IMG/VR virus record: IMGVR_UViG_3300005941_000003 | Coordinates: 124,001-188,000 of that record | Length of the DNA stretch: 64,000 nt | Strand: one strand, 5' to 3' | Shown here: positions 1 to 64,000 of the stretch, in pieces | How the letters are laid out: each line of letters opens with the position of its first letter | Position numbering within the stretch: position 1 is the stretch's first letter | Position numbers and translations under genes: made by a program | Notes under the pieces: generated by a model | Database searches by the model: none | What the model was told of the DNA's origin: nothing | What the model saw: only the letters and a program-made list of their open reading frames with translations

Positions 1-367
1 AGTTTAGTTTAACTTTATGATCTGCAACTGACTTTGGATTTGCTTTTCTACCTGGTTCATCTGGTATATGCTCATAAGTCATTACACGAAATACAAGTTC
101 ATTTTCTTCAAATGAATCCGGATCTACCGCAAAATCTGCTTGTTTCTTTTTCTTATCTGTGTTTTCATCCCATGCTTCTTTTTGAAGTCGGGTTGCTCTA
201 TTTTTTCTTGCTTCTTCAATTGATGGTATAATGTCATCAACTGAATGTAGAATTATGTCATGTTGTGAGTGCAAGGTGCGATCTTCAAACCAAGAGAAAT
301 TTGATTTGGATGTGTGTATTTGCTTCAACATGTCTTTGTTGTTCAAATAATTTTGTCCACGGGCCAT
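1..367 (-). CDS. Late-transcription sigma factor, T4 gp55-like (5' part only; runs off the left edge; not in the ORF track)
   Basis: My translation from ATG at 367 is MARGQNYLNNKDMLKQIHTSKSNFSWFEDR...KANPKSVADHKVKLN, open to the window edge. NYLNNKDML matches the gp55 N-terminal signature (NYVNNKELL in T4). A GGAG SD lies upstream. Confidence 0.75.
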   Translation of the reverse strand, partial: MARGQNYLNNKDMLKQIHTSKSNFSWFEDRTLHSQHDIILHSVDDIIPSIEEARKNRATRLQKEAWDENTDKKKKQADFAVDPDSFEENELVFRVMTYEHIPDEPGRKANPKSVADHKVKLN

Positions 368-396
368 AATATGGTTCTCCTAAATATATTACTTTC

Positions 397-425
397 ATTA
401 TACTTCCTCTAAACTTACATGTCAA
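397..425 (-). promoter_or_regulatory. Consensus sigma70 promoter driving the gp55-like gene
   Basis: Minus strand reads TTGACA (425-420), 17 nt, TATAAT (402-397). Confidence 0.85.
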
Positions 426-455
426 CTGTTACTTTAACTTCGAACATTATAGCAT

Positions 456-463
456 GATAAATA
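456..463 (+). promoter_or_regulatory. T4-type late promoter (GATAAATA) for the baseplate operon
   Basis: ATGATAAATA also occurs at 8219-8228 and 21684-21693, each time upstream of structural genes. Confidence 0.7.
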
Positions 464-489
464 CATCAATAAGATGTAGGAGATTGTCC

Positions 490-1056
490 ATGAACCCATA
501 TAAGGACACAGAACAAAACGTATACATTACAGACCCTAGCGGAAGACTTTCCGGTGGTGGATTAAACGTGTTTTTCTTTCCGTTCACACCTAACATATCT
601 GTAATGAATACTGCAAACTATACTGCATACGAACTAACACATGCTAACTTCCAACAGCGAGTTTTTGACAGTGGTGCAAATGCTGAGATTAGTGTTACCG
701 CACCAATGATTGTAAGAAATGAAGAAGAAGCAATGTCAGTTATGCAAGGTAGTAACTTCTTTAGAGCAGCAATGAAAATGGGTTTTGGAGAAAGTGATCC
801 ACAAGCAGGTCTCCCACCGCCAATTTTACGTTTTTATGCATACGGCATTTATACAAATGTTCCAGTGGTCGTAACTAACTTTACATGGAACTTCGACAAT
901 GATGTTGACTACGTTGAGTCTGGTTCAATACGAATACCGAAAGTAAGTACGTTTGTTCTTGGATTGGCGACAACATACGGTCCCAAGAATGTAAGACAAA
1001 ACTTTTCAATAGAAGCATACGCAAATGGAAGATTGAAGGGAAGAGGTTATGTATAA
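490..1056 (+). CDS. Baseplate / tail-tube initiator-like protein (gp48/gp54-like)
   Basis: FPFTPNI, THANF and GLPPPILRFYAYG..VPVVVTNF..DVDY motifs are typical of this tube-fold family, and the gene precedes a gp53-like gene. Start moved from 454 to 490 because of the AGGAGA SD at 478-483 and the late promoter at 456. Confidence 0.6.
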   Translation: MNPYKDTEQNVYITDPSGRLSGGGLNVFFFPFTPNISVMNTANYTAYELTHANFQQRVFDSGANAEISVTAPMIVRNEEEAMSVMQGSNFFRAAMKMGFGESDPQAGLPPPILRFYAYGIYTNVPVVVTNFTWNFDNDVDYVESGSIRIPKVSTFVLGLATTYGPKNVRQNFSIEAYANGRLKGRGYV

Positions 1057-1339
1057 AAGTAGTTCTCCTTGGTCACAGACCCCAATCCTTAAAAACAAAA
1101 TTCTGGATATACAAACAAAAAGATATATTCATAAAGATGATCTTGACGAAGAATACACTATACCTGCAAAGTATGAATATCGTCCTGATCTTCTGAGTTA
1201 TGAAAAATATGGAACAGCAAAATGGTGGTGGATTTTTGCTTTACGCAATCCAAACGAAATTATTGATCCTATTAACGATTTTGTTGCAGGTACTGTAATA
1301 CGCATACCATCAAAAAAGAATATAGATGAGATGAAATAA
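1049..1339 (+). CDS. Baseplate wedge protein, gp53/LysM-like
   Basis: YEYRPDLLSYEKYGTAKWWWIFALRNP...GTVIRIP pattern, plus synteny. Confidence 0.8.
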   Translation: MYKSSSPWSQTPILKNKILDIQTKRYIHKDDLDEEYTIPAKYEYRPDLLSYEKYGTAKWWWIFALRNPNEIIDPINDFVAGTVIRIPSKKNIDEMK

Positions 1340-1341
1340 AC

Positions 1342-4300
1342 ATGACAGTTCGTAACGTTAGAAACAATAACCCAGGTAACATTAGACTTAGTAGTACTGA
1401 GTGGGTTGGCGCAGTGCCGGGTAGCGACAGTTCATTCGTGACATTCGCGACACCGGAAGCAGGCGTTCGTGCGATGACCAAGAACCTTTACTCATATCAA
1501 AGTCGATATGGATTGGGTACTGTCAATGAAATGATATCTCGTTGGGCGCCACCCAATGAAAACAACACAACCGCATACGTAAACAGAGTTGCTGCGTCCA
1601 TGGGCGTTGATCCAAACCAAACTATCAATTTAAGAGATAACCCACAGTTAACAGAGCGTATGGTTTCTGTAATGATACGAGAAGAAGGCGGCGCGGAAGC
1701 AGCGAACTATTTTAGTCCTCATATTGCTCAAGGTGTTGTTGATGCAAACAGTTCAACAGTAACATATCCAACATCCACATCACCCGCACAAGTAGATCCT
1801 GCGGTGGCTGGTACTGAAGGATCAACAGGTGCGAGAAACTACAATTCTGCCGCAGACATAACTGCAATTGCTAGACCAGAAGATTTAGCCTCACTAGAAA
1901 GTTCTGTTTCGTGGTTACCGAACGCACTAGATGATTATGAAAATTATACTTACAATTTAGAATTGTTTTTAGTTGATCAACGTTCGGCAGCAGATTTCCT
2001 ATCTCCAACAGGTACGTCTCTTGATAGCATTGTAGACGATGCATGGCCTGGAAGCGGAACACAAAAAATAATAATTGCAAAAACTGGTATAACAACTGAA
2101 TTCAATATACAAGATTTGGAAATACAATCACTCGGTGCGACACATCAAAACTTCGGTATTGTAGGTGCAGCATTGAAATTAAGTTTCTCTATAGTTCAAG
2201 TTGGAAGAAGTAAGTTAGCAGAAATATTGAAATCTGCAACACTACTAGCTGGTTATTCTAATATTGGTTCTGCGAAGTTTTTCTTAAAAATTAATTTTAT
2301 GGGATATGATGAAAATGGCAATTCGTTTAGAATACCAAGATCGACTAAAGTAATACCATTCATAATATCAAATACAGCCGAAGTTCAAACAAGTAGTACT
2401 ATTGCCGGTACTACAACTTCAATTGAAGGTTCAGTAGTTCGTTATGGTGCCATGGATTATGGTGCAGATACAATTTCAACATCATTTGAGTACGAAATAG
2501 GTGATAACGTAGAAGATACTATAAACAATCTTTTAACAAAGTATAATGAATACCTAGTACAAACTAACTTCGGCGGTGATACAAAATTCATCAACACTTA
2601 TTCAGTAAAAGCAATAAACGATGACATAAAAAATGAATTTTTTGTTAATAACAAAGTGATGCTTGATGGCTTCCCAAACTTTGGTTCAGCTAATCATAAT
2701 ACGTACAGAAGTGCGGCGCCCGGACAAATGGCAACTGCAATGCCAATTGGTACTCTAAATCCTGGGACAAGTCTAATGGAAAGTATATTAGATGTGTTCA
2801 TGAATTCAGAAGTTGTTAAACGAAATCTAACAGAGGATCAAGTATCATTTACTGATGTGTTATCTATATATGTAGATTATGTACCTAAGGTAGATGGGTA
2901 CAATGTAATGACAAATACTGAAGGTGCAGATATAACATATTACATTGGCAAAAAGAGAGAACTTGTTGAACAGAGCGCAGCATCAACAATGGTTCATGCC
3001 AAAAACAATAAAACAATCGTTGATGAAATAGTAAACGAAGGTAAATTAAAAAAGATATATCGTTATCTGTATACAGGTAGAAATGATCAAGTTCTTAACT
3101 TTGAAATAAGTTTGAAACAACAATTAATAAAAACCTACGTATCTGCATCTGGTGAACAAATGTGGACAAAACTGTTAGATGATTATGGTATAGTTTTAAA
3201 AAGTGTGTTAGGAAATGATCGTGCGGTTGCTAAACTACAAGAAATGAGTTCAGCCGCTAATACGACACGTAGTTCATTGGAAGAAGCTAGAGCAAGTTTA
3301 CAATCAATGACATCTGATAATACTACATGGATGACCAGTCAAAAAGATAGAATTATTGAATCGTTGACTGCATCCGGTGCACCAGCAGAAGAAGTAGCAC
3401 GGGCGCAAAGCATGTCCCTTGATCAACTACTAGCGCATAATTCAACTATTGGTGCAACTAGTGGTGGAGCAAATGGTGACGGCTTGCGAGGCGGAACAAC
3501 AGATTATCTTGCTCGCGTACTTTCAAATACTCCAATACAACGACTAAGATCCGAGTTTGAAACGAGAACGTCACAATTAGGAGATATTCGTAATACCGTT
3601 AACAACTTACGCGATTCCATTAAGAGTGCAGATGATGAATTAACTAGAGGCATACAGACTATTTTCGGACAAGCGATAAATGCATTGGGTGGAGCAGGTT
3701 TGGTACAGAATTTGTCCACAGCAGGTATACAAACATCAACATCTAATGCTGGTGCAAATTTGGGAACATATGTATTGGCAGAAAACATGACAAGTGATAG
3801 TATAAATTCTATTGCACCGGGTGAACTTTTATCTGTACTCAATGCAGTTTCTACTAATCCTACCATTTTTGTTGAACTAACGAAAGGTATTTTGGCACAC
3901 AATAGACAATTAAAAAGTATTGCAACTAACGACCCAGAGTATGTGGAACTTGCTAAAGAGAAATATTATGAAGCACATTCCGGTGATATTAGCATGATGG
4001 AAGCAACTATGGAAATACGCGGCGATCCTTTCTGGATTGACAATCATATCTCACCTGCAAAGTATCAAAGTGAATTTACAAAAAATACAAACAGCAACTA
4101 TCCAAACGATAGATCAGAACATAACGGATTTAATTATGTTATGATTGTATCAAATGCAGTAGATGGTGAAGATGAAAATGATAATCCAAAAATTGCAAGA
4201 TTGTTAACTTACATTTATAATGTGAAGGGTATAACTAGTAGATTTGATGGTGGTAAATTCACTCAAACATTGGATATGGTTAGATTGCATATCGCTGATG

Positions 4301-4392
4301 GTTACAAGACTACACAAGGATCGGAAGTTTTGGGCAGAAGCATGGTTCCAGTTGAAAATGATAATTCAACAACCAGAAACCTTGCAAGATAA
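1342..4392 (+). CDS. Baseplate hub-like protein with N-terminal lysozyme-like (NNPGN family) domain
   Basis: N-terminus RNNNPGNIR...FATPEAGVRAM...ISRWAPPNENNT.AY. C-terminus MEIRGDPFW...Y.V..ITSRFDGGKFTQTL is hub (gp27/VgrG-type) like. Lies between the gp53- and gp5-like genes. Confidence 0.7.
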   Translation: MTVRNVRNNNPGNIRLSSTEWVGAVPGSDSSFVTFATPEAGVRAMTKNLYSYQSRYGLGTVNEMISRWAPPNENNTTAYVNRVAASMGVDPNQTINLRDNPQLTERMVSVMIREEGGAEAANYFSPHIAQGVVDANSSTVTYPTSTSPAQVDPAVAGTEGSTGARNYNSAADITAIARPEDLASLESSVSWLPNALDDYENYTYNLELFLVDQRSAADFLSPTGTSLDSIVDDAWPGSGTQKIIIAKTGITTEFNIQDLEIQSLGATHQNFGIVGAALKLSFSIVQVGRSKLAEILKSATLLAGYSNIGSAKFFLKINFMGYDENGNSFRIPRSTKVIPFIISNTAEVQTSSTIAGTTTSIEGSVVRYGAMDYGADTISTSFEYEIGDNVEDTINNLLTKYNEYLVQTNFGGDTKFINTYSVKAINDDIKNEFFVNNKVMLDGFPNFGSANHNTYRSAAPGQMATAMPIGTLNPGTSLMESILDVFMNSEVVKRNLTEDQVSFTDVLSIYVDYVPKVDGYNVMTNTEGADITYYIGKKRELVEQSAASTMVHAKNNKTIVDEIVNEGKLKKIYRYLYTGRNDQVLNFEISLKQQLIKTYVSASGEQMWTKLLDDYGIVLKSVLGNDRAVAKLQEMSSAANTTRSSLEEARASLQSMTSDNTTWMTSQKDRIIESLTASGAPAEEVARAQSMSLDQLLAHNSTIGATSGGANGDGLRGGTTDYLARVLSNTPIQRLRSEFETRTSQLGDIRNTVNNLRDSIKSADDELTRGIQTIFGQAINALGGAGLVQNLSTAGIQTSTSNAGANLGTYVLAENMTSDSINSIAPGELLSVLNAVSTNPTIFVELTKGILAHNRQLKSIATNDPEYVELAKEKYYEAHSGDISMMEATMEIRGDPFWIDNHISPAKYQSEFTKNTNSNYPNDRSEHNGFNYVMIVSNAVDGEDENDNPKIARLLTYIYNVKGITSRFDGGKFTQTLDMVRLHIADGYKTTQGSEVLGRSMVPVENDNSTTRNLAR

Positions 4393-4409
4393 AAGTATAG
4401 GAAAAATAA

Positions 4410-6455
4410 ATGAGACCTAGAGGAAAAACTGGCTTAAAAGACATAATAAAATCTGGACAGCGGAATTCTAACAACCCACTGTTAGATAGAGTTAGTAGCG
4501 GCATTTATAGAGCCATAACAGTAGACGCTGCCGATCCAGAAGGTAGAGGTAGACTAGCTGCGTATATACCTGCACTTGGTGGATCATCCGAAAATCCGAT
4601 ATTCTTCCAATATGCAAGTCCATTCGGCGGCTCTAACGGTTCTAGTAACTATGGATTTTTTGCAGTTCCGCCAGATCCGGGCGTAACAATTATGGTATTC
4701 TTTGCAGATGACTCAGATATGACTGCTGGATATTGGTTCGCTGTTCTACAACAAATACCAAACGTTGTAAGTGGTGGTGCAGCCGGTGCGCCACAAGTAG
4801 ATGGTACTGGCCAAGGTCAAGGGGCGTTCGTAGATGCTGAGTCTTCTAAGGGGGCAGTCACTACTATAACTCAAGGTCAAAATCCAGATACTGCAATATT
4901 TTATGATGAAAACGGTAATCCAGTTTACCCTAGGGGCAGTGATCAATCACAATCCGGCGCAACTGCAAGCGGTAGCCAAGGTGATAGGTTACGTGGTCCG
5001 GGTTCAGAACAACGTTGGACCGACGCAGATGTGGCAAGAGTTGAGCAATTAAAAACCGCGGATGAATCATTCGGTGGTGGAGGTAGATTTAGTTTAACAC
5101 CAGCAGAAAAAGCATATGCACAAAGTCGAGGTTATTTAGGTGCTGGTGCAACTGCCTCAGGCGCAGCGGGTGATGGACTTCGTGGTGGAAGTACAACTAG
5201 TAATACAAGTACAACTAGTAATACAACTGAAGGCTCGCCTATACCAAATAGTGGTAGAAACGCAAACTTGGCTGCTCAAGGTACTTATACCGACCCAATA
5301 CGCGGGCAATCAAGTTCTACCCCAATACGGGACGCCAGTTATCAAACGCCGGGACCTAGTAGAGTCTATGGTATGGCGACGCCTGGCCAGTCCGCGATCA
5401 CTTTTGATGACGGTAGTGTGGGAGATGATGGAACTGTTCACCCATCACATGTGCGACTTACAACAGGTAGTGGCGCAAGTTTAATATTAGATGGCACAAA
5501 CGACATGATCTATATGGTAAACTCAAGCGGATCCGGTTGGGTAGAAATAGGAAAAGACGGTAACATCGTTATGTATGGTAGTGGTAGTATTAGCATGAGA
5601 GCCGAAGGGGATTTCAACCTACGTGCAGATCAAAACATAAATTTAGAAGCCGGCGCAAAATTCAATGTTAAAACAGGTGGTAACATCATGTTTGATGGTT
5701 CTGGTCAATTACATTTAAAAAGTTCAGGAACACAATTTTTAGATACTGGTGGGGCTATGCACCTAAAAGTGGGAGCAAATATGTATGCCAGTACTGGCGG
5801 AAAGATGCACTTGAATGGTCCTCAGGCTGCAATGTCTATGGGTATCGGTACGTCTGCAATGCCGGATATACAAAATTTAGAAAGCACAAGAGTTGAAAGT
5901 TCTTGGCAAGGTGGGGGTAGTTCGCTACCAACTGTACCTTCACATGAACCTATGATGAGACCTGCACCAAATAACACAGGTGGTGGGCCCATTGTACCTG
6001 ATCCAAATAGTTACACAGAAAAGACAATCAACGATGTACCTGCCGCGAATTATACAGGCGAGAATGGAAAATTAGATCCTAGCAATCTAGCGTCTATAGG
6101 TAATGGCATTCAAATACGTAAAGATGCAGCGGATGCATGGAACAGAATGGCAGCGGCTGCAAAAGCTGACGGTATTAATTTATCGCCATCGTCTGGATAT
6201 AGATCATACGAACACCAGCTTAGATTGTGGCAAGGCGCTCTTAGAAAATACGGCACACCCGCTGCGGCTCGAAAGTGGGTTGCTCCTCCGGGTAACTCAA
6301 ATCACGGTTGGGGTATCGCGGTTGATGAAGGTGTAATCTACAACAACAGAGCACCGTCAAACCCACATTACAGGTGGCTTAATAGTAATGCGGGTAGATT
6401 TAATTTTTATCAGAGAATGTCTTGGGAACCATGGCATTGGGAATTTAGAGGTTAA
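4410..6455 (+). CDS. Baseplate central spike (gp5-like) with C-terminal VanY/M15B D,D-carboxypeptidase domain
   Basis: OB-fold start (DPEGRGRL...PPDPG..IMVFF), Gly-rich beta-helix repeats and an HEP motif. The C-terminal SGYRS...SNHGWGIAVD...EPWHWE matches the SxHxxGxAxD / ExxH Zn-peptidase motifs. Confidence 0.85.
   Translation: MRPRGKTGLKDIIKSGQRNSNNPLLDRVSSGIYRAITVDAADPEGRGRLAAYIPALGGSSENPIFFQYASPFGGSNGSSNYGFFAVPPDPGVTIMVFFADDSDMTAGYWFAVLQQIPNVVSGGAAGAPQVDGTGQGQGAFVDAESSKGAVTTITQGQNPDTAIFYDENGNPVYPRGSDQSQSGATASGSQGDRLRGPGSEQRWTDADVARVEQLKTADESFGGGGRFSLTPAEKAYAQSRGYLGAGATASGAAGDGLRGGSTTSNTSTTSNTTEGSPIPNSGRNANLAAQGTYTDPIRGQSSSTPIRDASYQTPGPSRVYGMATPGQSAITFDDGSVGDDGTVHPSHVRLTTGSGASLILDGTNDMIYMVNSSGSGWVEIGKDGNIVMYGSGSISMRAEGDFNLRADQNINLEAGAKFNVKTGGNIMFDGSGQLHLKSSGTQFLDTGGAMHLKVGANMYASTGGKMHLNGPQAAMSMGIGTSAMPDIQNLESTRVESSWQGGGSSLPTVPSHEPMMRPAPNNTGGGPIVPDPNSYTEKTINDVPAANYTGENGKLDPSNLASIGNGIQIRKDAADAWNRMAAAAKADGINLSPSSGYRSYEHQLRLWQGALRKYGTPAAARKWVAPPGNSNHGWGIAVDEGVIYNNRAPSNPHYRWLNSNAGRFNFYQRMSWEPWHWEFRG
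5190..5225 (+). repeat. Perfect 18-bp tandem duplication (STTSNT x2) in the spike linker
   Basis: agtacaactagtaataca repeated twice. Confidence 0.9.
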
Positions 6456-6465
6456 GGGGTTATAA

Positions 6466-7110
6466 ATGATTTTTGACAAAAGACAAGGTTCATTATTAAA
6501 TTTAATTCAGTTACCTTTGAATGTGGTTACACCATATGGTACATACCTAGGTGTTGGGTATGATAAAAATAACGAACCAGAGTATATTCTTTCGCATGTA
6601 AGAGTTACTACATTTGAATTAAAAGATTTAGTTTTTTCAGACTTTAGTAAAGAATACATAATGAAAAAAGAGAAACCGATATTGGAACTCACATCTGATA
6701 TGAAAATTGGCTACGATTATGAAGTAACCCCTACAGAACAAAAGTATGGATATATCACAGTTGCATCTAAACGTATTTCATTAGATACTGGTAAGATAAC
6801 AAAAGCAGAAGCGAATTTTATTTTAGAAAAACAATTACGTCACATTGGTACTGTTCTTGAGAATTTCATAACTCAGCCATTGGGTCAGCCACAGTATGAT
6901 GCACTTCTAATATATTTTTATTATGAAGGCGTTAATAGAATTAAAGATAGTGGATTGATTAAGATGATCAATCAAGGGGATGCGTGGTTCTACATCACAG
7001 ATGAAATTCAGACTGGTATAAAAAGAGCGAACGGCAGAGTTGATGAACAACTTGCCGCTCGTAAAATGGATATTGCTAATATGTGGAGTTATGTGCCTGG
7101 TTTTAGTTAA
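6466..7110 (+). CDS. Degenerate GH24 (phage lysozyme)-fold baseplate protein
   Basis: IGY...[10 protein letters not shown]...[16 protein letters not shown]...LIKMINQGD...[12 protein letters not shown] follows the GH24 C-lobe pattern. The catalytic loop is not canonical. Confidence 0.55.
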
Positions 7111-7733
7111 ACTGGGCGCTTATCCATAACTTTATCTGCTAGACCCCATTCAACTGCATCTTCCGCACGTAAGAATGTATCGTATTTCATTGTTTCATAC
7201 AATTCATCAAACGACTTACCAGCAGTATTGTGACTTACATAAATTTCTGTAAGACGCTTATTCAAATCTTTCGCTTCCTGTAGATGGCGAAGATTGTCTT
7301 CCATTTCCATTTCTTGTACATGAACAGAACCACGAGTTCCACCAGTTCCAGATGATACACGGTGAATCATCGTGCGTGAGTTTGGAAGAACATAACGCTT
7401 ACCTGCTGCACCTGCTTGTGCAAGAAGTGAACCCATTGAGGCTGCTTGACCAATTACTGTGGTTGATACGTCTGGTTTAATAAACTGCATCGTATCGTAA
7501 ATTGCAAGTCCTGATGTTACAGAGCCGCCCGGAGAGTTGATATAAAAATGAATATCTTTATCTGGGTTTTCTGCTTCCAGAAACAGAAGTTGCGCACATA
7601 GTAGATCGGCTTGATAGTCATTTACTTCACCAGTTAGGAAGATCACACGTTCTTTAAGAAGGCGTGAGAAGATATCATAACTGCGTTCTCCGTTAGCAGT
7701 TTGATCGACTACCATTGGTACTAGGTTTGGCAT
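7107..7733 (-). CDS. clpP: ATP-dependent Clp protease proteolytic subunit
   Basis: [51 protein letters not shown] (Ser), MIH (His) and YDTFL (Asp). Confidence 0.95.
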
Positions 7734-8141
7734 TTAGTAGGTCCTTGTGTTTTTATGTATATTAATCTGTGATAGTTGAGATTTCATATCAGACAACTCA
7801 TCTGATAGTTCTTTGATTCTACCATATGCTTTATACAATGATTCGGTTAAATCTGCAACCTGTTTTTTAAGTGCATCCACTTCACTAAATTCACTTAAAG
7901 GTTTGGTTTCTTCCCAAAGAACCCAATCACGTGTGTATATTCCTGGGTCCACTTGTGTAGTAAAGGATAAATGTTGCGGTGCAACATTTTTTTCAAATTC
8001 TTCTAGGGTTATTTCTGGGTATTCAAGGTCCATTGCAAATTCATAAGATACATCAACATCGTATAAGGAATAATCTAATTCATCAAACATGTCTAATTGA
8101 TCTTCGAATTCAGTGACACCATAATATTCTTCTTTGGTCAT
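7734..8141 (-). CDS. Hypothetical protein (acidic N-terminus, C-terminal coiled coil)
   Basis: GGAG SD; abuts clpP; heptad-like LKKQVADLTESL...IKELSDEL..MKSQL. Confidence 0.7.
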   Translation of the reverse strand: MTKEEYYGVTEFEDQLDMFDELDYSLYDVDVSYEFAMDLEYPEITLEEFEKNVAPQHLSFTTQVDPGIYTRDWVLWEETKPLSEFSEVDALKKQVADLTESLYKAYGRIKELSDELSDMKSQLSQINIHKNTRTY

Positions 8142-8167
8142 AATGGTAATCTCCTATATGATAGTTT

Positions 8168-8196
8168 ACTATAGCATACGCCTATTTATGTGTCAA
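8168..8196 (-). promoter_or_regulatory. Sigma70 promoter with a nested late ATAAATA element, upstream of the clpP operon
   Basis: Minus strand TTGACA (8196-8191), 17 nt, TATAGT (8173-8168) with extended -10 TG. ATAAATA lies at 8189-8183 inside the spacer. Confidence 0.75.
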
Positions 8197-8220
8197 CTAA
8201 AACTTCGTAGTTTATACGAT

Positions 8221-8228
8221 GATAAATA
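8221..8228 (+). promoter_or_regulatory. T4-type late promoter (GATAAATA)
   Basis: About 30 nt upstream of the gp25-like start; same ATGATAAATA as at 454 and 21684. Confidence 0.7.
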
Positions 8229-8257
8229 CTCTTAACGTAAAAAAGCGAGACCTATAA

Positions 8258-8614
8258 ATGAAACGTTTTAGTGGATTTAGTACAAAGAGCAAATATGCAA
8301 TCAATCATGTTCTCACTGGTAAAGAACTAGTGATCGAAGACTTGATGAATGAAATTATGACTCGCAAAGGCGAGAGAGTAATGATGCCAACTTTTGGTAG
8401 TATTATTCATGATATGATATTTGAACCGCTAACACGTATTACTGTGCAACTTATTGAAGACGATCTGACTGACATTATAAATGCAGAACCAAGATGCGAA
8501 CTAATTTTGCTACAAGTAACAGATAACGATCACAGCGTAAATGTAAGAATTGTAATCAGCATACTTCCATCAAAAGAAGTCACAGAACTAACAATAGATT
8601 TAGAGAGAGAATAA
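8258..8614 (+). CDS. Baseplate wedge subunit gp25-like
   Basis: DL.N.IMTRKGERVMMPTFGS.I.D.IFEP...I...EPR signature. Confidence 0.9.
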   Translation: MKRFSGFSTKSKYAINHVLTGKELVIEDLMNEIMTRKGERVMMPTFGSIIHDMIFEPLTRITVQLIEDDLTDIINAEPRCELILLQVTDNDHSVNVRIVISILPSKEVTELTIDLERE

Positions 8615-8618
8615 TATA

Positions 8619-11600
8619 ATGGCACAAGAAAGAGTTGATACCCTATTCGCCAGTGAAAGTTGGACAGCAGTGTATACTGCGTACTCAAACGTAAGTTTAA
8701 AGGCTTACGACTTCGATACTATTAGAGAAGCATTGCTAATCTATATCAAAGAAACATATCCAGAAAAGTTCAATGACTTTGTATCAAGTTCTGAATTTAT
8801 TGCAATTCTTGACTTAGTTGCTTACTTAGGTCATTCACTTGCATTCCGCTTGGATATGAACACACGTGAAAACTTTCTTGATACCGCAGAGCGCCGTGAA
8901 AGCGTTCTACGTATGGCAAAGACACTGGGATACAACAAATCTCGTCCTGTAAACGCACAAGGTTTTCTAAAAATCACAAGTATCACAACTAACCAACCTA
9001 TCTATGATGGCGAGGGTAACTCTCTAGCAAATAGAACATTACGTTGGAACGATACAAATAATCTAGATTGGTATAGCAACTTTGTTACAGTTTTAAATTC
9101 AGTACTCTCTCCTGAAACAAAAGTTAACAACCCAGTTGCATCAATCACCCGTGATGGCATCGAAACACATTTACATTACATCAATGAAGATCCAGTATCT
9201 AAAGCGGTACGATATTCATTTTCTGCAAATGTTGGTGGAGCTTCTAGAAATTTTGATGTGGTAGGCTCAATCACTGATGGTGATACTATCATAGAACGTG
9301 AACCTGGATCAAAAGACGCATTCACTGTTGTAAACAGAAATGACAACTTAGGCCCATCATCAGATAGAACTGGATTTTTCTTCCTAGCTAAAGCAGGCAA
9401 TCTAAAATATACAGATTTAAATTACGATGTGAAAATACCAAATCGCATTCAACAGGTGTTGGAAAATGATATTTCTAACAATGATGTTTGGCTACAGCGC
9501 ATTGACACTGATGGTAAATTCATTAACACTGTTACGCTAGTTGACAACAATAGCCGTGAAACTGCTATTTTCAACAGTTTACGAAACGGAAACGGTGATA
9601 TTGTAAACGTAACTACTGCGGCAAACAACACAATAGATTTGACATTCCCCGATGGTGTATTTGGAAATGCAGCATATGGTAGATATCGTCTATGGTATCG
9701 TATTGCTGATAATGCAAGTTTTAGTGTCAACCGCGGCGACATTATCAATAAATCTATTACTATACCTTACCTAGGTGCAGATGGTAAATCATATCGTGCA
9801 ACATTTACACTAAGCAGCACTCGTGACTTCACAGAAAACTACGAAGGCGAGAACTACCTAAGCGTGAAGCGCGTTGCTCCTCGTAACTACTATACACAAG
9901 ATCGTATGGTTAACGGTCAGGACTACAACATTCTTCCTTTAACGATGGGGTCTGGTATTGTATCAAAAGTAAAAGCATTCAATACTACATTTGCTGGGAA
10001 ATCACGCCACTTTGAAATGGACGATGTTACAGGTCATCACAGTAACGTCAGCGTCATTGGTGACGATGGTTCAGTGTACGTTGACGACAGATTAACACGC
10101 GTTGTAATCCCTTATCAATCAAACAATGGAAATATCGATGACATAATCAGAAATGAATTTTCAAAAGTTCTTAAACATCCATCGATGGTTAACAAGTATT
10201 ATTATACATACAAAGATACTATAACAACAACATTTACTAATATTGATTGGTTGAGAGTGACTTCCAACCCACTACGCGGCTACCCAGAAGAACAGGGCGC
10301 TGAAGGTGAAACATGGGATGGTGCAGCAAACATAACAGATCGAGATTTCCTACAGATCGGCGGCAAATGGTACAAAGTTGTAACCGTTCATTCGGATGGA
10401 ACATTCACATTGGATTCTATACCTCCTGCAGGTGTTCTACTAGAAAAAAGAATAGTAGGACCCACATATGTATTCCTAGATGAGCATGTGGAAATCATTA
10501 AAAATACCGTTCTAGATGAAACTACAATCACATCATTCCAAATTTTCTACAACTATGACATTACATCTGATCAAGGTATATGGGAACTATATGATGCAGC
10601 ATATGCAATAGAATTCCCGTCACCTGAATTGATATTAGATGTAACATATAAACCTGGATACAGAAACATCAATTCTGAATTTATCATCACATTTACTGGT
10701 ACTGATATTATTCTTGACAGTGCTAATAATGTTAAATTCTATTACAGTAACGGTGATATAGTAATTGATAATAAAACAAACTTAATTAACCGAGACAAAG
10801 TTTCCATTTCTTACTTTGGATCGTCTACATCTGGGTCTGGTGCAACATCGGAAACAACTACTGACGTTATGAACATTGGTACTGGTATCATCGCTATGGA
10901 TGGTGAATTGGCACCATCGTATGACCCCGTTTCAAACACTATAGAATTCCATGTAGATTTTAGTTATTTTGATGCTCCAGAATCTTACAATTTTATTAAT
11001 GATAATGTGTTTATAACTGCGACACAGTATCATCATAAATTAATTTCACCAATTGGGGATGTTATTGAATTTTCTCATGATCAAAACGCGCCTATTGGTT
11101 ACGACCCGGATTGGACTATAGATGGTGTACTTACTAATGCATCTTCTGTTATTTCTGGAACAACGGCTGTTGCAGAAAATGAAAATATCGATGCAACGCT
11201 TACTACAGATCCAAATACATACACATATAGCATTGGTAACATTTTTATTCAAGGTGACCCTGCTGACATCGGTGATGTTGGTAACGTAACAGACGCATAC
11301 GCGACATTATCATCTGATTCATTTGCCACTGCTGGTTTTAAAGGATCTCCTTCGACTAGTTATTTTGTCGAAGCACGCGACACTGGTAAATTCTTTTTTG
11401 TTGATAACAGTTCACTAGATCCATCAGTCACACTAGACACAGTTGTGTCAACTGACATTGGTGTAGAAAAAAGTTACATTATTTCTTATGAACCTGGCAT
11501 TGGCACATACACATTCACATTTGGTGCAAACTCAGTAGTTGCTCCATATGAAAATGATATATATTACAAACAGTTTGCACTTGGTGAAACACTATTTTTC

Positions 11601-12926
11601 TATGCAGGCGGAGACCTTTCATACGATAACTTAGTAGTCAAAGATGATCTTGATAATGTGATATCAAATGCACATCTTGAATTTTTGACCCCAACTGAGA
11701 CCGGGTTAGAAAATACATATAAGATTATATATTGGACTGCACTAGTATCAGTTGGTGATACTATTTCTATTTTTAGAGGTGATTTGGGTATTACCGATCT
11801 TACTGGGGTTATGGTAAACGTAACTGCTGATACAAATATAATTACACCGACTGAAATAAGAACAAATTCATACTTGTCAACTTCTGCGTATGTGTATGGC
11901 AAATTTGTAACAAATGATGGTTATATTGATAATCACAAGATATTACTGACATCTGTTAATACAGATGGCGATCCTATGGGCACGTTTAATGCACTTGAAA
12001 ACGAACTATTAAGTTCATTTATTGTTCTCGAAACATATACAGATAGCAACATAGTTTATGAAAAAATATCACCTAGAGCAATCGCATGTGCAGAACATGT
12101 AGATAGCGTTCCTGGATTTATTAAACCAGAGTATACAACTGATACTGCTGTTCTTTGGTACAACACTACAACTGGTGAATGGTATAGATACATATCTGCT
12201 GCTGGTATCTGGACAACTGATTTTGTGCATGACATTAATTCAGATGGTGACTTAGTTGTTAACTATGTAATTTATCGTGCAGTTCACGGTAGATCATATT
12301 ATGTTGACGACCTAATGACATTCAAGTGGGACCACTATGCAGATAAAGAAAAACGTATTGATCCAAGTACAAGTAATATTATTGATGTTTACATTCTAAC
12401 AACAGATTATGTCAAGAATATCAACACATGGATTTCTAAGAACTTCTTAGGTAATATGCCAGTTCCGCCAAACAACTATGAGTTGACAAAACTAATGTCA
12501 AAGATAACAGAAAAGTCTGCTATCGGTGATCACGTAAGTTACATCCCAGCAAAGTTTAAATTCTTGTTTGGTAGTTCTGCACTTCCAGAAAATCAGGCAG
12601 TGTTTAAAGTAGTGAAACGTGTTGGTACAAACTTTACAGATAGTGAAGTTAAAGCAAGCGTATCGGCAAAAGTAAATGAATACTTTAAACTAGAAAACTG
12701 GGACTTCGGTGATACATTCTACTACTCAGAACTAGCAGCATACCTACACAAAGAACTAGGTGATAGAATTGCAAGTGTTGTTATTACTCCAAAATACAGC
12801 ACATCAACATATTCTAAGATGCTAAGTATTAGCAGTGAACCGAACGAAATATTCCTATCAGTAACATCTTCAAAAGATGTTCAAATCATTCAGTCAATAA
12901 CAGAAACAGACTTAACAGGTGAATAA
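8619..12926 (+). CDS. Baseplate wedge subunit gp6-like (large form)
   Basis: YDFDTIRE.L, LAFRLDMNTRENFLDTAERRESVLRMAKTLGY, FPDGVFG, TQDRMVNGQDY and WDFGDTFYYSEL motifs. Confidence 0.85.
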   Translation: MAQERVDTLFASESWTAVYTAYSNVSLKAYDFDTIREALLIYIKETYPEKFNDFVSSSEFIAILDLVAYLGHSLAFRLDMNTRENFLDTAERRESVLRMAKTLGYNKSRPVNAQGFLKITSITTNQPIYDGEGNSLANRTLRWNDTNNLDWYSNFVTVLNSVLSPETKVNNPVASITRDGIETHLHYINEDPVSKAVRYSFSANVGGASRNFDVVGSITDGDTIIEREPGSKDAFTVVNRNDNLGPSSDRTGFFFLAKAGNLKYTDLNYDVKIPNRIQQVLENDISNNDVWLQRIDTDGKFINTVTLVDNNSRETAIFNSLRNGNGDIVNVTTAANNTIDLTFPDGVFGNAAYGRYRLWYRIADNASFSVNRGDIINKSITIPYLGADGKSYRATFTLSSTRDFTENYEGENYLSVKRVAPRNYYTQDRMVNGQDYNILPLTMGSGIVSKVKAFNTTFAGKSRHFEMDDVTGHHSNVSVIGDDGSVYVDDRLTRVVIPYQSNNGNIDDIIRNEFSKVLKHPSMVNKYYYTYKDTITTTFTNIDWLRVTSNPLRGYPEEQGAEGETWDGAANITDRDFLQIGGKWYKVVTVHSDGTFTLDSIPPAGVLLEKRIVGPTYVFLDEHVEIIKNTVLDETTITSFQIFYNYDITSDQGIWELYDAAYAIEFPSPELILDVTYKPGYRNINSEFIITFTGTDIILDSANNVKFYYSNGDIVIDNKTNLINRDKVSISYFGSSTSGSGATSETTTDVMNIGTGIIAMDGELAPSYDPVSNTIEFHVDFSYFDAPESYNFINDNVFITATQYHHKLISPIGDVIEFSHDQNAPIGYDPDWTIDGVLTNASSVISGTTAVAENENIDATLTTDPNTYTYSIGNIFIQGDPADIGDVGNVTDAYATLSSDSFATAGFKGSPSTSYFVEARDTGKFFFVDNSSLDPSVTLDTVVSTDIGVEKSYIISYEPGIGTYTFTFGANSVVAPYENDIYYKQFALGETLFFYAGGDLSYDNLVVKDDLDNVISNAHLEFLTPTETGLENTYKIIYWTALVSVGDTISIFRGDLGITDLTGVMVNVTADTNIITPTEIRTNSYLSTSAYVYGKFVTNDGYIDNHKILLTSVNTDGDPMGTFNALENELLSSFIVLETYTDSNIVYEKISPRAIACAEHVDSVPGFIKPEYTTDTAVLWYNTTTGEWYRYISAAGIWTTDFVHDINSDGDLVVNYVIYRAVHGRSYYVDDLMTFKWDHYADKEKRIDPSTSNIIDVYILTTDYVKNINTWISKNFLGNMPVPPNNYELTKLMSKITEKSAIGDHVSYIPAKFKFLFGSSALPENQAVFKVVKRVGTNFTDSEVKASVSAKVNEYFKLENWDFGDTFYYSELAAYLHKELGDRIASVVITPKYSTSTYSKMLSISSEPNEIFLSVTSSKDVQIIQSITETDLTGE

Positions 12927-12928
12927 TA

Positions 12929-15900
12929 ATGGCAAATAAGATTTACGACTTTCTTCCAGCCCATTTGCAAAATAAAGAGCTAGAGACAATATTTGAAGCA
13001 ACACTTGAACGTGTATTTTCTAAAGGTAATATAGAAAAAACACGCGCATACGTTGGTAGAAAAGAAAAAGGGGTGTATAAGAAAGACGATGCATATCTTT
13101 CATACCCTACATTCTCGTACTCTAGAACGAATTATTCGCTTGAGCCAGTGTTTTCTAATGTGAGCATTAACGAGAATATTTTTTACGACGATTTAATAAA
13201 TTCTCTATACAATCATGGTTCGCTAACAAACGACCATAGACGGCTATTTCAATGTGATAGAAACACAGTAAACTTACCTATCGATATCGATAAGTTTGTG
13301 AACTGGAGTAGCTATTACTGGGTAAGTCCGCTATTTGCTCCAAATGAGAATATAAACGGTTCGGACATCAGAAGTTATGTTACTATTGATCGTATGGAGA
13401 CCCCAAACAACTGGTGGTCGTTCAATAACTCTTGGTATCATTACGATGACATTAAACATTTAATTGATGAAACAAATAGAAATGAACTTCATCAAGCACA
13501 AAGACCTATTATTGAGTTCGACAATAGGCTTTCACTTGATGATGAATCTTTGAACAAAGCGTTCGATTCTGTTGAAATAACTGAACCTAAGTTTTTGATA
13601 TTCGACAGTGAAAACAATTATATAACATCTGCAAAGATATTTTCATACGTAACAGGTGATTATGCATATGATTCTGAATTGGGTCTATATGCAAAATTGA
13701 GTGTTGGTGATTATGCAAGTGAGTATAACTATACAATAGATATTGATGTAGATGTTTTCTACAATGTAGATACTGTTGGGTTGACAAACATTTATATTCC
13801 AACAGAATTTAACTACAGAAACTACCGTCAAGAAGTGAGTGAAAACGCAATTTCATCTATTGAATTACTACATGAACCTATCGATACAAATAGTGTTGAT
13901 GTGTATTTCGACGGTATAAAACAGTATGGTAATTACTCGATTGTAAATGATATCGTTGTTTTCGACAATACAGTTGAAGACAAATTTGTTTATGTTGATT
14001 ATTGTACAAAGAATGAAGTTACTATTGAGGGTGCAGGTAATTATCAGCGTATTGACCCTGCAATAGAATTTAACCCAGATAACTCATATCACACTAATGT
14101 AGAACTAACATATTCTGTACTGTTTGAGCATTTTATTCGTATCATGGAAACTGTTCCGGGTATGGACGTAAATCCTGTTGGTCACAGTCCATTTAGAAAT
14201 CTAGGTGACAACAGTGACAAATTACGCTTCAACAATTACGGTAGTGTAATGGTTAGAACAAATACAGACACAAAGTTCGGATACTTCTGTGTCACAAAAG
14301 ATGACTACAACCCGTTCGATGCGATTGAAACACTATCATCTGCGTATAGTTCATATAAGAATAAGTTTGTTACACGTGTTCGCGAAATTCTGTCAGAAGC
14401 AGGAAGTGATTCAAAAACAGATTCAGAAATACTAGAACAAGCTATCACTAATATTATTGCACTTCAAGGTCGCCCGTTGATGTTTAAAGACATTAACATG
14501 ATAAATTTCGGTAAAGAATATGCACATTATGAAGAACAACCAGTTGACGTTGTTATAGGTTCCAGTGAGCAATTTACTCCTGAGTTCTCTAAACCAGTTG
14601 TTGATGAATACGACATTTATGTATATGTTAATGGCAAACTGCAAGTTTTACGAACAGACTATGTAATGTCAATCGGTAATACAACTGTCAATTTTACTAA
14701 CGGTTACGTTGGTCAGGTAGGAGACGAAATTACTGTAAGATATTATATCAATAGCGAAGACGTATACATACCGCCTAGCTCAACTAAACTAGGTTTAAAC
14801 CCTGCATATGTACCTATCATAGTGACAGACAATGAATATGAAAATTCAGTAGATTTTATTGTAGGACACGATGGTTCAAAAACACCTGTATGGGGTGATA
14901 GAACAGATTCGATTCTATTAGAATTTGAAATTCGTTGCTATAACAACGTCCAAGATAAGTCATTCAACTACATAGACTATCAACACTACGGTCCATTCGA
15001 ATGGGCAGACGATAGCTATACATTGAATGAAAAGAATTACATTATGTATCCGTTCTTCAAAAAATGGATGTTAAAAAACAATGTAGACAGTCTAGAAAAC
15101 GTATCATACGACCCCAATAACTGGAAGACATGGAATTATAAATTCGTCAATGATATCACTCCCGGTAACTGGAGAGGTATGTATAGATATGTATATGGTA
15201 CTGACAACTTATTGAATGAACCTTGGTTGGTATTGGGTGTAGCATCAAAGCCTGCAAATTTCGATTTGTTCTATGGTACAGATTATACAACTGAGCAATT
15301 TTGGACAGATATTCTAAATGATGCAGGAAAGACTGCGCCAATTCCAGTAGACGCTTCTGGTAATCTAAGAACACCAGAAGATTTGTTCTTTGGTGGAAAT
15401 CTGTCAACCGATGACATTTCAAATATGAATTTAGATTGGGAATTCGGTGACGGGTCTCCAGTAGAATTTGCATGGCTAAGAAGTAGTGAATTCCCATTCA
15501 TTGCATTCTTGCAGATGATGATTGAACATCCTTTTGAAGTGCTTGATCGTTATAATTCACAAGTTAAAAATGTAATAGCACTATATAACAAGTTCAAAGG
15601 TCTCGACACAGACACTATACTTGCTGATTTAGAAAACTATGAATTTAGACTTGGTTCTAAACTTGGCGGGTTTGTGAACAACTTAAAGTTGTATGCTGAA
15701 AACACAAGTATCGGTAACAGTAATTTCACTGAAATTCCAAGAGACAACTTTGATTTACTTGTACATAAAGGCGAGCCAAATAGAAGTGAATTCTTTAGTG
15801 CTATCGTTATCGAAAAAGTTTCAATTGATACACCACATCCGATTTATGACATAAATGATATACTGTCATACAATAAAGGTGATATTGTATTAAATTCAAA

Positions 15901-18900
15901 CGACAAAAAGTATTACAGACGTAAAGTAGAAACCCCAACACAAAAAGAAATTGATCAAACGATTAACTTTGACTACAATGCTTGGACGCTGATATCACAA
16001 CCTAAGACGCGTTCATTTGGTTACAGAATTCATGGGTATGATGACTTTAACCCAGTGTTCTACGCATTAGATTGGGACAAGACATCAGAGGCAAAATTAT
16101 ATGCTACTGATGGCGATCCGCTACCTATCAACGATTGGATTTCTGGTGTAGGGTATAAAAATTCAGAATACTCAATTTATAATGGTCAGGTTTATGTATG
16201 CTTAGAACAGCATACATCAAGTACAATATTCGACAATGATTTCAAATATTGGAAACAATTATCAAGTAGACCTAGAACAAATCAAGTATTTGCGAATGGT
16301 TATAGTAAAGTACAAAACGATCAAGTCAAAGTCTTTAATTATGGTGATATCCTAACATCACTAGATGATGTTGCACATCTAATGGTTGGCTATCAAGAAT
16401 ATCTAAAACTTGTTGGTTGGAACTTTACAGATGTTGACAGCGAAGACAGTTCAATCATTGATTACGAAACTTTACTTCTAAAGTTCTTAGACTGGTCAGC
16501 AGAAACACACCAACCTGGCGAATTTATAACTCTATCACCAATGATTATCACTGGTGAATTCTCTGCGCCATATGGTGTTGCAAGTGTAACAAAAGAAACT
16601 CATCAAAACTACTATCGTGTAGTTGATAACATGGGTAGACTAATACCTGATACTGCAATTAAGTTCTATACAGATGGCGAAGTACTTCGTTGGGAATCTA
16701 GTGTACCAGTGTATGGTATGAAGATTGATATTAGCGACTTTGAACATGCTATCATTGTTGATCGTGAAGATTCATATGGTGACACAATTTACGATCCGCT
16801 AATGCACAATAGAAACCTGCGTCTAATAATTGACTGTAATAGAACTACAGATTGGGACGGAACTATGACCACAGAGGGTTATCTGTTGTACGGAAACACG
16901 ATGGTTCCTAACTTTGAAACAATTATTGAAGATACACGAAACTATAGAGATACGCTAGTTGATCAGAATTTAGAAGTTGTTAACTTACTAAAGTCTAATC
17001 AGTATGGTAGCGCAACTAGAACATACTTAGACAATCATAAAGTTGAACCAGAGAGTCAGCTTGAATTCTATAAAGGATTCTTAGCAGCAAAGGGTAAAAA
17101 AGATAGTATTGATCGTTTAATTAACAAAAATTCAAATATTAATAAAGTCGAACAGTTTGGTGTTTGGGCACACAAGTATGCAGAATTTGGTAAAACAAAT
17201 AACACAATACATGCGAATGCAACTGTAAATGTGAAAGATATGAAATCTAACCCACATCTTATTGATTTTGGTGATGTTGAAAAACGTTTTGTCAAAACAT
17301 CTGAACCTTATACTGCAAACTTCAAAACAACAGGTTATGTTGACAGCAGTTTAGTGAATTACACTGTGTCTGGTGAAAGTGCGCTAGAAACATTAGATAA
17401 CACCTTAATCTTTGAGGGCGATCTAGCATGGATACAATTCGACCCAGAAAGAGATTGGGACGTTAAGCGTCTTGGGGAAATCGCTGAAATAGATTATGTA
17501 CGTGAAACTAGTGATGGTCAATTATGTGTAGCACTTACAAATAGTATTGATACTACAGATACCGTGTTCTTACGAATTAATGATTCAAATATAGACCCAG
17601 TTATTAATGGATATTATTACCTGATCGAAGAAGGAACAAGAGACATTTCTGGTCTGACAGTGTACGAATATCTTGTATTTGAAACAAACTATGAACCGGT
17701 TTCAATTGAAATCGATACAACTACTAGCGACTCTATATATGTGCCTACATCAAATAATATTGGTGTTGAAGCAATTGGTACAATTAGTTTCCCTCAATTT
17801 TTATCAGGTGATACATTACTAATTAATGGTACTTCGTACATATATGCGGATGCAGCAGCTACTGGATATATCTCAATTGTAGGTGCTGATACTGCTACAG
17901 ATCCGTTTGTTCAACCTGGAGACACAATGCGTGTTGCGGTGTACAGTAGTGTGACAACTATAGAAAACGCAAACACAAACATCACATTTACTGGTACCGT
18001 GGCTGATACGACATATCCTGTAACATCAGTATATGGAGATATTATAGTAATAGATGGGACACCAATAAGCATAGATTATAGTTCTACTCAGAGTATAACA
18101 GAAGTTTCTACTGCAACTGAGACCACTGTGATTTCTAATGGTAAGACTGTGATAGTTGACGGCAATACAGTTGCGTTTGCAAATATAGAAATATTGGGTA
18201 CTATTGTATCGCCGACAATCACATCCACAAAGGCACTAAACATAAACGGTACAAATATTACGTTCACTGTTGCAGACCCGTTAACACCGCTAACTGCACA
18301 AGAAATCGTTGACACGATTAATGCTTCCTCAACTGGTTTGAGTGCTACACTGAATGTTGATGACAAGATCGACGTGGTGTTCTCTGGTATGATTTTAGAA
18401 ATGTCAGGTACTGCAATTCAAGACATTGGATTGGGTACAGAAAATACACTACGAATTTCTAAATTACAAAACGTGGCATCAGAACTAAATGTAATCACAG
18501 GTATAACATCATACGTTGATGCAACAGGTCATCTGGTAATTGGTTCATCTCTATCACAAATGACACTTTCCGGCACAGCGTTAACATCATTGGGATTCGA
18601 AGCTGGTACTTATGAGTCAACAACTGATCCGAACAAGACAAGTATCGTGAACCAAATTAACAGTTCTGGAATACCTAACGTATCTGCGTCTGCTACTTCG
18701 GTCGGTGTTAGAATTACAAAAAATGGATCAGTTCTAACTGTGACTGAGGATTCTTCAACACCTGGTGCGATGACACGTTTAGGTTTCACCACATCATCAG
18801 TTGAAGTTGACGCCCTTGATTTGATTGTGGAACAGTTAAACAGTGTAATTTTTGAGAATGATACTAACATAGGTACTGCATTAGCGACAGTTGATCGTAG

Positions 18901-21667
18901 AATCAAAATACTATCACCGCAGTTTTCTATTGTTCTTAGTGATGTGTCTGGTAACACATTGGCTGATCTGGGTCTAGTGTCGGGTACGTATTCTAATACT
19001 GGCGGTAATATACAACCGGTATATACATTTGCATCAATAATCAACTCAGTATCCACAGACGTTAGAGTAACAGTTACGTCAGATGGAAGAATGGTATTCA
19101 CAAGTGATGCGCCTACATTGACATTCCAAGGAACGTCTTCTTCTATGCTGACAAAGGTAGGGCTGAGAACCGAATACACAAGTATCACAAGTAACAGCAA
19201 TTTCAAAATTATGCGTTGGAATTCGGTTCGTTACTCACCAGAATTCAACAACGTTGATTTTGATGACTGGTATCGTGATCTTGGATTGAATAGTCAAACG
19301 ACACTATGGGTCGATGAATATACGAACGGAAAATGGGCAGTACTAAATCGTAGTGATGTTGGGTTCCTTTCAGTTGTAGCGACACAAAGTTCACGTGTTG
19401 ATTCAACTAAAATGAACAGACTTATTGCAAAAGATGAATCAGATACATTTAAAACTTATTATGTGTATGATCCACTATATGGCCGTCTACCTGGTGAACT
19501 ACTGAAAAATATAAACTACATAACATGGGAAAACCCTGCAAAATATGATAGTGTGACATCATCAGATGTGTGGTTGGATGATCATGTAGGAGAAGTTTGG
19601 TGGGATACAGCTAATGTAAGATATTACAGATATCACGATTACGGTGATAAGCTAGGAAATATCGATGTATCATACGTAAGAAAATTCTGGGGTAAACTTG
19701 TACCCGGTTCAGAGATTGTTGTTAAGAAGTGGACCACATCACAAGTGCTACCTTCAACTGTAACAGATTATAATACATATACATACTACGACATTGTTTC
19801 AAATGCGCTAGTTACAAAGTATTACTACTGGGCTGAAACAGAGCAACGTACAGGAAATGAAATCACTATTAGTGATATCAGTGCGATGATCTCCTCTCCA
19901 ATAGGAACAAACTATTTTATTCCAGTAACAGATAATTCTATTATCGTTACCAATAAAGCGAATACGTTTGTTGGTAAGACTGTAGACTTTGAATTGCGTT
20001 ATAATATTACATCGGATACAACTGAATTGCATACTGAGTGGGAATTGTTCAACGATGATATCAATTCAAACCATGCAGGATACGCTAAAACTCAAATCAT
20101 AAATGATTTAGCATTACGCGAAGTTCAATCTTCTGTAGTATTTGAAATAGATGACGCGTCAGTATCGGATCCAACTTATGTTACATACGAACATCAAATG
20201 TTTGAAGATTGCACAATTGAAAACACTGTTGTGTCAGTTAACAGCGAATTCGTGTTGCCAAACAACATCGTGTTCGACAACGGTATCATGACCGTCATTA
20301 ACGATGGATATTTGATCGGTGATGTCGTGTGCGTGTATAAACTTGAAACATTGCAACCAATGTTAATCAAGAACACAAATACTGCAAGATCAAACTTTGC
20401 AAGTATTGTAAATGATATAATGTCACATAAAAACATCGATGCTTTTGCACCACAGTGGAGAGAATATGTCTCAGTAAGTTATGCTGTTAATTTGCATGAT
20501 TGGGTATTAAATGATGATTTTCAAAATACAGATGACTATGAGTACACATCAAATTCATATAACATTGATATGATTGATATGTATAACAATGGTGTTAATT
20601 CATTTAAAATAACCATAGATAAAAATGATGTATATGATTCATATTACTATCCAGTTAATGGTGAACTTCGACTAGTGAAGCGATCAAATTCAGCAATCAA
20701 TCTATCATTTGAAGATATGGTTTATCCTATAAACTCATATGATACGTATTTTGATAACGTAGTAGCAGTACAGATTATAGAATTTATCAATATGATAGAA
20801 GATAACGGTGGTGATGAAATTATGAAACAGATTGTTATCGGTATGGTAGATTACATGTTTACAGAACGACATGATCACGAATTGTCAATATTCAAGACAA
20901 GTTATATTGATGTGAACTTTACATATCGTCCATTGGCACAACATGCAGTATATCAAAGAGATTCATACCAAGATATGCTAGATTACATTAACGAAACAAA
21001 ACCGTATCACGTTAAAGTTCGTAATGTGAAATCAAAGTATACATTAGAAGATGATATTATAAGTGATGTTTCAGAAGAACGCCACATTGAAATAACAATG
21101 GACTTTGGTAACAACAGCAGATATAAACTTAACGTCCTTTCTGGTGAAGGAAACGATAATATAGCAGATGCGACTACAGGTGAGAATATCACAACAACGT
21201 ATGATGCTGGTAAATTACTGCGTAATGACGTTGACTTGACTAGTGAACCTGATGGTTTTGATACTGGTTTTGTACAAGCATATGCGAATGACGCAGTTTT
21301 ATTCAAAGAAGTAAATTGGACAGATGAAACTAGATTGACACTTGACAATTTGAAGTTTTATGTATATGATCAGTTTGGTAGAGGTTATATTGTACACATA
21401 GGACAGACAGATACCGTAAGCAACGTATACGGTAACAAAATCGTAGTTAACGACGAAACTCTGTTTAGGTCTGCAAAGTCAAAAACAAAGAGGCTAATTG
21501 CGCTTGAAAATGAGAACGGTCTTGAATTCATGATGTATGATAATTTATCTGGTGCAGAATTAAATATTTCGGACAGAGGCCTTTACACAGGTCTTTATGG
21601 TAATTTCTCAAGCGGTGATGCAATATTTGTAGTAGATCATATTGAGACCATAACAGCTGGTAACTAA
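12929..21667 (+). CDS. Very large baseplate wedge / virion structural protein (gp7-like position), 2912 aa
   Basis: Follows gp6. N-terminal IYDFLP..LQ...F and C-terminal YINETKPYHVKVR motifs. Contains CBM5/12-like W-x5-Y segments and a Ser/Thr-rich repeat region. Confidence 0.7.
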   Translation: MANKIYDFLPAHLQNKELETIFEATLERVFSKGNIEKTRAYVGRKEKGVYKKDDAYLSYPTFSYSRTNYSLEPVFSNVSINENIFYDDLINSLYNHGSLTNDHRRLFQCDRNTVNLPIDIDKFVNWSSYYWVSPLFAPNENINGSDIRSYVTIDRMETPNNWWSFNNSWYHYDDIKHLIDETNRNELHQAQRPIIEFDNRLSLDDESLNKAFDSVEITEPKFLIFDSENNYITSAKIFSYVTGDYAYDSELGLYAKLSVGDYASEYNYTIDIDVDVFYNVDTVGLTNIYIPTEFNYRNYRQEVSENAISSIELLHEPIDTNSVDVYFDGIKQYGNYSIVNDIVVFDNTVEDKFVYVDYCTKNEVTIEGAGNYQRIDPAIEFNPDNSYHTNVELTYSVLFEHFIRIMETVPGMDVNPVGHSPFRNLGDNSDKLRFNNYGSVMVRTNTDTKFGYFCVTKDDYNPFDAIETLSSAYSSYKNKFVTRVREILSEAGSDSKTDSEILEQAITNIIALQGRPLMFKDINMINFGKEYAHYEEQPVDVVIGSSEQFTPEFSKPVVDEYDIYVYVNGKLQVLRTDYVMSIGNTTVNFTNGYVGQVGDEITVRYYINSEDVYIPPSSTKLGLNPAYVPIIVTDNEYENSVDFIVGHDGSKTPVWGDRTDSILLEFEIRCYNNVQDKSFNYIDYQHYGPFEWADDSYTLNEKNYIMYPFFKKWMLKNNVDSLENVSYDPNNWKTWNYKFVNDITPGNWRGMYRYVYGTDNLLNEPWLVLGVASKPANFDLFYGTDYTTEQFWTDILNDAGKTAPIPVDASGNLRTPEDLFFGGNLSTDDISNMNLDWEFGDGSPVEFAWLRSSEFPFIAFLQMMIEHPFEVLDRYNSQVKNVIALYNKFKGLDTDTILADLENYEFRLGSKLGGFVNNLKLYAENTSIGNSNFTEIPRDNFDLLVHKGEPNRSEFFSAIVIEKVSIDTPHPIYDINDILSYNKGDIVLNSNDKKYYRRKVETPTQKEIDQTINFDYNAWTLISQPKTRSFGYRIHGYDDFNPVFYALDWDKTSEAKLYATDGDPLPINDWISGVGYKNSEYSIYNGQVYVCLEQHTSSTIFDNDFKYWKQLSSRPRTNQVFANGYSKVQNDQVKVFNYGDILTSLDDVAHLMVGYQEYLKLVGWNFTDVDSEDSSIIDYETLLLKFLDWSAETHQPGEFITLSPMIITGEFSAPYGVASVTKETHQNYYRVVDNMGRLIPDTAIKFYTDGEVLRWESSVPVYGMKIDISDFEHAIIVDREDSYGDTIYDPLMHNRNLRLIIDCNRTTDWDGTMTTEGYLLYGNTMVPNFETIIEDTRNYRDTLVDQNLEVVNLLKSNQYGSATRTYLDNHKVEPESQLEFYKGFLAAKGKKDSIDRLINKNSNINKVEQFGVWAHKYAEFGKTNNTIHANATVNVKDMKSNPHLIDFGDVEKRFVKTSEPYTANFKTTGYVDSSLVNYTVSGESALETLDNTLIFEGDLAWIQFDPERDWDVKRLGEIAEIDYVRETSDGQLCVALTNSIDTTDTVFLRINDSNIDPVINGYYYLIEEGTRDISGLTVYEYLVFETNYEPVSIEIDTTTSDSIYVPTSNNIGVEAIGTISFPQFLSGDTLLINGTSYIYADAAATGYISIVGADTATDPFVQPGDTMRVAVYSSVTTIENANTNITFTGTVADTTYPVTSVYGDIIVIDGTPISIDYSSTQSITEVSTATETTVISNGKTVIVDGNTVAFANIEILGTIVSPTITSTKALNINGTNITFTVADPLTPLTAQEIVDTINASSTGLSATLNVDDKIDVVFSGMILEMSGTAIQDIGLGTENTLRISKLQNVASELNVITGITSYVDATGHLVIGSSLSQMTLSGTALTSLGFEAGTYESTTDPNKTSIVNQINSSGIPNVSASATSVGVRITKNGSVLTVTEDSSTPGAMTRLGFTTSSVEVDALDLIVEQLNSVIFENDTNIGTALATVDRRIKILSPQFSIVLSDVSGNTLADLGLVSGTYSNTGGNIQPVYTFASIINSVSTDVRVTVTSDGRMVFTSDAPTLTFQGTSSSMLTKVGLRTEYTSITSNSNFKIMRWNSVRYSPEFNNVDFDDWYRDLGLNSQTTLWVDEYTNGKWAVLNRSDVGFLSVVATQSSRVDSTKMNRLIAKDESDTFKTYYVYDPLYGRLPGELLKNINYITWENPAKYDSVTSSDVWLDDHVGEVWWDTANVRYYRYHDYGDKLGNIDVSYVRKFWGKLVPGSEIVVKKWTTSQVLPSTVTDYNTYTYYDIVSNALVTKYYYWAETEQRTGNEITISDISAMISSPIGTNYFIPVTDNSIIVTNKANTFVGKTVDFELRYNITSDTTELHTEWELFNDDINSNHAGYAKTQIINDLALREVQSSVVFEIDDASVSDPTYVTYEHQMFEDCTIENTVVSVNSEFVLPNNIVFDNGIMTVINDGYLIGDVVCVYKLETLQPMLIKNTNTARSNFASIVNDIMSHKNIDAFAPQWREYVSVSYAVNLHDWVLNDDFQNTDDYEYTSNSYNIDMIDMYNNGVNSFKITIDKNDVYDSYYYPVNGELRLVKRSNSAINLSFEDMVYPINSYDTYFDNVVAVQIIEFINMIEDNGGDEIMKQIVIGMVDYMFTERHDHELSIFKTSYIDVNFTYRPLAQHAVYQRDSYQDMLDYINETKPYHVKVRNVKSKYTLEDDIISDVSEERHIEITMDFGNNSRYKLNVLSGEGNDNIADATTGENITTTYDAGKLLRNDVDLTSEPDGFDTGFVQAYANDAVLFKEVNWTDETRLTLDNLKFYVYDQFGRGYIVHIGQTDTVSNVYGNKIVVNDETLFRSAKSKTKRLIALENENGLEFMMYDNLSGAELNISDRGLYTGLYGNFSSGDAIFVVDHIETITAGN

Positions 21668-21685
21668 ATGATAGATGCAAGAAAT

Positions 21686-21693
21686 GATAAATA
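21686..21693 (+). promoter_or_regulatory. T4-type late promoter (GATAAATA)
   Basis: Intergenic, upstream of the GGAG SD and ATG 21724. Confidence 0.7.
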
Positions 21694-21723
21694 TAATATA
21701 ATGAAATCGGAGTAATTTTTTAG

Positions 21724-22386
21724 ATGTTTAACGAGAAAACAGAACCAAAAATCATTGGTGCTATTAAAATTTTTGATAAAGACACCGGTGAAGTGTTGGT
21801 TAAAAAGCGCAACGCAATACACCCAGGTAACATGGCGTATATCTTAGCATGTGCGCTAGGCGGAACACCTACCAGTATCAATCCAGGCGGCGCGACCCCA
21901 TCTATAAATTGGATGGCATTCGGCAACGGTGGCTCAACATCTACTACGACTATCTCTTATAAATCACCTAACGTTTTTACAACTTATGACCAGTATCCAA
22001 TTATATCAAGTAACGCTACGCTATATAACAAAACATATCAGCAGGAGTTACTTGATACAACCGTATACTATCCTGGCCAAGAAGTTGATCTGACGGAGAC
22101 TATTCCAAACAGTACATCAAAGATAAAATTCAGAGTTGAAATGGATCATGCGCAAGTTTCTGCAATGACAGGCGAAACTACACCTGTATCTGACAGTTCA
22201 ACAGACGATGCCGCAATTGCGGCATTTACTTTTGATGAAATTGGTTTAATTTCAGGTGTGACAGTAAATGACGAATTGGACGAATCTAGATCACTTTTAG
22301 TGACACACGTGACATTTCACCCAGTGTTGCTATCAGCGAACAGAACAATAATTATAGAATATACGATAACAATACAACTTGGGTAA
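21724..22386 (+). CDS. Virion structural protein (baseplate / tail-fibre attachment-like)
   Basis: KRNAIHPGNM, FTFDEIGL and THVTFHPV..SANR.I.I.YTI motifs, typical of jumbo-myovirus tail modules. Confidence 0.6.
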   Translation: MFNEKTEPKIIGAIKIFDKDTGEVLVKKRNAIHPGNMAYILACALGGTPTSINPGGATPSINWMAFGNGGSTSTTTISYKSPNVFTTYDQYPIISSNATLYNKTYQQELLDTTVYYPGQEVDLTETIPNSTSKIKFRVEMDHAQVSAMTGETTPVSDSSTDDAAIAAFTFDEIGLISGVTVNDELDESRSLLVTHVTFHPVLLSANRTIIIEYTITIQLG

Positions 22387-22416
22387 TATGAGATCCGGAA
22401 ACTCATATTATCTTTT
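22384..22416 (+). terminator. Stem-loop followed by a short T run (possible terminator or processing site)
   Basis: taatatgag (22384-22392) pairs with ctcatatta (22402-22410), followed by tctttt. Confidence 0.45.
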
Positions 22417-22447
22417 AAAACTTGACTAGTCAAAATGGGAGTACAAC

Positions 22448-23335
22448 ATGGCTGTTGGATCTACAATTTATTTCAATGATCTATCGACGCTGCGCGATAC
22501 AATGAATACAATACTTAATGGCAGCGCCGTTGGTTCAGGTTATAACCAGGGTCACGCGGTAGCGGCAAACCCAGCAACTGGCGATCTAATCGATGATGCA
22601 TATTATGATTCGCTTTACAGTGCTGCGGCAAAGATTGCTAACTTTTACAACATAACAAACCCATTCACCGCGGTGAATGCAGGTACAGTTGTATCATGGT
22701 CGCATTATGGATCAAACGCTGCATCATTTAATAGTACACTAACAACTCAACATGCGGCTCCTTGGACATACGCAGTTGACTGGGATACGTCAGTTTCATC
22801 AGTTCTTTCCTCAAGTGTATCAAACTGGAATGCTGCACATACATTTGACTTTAACTTAACATTTAGTAGTACAGCACACATGAACTCATGGTTCACAGCA
22901 GGTGGTGATATTAGAATTTCAGCATCACATAACAGTTCGGCAGACGCACAGGCAGCATCATGGCAGCAACTTTGCACCGAACTTGGTACATTTGTGATAA
23001 GTGTACAACCAACAAATAGTACAAACGTAGACCTAGCAACAGTCAAAAAGTACAGTGAACTTGGTACATCATATGCGACTATTAAACAAGAGTATGCAAA
23101 CGATACATATTATTCAATGAACACAATACAAGTTCAAGCATATAAATCTGCTACTGTTGTTTATGTTCGTGTAATTATTGACGATGCTCACGTTGGTGGT
23201 ACTTATGGTACACAGACTGGTAGTGACATTGTATCTGGTACAACAACTGTTTCGGTTTCTTCAAGAACAACAAGTAACGCTACGGGTTCAGTAGTTATTG
23301 CGGCACCTACATACAACGTTACATCTAACCTATAA
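22448..23335 (+). CDS. Virion structural / fibre-like protein (paralog of the next gene)
   Basis: Ser/Thr/Ala-rich. Shares GY.Q, F..GG..RI, W..L, DDAH, D.V.GT.TVS and PTY motifs with 23354-24331. Confidence 0.55.
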   Translation: MAVGSTIYFNDLSTLRDTMNTILNGSAVGSGYNQGHAVAANPATGDLIDDAYYDSLYSAAAKIANFYNITNPFTAVNAGTVVSWSHYGSNAASFNSTLTTQHAAPWTYAVDWDTSVSSVLSSSVSNWNAAHTFDFNLTFSSTAHMNSWFTAGGDIRISASHNSSADAQAASWQQLCTELGTFVISVQPTNSTNVDLATVKKYSELGTSYATIKQEYANDTYYSMNTIQVQAYKSATVVYVRVIIDDAHVGGTYGTQTGSDIVSGTTTVSVSSRTTSNATGSVVIAAPTYNVTSNL

Positions 23336-23353
23336 TTTTAAGAAGGAACTGTT

Positions 23354-24331
23354 ATGGCACCACAGAGTTACTACATCGGCGGGAAAATAAGAGCATCAGA
23401 CCTAAGTGCTTGGTACAACGATCTTAACAATATCGTTGGCGTCGGTGTTGGTGATTCTGGATATGGACAGTCACAACTGTACACAGATGTTTCTCACATT
23501 ATTCCGGGTTATAAGATAAAATCAGAAGATTGGGATCGTCTACTTGTAGTAATGCACCATGCGGCGAGACACCAAGGTACATCTATAACAGTACCAACAG
23601 ATGTTAACGACCCAGCTTTCCCAGGTATAAACAAAGTTATTGAAATTATTACTGACTTGGAATTCGATATGAATTCTATTATATCAAATAAATTAAATGC
23701 TAACTTGGCATATATGACTCTTGCGGGTAATAAGTTAGCATCATCAAACACATACTATGATCCACAATCCGGTACTCCCACATGGACTGGTACTGTGTTT
23801 TATGAATTCAACGCGACATTCGCAGACGAAGATACACGCAGACACTTCTTTAATACGGGCGGAGAAGTGCGCATTGATAACTCTCTTACAAATGTCGATA
23901 TCTCTCATGCACAGTCTGTGGCTTGGGAAGAACTTATTTCAACAGTTGGTGTTATAAAATTTGCGATTAACACAACATCAAGTACTGGTGAAGTAGGTAC
24001 ACCTGGTCCTGGTTTTACGTCACTTACAACATCGTATGAACTTGTGTATACTAAAGGTGGTACTGCTGATTATGCGCAAAACCAAATCAACGTATATGCA
24101 AAACTTTCAGGTACAAACGAAATCGATTTCAAGATATCATTCGATGATGCACACCTCGCAGATAGCGGTACATGGGAGAACCCACCGGACAGTGGTTCTT
24201 GGACCGGTACAGACTATGTTGCAGGTACATTAACTGTTAGTATCGGCGATCTATATGCAGACGATACAACAACAGATGGTGTTGCTCTTGCAAGTACTCT
24301 CCCAACATACTCACATATCACTGAACTTTAA
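23354..24331 (+). CDS. Virion structural / fibre-like protein (paralog of the previous gene)
   Basis: Same shared motifs; AGGA SD. Confidence 0.55.
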   Translation: MAPQSYYIGGKIRASDLSAWYNDLNNIVGVGVGDSGYGQSQLYTDVSHIIPGYKIKSEDWDRLLVVMHHAARHQGTSITVPTDVNDPAFPGINKVIEIITDLEFDMNSIISNKLNANLAYMTLAGNKLASSNTYYDPQSGTPTWTGTVFYEFNATFADEDTRRHFFNTGGEVRIDNSLTNVDISHAQSVAWEELISTVGVIKFAINTTSSTGEVGTPGPGFTSLTTSYELVYTKGGTADYAQNQINVYAKLSGTNEIDFKISFDDAHLADSGTWENPPDSGSWTGTDYVAGTLTVSIGDLYADDTTTDGVALASTLPTYSHITEL

Positions 24332-24334
24332 TAG

Positions 24335-24363
24335 TTGACTTTCATTTAGATCGGTAGTATACT
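24335..24363 (+). promoter_or_regulatory. Sigma70 promoter at the start of the glyco-island
   Basis: TTGACT (24335-40), 17 nt, TATACT (24358-63); AGGAG SD downstream. Confidence 0.8.
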
Positions 24364-24386
24364 CAAAGTAATATAGGAGTATAACT

Positions 24387-24758
24387 ATGGCTACAGATAT
24401 CCCAACAGAAAAGCTAATGAAGCTAGAACGTGCGCTTGAAACATCAAACGCGATGCAGACATTCAACCTTGCAAAAAATAATTTAAAAGTTAAAACACAA
24501 AATCTTCTATCGTATTCACACAACGGTGGCATCTTCAAAGTAGATCAAGGTCTAATCTCATTCGTTAACTATGTTATTGAATCCGGTAAAGATACTGTTG
24601 TGATTCTAGATAAGAATGAAATTCCAATTAAGATTGAAAATCTTTCACAATTCTTGGAAGATATTTCAAGTCTATATTTCGAAGCAGTAAATGAATATTA
24701 TAATGACTATGAAAAACTTCGTAGTTCACGTAAGATTGAAAAGGTACTAGAAATCTAA
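24387..24758 (+). CDS. Hypothetical protein (possibly fibre-assembly chaperone-like)
   Basis: Strong SD; TAATG coupling to the next gene. The function guess rests only on size and position. Confidence 0.6.
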   Translation: MATDIPTEKLMKLERALETSNAMQTFNLAKNNLKVKTQNLLSYSHNGGIFKVDQGLISFVNYVIESGKDTVVILDKNEIPIKIENLSQFLEDISSLYFEAVNEYYNDYEKLRSSRKIEKVLEI

Positions 24759-25624
24759 TGAGTAAAGGAATTCTCATATTTGCTAGAAACAATAGCACTA
24801 TAAAGTATGGAGAGATTGCCTGCCAGTGCGCTGGATTTGCAAAAGCGAATCTAAAAAAGTTTGATGAAATATGTTTAGTTACTGATCAAGAGACGTACAA
24901 TTCTGCATCCACAGAGATTGATTTTTGGTTCGACAGAGTTATCATTCAAGAAAAGATTCTAGAAAATAACAAACGTATGTTCAAAGACACAACAGCATCG
25001 ACACAGATTGATCAATTTTTTAATCTTGATCGTAGTATGGCATACCAACTTTCTCCATATGATGAAACTCTGATAATAGATGCAGACTACTTTGTATTGA
25101 GTAATGCATTAGATAATGTTTGGGGCAGTGAAAATAATTTCATGATCAACAAAAAGTATCGTGATATTGCTGGAATTCACGATACAGATGTTCATTACAT
25201 TGATGAATTTACTATTCCTATGCATTGGGCAACTGTTATATATTTTAGAAAATCTGATATTGCTGAGGACATTTTTACGCTAGTAACTCATATAAAAGAA
25301 CATTATCCATATTACAAAGATTTGTATAACTGTTCTGGTGGTATGTTTAGAAATGATTACGCGTTTAGTATCGCGTTGCATATATTGAACGGAAATATGG
25401 ATTCTAGTATACCAAGTTTACCTATTGAATATTTGAATAACAGTTTTGATACTGACGACATTTTTAGAGTGAATTCAACAAACGATATTATCATGTTTTG
25501 TTCAAAGAAAGAAAATCGAAGCGAACATATACTTGGAAGATTTGTAAACACCGACATCCACATCATGAATAAGTATGCATTAAGTAGACATTTGGATGAA
25601 TTTAGAAAGGTGTTACATGACTAA
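24758..25624 (+). CDS. GT-A fold glycosyltransferase-like protein (GT8 / mannosyltransferase-like)
   Basis: KGILIFA.NN...Y...A start and SPYDETLIIDADY DxD motif. Confidence 0.7.
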   Translation: MSKGILIFARNNSTIKYGEIACQCAGFAKANLKKFDEICLVTDQETYNSASTEIDFWFDRVIIQEKILENNKRMFKDTTASTQIDQFFNLDRSMAYQLSPYDETLIIDADYFVLSNALDNVWGSENNFMINKKYRDIAGIHDTDVHYIDEFTIPMHWATVIYFRKSDIAEDIFTLVTHIKEHYPYYKDLYNCSGGMFRNDYAFSIALHILNGNMDSSIPSLPIEYLNNSFDTDDIFRVNSTNDIIMFCSKKENRSEHILGRFVNTDIHIMNKYALSRHLDEFRKVLHD

Positions 25625-26477
25625 AGGTTATATTGCTATTGCACAGAATAACGCGGAAACAGATTACTTAAATCTGACATATGCTATGGCGTTAAGTCTG
25701 AAAGCAACACAAAAAGAAAATGCAATATGTGTATGTGTTGACGAACAAACAAAAGCACTCATTACTGATAAACACCGAGAAGTATTTGATCACATCGTGG
25801 ACATCCCTTTCGGTGATCCCGCCATATATCAATTATGGAAAATTCAAAACAAATGGAAATATGCACATATGACTCCGTTTGATGAAACCATTATTCTTGA
25901 TTGTGACCAAGTATTTACTGGTAGCGTAGATCATTGGTGGAAGCATCTTGCACGTAAAGATGTTTGGGCGTGTACGAATGTCAAAACATTTAGAGGCGAA
26001 AATGCAACAAGTGATTACTACCGAACCAAGTTTACAGAGTTGGATCTTCCTAATGTCTATAGTAATTTTACGTATTTTAAGAAGAATGAAAAAGGATTCG
26101 AATTCTTCAAGATGGTAGAACTCATTATGGAAAATTGGACTGTTTTCTATGATCAGTTCTTGAAAGGCAAAGGCCAGAATTGGATCAGCGCAGACGTTGC
26201 ATATGCGCTTGCAATAAAACTACTTGACATCGAAAACGAAGTATGCGATTATGACATTAAGGATGTGCCTACATTCGTGCATATGAAAAGTTACATTCAA
26301 AACGTTAATCGTGCAAAGATCGACAGTGTATGGACAAAATCTATTACTAGTGATTTAGCAGATGACGGCACCGTGACTATTGGCAACTATAAACAAAACT
26401 TGCCCGTACACTATGTCGAAAAAGACTGGATGACAGCGGAAAAAATAAAAGTATATGAGAGGCTATTAGGTATATGA
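25617..26477 (+). CDS. GT-A fold glycosyltransferase-like protein (paralog of the previous gene)
   Basis: KGYIAIAQNN, TPFDETIILDCD and FVHMK motifs. Start moved from 25596 to 25617 (AAGGTG SD, alignment with the paralog). Confidence 0.7.
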   Translation: MTKGYIAIAQNNAETDYLNLTYAMALSLKATQKENAICVCVDEQTKALITDKHREVFDHIVDIPFGDPAIYQLWKIQNKWKYAHMTPFDETIILDCDQVFTGSVDHWWKHLARKDVWACTNVKTFRGENATSDYYRTKFTELDLPNVYSNFTYFKKNEKGFEFFKMVELIMENWTVFYDQFLKGKGQNWISADVAYALAIKLLDIENEVCDYDIKDVPTFVHMKSYIQNVNRAKIDSVWTKSITSDLADDGTVTIGNYKQNLPVHYVEKDWMTAEKIKVYERLLGI

Positions 26478-27052
26478 TCAGTCTAAAAGAAAAAGATGAT
26501 AACACTAAAGCCAGAGTAGTTGTGTTTGGTACAGATGGTATTATAACAAAAATTTCAACAGTTGTGACAGGTGAAGAAACAAACTATGCATGGTTCGAGT
26601 TTGACACCATTAGACCATTTTTAACTGGTGAATATAAATTCTCTGACTATGTTGTTACTAAAACTAAGAACCCGCTTATATATCAGATAACAAAGAAAAG
26701 TATTGACTTTAAATCCCGGTCATCTGAAAAACAAATACAAAAAGTAACAAAGAATGATGATCCAGAACTAACTATAAAGTTTGATGGCAAACGTCTTGAA
26801 TTTACTTTAAACAAAAAACTTGTAGATGAAGCAAACGTTGTCAGTGGAAATGAAGTACTAATCGCAGGCAATGCGGTGCATCCATTTCACATTACATTTA
26901 AGGATAAGCCCGATTTCATTCTAAAGACTGTGACTATACCATATACTGATCTATTTTGCGGCGAGACTGTATCTTTAGATTTTAACTATGACCCGACTAA
27001 GATAAGTATATACACAAAAAAGTACTTCAATACATACTCTATGGAGCAATAA
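26474..27052 (+). CDS. Hypothetical protein
   Basis: ATGA overlap with the upstream stop; no recognisable motif. Confidence 0.65.
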   Translation: MISLKEKDDNTKARVVVFGTDGIITKISTVVTGEETNYAWFEFDTIRPFLTGEYKFSDYVVTKTKNPLIYQITKKSIDFKSRSSEKQIQKVTKNDDPELTIKFDGKRLEFTLNKKLVDEANVVSGNEVLIAGNAVHPFHITFKDKPDFILKTVTIPYTDLFCGETVSLDFNYDPTKISIYTKKYFNTYSMEQ

Positions 27053-28030
27053 ATGACAAAGCTAGTTATAGGCGACTTGGACATATTTTATCTAAGCTAT
27101 GATGAACCAAACAAAGAAGAACATTGGGCGAATCTTTTGCAAAAGTTCCCATACGCAAAGCGCGTAGATGGTGTAAAAGGTTTCGATAACGCACATAAGG
27201 AATGCGCGAGACAAAGTGACACTGATCGTTTTATCACGATTGATGGTGATAACATCGTAGACGAAAAGTTCTTTAACATTGAATTATCATTCCCAGAAGA
27301 TACAGATTTGAAAAATTCTGTTATCTCTTGGAGTGCTAAAAACATCGTTAATGGTTTAGTATATGGTAATGGTGGTATCAAATGTTGGCCAGTAGACCTT
27401 GTACTAGAAATGCAAACACATGAAAATGCAGTTGACGAAACAAAGAAGGTTGACTTCTGTTGGGACCTGAACTATATTCAGATGAACAATGTGTACTCAA
27501 TGGTGTTCAATGCGGGCTCGCCATTCCAAGCATTCCGTGCAGGATATCGTGAAGGTGTAAAAATGTCCCTTGATGAAGGTAAAACTGTACCAGCGGAAGA
27601 CTTCAAGAAGCGCATATGGCCAAAGAACTATGAACGACTATTAACTTGGTGTAACGTTGGTTCGGATATTGAGAATGGAATTTGGGCAATTTATGGTGCG
27701 CGGCTTGGTTGTTATGATGTAAACTTGAATCCAAACTTTGTTCTAGAGAATATCTCTAGTTACGATTGGTTCAAAGACTACTTTGAAAAACAAATTCTAC
27801 CAGAGTTTGAAGGCGGCGAAGAAACTTGCATGAGAACAAAAGTGAAATGGGATTACGATAAACTTTATACTGCATGTCTTGATCTAGGTGACACATTATC
27901 TGATAAGATAGGTATGGAACTTTGTGACCCAACTACAGAATTGTCTGCGTTCTTTAAACGCGTTTATACGAATCCACCAAGAGTAATGAACCCACTGGCA
28001 ACTGAAAAACAAACTGGCTGGGATAGGTAA
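27053..28030 (+). CDS. Glycosyltransferase-like protein (GT-A, DxD)
   Basis: FYLSYDEPN, RVDGVKGFDNAH, FITIDGDN and YGNGGIK motifs. Confidence 0.6.
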   Translation: MTKLVIGDLDIFYLSYDEPNKEEHWANLLQKFPYAKRVDGVKGFDNAHKECARQSDTDRFITIDGDNIVDEKFFNIELSFPEDTDLKNSVISWSAKNIVNGLVYGNGGIKCWPVDLVLEMQTHENAVDETKKVDFCWDLNYIQMNNVYSMVFNAGSPFQAFRAGYREGVKMSLDEGKTVPAEDFKKRIWPKNYERLLTWCNVGSDIENGIWAIYGARLGCYDVNLNPNFVLENISSYDWFKDYFEKQILPEFEGGEETCMRTKVKWDYDKLYTACLDLGDTLSDKIGMELCDPTTELSAFFKRVYTNPPRVMNPLATEKQTGWDR

Positions 28031-28033
28031 TTA

Positions 28034-29851
28034 ATGGCTAATTATGACGACGATGCGGTCAATACACGCGTCAAGTTAAATCAGATATCTCCATCTATGT
28101 GTATGGCGAAGTGGTTGCAAGTGAGTTTGCACTTACCACAGGGTCGTACACATAGTTGTTATCACCCTCCAACACATACCATCCCACTAGATGAACTACG
28201 TGCAAATCCAAACGCACTACATAATACCTCTTTCAAAATGCTTGAACGCAAACAAATGAAAGAAGGCAAAAGACCTGAGGGTTGTCAGTATTGCTGGAAC
28301 GTAGAAGACGCACCAAATCCACCTGAAGGCGGCAGATTAAGTGATAGACATTATCGTTCTAGTGAATGGTGGGTACAAGAAGCATGGGATGAAGTTGTTA
28401 ATAACCCTTGGAACCATGACATATCTCCTAGATACGTTGAAGTAAATTTCAACCAAGCGTGTAACTTTAAATGTGCATACTGTTCTCCCCATTTGTCAAC
28501 AGCATGGGAAGACGATATTAAACAGCATGGGGCTTTCAAGTTTTCAAATAACACCCGCCACAATGAAATTACAAGTTTAGAGAGAAGTGGCTTAATGCCG
28601 CTAAAACTTTCACAAAAAGAAAATCCTTATATTTCTGCATTTTGGGAATGGTGGCCTACTGTATATCCCAACTTGAAAATATTCCGTATGACTGGCGGTG
28701 AACCTCTTATGGATAAAAACACATTTAAGGTGTTGGATTACATACGAGAAAACCCAAATCCAGAATTAGAGATATCTCTTACTACAAATATGTGCCCACC
28801 AGACGATGCGCTGTTTGATAAGTTTATGGACAAAATTAAAAAACTTGAAGAACCTATTATTCCTGAAAAGAGCAACACCCGTGTTGAGTTTGATAAGAGT
28901 ATATATTTGAAGCCACCAGTAGAGGGTAAACGTAAATTAGTATTTTACGTACAAGACCCAAAAGATGGTTCTGATTGGAAGACATGGGAACAGAAAGTTA
29001 TCTATGAAACACTACAGGGTGTATTTGTGGAATCTATGGTCCCAAATACGAAAACAATAAAGTTTAAGGAAATCGAACAGACTTTCACTGCATTAGGTCC
29101 ATGTGATGACGAAGATGACCATAGTTTTGTGTATGCAGCCGACTATGTTCTGGATAAAGAATATAATGTGTGGGAACATCAATATGAGAACGTATACGTC
29201 AAGCACATCAGTGTTTTCATAAGTCTAGATTCTGTCGGAGAGCAAGCAGAATACATCCGTGATGGTTTAGATTTCGAAAAATTAAAACGAAATGTTGACA
29301 GACTATTAAACGAAACACAACGTGTTAGTGTTACATTTATCAATACATTTAATATTCTAAGTATTCCTGGGTTGAAAGGTTTTCTAGAATATATGTTAGA
29401 GTTAAGACGTAAGTTTGGATACCAACATCAATTCGACAACAAACATAGAAAACCCGGACAACGAGTTTGGTTTGACATACCATATTTGAGATATCCTGAC
29501 TGGATTACGATACAACTTTGTGACCAAGATATGTTAGATACGATGCAAGAGTATATCGATTTCATGAAACAAAATGTGTTATCTAATGCTGATTATGGTT
29601 TGTCATATCATGGTTTTAAGAACTACGAAGTGTTGAAATTAGAACGAGATTTAGCTTGGGCAAAAACAGGTGATAAGCTCACTGAACAAGAACTAAGTGA
29701 TAAACTAGTAAGATTTTACGATTACTTCAACGAATACGATAGACGTAGAAATAAAAACTTTTTAGAAACATTCCCAGAAATGACAGATTTCTGGTTAGAA
29801 GCAAGAGAAGAACGAGAGATAAGATATGGGAAGAAAATACTGGGAAGGTGA
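28034..29851 (+). CDS. Radical SAM protein with N-terminal Twitch-type domain (#1; large internal insertion)
   Basis: MC.AKW...SCYH...CQYC N-domain; CNFKCAYC; TGGEPL. Confidence 0.9.
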   Translation: MANYDDDAVNTRVKLNQISPSMCMAKWLQVSLHLPQGRTHSCYHPPTHTIPLDELRANPNALHNTSFKMLERKQMKEGKRPEGCQYCWNVEDAPNPPEGGRLSDRHYRSSEWWVQEAWDEVVNNPWNHDISPRYVEVNFNQACNFKCAYCSPHLSTAWEDDIKQHGAFKFSNNTRHNEITSLERSGLMPLKLSQKENPYISAFWEWWPTVYPNLKIFRMTGGEPLMDKNTFKVLDYIRENPNPELEISLTTNMCPPDDALFDKFMDKIKKLEEPIIPEKSNTRVEFDKSIYLKPPVEGKRKLVFYVQDPKDGSDWKTWEQKVIYETLQGVFVESMVPNTKTIKFKEIEQTFTALGPCDDEDDHSFVYAADYVLDKEYNVWEHQYENVYVKHISVFISLDSVGEQAEYIRDGLDFEKLKRNVDRLLNETQRVSVTFINTFNILSIPGLKGFLEYMLELRRKFGYQHQFDNKHRKPGQRVWFDIPYLRYPDWITIQLCDQDMLDTMQEYIDFMKQNVLSNADYGLSYHGFKNYEVLKLERDLAWAKTGDKLTEQELSDKLVRFYDYFNEYDRRRNKNFLETFPEMTDFWLEAREEREIRYGKKILGR

Positions 29852-31385
29852 AACCTTTCAACTATTCAAAGAACGTATGATCGATTCCGTTAGCGAGAGT
29901 TTTTGCGCAGCGAAATGGTACAATGCTACGATCTGGTTGGGACATGGGCAGACTGCAAGTTGTCACCACCCACCCGGTCACTGGATTCCGCTAGATGAAT
30001 TAAAGGAAAACTTTACTGCTATCCACAACACAAAGCATAAAAAGAAAATGCGTAAGATGATGCAGGAAGGTGATCGACCAGCAGAATGCGAATACTGTTG
30101 GAAAGTTGAAGACATGGGCAGAAATAACATTTCTGACCGCGTGTATAAGACTGAAATCTTTACAGACGAAGATATCATCGCAGCAGGCGATATGCCTTGG
30201 GATGCAGATGTTGAACTTCGTACATTAGAAATTGCGTTTGACCGAGCATGTAACTTTAAATGCTCATATTGTAATCCGGCATTCAGCAGTGCATGGGTTA
30301 AAGATATCAATACATATGGTGCATATCAAAATATTCAGTCCGATGGGCGTGGACACTTTGTTGACACCGCGGAATGGGCAAAACCAATAGCAGACAAAGA
30401 AGATAACAATCCATATATTCAAGCGTTTTGGAAATGGTGGGAATCAAGTCTATCTGACAACCTTGAAGAAATCCGTATCACTGGCGGCGAACCCATTATG
30501 CATACTGGTACTTGGAAACTGTTTGATTGGTTTGAAAAAAATCCAACACGCGGTAGAAATATGAGATTTGCAATCAACTCTAACTTGAATCCAGAGACAA
30601 ACAAGGTTCTTGATAAGATGATTGAAAAATCTTGGCATATACCTCATTTTGAAATTTATACATCTGCGGAAGCACATGGTAAAGGACAAGAGTACATACG
30701 TGATGGCATGGATTACGAATTCTGGAAATCTAATCTTCACCGTATTATGCGCGAGTCAAATGTAAAGAAAACAAACATGATGATGACTATTAACTCATTG
30801 TGCCTTGATACTATTACTGACTTTATGGATGATATGTTAGAGTTTAGAAAAGAATATGGCAGAGAACGCGCACCTGTAATGTCTCTAAACATTCTGCGTT
30901 TCCCATCATTCCAAAGTGCTGCAATTCTACCCGAACACATTAAAACACATTTCAAAAATAAAATTGAAGTTTGGTTTAATCAAGATGGATTGCAACAGCA
31001 ACTTCACGATGGTGAAAAGGCACAAATACAACGTCTTATTGATTATCTTGATGTTGTAAAAACACCACACCGTAATACCGCAGAAACCCCAAAACTATAC
31101 AATGACTTTAAGACATTCTTTGCACAGTACGATATTCGTAGAGGGAAAAGTTTTAGAGATTCATTTAGTCCAATTTTTGTTGAATGGTTTGATAGTATAG
31201 AAGCAGATTCCCCTTCCGCAGAAGATATTCTAAGCAAGCGTATCGTTCTTAATAGTACAATATCCGATCACGATCCGGCAACTATGGATGAGTATGAAGG
31301 TGGTGATGACGCGCATGAACAAAAGAAAACAGTAGGTGGATGGGATACTGAAACTGATTCTTTAGGTGGCGTAGTAGTAGAATAA
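29826..31385 (+). CDS. Radical SAM protein with N-terminal Twitch-type domain (#2)
   Basis: FCAAKW...SCHH...CEYC; CNFKCSYC; TGGEPI. Confidence 0.9.
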   Translation: MGRKYWEGETFQLFKERMIDSVSESFCAAKWYNATIWLGHGQTASCHHPPGHWIPLDELKENFTAIHNTKHKKKMRKMMQEGDRPAECEYCWKVEDMGRNNISDRVYKTEIFTDEDIIAAGDMPWDADVELRTLEIAFDRACNFKCSYCNPAFSSAWVKDINTYGAYQNIQSDGRGHFVDTAEWAKPIADKEDNNPYIQAFWKWWESSLSDNLEEIRITGGEPIMHTGTWKLFDWFEKNPTRGRNMRFAINSNLNPETNKVLDKMIEKSWHIPHFEIYTSAEAHGKGQEYIRDGMDYEFWKSNLHRIMRESNVKKTNMMMTINSLCLDTITDFMDDMLEFRKEYGRERAPVMSLNILRFPSFQSAAILPEHIKTHFKNKIEVWFNQDGLQQQLHDGEKAQIQRLIDYLDVVKTPHRNTAETPKLYNDFKTFFAQYDIRRGKSFRDSFSPIFVEWFDSIEADSPSAEDILSKRIVLNSTISDHDPATMDEYEGGDDAHEQKKTVGGWDTETDSLGGVVVE

Positions 31386-31400
31386 CACAAGTGATGCAAG

Positions 31401-32015
31401 ATGAAAATTTTAATTTTAAATTCAATGGGAAGATCCGGTACCACGATGTTACAGGATGCAATTTCTACCGAATACAATCTTAGCAATCTAGGAGAATACC
31501 TTCGAGGTGACTATGATGAAAAATTGAAACATCTTGCATCTACCAATGATTGGGTTTGTAAATATTTTGTCGAATATGGTGATTCACGAAATCATCTAGA
31601 CGATATAAGTTTTATAAATCCAGATTTGATTGTAGTAAATTATCGCAATGACTTGATTGAGCAATACCTCAGTTTTCAAATAAGTCTGTGCAATGACAAA
31701 TGGAATTCTACCGATAAATTATCCTATAGCTCTTTTGAGATTAGCGATTTGCCAAACAGCATAGATTCGTTTTTTCACAGTATTATATTATTTAAAAATA
31801 TTATAGCTGCGTTAAAAAATGTTTATACCATAGAACAAGTTTCATACGAAGAAATAAGCACGGGTAAAATACCAGTTTCTATATTGAAACACCCTCCAGT
31901 GTTCAATACGGTTAAGCAAAATACAATGCTAGAAAAAATAAATCTAGTAAAAAATTATAATCAAGTAAAAGACTACTGGGATGATAAAAACTATGAATAT
32001 CATTTCTTCAACTAA
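31401..32015 (+). CDS. Sulfotransferase-like protein (Stf0-like P-loop)
   Basis: SMGRSGTT 5'-PSB loop, LGEY, YRNDLIEQYLS (3'-PB-like R..S) and VSYEE. Confidence 0.6.
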   Translation: MKILILNSMGRSGTTMLQDAISTEYNLSNLGEYLRGDYDEKLKHLASTNDWVCKYFVEYGDSRNHLDDISFINPDLIVVNYRNDLIEQYLSFQISLCNDKWNSTDKLSYSSFEISDLPNSIDSFFHSIILFKNIIAALKNVYTIEQVSYEEISTGKIPVSILKHPPVFNTVKQNTMLEKINLVKNYNQVKDYWDDKNYEYHFFN

Positions 32016-33096
32016 AATACACGCTGGTTCCCGCCCGACAATAATTTTAGATGGTGACAAGTTAATAGTCTCATTCGATACATATGATCGCGAACATACC
32101 TGCTTAGTTTTACAAGATTTTATAGAAAACAATCGTTCAGACCATTTATATCTCACGATGTTTAATGTCACTGAGGCCTTTCTCAATATGGATTCCGGTT
32201 TATATTTTAAACGTATAAATGATATAGCTTCAAAGGTAAAATATTCGGAGTTCATCAATTGCAATCTCATGGTAGGAGAACATGCAAGCTATTCATCGAA
32301 GTTTCTGTTAACCGACCCGCTCGTAATTGATAAGTTCACCTGTTATCCATATACATTTCTAAATCGAACAATCAACAACATTACCAGTACATTATGTAAA
32401 TCTCCAGATTATCATAATATCCGACCTTCTAAACATGCAATATGTTACAATGGTAATCCTATACTACCACGTGCAATGATACTGGATGGATTAGCAGAAA
32501 TCGGTATGTTGAAAAATTTACATTACAGTTGGATGTTACGCACACGTATAACTGAAAATCTGTTTCAACTATACGATTATTATGTTAAAAATTTCGATTA
32601 TAAGACAAAAGTAGTCCTAGATCATGATGACATATCGATTGGTATAAATCAAGATACCGTTGATGATTTTTTATATTTCAATGACAGTTTAATAGAGATA
32701 GGTGCCGAAACTAATCCAGAGCCGTATCAGTTGATCTACACCGAGAAAACTTGGAAGCCAATATTGTTAGGTAAATTTTTTCTTCTTTATGCACATGCAT
32801 GGTATTACGAAAACTTAGAAAAAATGGGGTTTCAACTATATGATGAAGTTTTTGATTATTCATTTGATCAAGAGTTTGATACTAATAAACGTCTTAGTAT
32901 GTATATCGATGAAGTTAAAAGATTATTATCTATACCTATAGAAGAATTACAACAACAGCTAATTGACATTAATCATAAAGTAATATATAATAAAGAACTT
33001 GCCATCAAACTTAACACCAACACAAACGAATTAGTAAGTAAATATTCGTTTATGTCCCCAAACGTTATGAGGAACTCATTGCATGACACTGAATAG
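31981..33096 (+). CDS. Glycosyltransferase-like protein, 'TEKT' family (#1)
   Basis: C-terminal ET...YTEKTWKPILLGKFF...L.KMGFQLYDEVFDYSFD motif shared with 37426 and 57965. The start could be 31993. Confidence 0.5.
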   Translation: MIKTMNIISSTKIHAGSRPTIILDGDKLIVSFDTYDREHTCLVLQDFIENNRSDHLYLTMFNVTEAFLNMDSGLYFKRINDIASKVKYSEFINCNLMVGEHASYSSKFLLTDPLVIDKFTCYPYTFLNRTINNITSTLCKSPDYHNIRPSKHAICYNGNPILPRAMILDGLAEIGMLKNLHYSWMLRTRITENLFQLYDYYVKNFDYKTKVVLDHDDISIGINQDTVDDFLYFNDSLIEIGAETNPEPYQLIYTEKTWKPILLGKFFLLYAHAWYYENLEKMGFQLYDEVFDYSFDQEFDTNKRLSMYIDEVKRLLSIPIEELQQQLIDINHKVIYNKELAIKLNTNTNELVSKYSFMSPNVMRNSLHDTE

Positions 33097-34501
33097 AAAA
33101 ATACCAATTTGGAAAAACGACGGTAGTTGTTCTTCTGATAGTCCAAATAAGACATTTTGTATGGCACCGTGGACTCATACATATATATCTCCACAGGGTG
33201 AGCGGCGCATGTGCTGTGCGAGCAGGGAACAACACCAATTCCAAAAGCAATACATAGACGCCTCGAATGATGAAAAGTATGGTGAAGTCACAGAAAGTAA
33301 AACTGCTGCCGATGATTTTAATCCTCTCACTCTTGAGGAACATTGGAACTCTCCATACATGAGAGACATACGTAAGAAACTGATGGCGGGTGAAACTATA
33401 CCACAATGTGATGTATGCAATGATGATATTTTGAGCCTTAGTTCGTATCGCAAATGGTTCACTGGCGTACTGTTCAAAGACAAGATACAACAGGCATTTG
33501 ATAGTACCGATGATGATGGGTACACTACCATGCCAACAATATCTTTTGATTATCGTTTTTCTAATTTATGCAACTTTAAGTGTCGCATGTGCGGTGAACT
33601 TCTTAGTTCAAGCTGGGAAGCAGAAAAGAAAAAACACAATATGTGGAGTCCAGAGAATCAACCATTCATGCAGCATGATGTGAAAAGAAAAATGAATGCA
33701 TTTCAAGTTAATGTTGTTGAACCTGAATTCAGAGCCGCAGTTGATGCCGGTATAGTAGAAGAAATTTATTGGGTCGGCGGCGAACCGTTAATGTATGATA
33801 TACATTGGGAAACTCTGGAAAAAATGGTACAGAATGGATCTGCAAAGAATTGCTATTTGCGATACAATTCCAACTTGTCTCGCGTAACGTACAAAGATAA
33901 AAATTTATATGACTATCTTCCACAATTTAAAAACTGGATGATGTGCGCAAGTATCGACGGTACAGGTAAGATTGTAGAATTCATTCGTAGTGGAATTGTA
34001 TGGAAAGAATGGTTAGAAAACTTTAAGCAAGGTGTTGAACTTCCTAATGGCAAAGAACGTATGATACTAGACCTGACAATTACTGGTCCTGGTATGTTTG
34101 CACTAAAAGATTTGTTTGATCTATCACAAGAACTTGGAGTTCGGATAGAAACAAAGATGATGTTTGCCTTTCACCCAGATATTGTATTTTCTCCGTTTGC
34201 TTGGCCAAAAGAAATACTACATCGTATTATAGATGAAAATCTCGCATACATGGAACCACGTGCAACTAATCGTCAGATGACACTTATAAATACGCTTAAA
34301 GAAATGAAAAAGCGACAAACACATATGGAGCAATGGCCAGATACATGGCTTCAAGAAAGTAGAAACGGTAGAAGTTTTCAAGCACATCTTAGTGAAATAC
34401 GCCAAGATAAACTTACAGGCATACCAACACTTGAAGAAATATATAAAGAACATGACACCGAACTTTATGAATGGTGGATGCGATATAACGAACATAACTG
34501 A
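33083..34501 (+). CDS. Radical SAM protein with N-terminal Twitch-type domain (#3)
   Basis: FCMAPW...MCC...CDVC; CNFKCRMC; VGGEPL; ASIDG. Confidence 0.92.
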   Translation: MTLNRKIPIWKNDGSCSSDSPNKTFCMAPWTHTYISPQGERRMCCASREQHQFQKQYIDASNDEKYGEVTESKTAADDFNPLTLEEHWNSPYMRDIRKKLMAGETIPQCDVCNDDILSLSSYRKWFTGVLFKDKIQQAFDSTDDDGYTTMPTISFDYRFSNLCNFKCRMCGELLSSSWEAEKKKHNMWSPENQPFMQHDVKRKMNAFQVNVVEPEFRAAVDAGIVEEIYWVGGEPLMYDIHWETLEKMVQNGSAKNCYLRYNSNLSRVTYKDKNLYDYLPQFKNWMMCASIDGTGKIVEFIRSGIVWKEWLENFKQGVELPNGKERMILDLTITGPGMFALKDLFDLSQELGVRIETKMMFAFHPDIVFSPFAWPKEILHRIIDENLAYMEPRATNRQMTLINTLKEMKKRQTHMEQWPDTWLQESRNGRSFQAHLSEIRQDKLTGIPTLEEIYKEHDTELYEWWMRYNEHN

Positions 34502-34509
34502 GGTTGTAA

Positions 34510-35361
34510 ATGGAAGAATGGCGTAAAAATATAGGAGCGGATGATGAATATTTTTTAAATTCATGTCCGGTTGACACTTATGATAACCCAAATTTGGGAT
34601 CGGAAAATAGAAGTATACGTGTTCGCTGGTATCCATCCGATAGCAAAGACAACTATATAGAATCTGGAAATGCATATACAATCGATAGTGTAGATTATGA
34701 TTTAAATAAACATGGGTTTCGGTGTGACGAGTTCGATGACATACGTGATAGTAAAAATAAAAAACTGATTGTGTTCGGATGCAGTAATACTTTTGGTATA
34801 GGCTTACCTGAACATCATATTTGGCCATATGAAGTAAAAAGATTACTTGAAAAAAAATACAACGAGAAGATCGATTTAATAAATCTTGCTATGCCAGGTA
34901 CTGGTTCGGACGATACAGTGCGCGTAATTAGTATGTTGGGTGACAGCTTTCATCCTAATTTTGTATGCTGCTTTACCCCACCTGTGTTTAGAAAAACTTA
35001 TACTGACCATAGCGGTAAGATATTTAATTATTTGCTATCTAATCAATATAACAAAAATTATCATGACTCGGATTGGAAACGAGTAAATTCTATCGGAGAA
35101 GCAATGGTGGATATATCTCCGCAATCTTTTTATTACGGTCAATATGTTGCAGAAAGTTTAGTTCGCACCTATGCAAAATTAAATAATGCCACCCATAAAA
35201 TAATAACAACTGCACATTACTTGGATGATATGATTGCTACATATGACATAGATAAAAATGAAGGCCCATGGAAATCTAAAGCAAGAGATTCTATGCACTA
35301 CGGTAGACACTTTCATAAGATGTTGGCAATTAAATTTATAGAAGGTTTGTTTAATGAGTGA
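34510..35361 (+). CDS. SGNH/GDSL-like hydrolase or acyltransferase (#1)
   Basis: NKHGFR, VFGCSNTFG, INLAMPG and DSMHYG (DxxH) motifs. Confidence 0.7.
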   Translation: MEEWRKNIGADDEYFLNSCPVDTYDNPNLGSENRSIRVRWYPSDSKDNYIESGNAYTIDSVDYDLNKHGFRCDEFDDIRDSKNKKLIVFGCSNTFGIGLPEHHIWPYEVKRLLEKKYNEKIDLINLAMPGTGSDDTVRVISMLGDSFHPNFVCCFTPPVFRKTYTDHSGKIFNYLLSNQYNKNYHDSDWKRVNSIGEAMVDISPQSFYYGQYVAESLVRTYAKLNNATHKIITTAHYLDDMIATYDIDKNEGPWKSKARDSMHYGRHFHKMLAIKFIEGLFNE

Positions 35362-36598
35362 TACATTTTGCGTTTTACCATGGTTGCATTTAGCATCGCA
35401 CCCGCATGGGGGTATAACATTATGTTGCAATGCAAATCATGAATATGGTGTTTCTAGGTCTAGGAACAAAACATCAAACTCTAATAACAACCCTCGCAGC
35501 ACTGATGGTGATCAATTCCTTGATTTAAAAAATCAGAGCATACAAGAAATAATGAACGGTGATACCTTTAAAGAAGTTAGACTGCAAATGCTAGAGGGTA
35601 AAAAACCATACGCATGTTTACGTTGCTACAAAGAAGAATCTATTGGTATTGTAAGCAAGCGTGTGAAAGAAAACAGAGAATATCCACATTTTACAATTGA
35701 ACAGGCAAAATCATTAACTGCACCAGACGGTACGATTGCCAATATAAATTTAGAATTTGTTGAACTTAGACTAGGTAACATTTGTAATGTTAAATGTAGA
35801 ACTTGCAACCCATGGAGTAGTTCAAAATGGATATCAGACTATCAAAAGTTAAGAGAAGAATATCCTGATCTGGGAGAATTCAATAAAGATCACAACCAGT
35901 TTGATTGGCCAGAACAAGAGAAATTTTGGGAAGATTTGTTTGAGCATACAAAAGATGCAAAGGTATTTTACATCAATGGCGGTGAACCTACGTTGATTAA
36001 AGAACACTTCAAGTTCTTGCAACGGATGATCGATGCCGGTAGAACTAACGTATGTCTACGTTATAACATTAATATGACAAACATGAATGAAGAAATCATA
36101 GAAATATGGAAACAGTTTGATGACATAGATATAGGTTTCAGCATCGATGATCTTAGTGACAGAAACGAATATATTAGAAATCCAACTAAATGGGAAGATG
36201 TTATGTCAACTGTTGATATGTTACTTCCACACAGATGTGATATACAATTCAGCATAACACAAACTGTTAGTTGGATGAACTTCCCATATCTTGGTGAGTT
36301 CTATGAATGGGCAAGTGGCCTAGGTATATATGTACACCATAATATGGTTAACGATCCGAAAATATTCTCTCCTAATGTACTACCGTTAGAATATCGTAAA
36401 GATGTAATAAAAAGACTGTCAAACATATTACCTAATGACAAAATAAATGCATTAAGGCAGTTTGAACAAAACGAAACGGATATAGAACTTTTACGCAGAG
36501 CAATAAACTACACCGATTCTTTAGACAGAATGCGCAGAGAAAAGTTCGATGTGGTGTTTCCAGAATTATCGTTTTTGAGAAAATTATATGAAAAATGA
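35354..36598 (+). CDS. Radical SAM protein with N-terminal Twitch-type domain (#4)
   Basis: FCVLPW...LCC...CLRC; CNVKCRTC; NGGEPT. Confidence 0.92.
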   Translation: MSDTFCVLPWLHLASHPHGGITLCCNANHEYGVSRSRNKTSNSNNNPRSTDGDQFLDLKNQSIQEIMNGDTFKEVRLQMLEGKKPYACLRCYKEESIGIVSKRVKENREYPHFTIEQAKSLTAPDGTIANINLEFVELRLGNICNVKCRTCNPWSSSKWISDYQKLREEYPDLGEFNKDHNQFDWPEQEKFWEDLFEHTKDAKVFYINGGEPTLIKEHFKFLQRMIDAGRTNVCLRYNINMTNMNEEIIEIWKQFDDIDIGFSIDDLSDRNEYIRNPTKWEDVMSTVDMLLPHRCDIQFSITQTVSWMNFPYLGEFYEWASGLGIYVHHNMVNDPKIFSPNVLPLEYRKDVIKRLSNILPNDKINALRQFEQNETDIELLRRAINYTDSLDRMRREKFDVVFPELSFLRKLYEK

Positions 36599-37457
36599 AT
36601 TTAGTTTTCTATCTGGTCCGGGCGGCAGGCGAGACATAGAACATAGTGAGAATCCAAATAGACATTGGTACAAAATAGATGACTTCTATAACAATACCTT
36701 ACAGACTAGATCGCAAATCACGAATTTAGATGAATTATATAATAAAAAGATTATAATCGTTGTTGGAGATAGTTTTACATTTGGAGATGGCGTTTATTAC
36801 ATTGATACATATGCCCACCTTTTGCATACTGATTTCTTCAATAAAGAAGACTATGTAGTAATAAATGTAGGTGTACCGGGTATATCGAATGACCGAATAA
36901 TACAAATAACACAAAATTGGGTTAATGAATTTTCGTCCCAAATCGAATGTATAATTGTGGGAATGTCATTCTTATCTAGAAGATCATACTTTTTTGATAA
37001 CGAATATACGCGTGACCATAATAACGACATCTACACAATGGAAAAATCTGATGTGAATACATACAACTTTAATCCTTCTACGACAGTTCCGACAACTAGA
37101 AACGGTTTACCTATTCGTGATAAGTACAATGCGTTTCTGGAACTAAACACTCGTATAAATGATTACAGAGAGTTTGAAAAAAATTTATTGCTATTAAAGT
37201 ATATTTCAATAGTATACAACATAAAAATATATTGGTGGGGCTGGTTGAATTTAATGTTCACGAAACACGACAGAGAGTTTCTAATAAGTACATTTGATTT
37301 TAACACAATGAGATACATAAACGTAGATGATATAACCGACCAGTTAGAGACCATATCATCGGATGATCGACACTGGAATCCGCGCGGTCATCGCCGCGTA
37401 GCAGATTACATAATAAAGTTTTTAAATGATGACTACTGTAAACAATTCACTCTTTAG
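36588..37457 (+). CDS. SGNH/GDSL-like hydrolase or acyltransferase (#2)
   Basis: VVGDSFTFGDG, INVGVPGISN and DDRHWN..GH motifs. Confidence 0.75.
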   Translation: MKNEFSFLSGPGGRRDIEHSENPNRHWYKIDDFYNNTLQTRSQITNLDELYNKKIIIVVGDSFTFGDGVYYIDTYAHLLHTDFFNKEDYVVINVGVPGISNDRIIQITQNWVNEFSSQIECIIVGMSFLSRRSYFFDNEYTRDHNNDIYTMEKSDVNTYNFNPSTTVPTTRNGLPIRDKYNAFLELNTRINDYREFEKNLLLLKYISIVYNIKIYWWGWLNLMFTKHDREFLISTFDFNTMRYINVDDITDQLETISSDDRHWNPRGHRRVADYIIKFLNDDYCKQFTL

Positions 37458-38613
37458 AGGTACCGGAGATTCACCATGGTGGTATTACATGTCAAAGGTG
37501 TACAATTTGAATTTGGAATTCTCTGACGTTTCTCCTCTGTGTATCTATGAACCGAATATATCACAAGAGTTGGGCAATCACGGTATAAGCATTGTAAAAG
37601 ACGGCAGCGTAGTAGATATACTACCTGACAATAGTAAAGTCATAATTAGCACGGTGCAGGAACCTATATCTGCCTTAGGTAAATTCAAATATCATGAAAA
37701 CGTAGATATACCTAATGTCTTGGTATCTAATGGCGCAAATACATCTAACGTGTGTTTTGTATCAGGTGACTTTTTCGTCAACGAATTCAACAATACTGAT
37801 ATGAAAACGTTTTTTGTTCCTGGGTGGAATCATTTATTCTGGGACGAAAAGGCAGAACCCATCGATTTACAAACTCGTTCATATGACCATTTGTTTTTAA
37901 GTTTCAATCGTATACACAAGCCGCACAGAATGTATTTTATGTGCAGACTACATGAATTAAAACTCTTAGAACGTAACTTAGTTAGTTGTGCTGATATTAT
38001 CGATGGTGAAACATTTGAGCAACATATGACTTGGATATACAATGACAAGAACGAATACCTTAACATATATGATCCAAACAATCTAATAGATATAGAAAAG
38101 TTGAAAAGTATTGCATCTGATATACAAACATCATTGCCGTATGTACTAGATGTATCGAACTTTCAAGAAAATGGATGTTTTGAAAGCGATACATTTAATA
38201 CTAGTTTACCATTCTATCAGAATAGCTTCATGAGTGTGATCACTGAAAGCAATGCTGTAGGTCCCGGATGCTATATATCGGAGGCTATATTTAGACCATT
38301 TGTTTTCATGCAGCCATTTTTAACAGTTGCGCAACCTAGAACTTTACAAGTGTTGCGAGAATGGGGGTTTGATGTATTTGATGACTTATTTGACAATAGC
38401 TATGACTTAGAACCCGATATGTTTAAACGTACAGAGATGGTACTAGAACAAATACAAAAGTTTTCACAACTTACACCAGAACAACTTAAAAAAATAACAC
38501 TTGATTTAGAACCAAGATTGTTGTATAATCATAACAGATATTACAGTAATGAATTCAAACAAATTAGTGCAAGTTATTTTAAAGATGTTTTGGCGTGGCT
38601 AGATGAAAAGTAA
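37426..38613 (+). CDS. Glycosyltransferase-like protein, 'TEKT' family (#2)
   Basis: FLSFNR..KPHR and VITES...ISEAIFRP....QPF...LREWGFDVFDDLFDNSYD. Confidence 0.5.
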   Translation: MMTTVNNSLFRGTGDSPWWYYMSKVYNLNLEFSDVSPLCIYEPNISQELGNHGISIVKDGSVVDILPDNSKVIISTVQEPISALGKFKYHENVDIPNVLVSNGANTSNVCFVSGDFFVNEFNNTDMKTFFVPGWNHLFWDEKAEPIDLQTRSYDHLFLSFNRIHKPHRMYFMCRLHELKLLERNLVSCADIIDGETFEQHMTWIYNDKNEYLNIYDPNNLIDIEKLKSIASDIQTSLPYVLDVSNFQENGCFESDTFNTSLPFYQNSFMSVITESNAVGPGCYISEAIFRPFVFMQPFLTVAQPRTLQVLREWGFDVFDDLFDNSYDLEPDMFKRTEMVLEQIQKFSQLTPEQLKKITLDLEPRLLYNHNRYYSNEFKQISASYFKDVLAWLDEK

Positions 38614-38989
38614 AAAACTATCACCTGACGTATTCGAGGACCATCGCGGAGTTATTCTTAGCTTTCCGCTTGATGTGAATGATTCACCTGTGGTCGAATA
38701 CAACCTAATGATAACATTAAAAGGCGATGAGCGCGGTTATCACTATCATCCACATTTTGATGAGTACATGATAGTTGTTGATGGGGAATGCTTATTCAAA
38801 GAATTTTCATCAGATGGTGATCACAAAGAAATGATAATGCGTGAAGGTGACAGCATTAAAATACCGACCGGCACTGCACATACATTTACTGCATTAACTG
38901 ATTTTAAATTTGTTAGTCTACTAACTAAGCGTTGGGATGACAGCGTTCCGCCAATTGTTAAAGTTAACAATAACGGAGAACCGTTATGA
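38603..38989 (+). CDS. Cupin-fold protein (NDP-sugar isomerase/epimerase-like, FdtA/RmlC-like)
   Basis: FEDHRG, RGYHYHP...E and IP.G.AH motifs. Confidence 0.75.
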   Translation: MKSKKLSPDVFEDHRGVILSFPLDVNDSPVVEYNLMITLKGDERGYHYHPHFDEYMIVVDGECLFKEFSSDGDHKEMIMREGDSIKIPTGTAHTFTALTDFKFVSLLTKRWDDSVPPIVKVNNNGEPL

Positions 38990-39885
38990 TCAAGTATATG
39001 GATTTCATCGTTGGTATAACATTTAAGAATGGATATGAGGTATTCATACGTCCATACGATACCGAACTTAATAGAACGTTCATAGAAAAATCAAATTTTA
39101 AAAAATTAGATAAACCATTATATTATCAGCTAGACACAACATATGTTGGGTTTTCGGATAGACAAATATCTTTGATAGAGAACAAAGAAGAAATAAAAAA
39201 AGAAAGTATAGAACGAATCATAAAATCATTTAATGATCTAAATATGGAGTTACATCCTGCACTAGTTAGGGGCGAACTTACATTAGAAGATTGTAATGAA
39301 ATACATCGTATCTTTACTACAAACTTTTTAGAGTTAAGACACAACCGACCTCCATCTGAAATAACAGTTTTGAATGAAACATTACAAGGTATTAATCACG
39401 GCGTTCATGATTATGAAAGTGTGTTACATAGTGAAAATTACATGGAATGCGACGAACTGCCTAGAACAATACTTGTGGGATATGAAATATGGGATCAAAT
39501 GGGAGAGTTTGCGTACAACGTACCCAATACATATGATCGTACAGAACTAGCTGATTTATACGACCATGCTGATGTTTTTTACTGGGATGATTGCAGGCTT
39601 GGTAGAAACTTTGCAACTGCTTGGTATATGGGCGATGATCCTATGGCTTGGGACGTTGCTGATATAGATGCAATTGTTCCTATTTTTAAACTAGGTAACA
39701 ATAAGATAAAAAGACTTTATGGTGATACAAAATTTTTAGATTGGCTAGCAAAGGGTAACTATGATTTTACTGTACCATTCAAAGATTTACCTTTTGGAAA
39801 AATCATAAATCCAATTGAATTCACTAATGAAACTGTTACTAATATGTACAGACCTACAGAGATAAAAATATATGAATCCATTTGA
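38986..39885 (+). CDS. Hypothetical protein
   Basis: ATGA-coupled 299-aa ORF; no motif I can assign. Confidence 0.65.
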   Translation: MIKYMDFIVGITFKNGYEVFIRPYDTELNRTFIEKSNFKKLDKPLYYQLDTTYVGFSDRQISLIENKEEIKKESIERIIKSFNDLNMELHPALVRGELTLEDCNEIHRIFTTNFLELRHNRPPSEITVLNETLQGINHGVHDYESVLHSENYMECDELPRTILVGYEIWDQMGEFAYNVPNTYDRTELADLYDHADVFYWDDCRLGRNFATAWYMGDDPMAWDVADIDAIVPIFKLGNNKIKRLYGDTKFLDWLAKGNYDFTVPFKDLPFGKIINPIEFTNETVTNMYRPTEIKIYESI

Positions 39886-40480
39886 ATACGTACATGAGTT
39901 TGAACGACAGGTAGCAGAATACGCAGGAGCACCTTATGGTATAGCAACCGACTGTTGCAGTCATGCTATATTCCTAAGTGCAATGTATTACAAACTCAAA
40001 CATGGTACTCCGGAAAAAGTCACACTTCCTACTCACACATATGTGAGTGCAGCAATGCAATTGCGCCATGCAGGTTACAATATCACATTCGAAGATTTTG
40101 AATGGGAAGGTGCGTACACTATAGAACCTACAAATATTGTTGATGCTGCCCCACGCTTTACTAAAGGTATGTATGTTCCCGGAACATACCACTGTGTGAG
40201 TTTTCAATATAAGAAAATTCTAAGTACAATTAAAGGCGGTATGATACTAACTGACGACGAAGAATTTTACAAATGGGCGCAACGTGCAACACATGATGGA
40301 AGAGACATGTCGTTGCCATACGAACAAGATACAATAACGATGCTTGGATATCATATGTTTATGACACCAGAGACCGCATTAATGGGACTCGAAAAGATGA
40401 AAACTATCCCAGACTTCAACAAAGATATTGCTGGTAGTTATACATACCCAGATATTAGCTATACAAATGGACTAAATTAA
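39872..40480 (+). CDS. Short DegT/DnrJ/EryC1-family PLP aminotransferase
   Basis: FERQVAEY.GA.Y..A, VDAA and SFQYKK.L..IKGGMILTDD motifs; only 202 aa. Confidence 0.8.
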   Translation: MNPFEYVHEFERQVAEYAGAPYGIATDCCSHAIFLSAMYYKLKHGTPEKVTLPTHTYVSAAMQLRHAGYNITFEDFEWEGAYTIEPTNIVDAAPRFTKGMYVPGTYHCVSFQYKKILSTIKGGMILTDDEEFYKWAQRATHDGRDMSLPYEQDTITMLGYHMFMTPETALMGLEKMKTIPDFNKDIAGSYTYPDISYTNGLN

Positions 40481-41673
40481 TGGCACACATAAAAGAAATA
40501 ACAGAATGTCGCAGTTGCGGAAGCAGCGAGTTTACAACAGTATTCGATATGGGCGACTTGAAAATCAATGCGTTTATGGCAGAACCGAATACAGATATTG
40601 GTACAGCACCGCTAACTTTGTTACATTGTTTTCATTGTGACCTAGTTCAACTGTCACATACAGTACGTGAAGAAGACCTTTATAAAAATTATTGGTACCT
40701 AAGCAGACTTAATAAGAAGATTGTAGACAATCTACAAAGTATCACAGTTGCAGCACAGAAACATGTGTCACTTTCAGATGGTGATATCGTTTTAGATATT
40801 GGTGCCAATGATGGTACTCTGTTGAGTTTTTATTCAGAGAACGTGATCAAAGTAGGATGTGATCCTGCGCAAAATATCAAGAGCGAACTTGAGAAAAACT
40901 GCGACATAACTATAAGTGATTTCTTTACTAAAGAAACTTATCGAAGCGCAGTAGGTAGCAAGAATGTAAAAGTTGTAACTACTATCGCTATGTTCTATGA
41001 CCTAGACAATCCAAATAAATTTGTTCAAGATATCAAGAGCATCCTTGCAGATGACGGTCTGTGGATTTGTCAGCTTATGACTGCTAGACCAATGCTTGAT
41101 ACAAACGATATCGGAAACGTAATCCATGAACATATCGAATACTATTCTTATAAAGCACTTGTGAATCTACTTGAACGTAATGGTCTAGAAATTTATGATC
41201 TAGTAGAAAACGATATTAATGGTGGTAGTTATCAGTTGTATATTCGTCATCTATCTCAAGGTTCTATGGAATTCGAAGAAGACTGTTCACAAGAACGTTA
41301 TGTTGAATGGCAGCGTAACATGGAAATCAACCGTGAGAAAACTATGAACTTCTTGCGAAGCGAAGTTGCAAATGGTAAAAAAGTGTATATCATGGGCGCA
41401 AGTACAAAAGGTAACACTATCATGCAGTACTACGGACTTGATGGCGATATCATTTCTGGCGCGGCAGAAATACACCCAGATAAGATAGGAAAATATCTTG
41501 TTGGTAGTAGTATACCAATTGTCCACGAAGATGAAGCAAAAGAAAAAGCAGATTACTTCTTGGTATTCCCATTCCACTTTAAAGACATATTTGTAAATAA
41601 GATTTTAAAGGATTGGATTACAGAGGGCGGCAAGCTAGTATTTTGTACACCAACATTTGAGGTAATCGGGTAA
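40480..41673 (+). CDS. NDP-hexose C-methyltransferase (TcaB9/NovU/EryBIII-like)
   Basis: Zn site CRSC...CFHC.LVQL, LDIGANDG.LL, HEHIEYYS and GASTKGNT. Confidence 0.9.
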   Translation: MAHIKEITECRSCGSSEFTTVFDMGDLKINAFMAEPNTDIGTAPLTLLHCFHCDLVQLSHTVREEDLYKNYWYLSRLNKKIVDNLQSITVAAQKHVSLSDGDIVLDIGANDGTLLSFYSENVIKVGCDPAQNIKSELEKNCDITISDFFTKETYRSAVGSKNVKVVTTIAMFYDLDNPNKFVQDIKSILADDGLWICQLMTARPMLDTNDIGNVIHEHIEYYSYKALVNLLERNGLEIYDLVENDINGGSYQLYIRHLSQGSMEFEEDCSQERYVEWQRNMEINREKTMNFLRSEVANGKKVYIMGASTKGNTIMQYYGLDGDIISGAAEIHPDKIGKYLVGSSIPIVHEDEAKEKADYFLVFPFHFKDIFVNKILKDWITEGGKLVFCTPTFEVIG

Positions 41674-42428
41674 TGTTAAGTAAAGAACCACATAGCGAGT
41701 TAAACAATCTATTTCGTCGCAATTGGTTGCGCGACGATCTAGAAACCATGTATACTATATCACCTATATCAACGATGAGTGCGTCTCGTATGCAAGCAGT
41801 CATGGATGCAATTCGATATGTAAAAGCAAAGGACATACCGGGAGACATCGTAGAATGTGGTGTATTCATGGGCGGTAACATTGCCCTCGCACTTGCAGAA
41901 ATGTACAATTTGGATTTAGATAGAAAGTTTTGGGCATATGATACATTCGAAGGTGTACCCAGAAAAGAATTGATCGACACTGATAGAGAGATTGAAATAC
42001 ATAGCTCAGGTGCAGGAGAGAGTGTGGAACGTTGGTATAACGAAGAAGACCAATGGTGCTACTGTCCCAAAGATGGGGTAATAGAAAATGTTGCCAATGT
42101 CATTCCAAAACTTATCCCAGACTTATACGATGCAAATCGTATGATCGACAAGAAAGTAAACTTTGTTGAAGGTTCAGTGTTAGATACTATTCCTAATATA
42201 CTACCAGAAAAAATATCGTTCATACGTTTAGATATGGACATTGCCGTACCAACTAAACATGCACTTGAACATTTGTGGGATTTAGTATCAATAGGTGGGG
42301 TAATGCACATCGATGATTACAATATGTTTGGCGGAGTTCATGAAGCAGTAGATGAATTCTTTAAAGATAAATTTGTTTACATTCAAGAGATTGATTATGC
42401 TGCATCTGCTATTGTGAGGCTTTCGTAA
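41673..42428 (+). CDS. TylF/MycF/NovP-family O-methyltransferase
   Basis: GDIVECGV..GG, YDTFEG, IRLDMD and GG...IDDY motifs. Confidence 0.9.
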   Translation: MLSKEPHSELNNLFRRNWLRDDLETMYTISPISTMSASRMQAVMDAIRYVKAKDIPGDIVECGVFMGGNIALALAEMYNLDLDRKFWAYDTFEGVPRKELIDTDREIEIHSSGAGESVERWYNEEDQWCYCPKDGVIENVANVIPKLIPDLYDANRMIDKKVNFVEGSVLDTIPNILPEKISFIRLDMDIAVPTKHALEHLWDLVSIGGVMHIDDYNMFGGVHEAVDEFFKDKFVYIQEIDYAASAIVRLS

Positions 42429-42955
42429 TGGTATTAAAAACAAGTGATAGTATGATTGGTAAAACTGCCAGATACATTGGTAATATGGAAGAGGGCGAAG
42501 TATGCCTAGTGATGATCATATGTAATCATTGTCCGTATGTTCTATTCAGAATGCCACAGATATCACAATTAGTTAAAGACTACAAAGATTCGGTTCGTAT
42601 AGTTGCAGTCAACAGTAACGATGCTTCACCAACAACAGAAGATTCACACCCAGAAGATGCCCCAGAGTTTATGCCAGAGTTCATAGAGGAATGGGATTTG
42701 CAATGTGATTATATATTTGATGAAGATCAAAGTATTGCAAAAGACTATGGTGCCGTATGTACACCAGAATTCTACGTTGTAGATAGAGAAGGTATTATAG
42801 TATATCACGGCGAATTAGACCCATCGCATATATCTAACAGATTAATGCCAACTGGAAGTAGTCTTCGTCACGCAATTGACTTGGCTCTAGTAAATAAAAC
42901 TATCGATTGGGACCCTAACCCAAGTTTTGGATGTAGTGTAAAGTGGAAAAACTAA
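42428..42955 (+). CDS. Thioredoxin-family / peroxiredoxin-like redoxin
   Basis: ICNHCPYV, VNSND, DEDQ.IAK.YGA.CTPEF and GCSVKWK motifs. Confidence 0.85.
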   Translation: MVLKTSDSMIGKTARYIGNMEEGEVCLVMIICNHCPYVLFRMPQISQLVKDYKDSVRIVAVNSNDASPTTEDSHPEDAPEFMPEFIEEWDLQCDYIFDEDQSIAKDYGAVCTPEFYVVDREGIIVYHGELDPSHISNRLMPTGSSLRHAIDLALVNKTIDWDPNPSFGCSVKWKN

Positions 42956-43750
42956 ATGAAGATAGGTATAGTAGGAAGTGAAGGTGTAGTAGGTCGCGCA
43001 TGTACTGCAGGCTTTGCGCGGCTTGGATACAATGTTATCAAGCATGATATTAGTTTAATGACTAAACTACTTTCTGTGTTAGAAGCAGAGATTGTTTTTA
43101 TATGTGTGCCTACACCAAGCGATTCTACAGGGAAGTGCGACACCAGTATTGTAGAAAGCGTTGTTGCAGAATTGTATAGTTTAAACTATACAGGGGTTGT
43201 AGCTATTAAATCTACAGTAGAACCGGGTACTACGCAACGATTGATAGAACAGTATGATGACCGTATTGTATTTGTTCCTGAGTTTTTAAAAGAACGAAGT
43301 GCGGAATATGACTTCGTGTTCGACCATAGACTTCTACTTGTCGGAACAGACAATGTAAATTACTACTACCTAGTACAGCGTTCACATGGTAACCTACCAA
43401 AAGATATTATGCGCGTGTCTCCGACAGAAGCAGAATTGATGAAGTATTATCACAATACATTCAATGCAACACGTATTGTGTTCGCCAATGTTATGTATGA
43501 GATTGCAGAAAAAATGGGGGTGTCATATGACAAGATCAAGGAAGCGTTCTTGAAAAACAATGACATGCCAGATGAATATCTTGATGTAAAACCAGAACTG
43601 CGAGGTTATGGTGGAGCATGTCTACCAAAAGATGTTCTCGCAATGCAACGCGCTTGTGAACAACTTGGATTACCTCACCACCTATTTGAAGCAATAGATA
43701 AAGAGAACAGACTGTTTGAAACGACAGTATTTGATGGGATGAGAAAATGA
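42956..43750 (+). CDS. UDP-glucose/GDP-mannose dehydrogenase family protein, short form
   Basis: FICVPTP, IKSTVEPGTT, PEFLKE, EAELMKY..N and GYGGACLPKD motifs; lacks the C-terminal domain. Confidence 0.85.
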   Translation: MKIGIVGSEGVVGRACTAGFARLGYNVIKHDISLMTKLLSVLEAEIVFICVPTPSDSTGKCDTSIVESVVAELYSLNYTGVVAIKSTVEPGTTQRLIEQYDDRIVFVPEFLKERSAEYDFVFDHRLLLVGTDNVNYYYLVQRSHGNLPKDIMRVSPTEAELMKYYHNTFNATRIVFANVMYEIAEKMGVSYDKIKEAFLKNNDMPDEYLDVKPELRGYGGACLPKDVLAMQRACEQLGLPHHLFEAIDKENRLFETTVFDGMRK

Positions 43751-44637
43751 AAATACTTGTTACAGGCGCAGCGGGATTTATAGGCAATGCGATAGCAAAA
43801 GAACTTAAAGGATCGGACCATGAAGTTATTTTAACTGATATACTCATGCCAGATGAATTACATGGTCATGCTTATACATACGCAGATTTAACAAATCAAG
43901 ATGCAGTTAATAACTTACCGGATGTTGACGTTGTATATCACATGTGTGCATATAATAATACGGCACACTTCTATTCTAAACCAATGAGTGTCATTGATTC
44001 TACGCTTACCCCTACAATATACTTACTGCAACGTTATAAGTCAATAAAAAAATTCATATACGCAAGTAGCAGTGAGATATATGCAGGTGCTATACAACTC
44101 GGTATATCCGATATACCAACACCAGAAGTAAATGTAGGGATAATTAATGGCATTGACAACCCACGTTGGAGTTATGCAGGTAGTAAACTCATGGGAGAAA
44201 TACTAGTACACGCCGCGCACGTCGAGCATGGGCTAAATTATGCAATCATTCGTTATCACAACGTATACGGTAAACGCCAGAAAGCACACTTTATACCAGA
44301 GTATGCAGAGCGTATACAAAACGATGACCGCACATTATACGGCGCGGATCAAACACGTGCATTCTTGTACATAGATGATGCTGCGAAATTGACAGCCATG
44401 GTTGCAGACGTATTAGAAAATGATACTATACATATTGGTAACCCAAAAGAGATTACTATAAAACTGGTGGCGGCGATGATACGTGATATTCTTTTAGTAC
44501 ATACCAAACCAGAATACAAAGATGCACCTGAAGGTAGTGTAGATAGAAGATGTGCAGATATTTCTAAACTATTAGAACTATTCCCAGATTTTAAATTCAC
44601 AGGGCTAGATGCGGGTCTTAGAAAAACTCTGCTATAA
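43747..44637 (+). CDS. NAD-dependent epimerase/dehydratase (extended SDR)
   Basis: VTGAAGFIG, ASSSEIY, YAGSK (YxxxK) and RYHNVYG motifs. Confidence 0.9.
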   Translation: MKILVTGAAGFIGNAIAKELKGSDHEVILTDILMPDELHGHAYTYADLTNQDAVNNLPDVDVVYHMCAYNNTAHFYSKPMSVIDSTLTPTIYLLQRYKSIKKFIYASSSEIYAGAIQLGISDIPTPEVNVGIINGIDNPRWSYAGSKLMGEILVHAAHVEHGLNYAIIRYHNVYGKRQKAHFIPEYAERIQNDDRTLYGADQTRAFLYIDDAAKLTAMVADVLENDTIHIGNPKEITIKLVAAMIRDILLVHTKPEYKDAPEGSVDRRCADISKLLELFPDFKFTGLDAGLRKTLL

Positions 44638-44640
44638 ATA
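44633..44640 (+). promoter_or_regulatory. Late promoter TATAAATA, 5 nt before ATG 44646 (leaderless)
   Basis: TATAAATA-cgaac-ATG; no SD. Confidence 0.7.
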
Positions 44641-44645
44641 CGAAC

Positions 44646-45773
44646 ATGAAATGCCCACTAGTTACCAATCATCTAGAAATAAACTCAAGCGGCGAATTCA
44701 AACCGTGTTGTATTAGTTCGAAGCGATTTGCTATTGACAATAAGATAGCAAATGCAGATACCCATACCATAGATGATATAATACAACACAGTGATCGTAA
44801 CGAGTGGATTAAAAATTTTGATGCAAACTATGAAACTGATTGTAGACAATGCTATGAAGTAGAACGTAGTGGTGGTGAAAGTAAGCGCATCAGAGAACTT
44901 AGAGATTGGCGAACTAACTATCATTTCAAATCTGATACATTGCAATCTCTTGATTTGAAGATGGGTAATACCTGTAATCTCGCTTGTGCAATATGCGCAC
45001 CAGATAGCAGCAGTAAATGGGCATCAATATACAAACAACTTGGTTACGATACTGGTATACGACTACAACGTTGGCCAGAACGTGATGAATTTTGGGAACA
45101 ACTCAACCAACACGCCCAAAACATACAAAAGATAGAACTTGCTGGCGGCGAACCGTTTATGATTAAGAAGCAAGAAATACTAATCAACTTCTTAATAGAA
45201 CGAGACTTAGCAAAGAATATAGATATAACTTGGTTTACAAACTGTACTATATGGCCAGAGAATATTGTGAAGCACTTTGATAAGTTCAAACAAGTTCGTA
45301 TAATGCTTAGTATCGACAATACGGGTGAACAATTCGAATACATACGATACCCTGCAAAATGGAATGAAGCATATGATATATTCTTGAAGTTCAAGGAGTT
45401 ACATAGTCGCAAGATAGTAAATCTAGGCATATCACATTCTATAGGATTACTAAATGTATGGAGATTACCAGAGTTTCACGCGTGGTGCAGACAGCACGAA
45501 GTATCTGTATTCAACAATCTTATAATGAATCCACTAAGTGCAAAAGACTTACCGAAAGAGTTTAAATTGCGAGTAGCAGAAAAGTTGAGTAAGTGTAGCG
45601 ACCCCTCATACCAACATAACCCAGTTGTTGGAGAAAACAATTGGCTCATACAGTTTATGATGGGAGACAGTGATAACAATCTACAGCATCTCACTGAAAA
45701 AGTTATACCATCTCGTCCGACGATAGATATATATGAGGCGTTTCCTGAATTGAAAGGAATGTTAAATGTATGA
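44646..45773 (+). CDS. Radical SAM protein with N-terminal Twitch-type domain (#5)
   Basis: KCPL...PCC...CRQC; CNLACAIC; AGGEPF. Confidence 0.92.
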   Translation: MKCPLVTNHLEINSSGEFKPCCISSKRFAIDNKIANADTHTIDDIIQHSDRNEWIKNFDANYETDCRQCYEVERSGGESKRIRELRDWRTNYHFKSDTLQSLDLKMGNTCNLACAICAPDSSSKWASIYKQLGYDTGIRLQRWPERDEFWEQLNQHAQNIQKIELAGGEPFMIKKQEILINFLIERDLAKNIDITWFTNCTIWPENIVKHFDKFKQVRIMLSIDNTGEQFEYIRYPAKWNEAYDIFLKFKELHSRKIVNLGISHSIGLLNVWRLPEFHAWCRQHEVSVFNNLIMNPLSAKDLPKEFKLRVAEKLSKCSDPSYQHNPVVGENNWLIQFMMGDSDNNLQHLTEKVIPSRPTIDIYEAFPELKGMLNV

Positions 45774-46560
45774 TACTCTTTGGCTAGGTTGTTCACATAG
45801 TTCTGGTAGTTATTGTAAAGATACTGGAGAACTTATAGACCAATCTCATAGTATTCCATCCGTTCTTGCGACAAAACTAAATCAACGTTGGAAAAGCATT
45901 TCATTTCCAGGTGATGGGGTGATGAAATATGCAGAAGCAGTGAAGTTGCTTGATGAAAACAAGTTATTATCCAATTTTAGAAATATAATCATACAGCGCA
46001 CTTATGAGCCTCGTATGACGTTTTTTAATGATAGCGATTATATTTACGATAGAATACTAGAATACGTAAACGACCCAAATCGATTTGAAACTATTATATC
46101 AGTAAGACCACCAACCGAACGTACTTTTTCTCTTTTCGCACATCAGAACTACGATCAGTATCATTCTAAATTTGCAGGTAAAGAAATAGAATTAATAGAT
46201 ATGTTTGAAAATATATCTCACAGTGTTGATCCCAGAGAAAGCACCACAGAGACTACACAGTATCCAAGTCTTTGGGTTGATGTGCATTATGATTATATAA
46301 AATATACTGCGGATAAAAACAATTGCAAATTGTATATGTTTGATTACGTGGGCAGTTTTAGAAACCAAAATCGTAGATGGAAAATTAACAAACCATTTAA
46401 ACGCACACTTATTAATGGTGATCAAGATTTTGTTTTCCACCATCTTACAGAACAAAATAGATTAGATTTGTTAGCGTCTGCACAGCACCCTACACACGGT
46501 GCAGTTGATTTGCTGGTAGACATATTATATAAAGAGTTGAATGATGAAGAATATAAATGA
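45766..46560 (+). CDS. SGNH-like protein (#3)
   Basis: WLGCSHSSG, SFPGDG and C-terminal AQHPT motifs. Confidence 0.55.
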   Translation: MYDTLWLGCSHSSGSYCKDTGELIDQSHSIPSVLATKLNQRWKSISFPGDGVMKYAEAVKLLDENKLLSNFRNIIIQRTYEPRMTFFNDSDYIYDRILEYVNDPNRFETIISVRPPTERTFSLFAHQNYDQYHSKFAGKEIELIDMFENISHSVDPRESTTETTQYPSLWVDVHYDYIKYTADKNNCKLYMFDYVGSFRNQNRRWKINKPFKRTLINGDQDFVFHHLTEQNRLDLLASAQHPTHGAVDLLVDILYKELNDEEYK

Positions 46561-47734
46561 CGCGTTTTGTATTGCACCATGGATGCATATGCATGTGGAA
46601 CCAGATGGTGAAGTGCAACTATGCTGTGCATCAAACTGGAAACACGAACATCAGCGCAGTCTCGGCAATCTAAACGAAAGCAGCCCAGAAGAAATCTGGA
46701 ATAACTCACAGTATCGTATGGTGCGTAAGAATATGCTAGAGGGTCGTAAGATGCCTCAGTATTGCTCACCTTGTTATGATCGTGAAGCAGGTGCTATTAA
46801 CCAAACAGAGAGACAGCGTTTCAATCGCGAGTTTGCAAATACATTTGATTTAGTTCCTACTACACTGAGTGACGGTACACTAGATACACTAAAGCTAAAG
46901 TATCTAGACATTCGATTTAACAATCTATGTAATCTAAAGTGTCGTACATGTGGTCCTGATTGGAGTACAAGCTGGGCAAACGAAATGGGTATTGAGAAGC
47001 CACTACTATACAACAACACGTGGCGTAAGTTACTACCGTATCTAGATCAATTAGAGAAAGTATACTTTGCTGGCGGTGAACCACTTATGACCCCAGAACA
47101 CTACGATTTCTTAGAACAACTTGTCGAGATTAACCCAAACATTGAATTGTTATACACATCAAACTTTAGTAGACTATCGCTAAAGAACCGTCATGTGTTA
47201 GATTACTGGCCTAAGTTTAAACTTGTAAGTGCTATTGCTAGTATAGATCATTACGGTGAACATGCAGCATATGTTCGCACAGGCAGTGACTATAATACGA
47301 TAGTAAAAAATATAAAAGAGTTACAGAACGCCGGGCATCGCAACATTCAACCAGCAGTAACAAGTGTGTATTCTATATACAATGCAACCCGTCTCGGTGA
47401 TTTCGTTATTCGACTATTCGAAGACGGTGTTATACAAACTATGGATCAGATTGTATTCAACATACTGGTTAACCCAGATTATCAAATGGCAACAATTATA
47501 CCAGAAAGTGCGCTAGAATTTGCTATAGCTAACACACAAAAAGGTATAGATTATCTGATATCACATGGGCACAACCCACAGAAATTACAGAGCGCAATAG
47601 ACTGGTTGACATCAAATTGGAACTATGATAAGATCAAATTCAACAAGTTTGTAGAATACAATCTAGACTTAGATACTAAGCGCGGCACTGACTTCTATAC
47701 TATGTATCCAGAGTTCGGCGAGTGTAGGGATTAG
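46541..47734 (+). CDS. Radical SAM protein with N-terminal Twitch-type domain (#6)
   Basis: FCIAPW...LCC...CSPC; CNLKCRTC; AGGEPL. Confidence 0.92.
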   Translation: MMKNINDAFCIAPWMHMHVEPDGEVQLCCASNWKHEHQRSLGNLNESSPEEIWNNSQYRMVRKNMLEGRKMPQYCSPCYDREAGAINQTERQRFNREFANTFDLVPTTLSDGTLDTLKLKYLDIRFNNLCNLKCRTCGPDWSTSWANEMGIEKPLLYNNTWRKLLPYLDQLEKVYFAGGEPLMTPEHYDFLEQLVEINPNIELLYTSNFSRLSLKNRHVLDYWPKFKLVSAIASIDHYGEHAAYVRTGSDYNTIVKNIKELQNAGHRNIQPAVTSVYSIYNATRLGDFVIRLFEDGVIQTMDQIVFNILVNPDYQMATIIPESALEFAIANTQKGIDYLISHGHNPQKLQSAIDWLTSNWNYDKIKFNKFVEYNLDLDTKRGTDFYTMYPEFGECRD

Positions 47735-47803
47735 CGCCGCGCGGGGCGAAGTTCGAGCGGCACCAAGATAATCCCGGAACAAGCCATCGGAGATGGCTTG
47801 GTT
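47735..47803. other. GC-rich intergenic element with hairpins
   Basis: gccgc/gcggc (47736-47761) and the perfect caagccatc-gga-gatggcttg hairpin (47780-47800), followed by aaaatttttt. Confidence 0.6.
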
Positions 47804-47823
47804 AGGAAAATTTTTTGGAGCAT

Positions 47824-47843
47824 TAAGTGCGCACTTATAAATA
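47824..47843 (+). promoter_or_regulatory. 14-bp palindrome overlapping a late promoter TATAAATA that lies 5 nt before ATG 47849
   Basis: taagtgcgcactta (47824-37); TATAAATA (47836-43)-tatct-ATG. Confidence 0.7.
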
Positions 47844-47848
47844 TATCT

Positions 47849-49108
47849 ATGGAACCTAAAGCAAACAATTCATTCTGTTACTATCCTTTCACCGCACTTG
47901 CCGTAAAACGTTGGGTACAGGGTAAGTTTTCACCTTTTCCATGCTGTAATTCTGGACATTTACTTAATGCAGAATGGGAATCAAATTTTCCCAAAAATGC
48001 TACCCTAGATGCTGCATTTCATTCAAAACCTATGAATGATCTTAGACAAGATATGTTAGCTAATCGTAAGCCTGATATATGTGGAGTATGTTGGCGTAGA
48101 GAGAAACATTATGGAAGTTCTCCAAGATTGCATAGCGCACATATACTTAAAGGTAACACCATTGACATACACAATCCTCAACTACAAGTGTTAGATATTG
48201 GTACTGGAAATACCTGCAATTTAAGATGTAGAATGTGTACTCCATTTTCATCTAGTGAGTTGATGAAAGATAGAGACCAATTTGTAGAACGTAATGTAAA
48301 GTATTGGAGAAGTTTTCCATATACTGACGAAATCTTAAAGAGTGAATCCATCAATAAGTTTGACAAAAACAATGAAGATTGGACCAGTATATTTGACACC
48401 ATTGAAAACTACACTTATATAAAAGCTAGTGGTGGAGAAACATTACTATCAAATCAGTTCATAGACTTCCTACAAAAATGTATAGATGAAGATCATGCCC
48501 AGAACATAATACTTCAAATTACTACAAATGCTACACAGTTGACGAAACCAAACATAGAGAGATTAAAGAAGTTCAAAGGGTTAGAGTTCATATTCTCTAT
48601 AGATGGGATAGACAAGATATATGAATACATTAGATATCCACAATCGTTTGATAAGTTAGAACGCAGTATAGATAAATTCTTTGATAACGGATTGATAAAA
48701 GGAACGCTAGACATAAACTATACACTCACAGTATATAATGTTCATGACATAGAAAACACGATAGACTGGGTTTACAAGTTGAGTAAGCGTTATGATACAT
48801 TCATAAACTTTACAATAAGCAATGTGTTTCAAACAACACCCTTTGACATAAGTGGACTAACACCAGAGATACTACAACCTATATACGATAGAGTTGTAGA
48901 CTTAGAGGGTTACTATAGGGAACAGATTAATCTGAATACAGTAGAGGGCATCAATCATATAGCACGATGTATAGAACAGGGTGTAGATACCAAGATGAGG
49001 GATAAGTTTATATACTTAACACATGAGTTCGATAAGAACAGGGATCAATGCTATTCAGACTATGTACATCCCATACTAGCGGCGTATATAGAGGCGAATA
49101 CGGTATAG
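47849..49108 (+). CDS. Radical SAM protein with N-terminal Twitch-type domain (#7)
   Basis: FCYYPF...PCC...CGVC; CNLRCRMC; SGGETL; FSIDG. Start moved from TTG 47798 to ATG 47849. Confidence 0.9.
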   Translation: MEPKANNSFCYYPFTALAVKRWVQGKFSPFPCCNSGHLLNAEWESNFPKNATLDAAFHSKPMNDLRQDMLANRKPDICGVCWRREKHYGSSPRLHSAHILKGNTIDIHNPQLQVLDIGTGNTCNLRCRMCTPFSSSELMKDRDQFVERNVKYWRSFPYTDEILKSESINKFDKNNEDWTSIFDTIENYTYIKASGGETLLSNQFIDFLQKCIDEDHAQNIILQITTNATQLTKPNIERLKKFKGLEFIFSIDGIDKIYEYIRYPQSFDKLERSIDKFFDNGLIKGTLDINYTLTVYNVHDIENTIDWVYKLSKRYDTFINFTISNVFQTTPFDISGLTPEILQPIYDRVVDLEGYYREQINLNTVEGINHIARCIEQGVDTKMRDKFIYLTHEFDKNRDQCYSDYVHPILAAYIEANTV

Positions 49109-49175
49109 GGGTAAGTTGAGGCATAGTGTTACGGAAAACCAAAAAAATGCTTGCGGGATGGCCTCAGATTCGCGG

Positions 49176-49204
49176 AGTATAGCACCTGAAAAATAAAAGT
49201 TCAA
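49176..49204 (-). promoter_or_regulatory. Sigma70-like promoter pointing antisense into rSAM #7
   Basis: Minus strand TTGAAC, 17 nt, TATACT with extended -10 TG; no substantial minus-strand ORF follows. Confidence 0.45.
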
Positions 49205-49235
49205 CTCTTTTTTTACTAGAAGTGGAAAAAATATT

Positions 49236-50441
49236 ATGAAAGATTCTGAAAATTTTTGTATACTACCATGGGTTCATATGCATATATGGCCTAACGGTAC
49301 TACCTATCCTTGCTGTTTAGCTACGAATGACTACGTGATAGGGGATACGAATACACACTCTATGCTAGAGATATGGAATAGTCCTAAGCAACGTATGCTA
49401 CGCAAGAACATAATGAGTGGTAAGCCTACGAGTGGGTGTACACGTTGTTATGAACACGAAGCTAATGGTATACGTAGTATGAGACAGAATATGAATAATG
49501 ACTATGCACATCATTATGATAGAGTAGACTTAACATACCCAGATGGTAGCTTAGATGATATACATATGGCTTATCTAGATATACGCTTCTCTAATATATG
49601 TAACATGCGTTGTCGTACATGTGGCCCTGAACTATCCAGTGGATGGGTAGATGATGCTGTAAAGACTGGTAGATATCGTGCAGATCAACCTAAGATATTA
49701 AAGATAAAGCCTACACTAGCAGAATTCTGGGAGGATGTAGAACCATGGATAGGCAGTGTAGAACGTATATACTTTGCTGGTGGTGAGCCGCTGATTATGG
49801 ATGAACACTATAAGATCCTAGAGCATTTGATTTCGATAGGTAAAACAGATATACCTATAGCATACAATACTAACTTTTCTCGCTTGACATACAAGAGCCA
49901 TGATGTTATAGAGTTATGGCGGCAGTTTAGTGATATTACAGTAGGTGCCTCACTAGATGCTAAAGGTAATCGCGCTGAGTATATGCGTAAGGGTACAGTA
50001 TGGGCTGACATCTGTGCTAACCGTGAACGTATGATACGTGAAGTCCCACATGTAAAGTTTATGATTAGTTCGACAGTAAGTGCTTATAATGTGATGACTA
50101 TAACTGAATTTTGGGATGATTGGATTACACGTGGATGGGTTGATCCTCTACAGATAGATGTGAATATGTTGCTATTCCCTGAACATCATCGTTTACAAGT
50201 GCTGCCAGAAGGTTTGCGTAACATTGCTAAAGATCGTATTGGGGAATATATCGAGCGGTGGGGTATACTAGAACGTGATGATAATGGTAGAACTAGTAGT
50301 GGATTACTTGGGTTAGTACGTGCGTTAGATGGTAGTGAAAAGGGTTGGTTTAAGTTCTGTCATAAGAATGTAGCGTTAGATGCTATACGCGGTGAGAGTT
50401 TCTATACTGTATTCCCAGAGTTCATGCCCTATGCGCTTTAG
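49236..50441 (+). CDS. Radical SAM protein with N-terminal Twitch-type domain (#8)
   Basis: FCILPW...PCC...CTRC; CNMRCRTC; AGGEPL. Confidence 0.92.
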   Translation: MKDSENFCILPWVHMHIWPNGTTYPCCLATNDYVIGDTNTHSMLEIWNSPKQRMLRKNIMSGKPTSGCTRCYEHEANGIRSMRQNMNNDYAHHYDRVDLTYPDGSLDDIHMAYLDIRFSNICNMRCRTCGPELSSGWVDDAVKTGRYRADQPKILKIKPTLAEFWEDVEPWIGSVERIYFAGGEPLIMDEHYKILEHLISIGKTDIPIAYNTNFSRLTYKSHDVIELWRQFSDITVGASLDAKGNRAEYMRKGTVWADICANRERMIREVPHVKFMISSTVSAYNVMTITEFWDDWITRGWVDPLQIDVNMLLFPEHHRLQVLPEGLRNIAKDRIGEYIERWGILERDDNGRTSSGLLGLVRALDGSEKGWFKFCHKNVALDAIRGESFYTVFPEFMPYAL

Positions 50442-51340
50442 TAAAGTTGTACACCGCGATTGTTTAACACAAGACGTTCCCAACCTTGATTAACCCATAC
50501 ATTTTGATTGTAGTCTAGTATTTCTTCTACAGTCATATCAGGGGTACATCCATCACGATATATAGCGGAGTGTAGTGTAAACTGCCCATGTTGTGGTGGT
50601 AACGGTTTACACTTTAAACCATGTACTACAACATCATGTAATGTTTCTTCGAACAATGAATCGTCTATGCGTGGTGTGCTGAAACGTTTTAACATCTGAT
50701 CTAAGTAATGATCCCCTATCATAGGGAATGCCCAAGATGCAGTAGCGTAACGCGCAACAAACCATGTATCATTCACAGCGGTGTTTTCAAATACACCATT
50801 GAAGTAAATTTGCCTACGGTTGATATGGCCAAATGGGTCTACATTCTTTCTAGTATGAAACTCGGGTACTAGATCGTAACGCCATTTAACGACATGACTA
50901 TAACTTGTACCAGTACTGGTTGCATACTCTAACATAGCTTTACTTGCGTGACTTACGGAGTATGCTTGTGAGAGATAACCGATACCCATAAGGTCACGGT
51001 TTTTACCCCAATTATTATAATGAGTTTCGTACAAATCTATTAACTCATGATATGAAGTTACAGTTGAGTATCTAGGTTGTAGTACACTTACATCAGTTAG
51101 TGGTACAGGTTTAATGCGTTCCCGTAACCAATTTGATGGTATATTGCCGGTCTTTAAGTTTGATCTGATTGATGCCCATTCTTCGTTATCATCTATTACG
51201 ATATCATCAGCGGTTTGATGACAAAAGAAATCCACATCATATCCACTGTTGCCCAACCCCTTGAATTGTTCTACAATACGAGGTGCGGTGTCAGCAATCG
51301 TGCGAGTTCTACCAGTCATTAATACAGCAATCTTTTTCAT
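50438..51340 (-). CDS. Glycosyltransferase-like protein (K-IAV...WRYDL family, #1)
   Basis: MKKIAVLMTG..R, VDFFCH, VVKWRYDL and VNDTWF motifs; paralog of 53112-54050. Start moved from 51376 to 51340. Confidence 0.55.
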   Translation of the reverse strand: MKKIAVLMTGRTRTIADTAPRIVEQFKGLGNSGYDVDFFCHQTADDIVIDDNEEWASIRSNLKTGNIPSNWLRERIKPVPLTDVSVLQPRYSTVTSYHELIDLYETHYNNWGKNRDLMGIGYLSQAYSVSHASKAMLEYATSTGTSYSHVVKWRYDLVPEFHTRKNVDPFGHINRRQIYFNGVFENTAVNDTWFVARYATASWAFPMIGDHYLDQMLKRFSTPRIDDSLFEETLHDVVVHGLKCKPLPPQHGQFTLHSAIYRDGCTPDMTVEEILDYNQNVWVNQGWERLVLNNRGVQLY

Positions 51341-51345
51341 ATATG

Positions 51346-51361
51346 TATTTAGTACTAAATA
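51346..51361. promoter_or_regulatory. Perfect 16-bp palindrome forming a bidirectional late promoter (CTAAATA on both strands)
   Basis: tatttagtactaaata; ATG 5 nt away on the minus strand (51340) and 6 nt away on the plus strand (51368). Confidence 0.75.
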
Positions 51362-51367
51362 TGGATA

Positions 51368-52078
51368 ATGATACATGAATTTAAGACTGGACGCAGTGGT
51401 TCTACAGTTGCATTAATCGCATATGGGAACGGTACTGCTATACACAAAACTAATGTACGGAATGCTGAGAAGGTGGTAGAGTTGATGCGTAACTCACCGC
51501 TACCAACACCAGTGGTATATGAATATACTGATAGTTCTATTACACTAGAGTATATACCTGGTATCCCTATGCGTAAGCACATCTATACTATGAACAAGAG
51601 TGAACTAGACCGTACTGTTGGGATATTGCGTGACTATATAAGTGATTGTCTCGCAAAGTCTACTCCCTATGATTATAGTGCTGAGATTGCTGCTAAAGAG
51701 TCGAGTACCGGATACCAGGCGCGAATCACCAATCCAGTCTTCCCCAAATACAATATACACGGTGATTTGACAATTGACAACCTTTTATGTTATGAAGGTA
51801 AAATATATTTCATAGACTATAACTATACTGAATTAGATTCCATATACTTTGATGTAAATAAACTACGACAAGACTTAGATGGGCTGTGGTTCGCACGTAA
51901 TCATACCCCCAATGTAACTGTTAAGATGAACTTAAACTATATCAAGCGACATCTAGACTGTGCATTTCCGGGAATGTTCCGTGATGATCTTTACAGATTT
52001 CAGTTAAGTCGTATACTCCCCTATGTGAGTGGAGCAGAACATGAGTTCATAATGAGAGAAATAAAACGATGCGAGTAA
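51368..52078 (+). CDS. APH/choline-kinase-like phosphotransferase
   Basis: GRSGS, LEYIPG, IHGDLTIDNLL, YFIDY and D..KLRQDL motifs. Confidence 0.8.
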   Translation: MIHEFKTGRSGSTVALIAYGNGTAIHKTNVRNAEKVVELMRNSPLPTPVVYEYTDSSITLEYIPGIPMRKHIYTMNKSELDRTVGILRDYISDCLAKSTPYDYSAEIAAKESSTGYQARITNPVFPKYNIHGDLTIDNLLCYEGKIYFIDYNYTELDSIYFDVNKLRQDLDGLWFARNHTPNVTVKMNLNYIKRHLDCAFPGMFRDDLYRFQLSRILPYVSGAEHEFIMREIKRCE

Positions 52079-53115
52079 TTGTGCCATGCGCTGGACGCAG
52101 TAGTAGATTCCCTAATACTAGACCTAAATATTTGTTAACAATGCCAGACGGAGAATTGATGCTACAACATGTAGTACGCAATTGGATAGAAGATTATCCG
52201 GTAACTGTTGTAATAAATCGTGAACACGAAGAACAGTATCGTGTAATAGATATTATAGAAAGAATATGGGGGAAACTAGTAAGTGTGCATATAGTTGAAC
52301 ACTATACTAATGGTCCTGCTGAAACTATATATGAGACTGTTAAAGCGTGGGATGACACACCGTTCTATGTGCAGGACTGTGATAGTTTGTTTAATATTAA
52401 ACTACCTGCCGTTAATCGTAACTTTGTAGCGCACGTAGACCTAAATGATTATCCTACTCTAACTAACATTGCTGCTAAGAGTTTTGTTACACTACACGAA
52501 GAACTGCTTTCAAACATTGTAGAGAAGCGATTGATTAGTGACAACGTATGTGTGGGAGGTTATGGGTTTCATAGTTCATATGGGTATAGACATCACTATG
52601 AACTGTTAGTAGAACGTCAAGGTAAAGATTCTGAACTATTCATATCACATGTTATCAAAACAATGATGGAAAACGGTTGCATATTCGGTGGGGTTCGTGC
52701 TATAAACTACTTAGATTGTGGTACATACGAATCATTTATAGAGAATCAGAAACGTCATGCCACTATATTCTGTGACCTTGATGGAGTAGTATTCTATAAT
52801 CAATCACGATACTTTGAGAACAACTATTCTATAGAACCTAAACTAAAGCCACAGGCAGTGTCATTCTTATTGGGTAAGCAAGAGAACGGTGCGCATATAG
52901 TGTTCACTACCGCCAGACCTAGTGGCGCTGCTGGCATAACTGAGGCTGCATTAGGTGCGGCCGGGTTTAAAGATTATAGAATACTATACGATCTACCACA
53001 TGCCCCACGTATGTTAATCAATGATGTGAGTGCATCTAACCCATGGCCTAGTGCTATAGCTATTAACTCACCACGTGATGATGACGATTACTGGAAAGCT
53101 GTACAAGAACGTTAA
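52069..53115 (+). CDS. Nucleotidyltransferase (GT-A / NTP_transferase) fused to a C-terminal HAD phosphatase
   Basis: IVPCAGRSSRF...PKYLL, GPAET, QDCD and DCGT; then FCDLDGV, FTTARP and LIND. Confidence 0.8.
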   Translation: MRVIVPCAGRSSRFPNTRPKYLLTMPDGELMLQHVVRNWIEDYPVTVVINREHEEQYRVIDIIERIWGKLVSVHIVEHYTNGPAETIYETVKAWDDTPFYVQDCDSLFNIKLPAVNRNFVAHVDLNDYPTLTNIAAKSFVTLHEELLSNIVEKRLISDNVCVGGYGFHSSYGYRHHYELLVERQGKDSELFISHVIKTMMENGCIFGGVRAINYLDCGTYESFIENQKRHATIFCDLDGVVFYNQSRYFENNYSIEPKLKPQAVSFLLGKQENGAHIVFTTARPSGAAGITEAALGAAGFKDYRILYDLPHAPRMLINDVSASNPWPSAIAINSPRDDDDYWKAVQER

Positions 53116-54050
53116 CCACCATAGCCTTCATTAGATATACTATGATCTGGTGGTATGTCTTGTCTAAACAGTCGCAAGTATTCATCTAGTTCGCCATCAT
53201 TTAGTTCAAAGAAATCACCCCGCACACTGACATTGGGTCTTACAAAGTTATCTGAAATTAAACCAGCAATTTTGTCGCATTCTGTGACTAATCTATGCAA
53301 ATTGTTTTGTGCGATGTACTGTAGAAATGCTGCTTCTAAGTATATACCGCGACTATCGCCTGTACGAGTTGCAGCATATACATCGGTATGAACAGTCTTG
53401 AATAACGGTATTGCAGATGAATTAAATCCAAACCAACGATCATTATTACCATCAATTAGTAATCCACCTATCTGATATGGTATATCACAGAGTATTGCAG
53501 GTGGTGAAGTCTTTTTAAAGAAGAACTGTTGTGCCTTTGCGATAAATGATGTTGGGGTATCTTGTAAATGTTCTACAACTAAATCTGCGAATGCTTTATA
53601 GTTAATCAACAGATCATAACGCCATCTGACTATCATATCGTAATTTGCAAGATCATATTCATGTAGTACACGTTGTAATCCCCAAAACTGTGCAGTTAAG
53701 TTTACATAAGGTATGAAATGATCGCGGTCTTCGTCAAATCCTTCTGCGCTATGCATATCACTAAACGAACTGCGAACTATACCTTTAGTATAAGGCCTTA
53801 GCGCAGTTACGGTGCGCTCTTGTAATTCTGGTGATTCGTCTGGTAAATGCTCTGTTAACGACAGAGACTTGAATACTGTACCACCATCCCAAACCCTAGG
53901 GAATTTACTATGATCATTCCACAAATGCAAGTAATAATCAACCGCCACGCCACGTCTACGCAATTCATCAAACGCTCCATACAGTGCATCATAGTTCTCA
54001 CTACGTGCATTACACAGTCCAACAAATACTACAGCTATACGTTTCTTCAT
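53112..54050 (-). CDS. Glycosyltransferase-like protein (K-IAV...WRYDL family, #2)
   Basis: MKKRIAVVFVG, VDYYLHLW, YDMIVRWRYDL and NNDRWF motifs. Confidence 0.55.
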   Translation of the reverse strand: MKKRIAVVFVGLCNARSENYDALYGAFDELRRRGVAVDYYLHLWNDHSKFPRVWDGGTVFKSLSLTEHLPDESPELQERTVTALRPYTKGIVRSSFSDMHSAEGFDEDRDHFIPYVNLTAQFWGLQRVLHEYDLANYDMIVRWRYDLLINYKAFADLVVEHLQDTPTSFIAKAQQFFFKKTSPPAILCDIPYQIGGLLIDGNNDRWFGFNSSAIPLFKTVHTDVYAATRTGDSRGIYLEAAFLQYIAQNNLHRLVTECDKIAGLISDNFVRPNVSVRGDFFELNDGELDEYLRLFRQDIPPDHSISNEGYGG

Positions 54051-54055
54051 AATAA

Positions 54056-54067
54056 TATTTATAAATA
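54056..54067. promoter_or_regulatory. Perfect 12-bp palindrome forming overlapping bidirectional TATAAATA late promoters
   Basis: tatttataaata; ATG exactly 5 nt downstream on both strands (54050 minus, 54073 plus). Confidence 0.8.
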
Positions 54068-54072
54068 TGGTT

Positions 54073-54981
54073 ATGATCGAATATGCTTATATAGAAACCA
54101 CCAATCACTGTAACCTACAATGCTCATTCTGCAATAGACATGAGGTTATAGGGCCACTACAACACATGCCATTACAACGGTTTACAAGATTAATGGAAAG
54201 GCTTAAGGATCATCCTATACATACAGCCAAACTAATGGGTATGGGGGAACCATTCATGCATCCACAATTCGATAAGATTACTAGTACATTTAAGGAATAC
54301 TTTCCCGAATCATTCTTAATCTCCGCTACTAACTGTCAATATACCCTATCACAAGCACCATGGTTCGTCAACTCCCTAAAGCATATTGATATGTTATATC
54401 TATCTATAGATGGGTATCAAGAAACATATGAACGATTCCGTCCACCAAGCAAGTGGAATAAACTAATAAAGTTCTTAGATGAATTATCTACAGTAGATAG
54501 ACACAATTGTCGTATAGTGGTTAATTATGTAGTAAATCCAGGCAATGTAGATGATATTGAACCAGTATATCATGACATCGTATTAAAATATAATCTAGCT
54601 GAATTACGTCTTAACATAGCACAAGACTGGAGTCAAGATAAAAACATGACGGGCGGGTATACCCCAGAACAACTAGAATATCTAAAAGGTTGGGATTCCG
54701 CTATACAGGGTAAAAGTGAATGGGATTATGATCAATGCTTCTGGGTAAAGAACGGTTTATACACTACTGTAGAGGGTAGAGTTCTAGCATGTTGTATGAA
54801 TACTGGTGCGAAAGAATTTGGGAATATATTTTCGGATACTATAGAGAATATTCATGGTGATCTAGAATTCATGAGAGTTAAACATGGGTGTGCCACTAAT
54901 AAGCCAACTGAACACTGTGCTAACTGTTCATATAAAGAATTGGTCCCTATACTGAAAGAACTGGGTATCCATCGTGCCTAA
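54073..54981 (+). CDS. Radical SAM protein with C-terminal SPASM/Twitch domain (#9, conventional architecture)
   Basis: IETTNHCNLQCSFC, GMGEPFMH, LSIDG and C-terminal C.W...ACC...G...C..C. Start moved from 54067 to 54073. Confidence 0.9.
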   Translation: MIEYAYIETTNHCNLQCSFCNRHEVIGPLQHMPLQRFTRLMERLKDHPIHTAKLMGMGEPFMHPQFDKITSTFKEYFPESFLISATNCQYTLSQAPWFVNSLKHIDMLYLSIDGYQETYERFRPPSKWNKLIKFLDELSTVDRHNCRIVVNYVVNPGNVDDIEPVYHDIVLKYNLAELRLNIAQDWSQDKNMTGGYTPEQLEYLKGWDSAIQGKSEWDYDQCFWVKNGLYTTVEGRVLACCMNTGAKEFGNIFSDTIENIHGDLEFMRVKHGCATNKPTEHCANCSYKELVPILKELGIHRA

Positions 54982-56065
54982 AATAAATCCACATATTCTA
55001 AACGTAGAACGTCATAGGGCTCCCTATAGTCCAGTGGATCGCGTACGGTTACATGCAAGTGAACGGGATGTCCCATTCTCAGATGAGTTGATGAGTGCGT
55101 TCTACAGTCGTTTAGATACCCATACGGTGAGTTATTATCCGAATACAGATAGTGGATATAGTGAACTATCACGTTTTTGTGGACATAATAAGAAACATTT
55201 AACTCTATATGAAGGATCCGATCGTGCTATACGGGATATCTTTACAGTATACGGTATACCGAATAGTGAATGTATTATGATGGACCCATGCTTTCCCATG
55301 TATTCCGTATACGCTGTTATGCATGGTTTAACGGTTAAAAGTATTCCAAACACGGTGGCCGTGTGGCCTAAATGGTTAGATGGGGTTTCTACAAGTATAA
55401 AAAAGGGTATAGACACGGTGGCCGACTGGCCTAAAAGGCCTTTCGATATTTTAATTAATTCTATTAATTCTAATACCTCTATAGTGATACTGTCTAATCC
55501 CGGTACTCCCTACGGAGAGTTATATAGTTATTCCGAATTAATTCATTTAATTTCCGTATGTGAGGGATTTAATTGTTTATTAGTTATAGATGAAGCCTAT
55601 ATAGAGTTTGCCGCTACTAGCAGTTTAGAGTGGAGTGCTATAGCGAGTGATAGTTGTATTGTTATACGTACTCTTAGTAAGGGATATGGGAGCGCCGGTA
55701 TACGTATTGGGTATACTATTAGTAGTGAATTGAATAGGGATTTATTATCCCGTGTGAGTAGTATGAATGTTATTAGTGCTCCGGCTGTTGTGTGGTTATC
55801 TATAGTGAATGATTATAGAAGTGAATTCGATAGTTATATATTATCCGTTATTACACACAGAGCTAGTATTGAGCATACGTGTAGATTGCGTGGTATTCCC
55901 TATATAGTGGGTAAGACTAACTTTGTGCATTTGGGATTTAGTTTTAGTGATAGATTTATTACGCGGCCAGTATTGATAGATGGGGTTGAGTATACACGAT
56001 TATCGGTACCGGGATGTAGTAATAGTATGCGTATGTTATTGGGAGAATTAAATGCGTTGGCGTAG
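54974..56065 (+). CDS. Class I/II PLP-dependent enzyme (HisC/CobD-like aminotransferase or decarboxylase)
   Basis: GSD.AI, PCFPMY, SNPGTPYG, IDEAYIEF and RTLSKGYGSAGIRIGY motifs; GTG start. Confidence 0.85.
   Translation: MPKINPHILNVERHRAPYSPVDRVRLHASERDVPFSDELMSAFYSRLDTHTVSYYPNTDSGYSELSRFCGHNKKHLTLYEGSDRAIRDIFTVYGIPNSECIMMDPCFPMYSVYAVMHGLTVKSIPNTVAVWPKWLDGVSTSIKKGIDTVADWPKRPFDILINSINSNTSIVILSNPGTPYGELYSYSELIHLISVCEGFNCLLVIDEAYIEFAATSSLEWSAIASDSCIVIRTLSKGYGSAGIRIGYTISSELNRDLLSRVSSMNVISAPAVVWLSIVNDYRSEFDSYILSVITHRASIEHTCRLRGIPYIVGKTNFVHLGFSFSDRFITRPVLIDGVEYTRLSVPGCSNSMRMLLGELNALA
55350..55440. repeat. Imperfect 23-bp direct repeat (63-nt period) with internal inverted repeats, inside the CDS
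   Basis: acacggtggccgtgtggcctaaa (55350-72) and acacggtggccgactggcctaaa (55413-35); hairpins acacgg-tgg-ccgtgt and ggcct-aaa-aggcc. Confidence 0.85.
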
Positions 56066-56717
56066 ACTGTTTACATTTGGATGTTCTTATACAGAATATT
56101 ATTGGGAAACATGGGCTGATATTATAGGGCGAGATTTGGGTATACCGTACTATAATTATGGATTAAGTGGTTGTGGTAATAGTTTAATTGCACATCGTAT
56201 GTTAGAAGCAGATATAGAACATGGTTTGAGTTCTGACGATTTAATATTAGTAAATTGGACTAGCTGGTGGAGAGAAGATCGTGTTAATCCGCGAGGGGAT
56301 TGGTTGGTACGTGGTCACATCTTTAATAACCCACATTATTCGGGTGAATTTATTAAACGTTATTGGAACACATATAATGATACTGCAAAGAATGCTGGTG
56401 CGATAATTAGTAGCAATCGTGCATTTCCAATTGTGTTTCAGTCTCACATGACTGATTATGAAATAGATGATTACGCCGATGCTTTGAAAAGTTTTTCTAC
56501 ATTGGTTTCTGCATTACCAGAAAAACATTTATTTGATGTTTCAAATAATTCTAAATTTGGCGGTACTAGTGCAGATGCGCACCCAGATATATTATGTCAT
56601 TTAAATCATGCTATTAAAATTTATGATTATTGCGGGTTAACTATGTCAGAGGAAACTGTAGAATGGTGTAATGCGCGACAAGAAGAACTAATAAATAGAA
56701 ATAAGAAAAAAACTTAA
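56052..56717 (+). CDS. SGNH-like protein (#4)
   Basis: LFTFGCSYT, NYGLSGCGN, VNWTS..REDR and DAHP motifs. Confidence 0.7.
   Translation: MRWRRLFTFGCSYTEYYWETWADIIGRDLGIPYYNYGLSGCGNSLIAHRMLEADIEHGLSSDDLILVNWTSWWREDRVNPRGDWLVRGHIFNNPHYSGEFIKRYWNTYNDTAKNAGAIISSNRAFPIVFQSHMTDYEIDDYADALKSFSTLVSALPEKHLFDVSNNSKFGGTSADAHPDILCHLNHAIKIYDYCGLTMSEETVEWCNARQEELINRNKKKT
56691..56697 (+). promoter_or_regulatory. Probable late promoter ATAAATA upstream of the full-length UDP-Glc dehydrogenase
   Basis: About 40 nt upstream of ATG 56736, with a GGAG SD in between. Confidence 0.45.
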
Positions 56718-56735
56718 AATAACGGAGAGTATTGA

Positions 56736-57965
56736 ATGAGTAAAATTGGATTTATTGGCGTTGGTAAACTAGGCATGCCCTGTGCAGAAACGGTTGCACG
56801 TAAGGGACATGATACGAAAGGTTACGATGTAGCACCACGTAGCAGTGAACATATCACAGTGGTGAATTCAATTGAAGAACTTGTACATGATCGTGATATT
56901 GTGTTTATTGCAGTACCTACACCACATGATCCTCTTTACGATGGCAATGCTCCAACTGCACATTTAGAGCCAAAAGACTTTGATTATTCTATTGTGCGAG
57001 AATGTATCATTGAAGCAAACAAACATATGAATTCTAGTCAATTACTAGTATTAATTAGTACAGTTTTGCCGGGAACAACTCGCCGTGAATTTATTAAACA
57101 TATTACTAACCCACGATTTGTTTATAACCCATATTTAATTGCGATGGGTTCGGTTGCATGGGATATGGTAAATCCAGAGATGGTTATGATCGGTACGCAA
57201 GATGGCGATGCTAATGGTGATGCGCGTGAATTAACTGATTTCTATCGTACAATTATGGAAAATGATCCTCGCTATGTAGTAGGTACTTGGGACGAATGCG
57301 AAGCAATTAAAGTATTTTACAATACATTTATTTCCGCTAAAATCGGTCTTGTTAATATGATTCAAGATGTTGCAGAGGCGCAAGGTAATATTAATGTTGA
57401 CGTAGTTACTGATGCACTAGCACAATCAACAATGCGTATTATGGGACCACAGTATATGAAAGCCGGTATGGGAGATGGCGGCGGTTGTCACCCACGTGAT
57501 AATATTGCACTACGATATATGGCAAGTGAATTAAATCTAGGCTATGATTTATTTGATTCGATTATGGGCGCACGTGAAATTCAAGCAAAGAATATTGCAA
57601 AGCGTCTTGCATATTATGCAACAAAGCATTCACTGCCAGTTGTTATTCACGGCAAAGCATACAAGCCAAATGTCCCATATGTCGAGGGCAGCTATTCTAT
57701 GTTAATCGGCAGCTATCTAGATGAAAGGGGCATTCATCATTATTATGTTGATCCATTGACAGGTGATACTGTTATTCCTTCTGGACCAGCTGTATTTTTA
57801 ATGGCTCACAGTGCGTCAACTACATATGAATATACTGGAAATACGCACGAAGATAAATTGTATTGTGAAATTCCACAAGGTTCAATTGTCATTGACCCAT
57901 GGCGTAAATTCGAAAAAGTGGATGGCATTACTGTTTATCATTATGGAAATTCGAGACAGAATTAA
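56736..57965 (+). CDS. UDP-glucose/GDP-mannose 6-dehydrogenase family protein (full length)
   Basis: GFIGVGKLG, IAVPTP, STVLPGTT, KVFYNTFIS, GDGGGCHPRD, GKAYKP and IDPW motifs. Confidence 0.9.
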   Translation: MSKIGFIGVGKLGMPCAETVARKGHDTKGYDVAPRSSEHITVVNSIEELVHDRDIVFIAVPTPHDPLYDGNAPTAHLEPKDFDYSIVRECIIEANKHMNSSQLLVLISTVLPGTTRREFIKHITNPRFVYNPYLIAMGSVAWDMVNPEMVMIGTQDGDANGDARELTDFYRTIMENDPRYVVGTWDECEAIKVFYNTFISAKIGLVNMIQDVAEAQGNINVDVVTDALAQSTMRIMGPQYMKAGMGDGGGCHPRDNIALRYMASELNLGYDLFDSIMGAREIQAKNIAKRLAYYATKHSLPVVIHGKAYKPNVPYVEGSYSMLIGSYLDERGIHHYYVDPLTGDTVIPSGPAVFLMAHSASTTYEYTGNTHEDKLYCEIPQGSIVIDPWRKFEKVDGITVYHYGNSRQN

Positions 57966-59188
57966 TGATTTTTCAAATTGATAAACTAATTGATAACCTA
58001 AAAAATAATAATTGGAATTATTTTTGGGATAGAATTAATATTGATGAATATGTCGCCAGACCTACAGCAATTTATATATACGCCGGGGGTAATGGTGACC
58101 TAGAATATGTACACATGCCATATAATAAATTTTTTCAAGATTTTATGGAAAAATACAAATTAAAGATTACCAGTGAATTAAATAGAGAGATAAGAACAGG
58201 TAAAATATTTGAAAGACCTATAGTTTTTCAAACATGTGAAGGTTTTACATTAGAAGAAAATACTCAATTTATAAGAGATATTTTAAATGAATATACAGAT
58301 AAAATACCGGATATTTTTAATAGAGTTATATTAATTCATTCAAGTTTTAACCATTCACTTGATACATATAGAGTTAATAACGTTATAAGACTTCACGATA
58401 TTGTATTCACCTTTGTTTATCTTGCAGGCAAATACCCTAAATATTTTGTTGATAAAGATTATAGTATAATACCAACAGAAAAAAGTTTTAAAAAAATATT
58501 CGGATGTTTTATTACCAGAAATGCATATGATAGGGTAAAAATATACTATCATATAATTAAAAACTATAAAAATGATAGTGTTGCATATTGTCATAGTTCA
58601 GAAATACAAAAAGCATTAAATGATATATTTGATGATTATGACATTGATCAACACACAAATCATGATATGGTAAAAGTAAATCAAAATATTGACAATTTAA
58701 ATAAAACCTATCAACAGTTTGTAATAACCGATTTACAAGAAAAAATGAAAGACGTATTTGTTGATGTTATTAGTGAAACTGTATTTTTTGAGGATAATAA
58801 TGTTTGGGTTACAGAAAAAACAGTTACACCTATAACACTTGGTTTACCTTTTATTATTTCATCAACCTCTGGAATTTATGAGTTGTTACATTATTTGGGA
58901 TTTAAAACATTTTCAGATTTTTGGGACGAATCATTTGACGCTGAGACTGATCATATAGAACGTAATAAAAAATTTTTGAATACATTAGATTATATAGCAG
59001 AAACATATAATACCGAAGAAAAAAGAAAAGAAGCATACAAAAAGATGCTTCCAATTCTAGAACATAATCGCCAGCGTATGATTTATTTTTTTGAAAACCC
59101 AAGAGAAGTGTTAGGTTATATCAAACACACAGATAAAGCAATTGCAGAATTAGAATCTATATTAAAATCCGCATATCCAAATAGTTAA
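57965..59188 (+). CDS. Glycosyltransferase-like protein, 'TEKT' family (#3; very AT-rich)
   Basis: VISET...VTEKTVTPI..GLPFI...LGFKTFSDFWDESFD motif. Confidence 0.5.
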   Translation: MIFQIDKLIDNLKNNNWNYFWDRINIDEYVARPTAIYIYAGGNGDLEYVHMPYNKFFQDFMEKYKLKITSELNREIRTGKIFERPIVFQTCEGFTLEENTQFIRDILNEYTDKIPDIFNRVILIHSSFNHSLDTYRVNNVIRLHDIVFTFVYLAGKYPKYFVDKDYSIIPTEKSFKKIFGCFITRNAYDRVKIYYHIIKNYKNDSVAYCHSSEIQKALNDIFDDYDIDQHTNHDMVKVNQNIDNLNKTYQQFVITDLQEKMKDVFVDVISETVFFEDNNVWVTEKTVTPITLGLPFIISSTSGIYELLHYLGFKTFSDFWDESFDAETDHIERNKKFLNTLDYIAETYNTEEKRKEAYKKMLPILEHNRQRMIYFFENPREVLGYIKHTDKAIAELESILKSAYPNS

Positions 59189-59952
59189 TCTCTGCGTTCA
59201 ATATCGTCTTCTGTTAGTTTATCTCCCATCCAAACTTCAATTACTTTAGCAGGAGTTTCTCCAACATTTACTGCTTTGTGCCAGCATAATGCAGGTATAT
59301 CAAAACTGTTTCCTTGTGGAACAATAAATGTTTGTTTGCCTTCATCATCTTCTACTGTTATTTCAATGACGCCTTCAATAACATGCCAGTGTTCACTACG
59401 ATTAAAATGGCGCTGATCACTCAAAGATTTACCTGCTTCAAATTCTAGTTCTTTTACTTGCCAACCGGGACCTTTATGTAGAACGGTATAAATGCCCCAT
59501 GCACGTTCGGTCTTTGGTTTACTCCAGTTTTCAAGTATCCAAGACGAACTATTCATCTTTCGTGAACCGCCTACTTTCCAAGCAAATTCAACATCTTTAT
59601 TATCGTGAAATGTTTTAAACTCTGGTACGTTTGTGTTAACGCGGTCTCCGCCATTTGCAAAGACTACTTTCCACTTAGATCCTTTAGTTGATAGAACTTG
59701 CATAATAGCGGCACATGCAGTGCCATCATCGTCGTTGAACCCTATAACTTCATCAACCATTTCTAAGTGTTTGATAATATTTGCACGTTCCTCAAACGAC
59801 ATAAATGGTCTACCCTTTTTTCGAGTAAGCCAAGCGTCACTATTCACACCTACAATTAGATGGTCTCCCAACTCTTTGGCAGCTTTGAAATATTCGATAT
59901 GTCCTGAATGCAGTGGGTCAAACCCACCAGTCACTAAAACTACTTTACTCAT
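59185..59952 (-). CDS. Cytidylyltransferase (HIGH family) fused to an MPI type II-like cupin
   Basis: TGGFDPLHSGH, VGVNSD.WL.RKKG, FANGGDR and K.NSSS; then RAWG.Y...SLSDQRH..RSEHW. Confidence 0.88.
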   Translation of the reverse strand: MSKVVLVTGGFDPLHSGHIEYFKAAKELGDHLIVGVNSDAWLTRKKGRPFMSFEERANIIKHLEMVDEVIGFNDDDGTACAAIMQVLSTKGSKWKVVFANGGDRVNTNVPEFKTFHDNKDVEFAWKVGGSRKMNSSSWILENWSKPKTERAWGIYTVLHKGPGWQVKELEFEAGKSLSDQRHFNRSEHWHVIEGVIEITVEDDEGKQTFIVPQGNSFDIPALCWHKAVNVGETPAKVIEVWMGDKLTEDDIERRD

Positions 59953-61144
59953 TATTCACCTCAACAAATGGTTTTGTACGTTCCCATAGCCATGGGTTGA
60001 ATTCACCCCAATGCTCATTTCGTATTCTATTCACTGCGGCATCGGTGTTGACAAAATGTTTAAAGTCGCCTGTCTCATTTAATTCGTTCAGCATCCACTT
60101 GAATATAGAATAACCTGGGTAGTTGTCTGATATAGAATTTAAATATTCTGCTACTTCTTTTTTAACTTCGTCTGGTAGATTTCTAGGTAGCATCCAATCA
60201 GGACCATCCGCCATAACATAATGTGTCCAGCGCATTCCCTTTTGTAGTGAATAATCAATCAACTCGTGGAACGAATTACAGTTGTAGATAGATGCAACAC
60301 TATGGAAACTGATAGTGGTTTTGCTCTTAGTTGCTTTGCGAGTTTTTTCCCACTCCAAGAACCAATCAACTACTTCCTCTACTCTCTGCCAAGAACTACC
60401 TTTGCGTAGAAAATCGTTCAACTTACCATAACTGTCTACACTCAATTGCACGTTGACTTCTTTGCATTGATTTAGTAGACCGGTCAATTCTTCGTTTGGG
60501 GTAGTTGTGGTATTTGTTGCAATAAGTATCTTTAATTCAGGTAGATTACATTTCTTTAGAACACTAATGAATTTCTCTTGCTCCATCAGAGGTTCGCCGC
60601 CGATCATTTTGATAAACTTTAGATTACTTAAATCGTAGTCTTCAATGATACTATTCTTTGCGACAACACCACGTCTTGGTTCGCCGCCCCATCCTAGCTT
60701 TTTAGCATCTGCGTACCAGTTTGTACTTAATTCAGGTCCGCACATACGACATCTGTTATTGCATACGTTACTCAGTGCAAGGTCGATGTTTGTTAGATAG
60801 TGATAATCTCTGTTTGAATTTTCTGCAAATTCAGCAGCATCAGGAATACCAAAGTTAATGAAAGGAGATGAAATGTCAGTACGCATACTGCTACCAGAAA
60901 TTTCTTCGTCGCGATAACAGCTTGCACAACCTGGGTGCGCTTCATCGTTGCGCATCTTTTCACGAAGATCAACCATGAAAGGGTGATTGAATGGATCAGG
61001 GTGATCAATTCTTAAATCTTCTGGTACTTCTTCTTGTCTGAAATAACAACATGGAAAAATCCCACCATCTGGTCTAATAGCCAGATGATGGAATGGAAGT
61101 GGACATGCGTGTTTATGTTTTATTTGGAAATTTCTGTCTGCCAT
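59945..61144 (-). CDS. Radical SAM protein with N-terminal Twitch-type domain (#10)
   Basis: ACPLPF...PCC...CASC; CNNRCRMC; IGGEPL. Confidence 0.92.
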   Translation of the reverse strand: MADRNFQIKHKHACPLPFHHLAIRPDGGIFPCCYFRQEEVPEDLRIDHPDPFNHPFMVDLREKMRNDEAHPGCASCYRDEEISGSSMRTDISSPFINFGIPDAAEFAENSNRDYHYLTNIDLALSNVCNNRCRMCGPELSTNWYADAKKLGWGGEPRRGVVAKNSIIEDYDLSNLKFIKMIGGEPLMEQEKFISVLKKCNLPELKILIATNTTTTPNEELTGLLNQCKEVNVQLSVDSYGKLNDFLRKGSSWQRVEEVVDWFLEWEKTRKATKSKTTISFHSVASIYNCNSFHELIDYSLQKGMRWTHYVMADGPDWMLPRNLPDEVKKEVAEYLNSISDNYPGYSIFKWMLNELNETGDFKHFVNTDAAVNRIRNEHWGEFNPWLWERTKPFVEVNNE

Positions 61145-61170
61145 AATAAGTCCTATATTATATACGAACT

Positions 61171-61177
61171 TATTTAT
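61171..61177 (-). promoter_or_regulatory. Probable late promoter ATAAATA for the rSAM #10 / cytidylyltransferase pair
   Basis: Overlaps the upstream stop codon; AGGA SD before ATG 61144. Confidence 0.55.
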
Positions 61178-61968
61178 GCAAACTTTACGTAGTTCAAACG
61201 AGTTTCTTTGATATCAGGTTCGCGCCATACTGTTTCGAAACTCTTTACTTTCGCGTTGATTTTGAATACGCCAGTGTGGTTTGCAATTGATTCTTTGGAA
61301 GTAAAGAAAGAAACACGATTGCCGTCAATAGTGATAGCAGATACATTATAGCCTCCGTATTGTTCTGATTTACGTTTGTTGATAATTTCAATCTCAGTGT
61401 CGATTACACCACCAGCGGCGCCGATGTGTGCGCTCAGTGCGCTACGATCCCGAAGCGATTTTGATTCTTCTTCGCGCTTATCATAGAATGGCACGTATGC
61501 GACGATTCCGATATCTGAATAACTTACTTCGTCTTTTGCGATGAAACCATGAACACCGCGCTCAAACTCATTCATATTATCACTCAAAACTTTGAACATG
61601 AATTCAAGTTCGAGCCGTGCAATAATATCACGCGCCTGTTCGATTAGTTTTTCACTGATTTGACCAGGGAATGACAGCAGTGCAGCAATTGTGATACTAC
61701 GATTAGAATCGCGTTTCATAAGATAGCGAGTACTTTCAGTCCCGTCTATATTCATGTGTGTGATATATTCATTTACCGGACTTGTGGCTTTGATATATTC
61801 ACCATCATTGAAATCTATTGCCAACAAAGCGGCGGCAAGAGCCACTTCTTTCGGATGCTTTTTTTCTTTAAAATCTTGCAGTTCAGTATAGTGGTAACTA
61901 TCTAAACAAGTATCAAAGCGTCCAAAATACTTAACGCCGCGTTCTCCTGGGATATGATCCATACTCAT
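61174..61968 (-). CDS. Hypothetical protein with a probable C-terminal OB-fold
   Basis: HIG..G...EIEI...GNRVSFF...KINAKVK...ETRLNYVK pattern. Confidence 0.55.
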   Translation of the reverse strand: MSMDHIPGERGVKYFGRFDTCLDSYHYTELQDFKEKKHPKEVALAAALLAIDFNDGEYIKATSPVNEYITHMNIDGTESTRYLMKRDSNRSITIAALLSFPGQISEKLIEQARDIIARLELEFMFKVLSDNMNEFERGVHGFIAKDEVSYSDIGIVAYVPFYDKREEESKSLRDRSALSAHIGAAGGVIDTEIEIINKRKSEQYGGYNVSAITIDGNRVSFFTSKESIANHTGVFKINAKVKSFETVWREPDIKETRLNYVKFA

Positions 61969-61972
61969 TGTT

Positions 61973-62179
61973 TTACTCGCAATCTATTGTCTTATTTACT
62001 TCACATTCAAGATAGTAGATATCTTCATAATATGAACCAAGAATAGTGTCACGTTCTATTTGAACAATTGCTAACCACTGTCCTACGCGAACCGGATCAG
62101 TTACGAATACAGCAGATGTAACAGTTACAAACGTAACAGCAGCGATAATAACAAGGTCACGAACATTCGAAAGATTCAT
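61973..62179 (-). CDS. Small hypothetical membrane protein
   Basis: Hydrophobic LVIIAAVTFVTVTSAVFV segment; tightly packed between its neighbours. Confidence 0.6.
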   Translation of the reverse strand: MNLSNVRDLVIIAAVTFVTVTSAVFVTDPVRVGQWLAIVQIERDTILGSYYEDIYYLECEVNKTIDCE

Positions 62180-62181
62180 GA

Positions 62182-62457
62182 TTACACCCGAATTTTGTTA
62201 ATGTTACGGAGATCAGCATCGTGATCGTCAACAATCTTCCCCGAAGGGAAGTAGAAGCGACGAGAACCGTTGCCTTCAATTTGATCGGTGTCGAGATAGC
62301 GATAACCACGATAGTTACCAGTTTCAAACAGAATAGCTTCCATCAGCGCACAAACACCTTCGCGTTCATCAGCAGTGGTGTTTTCAGCAGCGAGGAACGA
62401 GTTTGCCATACGCAGAATTTTGCCAACTTCAACAGTCTTACGAGCAACTTTAGCCAT
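62182..62457 (-). CDS. Small early hypothetical protein
   Basis: AAGGAG SD and its own promoter cassette. Confidence 0.75.
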   Translation of the reverse strand: MAKVARKTVEVGKILRMANSFLAAENTTADEREGVCALMEAILFETGNYRGYRYLDTDQIEGNGSRRFYFPSGKIVDDHDADLRNINKIRV

Positions 62458-62460
62458 TGT

Positions 62461-62521
62461 GAGTCTCCTTCTCTTGACTACAGTATTAATATAGCATGAT
62501 TCGTGTGATTGTCAAGAATTA
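62461..62521 (-). promoter_or_regulatory. Repeated early promoter/5'UTR cassette, copy 1 (TTGACA..TGATTCG..CTATAT)
   Basis: Minus strand CTTGACAatcacacGAATCatgCTATATTaatac...gtagtcaagagaaggag; TGATTCG at 62497-62503. Confidence 0.8.
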
Positions 62522-62803
62522 AAAACCAATACTTTCACCATTTGCAATCTTTTCTACATAAGAAGAACCAAGAGTGCAGAGTTTAATTTCATCGCGCTTA
62601 CCGCCAGCAGCAACACATTCGTCAACCATTTTGTTTGCCGCTTCCTGCATCATACGAGTGAAGCGTTGCTGATCTGCCACAGTGAGCGAACGGAACATGT
62701 CCGCCATCGTGCTTTCAAAGTAGCCTGCAGCGTATGCATGTGAGCCGTATACTTGACGACTGGCGTCGCTGAAGTCTTTTGCGTATTCTTTAAAGTCCTG
62801 CAT
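62519..62803 (-). CDS. Small early hypothetical protein
   Basis: GAGG SD and its own promoter cassette. Confidence 0.75.
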   Translation of the reverse strand: MQDFKEYAKDFSDASRQVYGSHAYAAGYFESTMADMFRSLTVADQQRFTRMMQEAANKMVDECVAAGGKRDEIKLCTLGSSYVEKIANGESIGF

Positions 62804-62806
62804 AGT

Positions 62807-62865
62807 GTGTCCTCTCTCTGACTACTCTATTAATATAGCATGATTCGTTGTATTGTCAAGAATTA
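62807..62865 (-). promoter_or_regulatory. Repeated early promoter/5'UTR cassette, copy 2
   Basis: Near-identical to copy 1 (tattaatatagcatgattcgt...attgtcaagaatta); TGATTCG at 62841-62847. Confidence 0.8.
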
Positions 62866-63060
62866 ATCGAATGCTACCTTGACAACATTGCCATCTGGAT
62901 CGAACATAGTGCTTACACGACCTTTGCATTTGCTGCTAGTCCGGCAACGCCACCAACTGTCAGCTTGGTCCTGAGTGTCAACAAATACAGAACTCCACTC
63001 AAGAACCCCACTTGGGTTCTCGGCATTTAGACGATTGTATTGTGCGCGGAGTTCCCACAT
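62863..63060 (-). CDS. Small early hypothetical protein
   Basis: GAGAG SD; flanked by promoter cassettes. Confidence 0.65.
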   Translation of the reverse strand: MWELRAQYNRLNAENPSGVLEWSSVFVDTQDQADSWWRCRTSSKCKGRVSTMFDPDGNVVKVAFD

Positions 63061-63065
63061 GTTTA

Positions 63066-63118
63066 ACTCTCTCTTGATTACAAGACAGTTATATAGTGAT
63101 TCGTTTTAACTGTCAACT
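63066..63118 (-). promoter_or_regulatory. Repeated early promoter/5'UTR cassette, copy 3
   Basis: TTGACA (63116-11), TGATTCG (63097-63103), CTATATAAC -10 region and gtaatcaagagagag leader. Confidence 0.7.
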
Positions 63119-63258
63119 ATTAAAATGGTGGATCTTCTGGTACTTTATCTTCCAACTTTCCACTCATAATGTCCCACACACGTTGCTTTTCCATATGTTC
63201 AACATAATGAGAGCGACGACCGTCCTTGATATATGAACATTCGTGCGATTGTCAAGTA

Positions 63259-63266
63259 GATAAATA
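63259..63266 (+). promoter_or_regulatory. Late promoter GATAAATA
   Basis: Upstream of the AGGAG SD and ATG 63292. Confidence 0.65.
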
Positions 63267-63291
63267 AAGTTAGAAGTTAATAGGAGTTACT

Positions 63292-64000
63292 ATGTTATAC
63301 GCAAATGGATGCAGTTTTACATACGGTACAGGTCTTGCACTAAAAGATAAAGCATGGCCTTTTGAACTAGCAGAGTTGTTAGGTTTCGATAGAACAGAAA
63401 CAGTCACGGAAGCACAACGAGGCGTGTCAAATCAATACATTGTACGCAATACGATCACGACAGTTAGTGAACTTATACAGAATGGTAAGAAGCCATTTGT
63501 TGCTATTGGGCTAACTGCACCCAGTAGACGCGAACATTTTATAAAGGAAAAGAATATTCTAATTCACAATATTCCTGCACATGAGTATCATGGTAACATT
63601 ATGTTAGATGAACAAACAAACAGAGATTTAGATTTGTTTAACACTCTATACATGAAACATTTCTGGTCACCAGTTTATGACTTTCATACATACTTGATGC
63701 ATGTGGTACAGATACAAAACTTCTGCAAACAGAATGATCTAGAGTATGTTATATTCAATAGTTTGAACTTGACTCCAAATCTTCTTGAACCTACTAAGTT
63801 TACAGAACTTTGTGAGCAAGCGGACATGGGTCCGGTACTTGCACAATTAGATATGACACATATATATGAACAGCAGACATTCTTTACATACATGCACGAC
63901 AACGAACTGTTCTTTGACCAAGAAGGCGATGAACGATACATGCATCCAAATGAACAAGCACACAGTGAGTGGGCAAAGATCATATTCGATGATATCGAAA
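63292..64000 (+). CDS. SGNH-like protein (#5; runs off the right edge; not in the ORF track)
   Basis: My translation is MLYANGCSFTYGTG...AWP...AQRGVSNQYI...GLTAPSRRE...YMHPNEQAHSEWAKII, open to the edge; AGGAG SD. Confidence 0.8.
   Translation, partial: MLYANGCSFTYGTGLALKDKAWPFELAELLGFDRTETVTEAQRGVSNQYIVRNTITTVSELIQNGKKPFVAIGLTAPSRREHFIKEKNILIHNIPAHEYHGNIMLDEQTNRDLDLFNTLYMKHFWSPVYDFHTYLMHVVQIQNFCKQNDLEYVIFNSLNLTPNLLEPTKFTELCEQADMGPVLAQLDMTHIYEQQTFFTYMHDNELFFDQEGDERYMHPNEQAHSEWAKIIFDDIE

What the first reader, a model, noticed from the sequence alone, without database searches (positions are those of the whole stretch)
33083..46560. Recurring rSAM-then-SGNH gene pairs; most SGNH copies have G-C-S instead of G-D-S
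Seen: three rSAMs (33083, 35354, 44646) are each followed directly by an SGNH-like gene. Four of the five SGNH-like proteins have GCS at the nucleophile block with a C-terminal (D)xxH retained. Established: SGNH domains also act as glycan O-acyltransferases (PatB, AlgJ/X, OatA). Inference: a two-enzyme module in which radical modification and acyl transfer or removal act on the same sugar.
Basis: partly seen in the sequence, partly recalled or inferred. Interest (0 to 1): 0.6.

Follow-up and report, generated by a model that had tools for sequence, protein, structure and literature searches.

The report
Phage radical-SAM genes beside odd esterases
A giant uncultured phage carries a long sugar-tailoring gene island packed with radical-SAM enzymes and small esterase-like (SGNH) proteins of an undescribed Gly-Cys-Ser subfamily; the two families do travel together in phages and bacteria, but they are not fixed one-to-one pairs.

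Summary
At 33083, 35354 and 44646, radical-SAM (rSAM) genes are each followed within -11 to +8 nt by an SGNH-like gene. Four of the five SGNH-like genes in the window read G-C-S in block I.

- **The Cys:** it replaces the non-catalytic Asp of G-D-S. The nucleophile Ser is kept.
- **The rSAMs:** they are NCBIfam N_Twi_rSAM (N-terminal twitch domain). The 246-kb jumbo-phage record has 19-20 rSAM genes.
- **The SGNH proteins:** they belong to a large family that Pfam, NCBIfam and PHROGs do not capture. Its hallmark is GCSxTxG.
- **Adjacency inside rSAM-dense islands:** not above random order (own island P 0.07-0.19; four islands pooled P 0.13). In the next related island, two of the three rSAM orthologues have no SGNH after them.
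- **Association at family level:** strong.
  - 17 of 38 viral SGNH clusters have an N_Twi rSAM within 5 kb, and 9 have one directly upstream (2.9 expected).
  - 25 of 78 bacterial rSAM loci hold the SGNH family.
  - In a terminase-linked cassette, a second rSAM never occurs without the SGNH (20 versus 0) and co-diverges with it.

Most likely these are co-travelling tailoring enzymes of a phage glycan pathway. The substrate is unproven.

The parts
33083..34501 (+). N_Twi radical SAM enzyme (472 aa): N-terminal twitch/SPASM-like Cys domain, then the CX3CX2C core
   Evidence: NF033640 at 320.6 bits against a cut-off of 170. Pfam places SPASM at residues 26-113 and Radical_SAM at 158-315. Its 77%-identical orthologue in G001 has no SGNH after it.
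34510..35361 (+). SGNH-fold protein (283 aa) with block I G-C-S-N-T-F-G and block V D260-x-x-H263
   Evidence: G90, C91, S92, T94, D260 and H263 are invariant across 14 homologues down to 24% identity. AF2 pLDDT 81, with only SGNH folds hit. The profile aligns GCS to the GDS of 9otv.
35354..36598 (+). N_Twi radical SAM enzyme (414 aa)
   Evidence: NF033640 at 367.8 bits. Its 49-51%-identical orthologue in G001/L024 is also flanked by SGNH genes.
36588..37457 (+). SGNH-fold protein (289 aa), the canonical G-D-S copy, with D-D-R-H
   Evidence: Pfam Lipase_GDSL E 3.4e-4, below the cut-off. hhalign against the 34510 family gives 95.8% over 210 columns. The orthologue in L272 keeps GDS.
44646..45773 (+). 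N_Twi radical SAM enzyme (375 aa)
   Evidence: NF033640 at 247.3 bits. The 54-63%-identical orthologues in L270/L271 are followed by the 45766 orthologue. The 50%-identical orthologue in G001 is not.
45766..46560 (+). Divergent SGNH-like protein (264 aa); G-C-S at residues 8-10, a block II-like F-P-G-D-G, and a C-terminal H-P-T
   Evidence: These motifs are invariant in 4 homologues. The low-confidence model (pLDDT 63) hits only SGNH hydrolases at E about 1e-3. The profile match to the 34510 family is weak.
46541..47734 (+). N_Twi radical SAM enzyme directly downstream of the SGNH-like gene, so that gene has an rSAM on both sides
   Evidence: NF033640 at 337 bits. The order 44646-45766-46541 is kept in L270 and L271.
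56052..56717 (+). SGNH-like protein (221 aa), G-C-S, D-A-H; it follows an aminotransferase, not an rSAM
   Evidence: Motifs. hhalign gives 88% over blocks I-II. It is absent at the syntenic place in L271.
63292..63999 (+). SGNH-like protein (241 aa; ends at 64017, beyond the window), G-C-S; no rSAM neighbour
   Evidence: Motif. Family HMM E 2.8e-28.
28034..31385 (+). Two long N_Twi rSAM paralogues (605 and 519 aa) that open the island
   Evidence: The orthologues in G001 are 47% and 68% identical.
47798..50441 (+). Two further N_Twi rSAM paralogues (436 and 401 aa)
   Evidence: NF033640 at 252 and 384 bits.
37426..44637 (+). Sugar-nucleotide tailoring block: g170-family protein, cupin, short DegT, NDP-hexose C-methyltransferase, TylF O-methyltransferase, AhpC/TSA-like protein, short UDP-Glc dehydrogenase, epimerase/dehydratase
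   Evidence: Pfam. The block has the same order and gene lengths in L271 and L272.
54067..54981 (+). Canonical rSAM with a C-terminal SPASM domain (304 aa)
   Evidence: Pfam places Radical_SAM at 9-170 and SPASM at 224-287.
59945..61144 (-). N_Twi rSAM paralogue on the minus strand

Best explanation
**Setting.** The window lies in a Rak2/CBB/SCTP-2-like giant myovirus. Directly after the baseplate and fibre genes comes a roughly 55-kb, tightly packed operon for making and tailoring unusual sugars.

**The two gene families.**
- One is an expanded set of radical-SAM enzymes whose auxiliary-cluster (twitch) domain sits at the N-terminus (N_Twi_rSAM). It has 13 paralogues in the record and 9 in the window.
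- The other is a fast-evolving, previously unnamed SGNH-fold subfamily with block I G-C-S-x-T-x-G. It has 8 copies in the record and 5 in the window.

[quoted passage not shown] The Cys is a lineage-typical replacement of the structural Asp.

**How the families relate.** They are recruited together as tailoring enzymes of the same pathway. The rSAM does radical chemistry on a sugar or glycan intermediate. The SGNH adds or removes an acyl group on that product or on a neighbouring position. The link is a loose, re-shufflable association, not a fixed heterodimer. Only some sub-lineages, such as rSAM-B/SGNH next to the terminase gene, behave as an inseparable two-gene unit.

**Shown:** gene order, family membership, fold, motif conservation, co-occurrence statistics.
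**Inferred:** catalytic activity, a sugar substrate, a shared substrate.
For: - **Family and fold:**
- **Sugar context:** Pfam hits in the island. The g170 family has GT10-like leads and a fusion to an epimerase in other phages. In SGNH-centred viral loci, 13-14 of 78 carry epimerase and g170-family homologues. Vibrio phage K566 has 4 N_Twi rSAMs beside a protein that looks GT8-like by eye (no family scan was run on it).
- **Viral co-occurrence:** 338 viral loci encode relatives. 17 of 38 clusters at 60% identity have an N_Twi rSAM within 5 kb. 9 of 38 have one directly upstream against 2.9 expected (P about 5e-4).
- **Bacterial co-occurrence:** 25 of 78 bacterial N_Twi loci hold the SGNH family. 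20 of 29 such genes are adjacent to an rSAM, against 13.5 expected.
- **Cultured phage:** RsoM2USA has the order SGNH-rSAM-SGNH-SGNH, and all three SGNH copies are GCS.
- **Terminase cassette:** of 54 distinct loci, 20 have rSAM-B plus SGNH, 16 have SGNH only, 18 have neither, and 0 have rSAM-B only. Mirror-tree r(rSAM-B, SGNH) is 0.48 (Mantel p 2e-4), against 0.23 with rSAM-A.
- **Close relatives keep the window's order:** R-S-R-S and R-S-R.
- **GCS is the family norm:** 144 of the top 150 representatives.
Against: - In rSAM-dense islands, adjacency is no more than random order gives.
- In island G001, the 77% and 50% orthologues of the 33083 and 44646 rSAMs lack a downstream SGNH.
- About half of the viral SGNH clusters have no N_Twi rSAM within 5 kb. 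rSAM arrays also exist without the SGNH.
- Bacterial neighbours are enriched in PhyH, WelO5 and TauD dioxygenases rather than glycosyltransferases, so the substrate need not be a glycan.
- No conserved block III Asn can be pointed to in the 34510 family, so the oxyanion hole would be atypical.
- No experiment exists for either family.
Confidence: 0.45

Rival explanations
1. The neighbours are coincidental. rSAM and SGNH genes are independent tailoring or accessory genes that share hypervariable islands, and rSAM genes are so dense there (a third of the genes) that rSAM-then-SGNH junctions arise by chance. There is no shared substrate.
For: - Permutation tests: P 0.19 and 0.07 in the own island; 0.13 pooled over four islands; 0.40 without the window's island.
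- Orthologous rSAMs lose the SGNH neighbour in G001.
- All junctions in the operon are equally tight.
- The SGNH diverges two to three times faster than the flanking rSAMs.
Against: - The families co-occur where rSAM genes are sparse: the terminase cassette, bacterial loci and RsoM2USA.
- rSAM-B is never found without the SGNH and co-diverges with it.
Confidence: 0.3
2. A peptide or protein modification system. The twitch/SPASM-type rSAMs modify a peptide or a phage structural protein, and the SGNH-like protein acts as a peptidase, as the SGNH-like CgnD does in crocagin (RiPP) maturation.
For: - The best structural match of the 34510 model is CgnD (8a2n, Z 13.3, 202 aligned residues including the N-terminal extension).
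- CgnD removes a leader peptide (PMC10070186).
- SPASM/twitch rSAMs are often peptide maturases (hits).
- Bacterial neighbours include PhyH-type dioxygenases, as in the crocagin cluster.
Against: - There is no room for precursor genes: the largest intergenic gaps in the island core (28034-61968) are 63 and 127 nt.
- Strong sugar-nucleotide context.
- The Z score for CgnD is only about 1 above ordinary esterases.
Confidence: 0.08
3. A maturase-target pair. The rSAM post-translationally converts the invariant Cys next to the nucleophile Ser of its SGNH neighbour, as anaerobic sulfatase-maturing enzymes convert Cys or Ser to formylglycine, creating a new catalytic residue.
For: - The Cys is invariant across the family.
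- SPASM/twitch rSAMs include protein maturases encoded next to their targets (established for anSME/AtsB; own knowledge).
- Recurrent adjacency.
Against: - G-D-S copies are paired with rSAMs too: 36588 and the G001/L024 copy.
- SGNH relatives in bacterial loci have D as often as C.
- Half of the GCS clusters have no rSAM nearby.
- The rSAM orthologue at 77% identity works without an SGNH neighbour.
- The Cys sits at the position of a non-catalytic Asp.
Confidence: 0.05
4. The SGNH proteins are receptor-destroying or host-surface deacetylases used at infection, as in SGNH domains of phage tailspikes, and merely lie near the fibre genes.
For: - The island follows the baseplate and fibre module.
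- A phage tail protein with an SGNH domain (Moo19 Gp82, 9d81) is among the structural matches.
- Fast divergence is typical of host-interaction proteins.
Against: - These are small stand-alone proteins without a virion-attachment domain or signal peptide.
- They are embedded in biosynthetic operons between rSAM genes.
- The same family sits next to the terminase gene or in bacterial chromosomes.
Confidence: 0.05

Closest known systems
SGNH/GDSL hydrolase superfamily (TesA, CE2/CE3 acetyl-xylan esterases, PatB)
   Same: Same alpha/beta/alpha fold (Z 10-12.5). Block I has the Ser nucleophile in a G-x-S-x-T context, as in CE3. Block II has the N-x-x-x-x-G Gly. Block V has D-x-x-H.
   Different: - Cys replaces the Asp of G-D-S in about 95% of the closest family members.
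- There is no recognisable block III Asn.
- A conserved N-terminal extension of about 80 aa is present (W-x-P-S-D-S, G-F-R-C-D-E-F).
- Scores are below every Pfam, NCBIfam and PHROG cut-off.
- The proteins are cytoplasmic and phage-borne.
NCBIfam NF033640 N_Twi_rSAM (twitch domain-containing radical SAM protein)
   Same: Full-length matches of 190-424 bits against a cut-off of 170. The N-terminal motif is CX12GX4C...CX2C, followed by CX3CX2C.
   Different: I found no characterised member and no paper on the family. Here the family is expanded to 13 paralogues in one phage record.
Peptidoglycan and alginate O-acetyltransferases PatB, OatA, AlgX/AlgJ
   Same: SGNH-fold proteins that act on glycans. 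PatB is among the Foldseek hits. The 56052 copy has D-x-H, as AlgJ/X do.
   Different: Those enzymes are extracytoplasmic and work with an AT3/MBOAT acyl-donor partner. No such partner, signal peptide or membrane segment is seen here.
Crocagin hydrolase CgnD (PDB 8a2n)
   Same: Best structural match of the 34510 model (Z 13.3, 202 residues). It is an SGNH-like protein in a tailoring cluster with an Fe/2OG dioxygenase.
   Different: CgnD is a slow leader peptidase of a RiPP. No precursor peptide gene is present here, and sequence identity is 12%.
Twitch-domain rSAM sugar enzymes such as BtrN (aminoglycoside pathway)
   Same: An rSAM with one auxiliary cluster, in a cluster with aminotransferases, methyltransferases and a carbamoyltransferase. 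This is from my own knowledge of BtrN.
   Different: The twitch domain is N-terminal rather than C-terminal. There is no detectable specific similarity. The chemistry is untested.

Membership tests
SGNH hydrolase superfamily | Three-layer alpha/beta/alpha SGNH fold | tested here: met
   For 34510: AF2 pLDDT 81, 62 Foldseek hits at E<=1e-3 with every listed hit an SGNH hydrolase, and VIA Z 10-13. For 45766: low-confidence model, SGNH hits only, E about 1e-3.
SGNH hydrolase superfamily | Block I Ser nucleophile (G-D-S-L) | tested here: met
   The Ser is invariant (S92). The profile aligns GCS to the GDS of 9otv at E 2.4e-4. The Asp is replaced by Cys.
SGNH hydrolase superfamily | [quoted passage not shown] | tested here: inconclusive
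   N125 and G130 are nearly invariant (block II). No conserved Asn is found for block III; P157-P158-x-x-R161 is conserved at that strand end instead.
SGNH hydrolase superfamily | Block V D-x-x-H | tested here: met
   D260 and H263 are invariant in the 34510 family. 36588 has D-D-R-H. 45766 and 63292 have the His only, and 56052 has D-x-H.
Pfam Lipase_GDSL (PF00657) and other curated SGNH families | Score above the curated gathering threshold | tested here: not met
   Only 36588 hits, at 21.3 bits against a cut-off of 23.6. The other copies and 10 family representatives have no hit or a sub-threshold hit. There are no NCBIfam or PHROG hits.
NF033640 N_Twi_rSAM | Score above the cut-off, with the N-terminal twitch Cys motif and the CX3CX2C core | tested here: met
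   190.8-423.5 bits against 170 for 13 ORFs of the record. C6, G19, C24, C88, C91, C144, C148 and C151 are invariant.
PatB/OatA/AlgX-type glycan O-acyltransferase systems | Extracytoplasmic SGNH domain working with a membrane acyl-donor partner (AT3/MBOAT, PatA/AlgI) | tested here: not met
   No AT3/MBOAT family appears in any Pfam scan of the island. The N-termini read show no hydrophobic signal segment (by inspection; no predictor was run).
RiPP rSAM maturase plus leader peptidase | A precursor peptide gene in the cluster | tested here: not met
   Junctions across the island core are -35 to +29 nt, except two gaps of 63 and 127 nt. Small overlapping ORFs were not searched systematically.
anSME-like maturase/target pair | The target residue is required wherever the maturase is encoded beside the target | tested here: not met
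   G-D-S copies are paired with rSAMs. SGNH relatives in bacterial loci have D 8 and C 5. 21 of 38 GCS clusters have no rSAM nearby.
   It fails in rSAM-dense islands (P 0.13 and 0.40; orthologues unpaired in G001). It holds for rSAM-B/SGNH in the terminase cassette (20 versus 0; r 0.48) and in close relatives.

The most novel reading that the evidence does not exclude
The N-terminal-twitch rSAM is a protein maturase of its SGNH neighbour. It would radical-modify the invariant Cys beside the nucleophile Ser, for example to formylglycine or a thioether cross-link. That would make G-C-S the precursor of a new post-translationally generated active site in a family of thousands of phage and bacterial proteins.
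Probability: 0.05. Interest if true: 0.85.

Novelty: new variant of a known kind. Interest (0 to 1): 0.55.

Why it matters
**Two uncharacterised families.** Both turn out to be large.
- N_Twi rSAM: 398 bacterial stretches found; arrays of 9-20 genes in several giant phages.
- The G-C-S-x-T-x-G SGNH subfamily: 854 clusters at 50% identity with E<=1e-30, and 13,001 with E<=1e-3. No curated family model reaches its cut-off on it.

**What their association offers.** It gives a concrete handle on a large unexplored block of phage-encoded radical chemistry. This chemistry probably builds hyper-modified sugars next to the tail-fibre genes, which would bear on host recognition or on evasion of host defence.

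**An experimental entry point.** The cultured phage RsoM2USA carries a minimal SGNH-rSAM-SGNH-SGNH cluster.

**The caveat.** The specific claim of fixed rSAM/SGNH pairs is weaker than it looks, because rSAM genes are so dense in these islands that adjacency is expected by chance.

Tried and rejected
- **Complex prediction** of the 33083 and 34510 products: score 0.00, no verdict. It is not evidence either way.
- **Rosetta-stone search:** none of the 150 best family representatives is an rSAM-SGNH fusion. The long ones are tandem SGNH-SGNH, or carry an unassigned 380-aa N-terminus.
- **Broad rSAM alignment (A2):** too divergent for a collection scan. It was replaced by A3 and A4.
- **hhalign of 45766** against the 34510 family: probability 3%.
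- **GenBank phages:** no nucleotide match for the region. No protein match for the 34510 product. Only three records hold distant N_Twi rSAMs.
- **Literature:** nothing on NF033640 or N-terminal twitch/SPASM domains. No paper that I found links rSAM with SGNH in phages.
- **Solved structures:** no close rSAM relative.
- **Pfam at E<=1** on the unknown paralogue families (31981/37426/57965; 50438/53112): nothing usable. The Atlas gave only leads: GT10-like at 0.79, and DUF7796.
- **An idea withdrawn:** I considered that the 56052 copy is a pair split by an inserted aminotransferase. The G001 rSAM I had in mind is the reciprocal best hit of another gene, so I dropped it.
- **Not used:** the reads tools, since expression was not the question.

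Full report
**What the window is.** The window is bases 124001-188000 of a 245,963-bp IMG/VR virus record that CheckV estimates to be 67% complete. A 342-kb contig matches the two tested stretches with 100%-identical protein matches. The first 28 kb of the window encode baseplate hub, baseplate wedge and a 2,912-aa virion protein (PHROG hits). The wedge protein is 34-40% identical to those of Salicola phage SCTP-2, Pectobacterium CBB, Salmonella 7t3 and Agrobacterium Atu_ph07, so this is a giant myovirus of that broad group. From 28034 onward, an almost gap-free plus-strand operon runs for about 55 kb, beyond the window end. Junctions are -35 to +29 nt with few exceptions.

**Check of the observation.** The three rSAM ORFs at 33083, 35354 and 44646 are each followed by a 264-289-aa ORF.
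- Pfam shows an unusual order in the rSAMs: SPASM first, then Radical_SAM.
- NCBIfam places them, and six more in the window, in NF033640 N_Twi_rSAM at 238-384 bits against a cut-off of 170.
- The record holds 19-20 rSAM-domain ORFs, and 13 of them are N_Twi above the cut-off.
- A motif scan finds five SGNH-like ORFs in the window: 34510 GCS, 36588 GDS, 45766 GCS, 56052 GCS and 63292 GCS. It finds three more elsewhere in the record (two GDS, one GCS).

**Are they SGNH proteins, and what is the Cys?**
- The 34510 product has 13 word-search homologues. In the 14-row alignment (down to 24% identity), G90, C91, S92, T94, G96, G98, P100, A258, R259, D260, H263 and G265 are invariant.
- Its AlphaFold model (pLDDT 81) matches SGNH hydrolases in every listed Foldseek hit (TesA, acetyl-xylan esterases, PatB). 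VIA Z is 10-12.5. CgnD of the crocagin pathway comes first at Z 13.3.
- A profile search of PDB sequences aligns the family's G-C-S-x-T-x-G-x-G-L-P with the G-D-S-L-T-A-G-F-G-L-P of an esterase at E 2.4e-4.
- The Cys therefore replaces the Asp of G-D-S, and the nucleophile Ser is kept. Variants at that position are already known: GxSxT in CE3 and GTSYS in AlgX/J (PMC9487903).
- No conserved block III Asn is visible.
- The 36588 product is the same family (95.8%). The 56052 product matches over blocks I-II (88%).
- The 45766 product is only weakly linked by profile. However, a low-confidence model again hits only SGNH folds, and its G-C-S, F-P-G-D-G and H-P-T motifs are invariant in its four homologues.

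**Size of the SGNH family.** An exhaustive profile search finds 13,001 clusters at 50% identity with E<=1e-3, and 854 with E<=1e-30. Of the best 150, 144 have G-C-S-x-T-x-G. Pfam, NCBIfam and PHROGs do not capture the family.

**Is the adjacency more than chance?** Inside rSAM-rich islands it is not.
- In the record's island, 17 of 52 genes are rSAMs. Three of five SGNH genes following an rSAM has P 0.19 (any rSAM) or 0.07 (N_Twi) under random gene order.
- Three further rSAM-rich islands were read: G001, a 66-kb fragment with 17 N_Twi matches and a backbone syntenic to this island; G002, a 608-kb phage with 10; and G004, a 364-kb phage with 9.
- Pooled over the four islands, 7 rSAM-then-SGNH junctions are seen against 4.7 expected (P 0.13). 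Without the window's own island, P is 0.40.
- Reciprocal best hits between this island and G001 show that the 33083 rSAM (77% identity) and the 44646 rSAM (50%) have orthologues with no SGNH after them. The order 34510-then-35354, which is SGNH-then-rSAM, is the one that is kept.
- Two of the three SGNH genes in the window have an rSAM on both sides, so the direction of the 'pair' is not defined by the window.
- Closer relatives do keep rSAM-SGNH-rSAM-SGNH and rSAM-SGNH-rSAM.
- In those relatives the SGNH genes diverge far faster than their neighbours: 59% against 90%, 45% against 89%, and 37% against 83% identity.

**Where rSAM genes are sparse, the link is clear.**
- A pattern scan found 338 viral loci encoding relatives of the 34510 product.
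- Among 38 informative clusters at 60% identity, 17 have an N_Twi rSAM within 5 kb. Nine have one directly upstream, against 2.9 expected from local gene content (P about 5e-4). Several of the nine belong to one clade.
- That clade is a hotspot next to the T4-type terminase gene of freshwater jumbo phages. Its order is SNase-like gene, rSAM-A, an optional gene of about 190 aa, an optional rSAM-B plus SGNH, then TerL.
- A search centred on rSAM-A, which is independent of the SGNH, gave 54 distinct loci. Twenty have rSAM-B plus SGNH, 16 have SGNH only, 18 have neither, and none has rSAM-B alone. The rSAM-A tree implies 5 to 11 changes of state.
- The independent-pairs sign test on that tree cannot reach significance, with a median p of 0.25.
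- Pairwise distances of rSAM-B and SGNH correlate at r 0.48 (Mantel p 2e-4; partial r 0.44 given rSAM-A). SGNH against rSAM-A gives r 0.23.
- In bacterial MAGs (Bdellovibrionota, Bacteroidota, Elusimicrobiota and others), N_Twi rSAMs again form tandem arrays. Of 78 loci, 25 hold the SGNH family within 6 kb, and 20 of the 29 SGNH genes touch an rSAM (13.5 expected).
- There the block I residue is D as often as C.
- The cultured Ralstonia phage RsoM2USA has the order SGNH-rSAM-SGNH-SGNH. All three SGNH copies are G-C-S and all genes are annotated hypothetical.
- Vibrio phage K566 has four N_Twi rSAMs and no SGNH.

**Substrate.**
- The island encodes a cupin, DegT-type and class I/II aminotransferases, an NDP-hexose C-methyltransferase, a TylF O-methyltransferase, two UDP-glucose dehydrogenase-like proteins, an epimerase/dehydratase, two nucleotidyltransferases and a carbamoyltransferase.
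- The unassigned 31981/37426/57965 family has only viral relatives. It has a weak GT10 lead and a structural relative fused to an epimerase.
- Homologues of that family and of the epimerase recur in 13-14 of the 78 SGNH-centred viral loci.
- This favours a sugar or glycan, but bacterial neighbours are mainly Fe/2OG dioxygenases.
- The CgnD match keeps a peptide reading alive, although there is no room for a precursor gene.
- No AT3/MBOAT partner or signal peptide supports the PatB/OatA analogy.

**Verdict.** The two families are functionally associated tailoring enzymes, with one sub-lineage behaving as an inseparable unit. The window's own 'pairs' are not statistically or evolutionarily fixed, and a shared sugar substrate remains an inference. 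The G-C-S motif marks a large unnamed SGNH subfamily rather than a change of nucleophile. A maturase role of the rSAM on that Cys is not excluded but is unlikely (about 5%). The complex prediction gave no verdict.

Noticed in passing
whole record G000 (window 28034-61144, and L102:7391-19018): One phage record has 19-20 radical-SAM ORFs, 13 of them N-terminal-twitch paralogues. Similar expansions occur in other huge phages: 17 in a 66-kb fragment, 10 in a 608-kb genome and 9 in a 364-kb genome.
   Followed up: partly
L014:3112-10830, L018:2684-8302 and about 75 further viral loci (L112-L191): A variable hotspot lies directly upstream of the T4-type terminase large subunit in freshwater jumbo phages. 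It runs SNase-like gene, a highly conserved rSAM-A (72-100% identity), then optional genes including a ~190-aa protein with an H-x-D...H motif, rSAM-B, the SGNH, a g170-family protein and an epimerase. The window's own TerL (record 72293-73891, minus strand) has no such cassette.
   Followed up: partly
L102:8523-10813 and L102:12776-15256 (record 196523-198813 and 200776-203256): A second recurring pair: N_Twi rSAM followed by a PP-loop (S-G-G-A-D-S) protein with a C-terminal Cys cluster, QueC-like by eye and with no Pfam hit. In G001 the order of the orthologues is reversed.
   Followed up: no
window 39872-40480 and 42956-43750: A DegT-type aminotransferase of only 202 aa and a UDP-glucose dehydrogenase-like protein of only 264 aa look truncated. 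They have the same lengths in the relatives L271 and L272, so they are probably genuine short forms, not pseudogenes.
   Followed up: partly
window 42428-42955: An AhpC/TSA (peroxiredoxin/redoxin) family protein sits inside the sugar-tailoring block and is conserved in L271 and L272. It could be a reductant partner for the rSAM enzymes.
   Followed up: no
window 50438-51376 (-), 53112-54050 (-), and L102:17-919: A three-member paralogue family of about 300 aa. Its nearest Atlas clusters are viral (Uroviricota and Nucleocytoviricota), some carrying DUF7796. Two copies are inverted relative to the operon.
   Followed up: partly
L274:6126-10134 (Ralstonia phage RsoM2USA, MG752970.1 about 125.0-129.0 kb): A cultured jumbo phage carries the cluster SGNH(GCS)-N_Twi rSAM-SGNH(GCS)-SGNH(GCS), all annotated as hypothetical proteins. 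It is a possible experimental model.
   Followed up: partly
proteins P0019, P0043, P0055, P0097: Some members of the GCS-SGNH family are tandem SGNH-SGNH fusion proteins of 457-601 aa. P0148 (623 aa) has an unassigned 380-aa N-terminal part.
   Followed up: partly
window 12929-21667: A 2,912-aa virion structural protein (PHROG 10938) lies directly upstream of the fibre-like genes and the tailoring island. G001 has a 3,651-aa counterpart. It is a candidate carrier of whatever the island makes.
   Followed up: no
record 240552-243357 (minus strand), outside the window: A lone N_Twi rSAM is followed by a 515-aa rSAM with an extra N-terminal domain, and a histidine-box desaturase-like ORF lies nearby (244291-245031).
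   Followed up: no

What the first reader, a model, noticed from the sequence alone, without database searches (positions are those of the whole stretch)
38603..44637. Antibiotic-type branched and methylated sugar cassette in a phage
Seen: cupin, DegT aminotransferase, NDP-hexose C-methyltransferase, TylF O-methyltransferase, dehydrogenase and SDR epimerase in one coupled run. Established: aminotransferase + C-MT + cupin epimerase build 3-amino-3-C-methyl sugars (vancosamine type), and C-MT + NovP-type O-MT + cupin build noviose. Inference: the phage makes a C-methyl-branched, O-methylated, possibly amino sugar or uronate. No RmlA/RmlB is evident, so the precursor probably comes from the host.
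Basis: partly seen in the sequence, partly recalled or inferred. Interest (0 to 1): 0.6.

Follow-up and report, generated by a model that had tools for sequence, protein, structure and literature searches.

The report
Phage branched-sugar cassette with miniature enzymes
A marine jumbo phage carries a conserved set of sugar-tailoring genes, two of them unusually short versions of standard enzymes. The set probably makes a methyl-branched amino sugar for a phage-made glycan, and it sits in a ~60 kb island packed with uncharacterised radical SAM enzymes.

Summary

- Two more ORFs lie in the run: a 299-aa unknown and an invariant CNHC thioredoxin/PRX-like protein.
- The "DegT" (202 aa) and the "dehydrogenase" (264 aa) are miniature forms. 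They keep the catalytic residues but lack whole domains, and they belong to large marine metagenomic families.
- The cassette lies inside a ~60 kb island with 14 paralogues of an uncharacterised N-terminal-twitch radical SAM family and three phage-type GT-B glycosyltransferase candidates.

Six genes (cupin, mini-DegT, C-methyltransferase, thioredoxin-like, mini-UGDH, SDR) co-occur in 20-23 of 23 related phage loci in shuffled order. TylF is accessory.

The SDR carries the Ser-x-Glu and PRW-x-Y motifs of ArnA-type decarboxylases and dehydratases, not of epimerases. The cupin has a metal site and is not RmlC-like.

Best reading: a nucleotide-sugar pathway from a uronate through a 4-keto sugar to a C-methylated, transaminated and sometimes O-methylated sugar, passed to phage glycosyltransferases. 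The acceptor is probably in the cytoplasm and may be virion protein. The vancosamine and noviose analogies are not supported. I file it as a new variant of virus-encoded glycan biosynthesis.

The parts
38603..38989 (+). 128-aa single-domain cupin with a conserved HxHxxxxE...H metal site. Candidate metal-dependent keto-sugar epimerase or isomerase; an oxygenase role is not excluded.
   Evidence: Cupin_2 E 2.6e-9. Weak hits below cut-off to WbuC, Polysacc_synt_C and RmlC. PDB ranking. Motif conserved in 16 unique relatives. Present in 23/23 close loci.
38986..39885 (+). 299-aa protein of unknown fold. It belongs to a divergent family that flanks the mini-DegT in related phages.
   Evidence: No Pfam, NCBIfam or PHROG hit. 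Atlas model pLDDT 0.35. Family alignment has invariant N104, H107, N137, H141, E144. Profile search against PDB found nothing.
39872..40480 (+). Mini-DegT: a 202-aa PLP-fold sugar-aminotransferase-like protein. It has the large domain only, minus one beta-alpha unit, and no C-terminal domain.
   Evidence: PF01041 at 78 bits, in two stretches only. AF2 pLDDT 96.2. Foldseek top hits are all sugar aminotransferases or dehydratases, TMq 0.64-0.74. Invariant D91, S110, F111, K115. At least 152 relatives; the 120 listed are mostly 196-256 aa.
40480..41673 (+). Full-length NDP-4-keto-sugar C-methyltransferase (TylC3/TcaB9/MtmC type).
   Evidence: Three Pfam domains. 4rv9 at E 1e-40 over residues 5-392; TcaB9 at E 1e-17. 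Four Zn cysteines and the HEH motif are conserved. 84 viral loci encode relatives.
41673..42428 (+). TylF/NovP-family sugar O-methyltransferase, an accessory gene.
   Evidence: PF05711 at 101.6 bits. NovP, MycF and CalS11 are the solved relatives; the DxD and DD acidic motifs align. Present in only 9 of 23 close loci.
42428..42955 (+). 175-aa thioredoxin-fold (AhpC/TSA-Redoxin) protein with invariant CNHCPY and SFGCSVKWK motifs. Role unknown.
   Evidence: PF00578 E 2.6e-11, PF08534 E 2.7e-10. 67-80% identical across relatives. Present in 21/23 close loci.
42956..43750 (+). Mini-UGDH: a 264-aa nucleotide-sugar 6-dehydrogenase-like protein. It has a shortened NAD domain and the central catalytic domain, but no C-terminal UDP-binding domain.
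   Evidence: TIGR03026 at 152 bits (cut-off 189.8), covering profile positions 68-302 of 413. Aligned to E. coli Ugd it lacks about 26 residues after beta-2 and the last ~100. Invariant PEFLKER, K..N and YGGACLPKD. At least 2932 relatives; the top 120 are nearly all 257-276 aa.
43747..44637 (+). 296-aa extended SDR with Ser-Ser-Glu and PRW-x-YxxxK motifs. Candidate 4-keto-sugar generator (ArnA/UXS-like decarboxylase or 4,6-dehydratase).
   Evidence: PF01370 E 2.3e-38. PDB hits include UXS1 and UDP-GlcA or UDP-Glc epimerases at near-equal scores. Motif comparison with E. coli RfbB, Gmd, ArnA, GalE and Fcl. Sister to the ArnA C-terminal domain in the tree at 94/89, with a long-branch warning.
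37426..38613 (+). 395-aa protein of a family so far seen only in viruses, with a GT-B glycosyltransferase fold. Candidate transferase for the cassette's product. It overlaps the cupin gene by 11 nt.
   Evidence: AF2 pLDDT 77.6. All top Foldseek and VIA matches are GT-B enzymes, Z 10-12.8. Relatives are fused to an SDR (705 aa) or a UGDH (788 aa) in other phages.
31981..33096 (+). Paralogue of the GT-B candidate (371 aa).
   Evidence: blastp 24.5% identity, E 3.6e-10 to the 37426 protein.
57965..59188 (+). Second paralogue of the GT-B candidate (407 aa).
   Evidence: blastp E 6.5e-6 to the 37426 protein.
56736..57965 (+). Full-length (409 aa) UDP-glucose/GDP-mannose dehydrogenase-family protein. 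Possible supplier of the uronate precursor.
   Evidence: PF03721, PF00984 and a weak PF03720 hit. TIGR03026 at 149.8 bits. 70-74% identical orthologues in many related loci, and directly after the C-methyltransferase in L019.
28034..31385 (+). Two N-terminal-twitch radical SAM paralogues (605 and 519 aa).
   Evidence: NF033640 at 302.8 and 306.1 bits, cut-off 170.
33083..36598 (+). Two N-twitch radical SAM paralogues (472 and 414 aa) flanking a 283-aa unknown.
   Evidence: NF033640 at 320.6 and 367.8 bits.
44646..50441 (+). Four N-twitch radical SAM paralogues (375, 397, 436 and 401 aa) plus a 264-aa unknown, starting 8 nt after the SDR gene.
   Evidence: NF033640 at 247-384 bits. Junction.
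59185..59952 (-). Fusion of an RfaE-domain-II-like nucleotidyltransferase with a phosphomannose-isomerase-type cupin. Phage-encoded sugar activation.
   Evidence: PF01467 E 1.5e-16 and PF01050 E 1.2e-23. TIGR02199 and TIGR01479.
51368..53115 (+). Bud32/APH-like kinase (236 aa) followed by a MobA-like NTP_transf_3 nucleotidyltransferase (348 aa). A possible kinase-plus-nucleotidyltransferase activation pair.
   Evidence: The kinase hits are weak.

Best explanation
The run is a functional, conserved phage module that tailors a nucleotide-activated sugar in the infected cell's cytoplasm.

**Proposed order (inferred, not shown)**
1. A UGDH-type dehydrogenase oxidises C6 of an NDP-hexose to the uronate. 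This is the 264-aa mini-UGDH, the full-length paralogue at 56736, or both.
2. The adjacent SDR, which has the Ser-x-Glu/PRW-Tyr signature of ArnA-type enzymes, makes a 4-keto sugar. The likeliest route is oxidative decarboxylation to a 4-keto-pentose. The alternative is 4,6-dehydration.
3. The full-length C-methyltransferase adds a methyl branch next to the keto group.
4. The metal cupin epimerises or isomerises the keto sugar.
5. The 202-aa mini-DegT transaminates the keto group.
6. In some phages, TylF O-methylates a hydroxyl.

The product would be a C-methyl-branched amino sugar, optionally O-methylated. It would be handed to the phage-specific GT-B glycosyltransferase candidates (37426 and two paralogues). 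The neighbouring N-twitch radical SAM enzymes may tailor it further.

The island holds no membrane export or lipid-carrier genes. It sits next to baseplate and tail genes, and its content varies between close relatives. The acceptor is therefore most likely cytoplasmic, and virion protein is the best guess.

**Confidence by part**
- About 0.75 that this is a working NDP-sugar C-methyl-branching module.
- About 0.3 for the specific uronate to 4-keto-pentose route.
- About 0.35 for a virion acceptor.
For: - **Enzyme identities and catalytic residues** are listed under 'parts'.
- **Selection, not decay.** The six core genes co-occur in 20-23 of 23 close loci at 40-100% identity, with conserved lengths and shuffled order. 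The mini-DegT model has pLDDT 96. The miniature families hold at least 152 and at least 2932 members of matching length.
- **UGDH-SDR coupling.** The two genes overlap by 4 nt here. In a distant phage contig the mini-UGDH is again flanked by SDRs inside a GT2/GT4/DegT/FdtA glycan cluster.
- **SDR class.** It shares Glu with RfbB, Gmd and ArnA, and PRW-x-Y with ArnA only. The phage's other SDR is GalE-like, SSSSVYG. It is sister to ArnA in the tree.
- **Transferase link.** The 37426 protein has a GT-B fold. Its relatives are fused to UGDH or SDR domains in other phages.
- **No export machinery.** No multi-pass membrane protein is encoded in the island. The phage has no Glycos_transf_4 and no GT2.
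- **Other phages.** C-methyltransferase, mini-DegT and mini-UGDH relatives sit in glycan clusters in other marine phages.
- **Radical SAM context.** In bacterial genomes the commonest neighbours of the N-twitch radical SAM family, other than radical SAM genes themselves, are GT2 and PMT_2 glycosyltransferases.
Against: - There is no biochemical, expression or virion data. No RNA run holds the sequence.
- The mini-UGDH lacks the domain that binds UDP, and the mini-DegT lacks the small domain, so their substrates may not be nucleotide sugars.
- SDR assignment by overall score is ambiguous. The best E. coli BLAST hit is GalE at 57 bits, against 53.5 for ArnA and RfbB. The tree join is flagged as possible long-branch attraction.
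- The cupin resembles metal-dependent oxygenases at least as much as sugar epimerases.
- The GT-B assignment rests on fold only (Z 10-13).
- The thioredoxin-like protein and the 299-aa protein have no place in the scheme.
- The acceptor is a guess.
Confidence: 0.6

Rival explanations
1. The cassette takes host dTDP-4-keto-6-deoxyglucose and makes a vancosamine-type 3-amino-3-C-methyl or noviose-type 5-C-methyl, 4-O-methyl 6-deoxyhexose.
For: The closest solved C-methyltransferases (MtmC, TcaB9) act on TDP-4-keto-6-deoxy sugars. NovP is the closest solved TylF relative. The phage has no RmlA, so a host precursor would be needed.
Against: No RmlC-type epimerase. No 2,3-dehydratase was found, though that control was uninformative. 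The cupin is a metal cupin. A conserved UGDH-SDR pair, with the SDR carrying decarboxylase/dehydratase motifs, would have no role. TylF is absent from most relatives.
Confidence: 0.15
2. DNA hypermodification. The tailored sugar is attached to phage DNA bases by the GT-B proteins, as T4 glucosylates hydroxymethylcytosine.
For: VIA re-ranking puts T4 beta- and alpha-glucosyltransferases at or near the top for the 37426 model (Z 12.8 and 11.7). Distant mini-UGDH-like genes occur in Bacillus phage SP-15 and Campylobacter phage CP220, which I recall as having modified DNA. Phage glycosyltransferases that hypermodify DNA are documented (Pyle et al. 2024, as cited in PMC12619734).
Against: Many non-DNA GT-B enzymes score within 1-2 Z of the T4 enzymes. 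The 92%-complete genome has a single thymidylate-synthase-family gene, and it is a canonical ThyA (348.9 bits on the thym_sym equivalog), so no hydroxymethylase was found.
Confidence: 0.07
3. Host-surface remodelling. The sugar goes into host LPS or capsule during infection, for example to block superinfection.
For: This is a long-standing idea for LPS-type genes in marine phages (my recollection). In bacteria, N-twitch radical SAM genes neighbour GT2 and PMT_2 glycosyltransferases.
Against: The island has no flippase, polymerase, priming phosphoglycosyl transferase or any multi-pass membrane protein. About 60 kb is a large investment for a lytic jumbo phage.
Confidence: 0.1
4. The short DegT and UGDH genes are decayed remnants, and the cassette is partly non-functional.
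For: Both score below the curated full-length NCBIfam cut-offs and lack whole domains.
Against: Their lengths are conserved across hundreds to thousands of relatives, the catalytic residues are invariant, the AF2 confidence is high, and the frames are intact.
Confidence: 0.03

Closest known systems
NDP-hexose 3-C-methyltransferases (MtmC, TcaB9, TylC3)
   Same: Same three-domain architecture, the same four Zn cysteines and His-Glu-His motif, and alignment along the whole length.
   Different: About 30% identity or less. It is encoded by a phage, with partners not seen in the antibiotic pathways. The sugar and nucleotide specificity are unknown.
Ugd-ArnA-ArnB route to UDP-4-amino-4-deoxy-L-arabinose in E. 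coli. From memory, the related uronate-derived C-methyl aminopentose routes of enediyne antibiotics such as maduropeptin are also comparable.
   Same: The same logic of a dehydrogenase, then an SDR with Ser-x-Glu and PRW-x-Tyr, then a DegT-fold aminotransferase.
   Different: The dehydrogenase and aminotransferase are miniature forms. A C-methyltransferase, a metal cupin and a thioredoxin-like protein are added. There is no formyltransferase and no lipid-carrier steps. My literature search did not retrieve the maduropeptin sugar pathway, so that comparison is unverified.
TylF/NovP/MycF/CalS11 sugar O-methyltransferases
   Same: Pfam TylF well above cut-off; the acidic metal motifs align.
   Different: Accessory here, in only 9 of 23 relatives. 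Whether it acts before or after glycosyl transfer is unknown.
Virus-encoded glycan biosynthesis: glycan clusters of giant viruses (my recollection) and virion glycosylation in mycobacteriophages (Freeman et al. 2023, cited in PMC12619734)
   Same: A virus carries its own nucleotide-sugar tailoring enzymes and glycosyltransferases.
   Different: I found no report of a phage cassette with a C-methyltransferase, of the miniature DegT or UGDH forms, or of an expanded radical SAM set. The acceptor here is unknown.
Twitch-domain radical SAM sugar enzymes such as BtrN (my recollection)
   Same: A radical SAM core plus one auxiliary-cluster Cys motif, in a sugar-gene context.
   Different: The twitch domain is N-terminal (NF033640). 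No solved structure matches by sequence. The family is uncharacterised and is present in 14 copies.

Membership tests
NDP-hexose C-methyltransferase (TylC3/TcaB9/MtmC) | Zn-ribbon N-domain + SAM Rossmann domain + C-methyltransferase C-terminal domain | tested here: met
   PF08421 at 39.9, PF13489 at 46.8 and PF08484 at 88.7 bits, all above cut-off.
NDP-hexose C-methyltransferase (TylC3/TcaB9/MtmC) | Four Zn-binding cysteines and the catalytic His-Glu-His motif | tested here: met
   CxxC...CxxC and (I/C)HEH are conserved in 19 unique relatives and align to YHEH of 4rv9.
NDP-hexose C-methyltransferase (TylC3/TcaB9/MtmC) | SAM-dependent methylation of an NDP-4-keto sugar | not testable with these tools
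   Needs an enzyme assay.
DegT/DnrJ/EryC1 sugar aminotransferase | PLP Schiff-base Lys, pyridine-N Asp and aromatic stacking residue | tested here: met
   Invariant K115 (SFxxKK), D91 and T56-Y57 in 40 family members.
DegT/DnrJ/EryC1 sugar aminotransferase | Two-domain fold-type I architecture of about 360-400 aa | tested here: not met
   202 aa. Only profile positions 24-115 and about 185-261 of 360 are matched. The model covers the large domain only; TM normalised by the target is 0.34-0.42.
UDP-glucose/GDP-mannose dehydrogenase | Catalytic Cys in GGxCxxKD, with the Lys/Asn and PEFLxE motifs | tested here: met
   YGGACLPKD, KYYHN and PEFLKER are invariant.
UDP-glucose/GDP-mannose dehydrogenase | C-terminal UDP-binding domain (PF03720); score above the TIGR03026 cut-off | tested here: not met
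   No PF03720 hit. 152.2 bits against a cut-off of 189.8. The alignment to E. coli Ugd ends about 100 residues before Ugd's C-terminus.
RmlC/EvaD-type NDP-sugar epimerase cupin | Match to dTDP_sugar_isom (PF00908 / TIGR01221) | tested here: not met
   19.7 bits against a cut-off of 27; TIGR01221 gives 16.3 against 155.75. A metal-binding HxHxxxxE...H site is present instead.
Extended SDR of the 4-keto-forming class (ArnA/UXS decarboxylases, 4,6-dehydratases) | GxxGxxG, YxxxK, and Glu two residues after the catalytic Ser/Thr | tested here: met
   GAAGFIG, YAGSK and SSE are conserved in 13 relatives. E. coli RfbB (TDE), Gmd (TSE) and ArnA (TSE) have the Glu; GalE, Fcl and RfbD do not.
Extended SDR of the 4-keto-forming class (ArnA/UXS decarboxylases, 4,6-dehydratases) | Phylogenetic placement with decarboxylases rather than epimerases | tested here: inconclusive
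   Sister to the ArnA C-terminal domain at 94/89, but flagged as a meeting of long branches. BLAST and HMM scores to GalE, RfbB, Fcl and ArnA are all similar. PDB scores for epimerases and UXS1 are within 4 bits.
TylF/NovP O-methyltransferase | PF05711 above cut-off; acidic metal-binding motifs | tested here: met
   101.6 bits against 23. LDMD and DDY align with NovP's MDGD and DDY.
Vancosamine (EvaA-E) or noviose (NovT/W/U/S) pathway | 2,3-dehydratase (EvaA), or RmlB plus an RmlC-type epimerase, alongside the C-methyltransferase | tested here: not met
   No PF00908 hit, with a valid control. No PF03559 hit, but the control rang nowhere, so that part is uninformative. No SDR with a TDE motif.
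GT-B glycosyltransferase (protein at 37426) | Two Rossmann-like domains of the GT-B fold | tested here: met
   All top Foldseek and VIA matches are GT-B enzymes, Z 10-12.8 over about 260-290 residues.
GT-B glycosyltransferase (protein at 37426) | Membership of a named CAZy/Pfam GT family, with donor-binding motifs | tested here: not met
   No Pfam or PHROG hit. The nearest Atlas cluster with a family is GT10 at a score of only 0.79.

The most novel reading that the evidence does not exclude
Marine jumbo phages carry a hypervariable ~60 kb glycan island that works like an O-antigen locus for the virion. It would be built from enzyme forms not known in cells:
- single-lobe DegT and UGDH enzymes that have lost their nucleotide-binding domains, and may act on non-nucleotide or protein-bound sugars, or borrow a partner subunit;
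- an invariant CxxC thioredoxin-like partner;
- a phage-specific GT-B family;
- about 14 paralogues of an uncharacterised N-terminal-twitch radical SAM family that perform radical tailoring of sugars, such as epimerisation, dehydrogenation or C-C chemistry.

The product would be a C-methyl-branched, amino, heavily tailored glycan.
Probability: 0.3. Interest if true: 0.85.

Novelty: new variant of a known kind. Interest (0 to 1): 0.62.

Why it matters
- **Branched sugars beyond bacteria.** If the scheme is right, phages make C-methyl-branched amino sugars. That chemistry is otherwise known from antibiotic pathways and a few bacterial surface glycans.
- **Minimal enzymes.** The 202-aa DegT and the 264-aa UGDH would define the smallest working versions of two textbook nucleotide-sugar enzyme folds. 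They are abundant in the ocean (at least 152 and at least 2932 relatives found) and have not been studied.
- **A handle on an unknown enzyme family.** The surrounding 14-copy N-twitch radical SAM expansion gives a tractable genomic context for finding out what that family does.
- **Phage surface variation.** Gene content and order change between close relatives. That pattern suggests diversifying selection on a phage-made glycan, which bears on host recognition and on how marine phages evade defences.

Tried and rejected
- **Thioredoxin-like protein with mini-UGDH.** Complex prediction returned 'no answer' (score 0.00). This is not evidence either way.
- **The 299-aa protein.** Pfam, NCBIfam, PHROGs, Atlas and a family-profile search of PDB sequences gave nothing usable.
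- **N-twitch radical SAM.** There is no sequence match to any solved structure and no literature on NF033640.
- **Literature.** Searches for phage C-methyltransferases, for jumbo-phage radical SAM clusters and for the maduropeptin sugar pathway returned nothing relevant.
- **Cultured phages.** blastn of the cassette against cultured phages found no match. The best protein matches are 36% identity for the C-methyltransferase and 33% for the mini-UGDH.
- **Genes upstream of the island.** PHROG scans of 21724-28030 and other unknowns gave only families of unknown function.
- **Lipid-carrier idea.** A membrane protein next to the phage's second SDR turned out to be ZitB-like, a cation transporter, and no Glycos_transf_4 was found.
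- **Alternative genetic code.** Not needed. Long intact ORFs read under table 11, with a coding fraction of 0.94.
- **First alignment for the genome scan.** It was too divergent and was redone.
- **Read laying.** Not used. Only contig-level DNA holders were listed, and no RNA run.
- **Large representative-protein search.** Not used. No claim here rests on the absence of relatives.

Full report
**What is there.**
The window is bases 124001-188000 of a 245,963-bp IMG/VR virus record. Its first 21 kb encode a head maturation protease, tail lysozyme/baseplate hub, baseplate wedge proteins and a 2912-aa protein. The 1435-aa wedge protein is 34-40% identical to those of jumbo myoviruses such as SCTP-2, Atu_ph07, CBB and PA5oct. 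A 342,181-bp record rated 92% complete carries the same cassette at 100% identity, so it is the same phage.

From 21724 to 50441 every long ORF is on the + strand. Promoter- and terminator-like sites are no more frequent there than in shuffled sequence.

**Gene by gene.**
- *Cupin (128 aa).* It is a Cupin_2 protein. Its hits to WbuC, the CapF-type Polysacc_synt_C domain and RmlC all fall below the curated cut-offs. It carries a classical HxHxxxxE...H metal site that is conserved in all relatives. Its best solved matches are metallo-cupins, ahead of RmlC and FdtA.
- *299-aa protein.* No match anywhere. Divergent relatives flank the mini-DegT in other phages.
- *DegT (202 aa).* It matches only two stretches of the 360-position profile. 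AlphaFold gives a very confident compact model, pLDDT 96.2. All of its top structural neighbours are sugar aminotransferases or dehydratases, including perosamine synthase, ArnB, ColD, CalS13, PseC and DesI, at TMq 0.64-0.74. These cover the PLP-binding large domain only. The Schiff-base Lys, the pyridine-binding Asp and the stacking Tyr are invariant in 40 family members.
- *C-methyltransferase (397 aa).* It is full length and convincing. It has three Pfam domains, scores E 1e-40 to the D-mycarose 3-C-methyltransferase 4rv9 over residues 5-392, and keeps the Zn cysteines and the HEH motif.
- *TylF protein.* It matches NovP and MycF.
- *175-aa protein.* It has an AhpC/TSA-Redoxin fold with invariant CNHCPY, CTPEFY and SFGCSVKWK motifs.
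- *Dehydrogenase (264 aa).* Aligned to E. coli Ugd, it lacks about 26 residues after beta-2 and the last ~100 residues, the C-terminal UDP-binding part. It keeps PEFLKER, the Lys/Asn pair and GGACLPKD.
- *SDR (296 aa).* It has GxxGxxG and YxxxK. It also has a Glu two residues after the catalytic Ser and a PRW motif before the Tyr. In an alignment with E. coli enzymes, the Glu is shared with RfbB, Gmd and ArnA, and PRW with ArnA only. GalE, Fcl and RfbD lack both.

**Is it real and selected?**
Using the C-methyltransferase as a probe, 84 viral loci encode relatives. In the 23 closest loci (66-100% identity), the counts are as follows; the shortfalls are at contig ends, and TylF, the GT-B candidate and the 299-aa protein are accessory.

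| Gene | Loci with it (of 23) |
|---|---|
| Cupin | 23 |
| Mini-DegT | 23 |
| Thioredoxin-like | 21 |
| Mini-UGDH | 21 |
| SDR | 20 |
| GT-B candidate | 16 |
| TylF | 9 |
| 299-aa protein | a few |

Gene order differs between relatives, and variable genes are interspersed. The short lengths are a family property. The 120 best mini-DegT relatives are mostly 196-256 aa, and the 120 best mini-UGDH relatives are nearly all 257-276 aa with only the N-terminal and central Pfam domains. At least 2932 mini-UGDH relatives score E<=1e-10. All are metagenomic and many are marine, including Tara samples. These are therefore working miniature enzymes, not pseudogenes.

**Context changes the picture.**
The cassette is one module of an island of about 60 kb, at G000 coordinates ~145-207 kb. 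In the 342-kb record the island wraps around the contig ends. The island holds:
- eight NF033640 'N-terminal twitch' radical SAM paralogues in the + strand run, a ninth on the - strand of the window, 13 in this record and 14 in the fuller record, plus about five other radical SAM genes;
- three paralogues of a 395-aa protein family so far seen only in viruses;
- a full-length UGDH;
- a HisC/CobD-like aminotransferase;
- a Bud32/APH-like kinase next to an NTP_transf_3 nucleotidyltransferase;
- a fusion of an RfaE-II-like nucleotidyltransferase with a PMI-type cupin.

I modelled the 395-aa protein at 37426, which overlaps the cupin gene by 11 nt (pLDDT 77.6). All its structural matches are GT-B glycosyltransferases. 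Relatives of it are fused to an SDR (705 aa) or to a UGDH (788 aa) in other phages, which ties the family functionally to nucleotide-sugar enzymes.

In more distant marine phage contigs, the mini-DegT, the mini-UGDH and a 54%-identical C-methyltransferase each sit in ordinary-looking glycan clusters. Those clusters contain GT2, GT4 or GT1 transferases, SDRs, full-length DegT, FdtA/RmlC-like cupins, acetyltransferases and sugar kinases. In L086 the mini-UGDH is again flanked by SDR genes.

**Mechanism.**
Shown: the enzyme families, their catalytic residues, their co-conservation and their coupling.

Inferred: the order of steps. The C-methyltransferase family needs a 4-keto sugar, and so does a DegT-type transaminase. 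The only candidate 4-keto generator is the cassette's SDR, because the phage's only other SDR is GalE-like, with SSSSVYG and best hits to 4-epimerases. Three things favour a Ugd-ArnA-ArnB-like route through a uronate and a 4-keto-pentose:
- the SDR's Glu and PRW motifs;
- its tree position next to the ArnA decarboxylase domain (94/89, but with a long-branch warning);
- its conserved coupling to a UGDH-type gene.

In that route, C-methylation and cupin-catalysed epimerisation or isomerisation would come before transamination. Overall similarity scores do not separate epimerase, dehydratase and decarboxylase, so a 4,6-dehydratase route to a 6-deoxyhexose remains open.

RmlA/GalU-type and RmlC-type genes are absent from the 92%-complete genome. 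The hexose precursor is therefore probably the host's, although the island has its own other nucleotidyltransferases.

**Acceptor.**
The island encodes no multi-pass membrane protein. The phage has no GT2 and no Glycos_transf_4. The one membrane protein next to the second SDR is a ZitB-like transporter. This argues against lipid-linked export to the host surface.

A DNA acceptor is raised by the T4 glucosyltransferases topping the VIA list. However, many other GT-B enzymes score within 1-2 Z of them. The only thymidylate-synthase-family gene is a canonical ThyA, so no hydroxymethyl-pyrimidine pathway was found.

A cytoplasmic protein acceptor is the best remaining guess, and virion protein is the likeliest. 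The reasons are the position beside the baseplate and tail genes and the locus variability. This is inference only. Virion glycosylation is documented in mycobacteriophages (Freeman et al. 2023, as cited in PMC12619734).

**The radical SAM family.**
NF033640 members have four conserved N-terminal cysteines, enough for one auxiliary cluster, ahead of the CxxxCxxC core. At least 7012 relatives were found, mostly metagenomic. There is no solved relative by sequence and no literature.

In bacterial genomes (Bacteroidota, Bdellovibrionota and others) the genes also occur as paralogue arrays. Among 119 neighbouring proteins, the commonest families other than radical SAM were GT2 (6), Glyco_tranf_2_3 (5), PMT_2 (4), PhyH (4) and ABC transporters (4). 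That is modest support for a role in glycoconjugates.

**Comparison and novelty.**
Each enzyme type is known, and virus-encoded glycan pathways are known. I found no description of the following:
- this conserved combination in phages (C-methyltransferase, metal cupin, CxxC thioredoxin-like protein, UGDH and an ArnA-like SDR);
- the miniature DegT and UGDH forms;
- the embedding in a radical SAM-rich island.

I therefore rate it a new variant of a known kind.

**Limits.**
Everything rests on sequence and predicted structure. No RNA run holds the region. The test for binding between the thioredoxin-like protein and the mini-UGDH gave no answer. The roles of the thioredoxin-like protein, the 299-aa protein and all the radical SAM enzymes remain open.

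Noticed in passing
window 28034-36598, 44646-50441, 59945-61144(-); G000 196-205 kb and 242 kb: There are 13 (14 in the 92%-complete record) paralogues of the uncharacterised N-terminal-twitch radical SAM family NF033640 in one phage, plus about five other radical SAM genes. They are 20-36% identical to each other, and all keep four N-terminal Cys plus CxxxCxxC.
   Followed up: partly
loci L116, L121, L145, L118, L122 (Bacteroidota MAGs/chromosomes): In bacteria the same radical SAM family also forms arrays of 3-7 paralogues. GT2, PMT_2, PhyH and ABC-transporter genes are the commonest neighbours.
   Followed up: partly
L093 (Bacteriovoracaceae UBA6144 contig) and at least 13 contigs of Elusimicrobia MAG MJ-2014_bin-0981 (L092, L094, L096, L098-L101, L104, L106-L109, L158): These 'bacterial' MAG contigs carry many N-twitch radical SAM genes. 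Those in L093 are 29-54% identical to this phage's individual paralogues. They may be mis-binned phage contigs, or a hint to the host.
   Followed up: no
window 51368-56065: A Bud32/APH-like kinase, an NTP_transf_3 nucleotidyltransferase, a conventional radical SAM/SPASM enzyme (54067) and a HisC/CobD-like PLP enzyme sit together. This looks like a LicA/LicC-style pathway that activates an amino-alcohol or phospho-substituent.
   Followed up: no
window 59185-59952 (-): An unusual fusion of an RfaE-domain-II-like nucleotidyltransferase with a phosphomannose-isomerase-type cupin.
   Followed up: no
window 12929-21667: A 2912-aa protein directly after the baseplate wedge gene, with only weak CBM_5_12 and flagellin-IN hits. 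It is a possible fibre and a possible glycan acceptor.
   Followed up: no
window 36588-37457: A 289-aa protein with a weak GDSL-like lipase/acylhydrolase hit (E 3.4e-4), conserved at 32-35% in the closest relatives. It could be a sugar O-acyl esterase or transferase.
   Followed up: no
G000 207055-207906 (-) (L085): A canonical thymidylate synthase gene abuts the far end of the island (348.9 bits on the thym_sym equivalog).
   Followed up: yes
G000 22690-24506 (-) (L166): A GalE-like SDR (SSSSVYG) overlaps a ZitB-like cation-diffusion transporter gene, far from the island.
   Followed up: partly
G001 (record of L002), ends of the contig: In the 342-kb record the island runs off the 3' end and resumes at the 5' end. 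This fits a circularly permuted or terminally redundant genome. G000 and G001 are two assemblies of one phage.
   Followed up: partly
Campylobacter phage CP220 14054-14704; Bacillus phage SP-15 129559-130251: Cultured phages that I recall as having modified DNA carry distant UGDH-like genes (27-29% identity). The CP220 annotation lists only NAD-binding and 6PGDH-like domains, so it resembles the mini form.
   Followed up: no
window 22448-26477: Two tandem pairs of paralogous unknown proteins (22448/23354 and 24758/25596). The second pair has homologues next to the cassette in L013 and L024.
   Followed up: no

What the first reader, a model, noticed from the sequence alone, without database searches (positions are those of the whole stretch)
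44633..54075. Island genes appear to be leaderless late transcripts, with TAAATA exactly 5 nt before the ATG
Seen: TAAATA-N5-ATG at 44646 (+), 47849 (+), 51340 (-), 54050 (-) and 54073 (+), and N6 at 51368 (+). The N5 cases have no SD. Structural genes instead have the element about 25-30 nt upstream, mostly with a clear SD. Established: the T4 late element spans about -13 to -6, which puts +1 on the A of ATG, and Alphaproteobacteria translate leaderless mRNAs readily. Inference: a ~13-bp promoter-plus-start unit makes any captured gene late-expressed at once, which would explain how the island accretes genes. It also corrects four ORF starts.
Basis: partly seen in the sequence, partly recalled or inferred. 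Interest (0 to 1): 0.75.

Follow-up and report, generated by a model that had tools for sequence, protein, structure and literature searches.

The report
Late promoter fused to start codon
In this roughly 342-kb marine jumbo phage, the six-base core of a T4-type late promoter (TAAATA) sits exactly five bases before the ATG of 14 genes that have no ribosome-binding site, so their late mRNAs most likely begin at the start codon itself; I found no description of this compact on-switch for T4-like phages, and it still needs RNA evidence.

Summary
All five TAAATA-N5-ATG sites and the one N6 site are at the stated coordinates. Across the 246-kb contig, the TAAATA-to-ATG offset has one sharp spike at 5: 15 of 171 sites against about 2% background (P about 9e-6). 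Twelve of the 15 open ORFs of 69-515 aa. Distances from TAAATA to gene starts are bimodal: exactly 5 (no SD), nothing at 6-11, then 20-33 (80% with SD). Both classes share the extended motif (G/T)A-TAAATA-(C/T). The phage encodes a gp55-family late sigma factor. TAAATA precedes the tail sheath, terminase and virion genes, and is about three-fold depleted elsewhere. Orthologues at 43-75% identity keep the N5 unit although the flanking DNA is unalignable. In a strain about 4% diverged, indels fall between the back-to-back boxes and leave the box-to-ATG spacing unchanged. T4 and five cultured relatives lack this class.

- The class is not island-specific; 9 of the 14 N5 genes lie elsewhere, including conserved core genes.
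- The host is unknown.
- No RNA data exist.
- The "gene accretion" idea rests on one natural example.

Verdict: probably leaderless late mRNAs, a new variant of a known kind.

The parts
44635..44648 (+). TAAATA-N5-ATG unit. The TAA of the box is the stop codon of the upstream epimerase gene (43747-44637). It starts the SPASM/radical-SAM gene 44646-45773 and the overlapping genes through 47734.
   Evidence: 44646 is the only candidate start, there is no SD (+1.6 kcal/mol), and the SPASM domain begins at residue 3.
47838..47851 (+). TAAATA-N5-ATG unit that starts the radical-SAM gene 47849-49108. It is preceded by a 114-nt gap holding a stable hairpin.
   Evidence: The 17-aa extension from the TTG at 47798 is unmatched by four paralogues.
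51338..51351 (-). TAAATA-N5-ATG unit on the minus strand that starts gene 50438-51340 (300 aa, phrog_13607-like).
   Evidence: The paralogue N-termini align from MKK, so the longer start at 51376 is rejected.
51356..51370 (+). TAAATA-N6-ATG unit that starts the kinase-like gene 51368-52078. It is the only N6 case in the genome.
   Evidence: Its orthologues have N5 (L124) and N4 (L123).
51346..51361 (.). A 16-bp perfect palindrome, TATTTAGTACTAAATA, formed by two back-to-back boxes 4 bp apart that drive divergent genes.
   Evidence: The X23 strain has a 2-nt deletion in the 4-bp spacer and no substitution between 51288 and 51381.
54048..54061 (-). TAAATA-N5-ATG unit on the minus strand that starts gene 53112-54050 (312 aa, a paralogue of 50438-51340).
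   Evidence: It is the first candidate start and has no SD.
54062..54075 (+). TAAATA-N5-ATG unit that starts the radical-SAM/SPASM gene 54073-54981 and the downstream overlapping genes.
   Evidence: Orthologues without the opposite-strand insertion lack the box and overlap the upstream gene instead.
54056..54067 (.). A 12-bp perfect palindrome, TATTTATAAATA, formed by two abutting boxes. The two start codons are 23 bp apart.
   Evidence: The X23 strain carries a 3-nt insertion that can be placed exactly between the two boxes.
21688..21726 (+). Example of a leader-type (class B) late promoter: TAAATA, a 30-nt leader with an SD, then the ATG at 21724.
8223..8260 (+). Class B promoter: TAAATA, a 29-nt leader, then the ATG at 8258, upstream of large tail/baseplate-region genes.
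56692..56738 (+). Class B promoter inside the island: TAAATA, a 38-nt leader with a GGAG SD, then the ATG at 56736 (UDP-glucose dehydrogenase-like gene).
1..367 (-). The 5' part of the gp55-family late sigma factor gene (genome 123489-124367), which is the presumed reader of TAAATA.
   Evidence: phrog_12791 at E 1.7e-81, and 51% identity to the PA5oct late sigma.

Best explanation
TAAATA, in the extended form (G/T)A-TAAATA-(C/T), is the late promoter of this phage. It is read by host RNA polymerase carrying the phage's gp55-family sigma factor, and transcription starts about six bases after the box, as in T4.

The phage uses the box in two ways. In about 55 places it lies 20-33 nt upstream of a gene and gives an ordinary leader with a Shine-Dalgarno site. 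In 14 places in the full genome (five in this finding, plus one N6) it lies exactly five bases before an ATG. There the transcript begins with the AUG itself, and the leaderless mRNA is translated without a Shine-Dalgarno site.

Because box plus start codon take only 14 bp, a gene can have its own late promoter even when the intergenic space is 8-25 bp. Two such units placed back to back form a 12-16-bp palindrome that drives two divergent genes.

Shown here: the motif, its exact spacing, the missing SD, the sigma gene, and conservation of the unit. Inferred: the transcription start position, late timing, and translation of the leaderless RNA.
For: 1. Spacing. Offset 5 holds 15 of 171 sites against about 2% background (P 9e-6). 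Twelve of the 15 open ORFs of 69 aa or more. Distances to called starts are 12 at 5, none at 6-11, then a hump at 20-33. A gap at 6-11 is expected if leaders that short are useless. There is only one N6 case, one N8 case, no N4 case and no GTG/TTG case. At offset 5 there are 12 exact motifs and no one-mismatch variants.

2. Same element in both classes. The flanks match: G/T at -2, A at -1, C/T at +1. An SD of -5 kcal/mol or better is present in 80% of class B and 8% of class A.

3. Promoter identity. The phage has a gp55-family sigma. No -35-like conservation is seen. Class B boxes precede the tail sheath, large terminase and virion proteins, while gp43, gp41, UvsX, gp46 and the sigma gene have no box. 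The hexamer is depleted: 37 against 106 expected in the window, and 171 against 216-360 for composition-matched hexamers. The T4 motif lies at -13 to -6 (PMC1524935; PMC2988020).

4. Start-site signature. All 12 class A sites have a pyrimidine at -1 and A at +1, against 42% pyrimidine at other genes (P 3e-5).

5. Read-through or coupling cannot serve many of them. Four of the 12 have a divergent upstream neighbour. Three follow gaps of 55-143 nt that hold hairpins of -19 to -21 kcal/mol. In relatives, a hairpin followed by a T run (by eye) ends 2-12 nt before the box.

6. Conservation.
- Orthologues of the gene at genome 16867 in three or four distinct lineages at 71% identity, and one at 43%, keep GA-TAAATA-N5-ATG although the upstream DNA is unalignable.
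- The orthologue of the gene at genome 51148 (75%) keeps it too.
- In a strain about 4% diverged, a 2-nt deletion and a 3-nt insertion fall between the paired boxes and leave every box-to-ATG distance intact.

7. The near-complete 342-kb contig of the same phage has 17 N5 sites against 8 for the reversed-pattern control, and adds two more N5 genes.
Against: - There is no RNA evidence of any kind. No RNA run was listed, the host is unknown and the phage is uncultured.
- T4-family profiles for the co-activator gp33 and the clamp gp45 found nothing, even in the 92%-complete contig. The T4 activation mechanism therefore cannot be assumed in full.
- Spacing is not absolutely fixed across lineages. 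The kinase-like gene has N6 here, N5 in L124 and N4 in L123, and the 54073 orthologue in L126 has N4.
- Five of the 12 have a co-directional neighbour 8-25 nt upstream, so termination-reinitiation could contribute there.
- One class B box precedes a ribonucleotide reductase gene, which is not a classic late gene.
- The distance table used my own gene caller, which prefers an N5 start where one exists. The start-agnostic counts do not depend on it.
Confidence: 0.7

Rival explanations
1. TAAATA is the late promoter, but the N5 arrangement is only a by-product of genome compaction. The box (often reusing a TAA stop codon) happens to abut the next gene, and the N5 genes are really translated from longer read-through mRNAs by termination-reinitiation or SD-independent initiation. 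Transcripts that start at the ATG would then be irrelevant or untranslated.
For: Two sites use the upstream gene's TAA as part of the box, and five have co-directional neighbours 8-25 nt away. The L150 orthologue of the 44646 gene has the same stop context but a spacer of about 33 nt with AAAGG and no box.
Against: - Four of the 12 are divergent, with no upstream co-directional gene, and three follow long gaps with strong hairpins.
- Relatives appear to carry terminator-like hairpins just before the box.
- Compaction would not give exactly 5 twelve times and nothing at 4 or at 7-11.
- Indels in strain X23 avoid the box-to-ATG interval.
- The -1 pyrimidine rule holds 12 of 12 times.
Confidence: 0.14
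2. At the N5 sites, TAAATA acts in the RNA as an A/U-rich, SD-independent translation enhancer or ribosome standby site at -11 to -6, and not as a promoter.
For: The N5 genes lack an SD. A/U-rich upstream tracts are known to help initiation through ribosomal protein S1 (own knowledge). The phage encodes its own IF3 and bS21, which hints at altered initiation.
Against: - The same hexamer with the same flanks occurs 20-33 nt upstream of SD-bearing genes, too far away to be a ribosome site.
- There are no one-mismatch variants at offset 5, whereas A/U enhancers are degenerate.
- The hexamer is purged from the rest of the genome on both strands, as expected for a DNA signal.
- Palindromic back-to-back pairs make sense for DNA recognition.
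Confidence: 0.08
3. The pattern is chance, or an artefact of start-codon choice in an AT-rich genome.
For: The window-only count is weak (6 against 2.28; 3 of 100 shuffles reach it). My gene caller was told to prefer N5 starts.
Against: The start-agnostic genome-wide spike has P 9e-6, and 12 of 15 sites open long ORFs. The unit is conserved in orthologues with unalignable flanks. T4 and five cultured relatives show no such class under the same analysis.
Confidence: 0.02

Closest known systems
Bacteriophage T4 late promoters (TATAAATA at -13 to -6; gp55 sigma, gp33 co-activator, gp45 sliding-clamp activator)
   Same: The six-base core TAAATA is identical. There is no -35 element, the region just downstream is AT-rich, a gp55-family sigma gene is present, and the motif lies upstream of virion genes with leaders of about 15-28 nt that carry an SD.
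   Different: The two 5' bases are (G/T)A rather than TA; only 11 TATAAATA occur in the genome. Profiles for gp33 and gp45 find nothing. In 150 kb of T4, no TATAAATA or TAAATA at N5 coincides with an annotated gene start; the hump is at 13-32. Here a second class sits exactly at N5.
Leaderless mRNAs, such as lambda cI from PRM, many genes of Actinobacteria, Deinococcus-Thermus and Archaea, and some of their viruses (own knowledge; PMC4633059 and PMC5312081 were seen)
   Same: A -10-type element lies at a fixed short distance from an AUG that is also +1. There is no SD, the start codon is strictly AUG, and very short leaders of 1-6 nt are avoided.
   Different: The promoter here is a phage-specific, gp55-type late element rather than a housekeeping -10 box. 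The class coexists with a majority of SD-led genes in the same phage. Whether the unknown host translates leaderless mRNAs well has not been established.
PA5oct, Rak2-type and SCTP-2-type jumbo myoviruses (nearest cultured relatives by late sigma, 39-51% identity)
   Same: They share the gp55-like sigma with an N-terminal extension, a similar position next to the SbcCD-like nuclease genes, and a T4-like replication core.
   Different: TAAATA-N5-ATG is not enriched over the reversed-pattern control in PA5oct, Phosso, XaC1, SCTP-2 or fENko-Kae01 (15/12, 3/2, 2/11, 24/19, 8/11). Of the 30 sites examined there (of 52 found), 11 open ORFs of 50 aa or more, about half of them internal to longer reading frames. 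The PA5oct paper reports only sigma70-like promoters (PMC7318152).

Membership tests
T4-type (gp55-dependent) late promoter | Conserved TATAAATA-like box with no -35 element | tested here: met
   The TAAATA core is invariant and the flanks are (G/T)A and C/T. Nothing is conserved further upstream. There are no one-mismatch variants at offset 5.
T4-type (gp55-dependent) late promoter | Phage encodes a gp55-family sigma factor | tested here: met
   phrog_12791 at E 1.7e-81 and phrog_234 at E 4.2e-22. tblastn gives 51% identity to the annotated late sigma of PA5oct-like phages and more distant matches to cyanophage gp55.
T4-type (gp55-dependent) late promoter | Box lies upstream of virion structural and packaging genes and not of replication genes | tested here: met
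   The tail sheath, large terminase and three virion proteins carry it. gp43, gp41, UvsX, gp46 and the sigma gene do not. One exception is NrdA.
T4-type (gp55-dependent) late promoter | gp33 co-activator and gp45 sliding clamp present | tested here: inconclusive
   T4-family profiles phrog_254 and phrog_223 and tblastn found nothing in the 246-kb contig or the 342-kb contig. Divergent analogues cannot be excluded.
T4-type (gp55-dependent) late promoter | Transcription starts about 6 nt after the box, late in infection and dependent on replication | not testable with these tools
   No RNA run was listed, and the phage is uncultured.
Leaderless mRNA | Promoter -10-type element at a fixed short distance, so that +1 is the A of the AUG | tested here: met
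   The spacing is exactly 5 in 12 genes (14 in the full genome) and N6 once. This matches the T4 -13 to -6 geometry. The transcription start site itself is inferred.
Leaderless mRNA | No Shine-Dalgarno sequence; AUG start codon | tested here: met
   Eleven of 12 have an anti-SD duplex weaker than -3.5 kcal/mol (median +0.5), against 80% strong SDs in class B. All 12 use ATG.
Leaderless mRNA | Mapped primary 5' end at the start codon, and translation from it | not testable with these tools
   This needs dRNA-seq or Cappable-seq, plus Ribo-seq or N-terminal proteomics.

The most novel reading that the evidence does not exclude
A clade of marine jumbo phages uses a 14-bp promoter-plus-start-codon unit, often as a 12-16-bp palindromic bidirectional pair, as a general plug-in. 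The unit gives newly inserted or rearranged accessory genes immediate late expression. The phage's own IF3 and bS21 retune host ribosomes so that these leaderless late mRNAs are translated efficiently.
Probability: 0.2. Interest if true: 0.85.

Novelty: new variant of a known kind. Interest (0 to 1): 0.62.

Why it matters
T4-type late transcription is a textbook system, and its promoters are known only with ordinary SD-bearing leaders. A second, exactly spaced class that fuses the late box to the start codon has three consequences.

- It would show that gp55-type polymerases can serve leaderless translation.
- It would explain how genes in very tight or divergent arrangements get their own late promoter.
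- It gives annotators a simple rule for correcting start codons in this phage clade.

It also gives a testable handle on how accessory-gene islands are rewired. The same radical-SAM gene is translationally coupled to its upstream neighbour in three lineages. In the two lineages where an opposite-strand gene sits between them, it is box-driven instead. Together with the phage-encoded IF3 and bS21, this raises the question of whether large phages tune start-site selection by the ribosome.

Tried and rejected
- RNA evidence. One search for RNA runs on 50438-54981 listed none, and only DNA runs hold the region. Transcription start sites could therefore not be mapped.
- Near-identical phage records. 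Megablast of the island and of 22-32 kb against 50,697 phage records found nothing.
- Plain tblastn with T4 gp55, gp45, gp44, gp62, RegA, RpbA and gp33 gave only noise. gp55 was found only with PHROG profiles.
- Sigma70-like promoters and intrinsic terminators in 43-56 kb are at shuffle level: 56 against 55 and 7 against 5.8. They do not explain expression of these genes.
- Cultured relatives (PA5oct, Phosso, XaC1, SCTP-2, fENko-Kae01) show no N5 class. The PA5oct paper lists only sigma70-type promoters.
- Host identification. The genome-collection scan with the phage IF3 found no close cellular relative. The 5.8-billion-protein search returned unnamed metagenomic homologues, several on contigs of 280-356 kb. 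There are no tRNA genes in the window. The host remains unknown.
- Literature. No paper in the library links gp55-type late promoters with leaderless mRNAs. My recollection that Thermus phage P23-45 late transcripts are often leaderless could not be checked there.
- One call failed through my own slip.


Full report
**What the window is.** The window is bases 124001-188000 of a 245,963-bp viral contig from marine metagenomes, with 38.7% G+C. A 342,181-bp contig that CheckV rates 92% complete carries the same sequence, and its two ends overlap by 126 nt. The assembly is therefore circular and the genome is about 342 kb. The phage is a distant member of the T4 superfamily: tblastn finds gp43, gp41, UvsX and gp46 homologues. 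Its nearest cultured relatives are the PA5oct, Rak2-type and SCTP-2-type jumbo myoviruses.

**Checking the observation.** In the window, TAAATA-N5-ATG occurs 6 times against 2.28 expected, which alone is weak: 3 of 100 shuffles reach 6. But TAAATA itself occurs only 37 times against 105.6 +/- 10.3 expected. In the whole contig it occurs 171 times, against 216-360 for hexamers of the same composition. Over all 171 sites, ATG follows at offset 5 in 15 cases (8.8%) and at every other offset from 0 to 45 in 1-9 cases. Composition-matched hexamers give 2.1% at offset 5, so the binomial P is 9e-6. Twelve of the 15 ATGs open ORFs of 69-515 aa. At all other offsets from 0 to 10, only three ATGs open an ORF of 50 aa or more, one each at N6, N8 and N10.

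**Two classes of the same element.** I called 276 genes with a self-trained codon model. Of all TAAATA sites, 43% lie within 60 nt upstream of a co-directional start, against 9.6% for control hexamers. The distances are bimodal: 12 at exactly 5, none from 6 to 11, and a hump at 20-33. That table used a caller which prefers an N5 start where one exists; the start-agnostic counts above do not depend on it. Both classes share the flanks, with G/T at -2, A at -1 and C/T just after the box, and nothing is conserved where a -35 element would be. Class B (12-46 nt, 55 sites) has an SD of -5 kcal/mol or better in 80% of cases (median -6.4). Class A (N5) has one in 8% (median +0.5). At offset 5 there are 12 exact boxes and no one-mismatch variants. 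All class A starts are ATG. All 12 have a pyrimidine at -1, against 42% at other genes (P 3e-5), which is the usual preference around a bacterial transcription start.

**Why TAAATA is read as a late promoter.**
- The contig encodes a gp55-family sigma factor that overlaps the left edge of the window: phrog_12791 at E 1.7e-81, phrog_234 at E 4.2e-22, and 51% identity to proteins annotated as late sigma in PA5oct-like phages.
- Class B boxes precede the tail sheath, the large terminase and virion proteins.
- The replication genes and the sigma gene itself have none.
- The T4 late motif TATAAATA lies at -13 to -6 (PMC1524935). It has no -35 partner and an AT-rich downstream segment (PMC2988020).
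- As a control, the same analysis on 150 kb of T4 gives a hump at 13-32 for TATAAATA and no annotated gene start at N5.
- Profiles for T4 gp33 and gp45 found nothing here, so the activation machinery may differ.

**Why read-through or coupling does not explain the N5 genes.**
- Four of the 12 have a divergent neighbour. Three follow gaps of 55-143 nt with hairpins of -19 to -21 kcal/mol. Only two reuse the upstream stop codon as part of the box.
- The two divergent pairs in the finding are perfect palindromes: TATTTAGTACTAAATA at 51346-51361 and TATTTATAAATA at 54056-54067. In the second pair the two start codons are only 23 bp apart.
- There is no room for any leader with an SD in these arrangements.

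**Comparative evidence.**
- Orthologues of the N5 gene at genome 16867 (phrog_13937) were found in IMG/VR contigs at 71% identity in three or four distinct lineages. All have GA-TAAATA-N5-ATG. The upstream DNA is unalignable and appears, by eye, to contain a terminator-like hairpin followed by a T run.
- A 43% orthologue also has N5. A 41% orthologue instead has the box plus an 18-nt leader containing AGGAGG.
- The orthologue of the gene at genome 51148 (75%) keeps N5.
- Over 209 orthologue comparisons, class A stayed class A in 6 of 7 comparisons with orthologues of 43% identity or more. The other class A comparisons are about 25% paralogue hits. G001 and G004 look like near-duplicate contigs, so these are fewer independent lineages.
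- Run X23 holds a strain about 4% diverged. Its only changes between 51288 and 51381 are a 2-nt deletion inside the 4-bp spacer between the two boxes. At the other pair, a 3-nt insertion can be placed exactly between the two boxes. Every box-to-ATG distance is therefore kept. Substitutions near 54060 were not listed, so that box is not fully verified.
- Five cultured relatives show no N5 enrichment, and most of the N5 ATGs examined there open no long ORF.

**The island and the accretion idea.** The stretch 44.6-54.1 kb holds 5 of the 12 N5 starts, among 10 gene starts (P 1.4e-5). It reads as six short transcription units, each begun by an N5 or N6 box. The genes are SPASM/radical-SAM enzymes, two paralogous proteins of unknown function, a kinase-like protein and sugar-nucleotide enzymes.

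The class is not island-specific, however. Other N5 genes are a conserved phage protein, a virion-protein-like gene, an HNH endonuclease, a B12-binding radical-SAM gene, three small ORFs, and two more genes in the part of the genome outside this contig.

Metagenome contigs give one natural experiment. In L123, L124 and L129 (84%, 70% and 70% identity for the 54073 protein) the order is kinase-like, NTP-transferase, radical-SAM, aminotransferase. The radical-SAM start directly abuts or overlaps the end of the NTP-transferase gene (an ATGA overlap, read in L123), and there is no box. In this phage and in L126 (71%), an opposite-strand gene lies between the NTP-transferase and the radical-SAM gene, flanked by back-to-back boxes. 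In L126 the spacing is N5 for the minus-strand gene and N4 for the radical-SAM gene. The two inserted genes are only 33% identical, so two separate insertions are possible, but the direction of change is not settled.

The kinase-like gene has N6 here, N5 in L124 and N4 in L123. The minus-strand paralogue in L123 has a 33-nt leader with AGGAG. The 61% orthologue of the 44646 gene keeps the same upstream stop context but has a spacer of about 33 nt and no box. In the island, then, the unit is gained and lost quickly and tolerates a shift of one base either way. In two core genes it is old and exact.

**Start codons.** Paralogue alignments support 47849 over the TTG at 47798 and 51340 over 51376. 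The choice of 54073 over 54067 rests only on the model. The starts at 44646, 54050 and 51368 were already the longest-ORF starts.

**What remains open.** There are no RNA data. I found no paper in the library that links gp55-type late promoters to leaderless mRNAs.

**Verdict.** I put the leaderless-late-promoter reading at about 0.7. It is a new variant of two known things, T4-type late promoters and leaderless mRNAs.

Noticed in passing
Outside the window: genome (G000) 11227-12010, minus strand; L156:1465-2248: The phage encodes a full-length translation initiation factor IF3 (IF3_N plus IF3_C, 180 aa) whose end overlaps a ribosomal protein bS21 gene (82 aa, 54 bits against a cut-off of 27). 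IF3 homologues at 50-65% identity sit on other metagenome contigs of 280-356 kb, so this may be a trait of the clade. No TAAATA lies upstream of either gene. A link to translation of the SD-less N5 genes is possible but untested.
   Followed up: partly
Whole window and genome: TAAATA is strongly avoided: 37 against about 106 expected in the window, and it is the rarest of the composition-matched hexamers genome-wide. Of the copies that exist, 43% sit just upstream of co-directional gene starts.
   Followed up: yes
window 22000-62000: A block of about 40 kb is rich in radical-SAM genes. At least five paralogues have the SPASM domain at the N-terminus, ahead of the radical-SAM core, which is an unusual order. 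The block also carries sugar-nucleotide enzymes (epimerase, two UDP-glucose dehydrogenase-like genes, an aminotransferase, an NTP-transferase, and a cytidylyltransferase fused to a mannose-6-phosphate isomerase/cupin domain) and a peroxiredoxin. Its product is unknown.
   Followed up: partly
window 53112-54075, compared with L123, L124, L126 and L129: Gene-order polymorphism: the opposite-strand gene 53112-54050 is present here and in L126 but absent in three related lineages, where its two neighbours directly abut or overlap.
   Followed up: partly
window 48370 and 53273 (read laying, runs X15 and X18): Contigs from two other samples leave the window sequence at the same two points with identical unmatched continuations. 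This suggests strains with different island content. One breakpoint lies inside the 47849 gene and the other inside the 53112-54050 gene.
   Followed up: no
G006 (342,181-bp IMG/VR contig) ends; window about 50933-51058: The last 126 nt of the large contig repeat bases 2-127 of its start, so the assembly is circular although it is labelled linear. The 246-kb contig studied here is a fragment of it.
   Followed up: yes
Outside the window: genome 210019-210561, minus strand (L009): An HNH endonuclease, a typically mobile gene, is one of the N5 genes. It is preceded by a -20.6 kcal/mol hairpin.
   Followed up: partly
window 47735-47848 and 49109-49235: Two unusually long intergenic spacers (114 and 127 nt) in an otherwise tightly packed island each contain stable hairpins. 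No Rfam or other RNA search was run on them.
   Followed up: no
Outside the window: genome 51146-51205: A third divergent pair: an N5 gene on the minus strand and, 54 bp away, a plus-strand gene with TAAATA-N8-ATG. An alternative ATG 18 nt upstream overlaps the box. Which start is used is unclear.
   Followed up: partly
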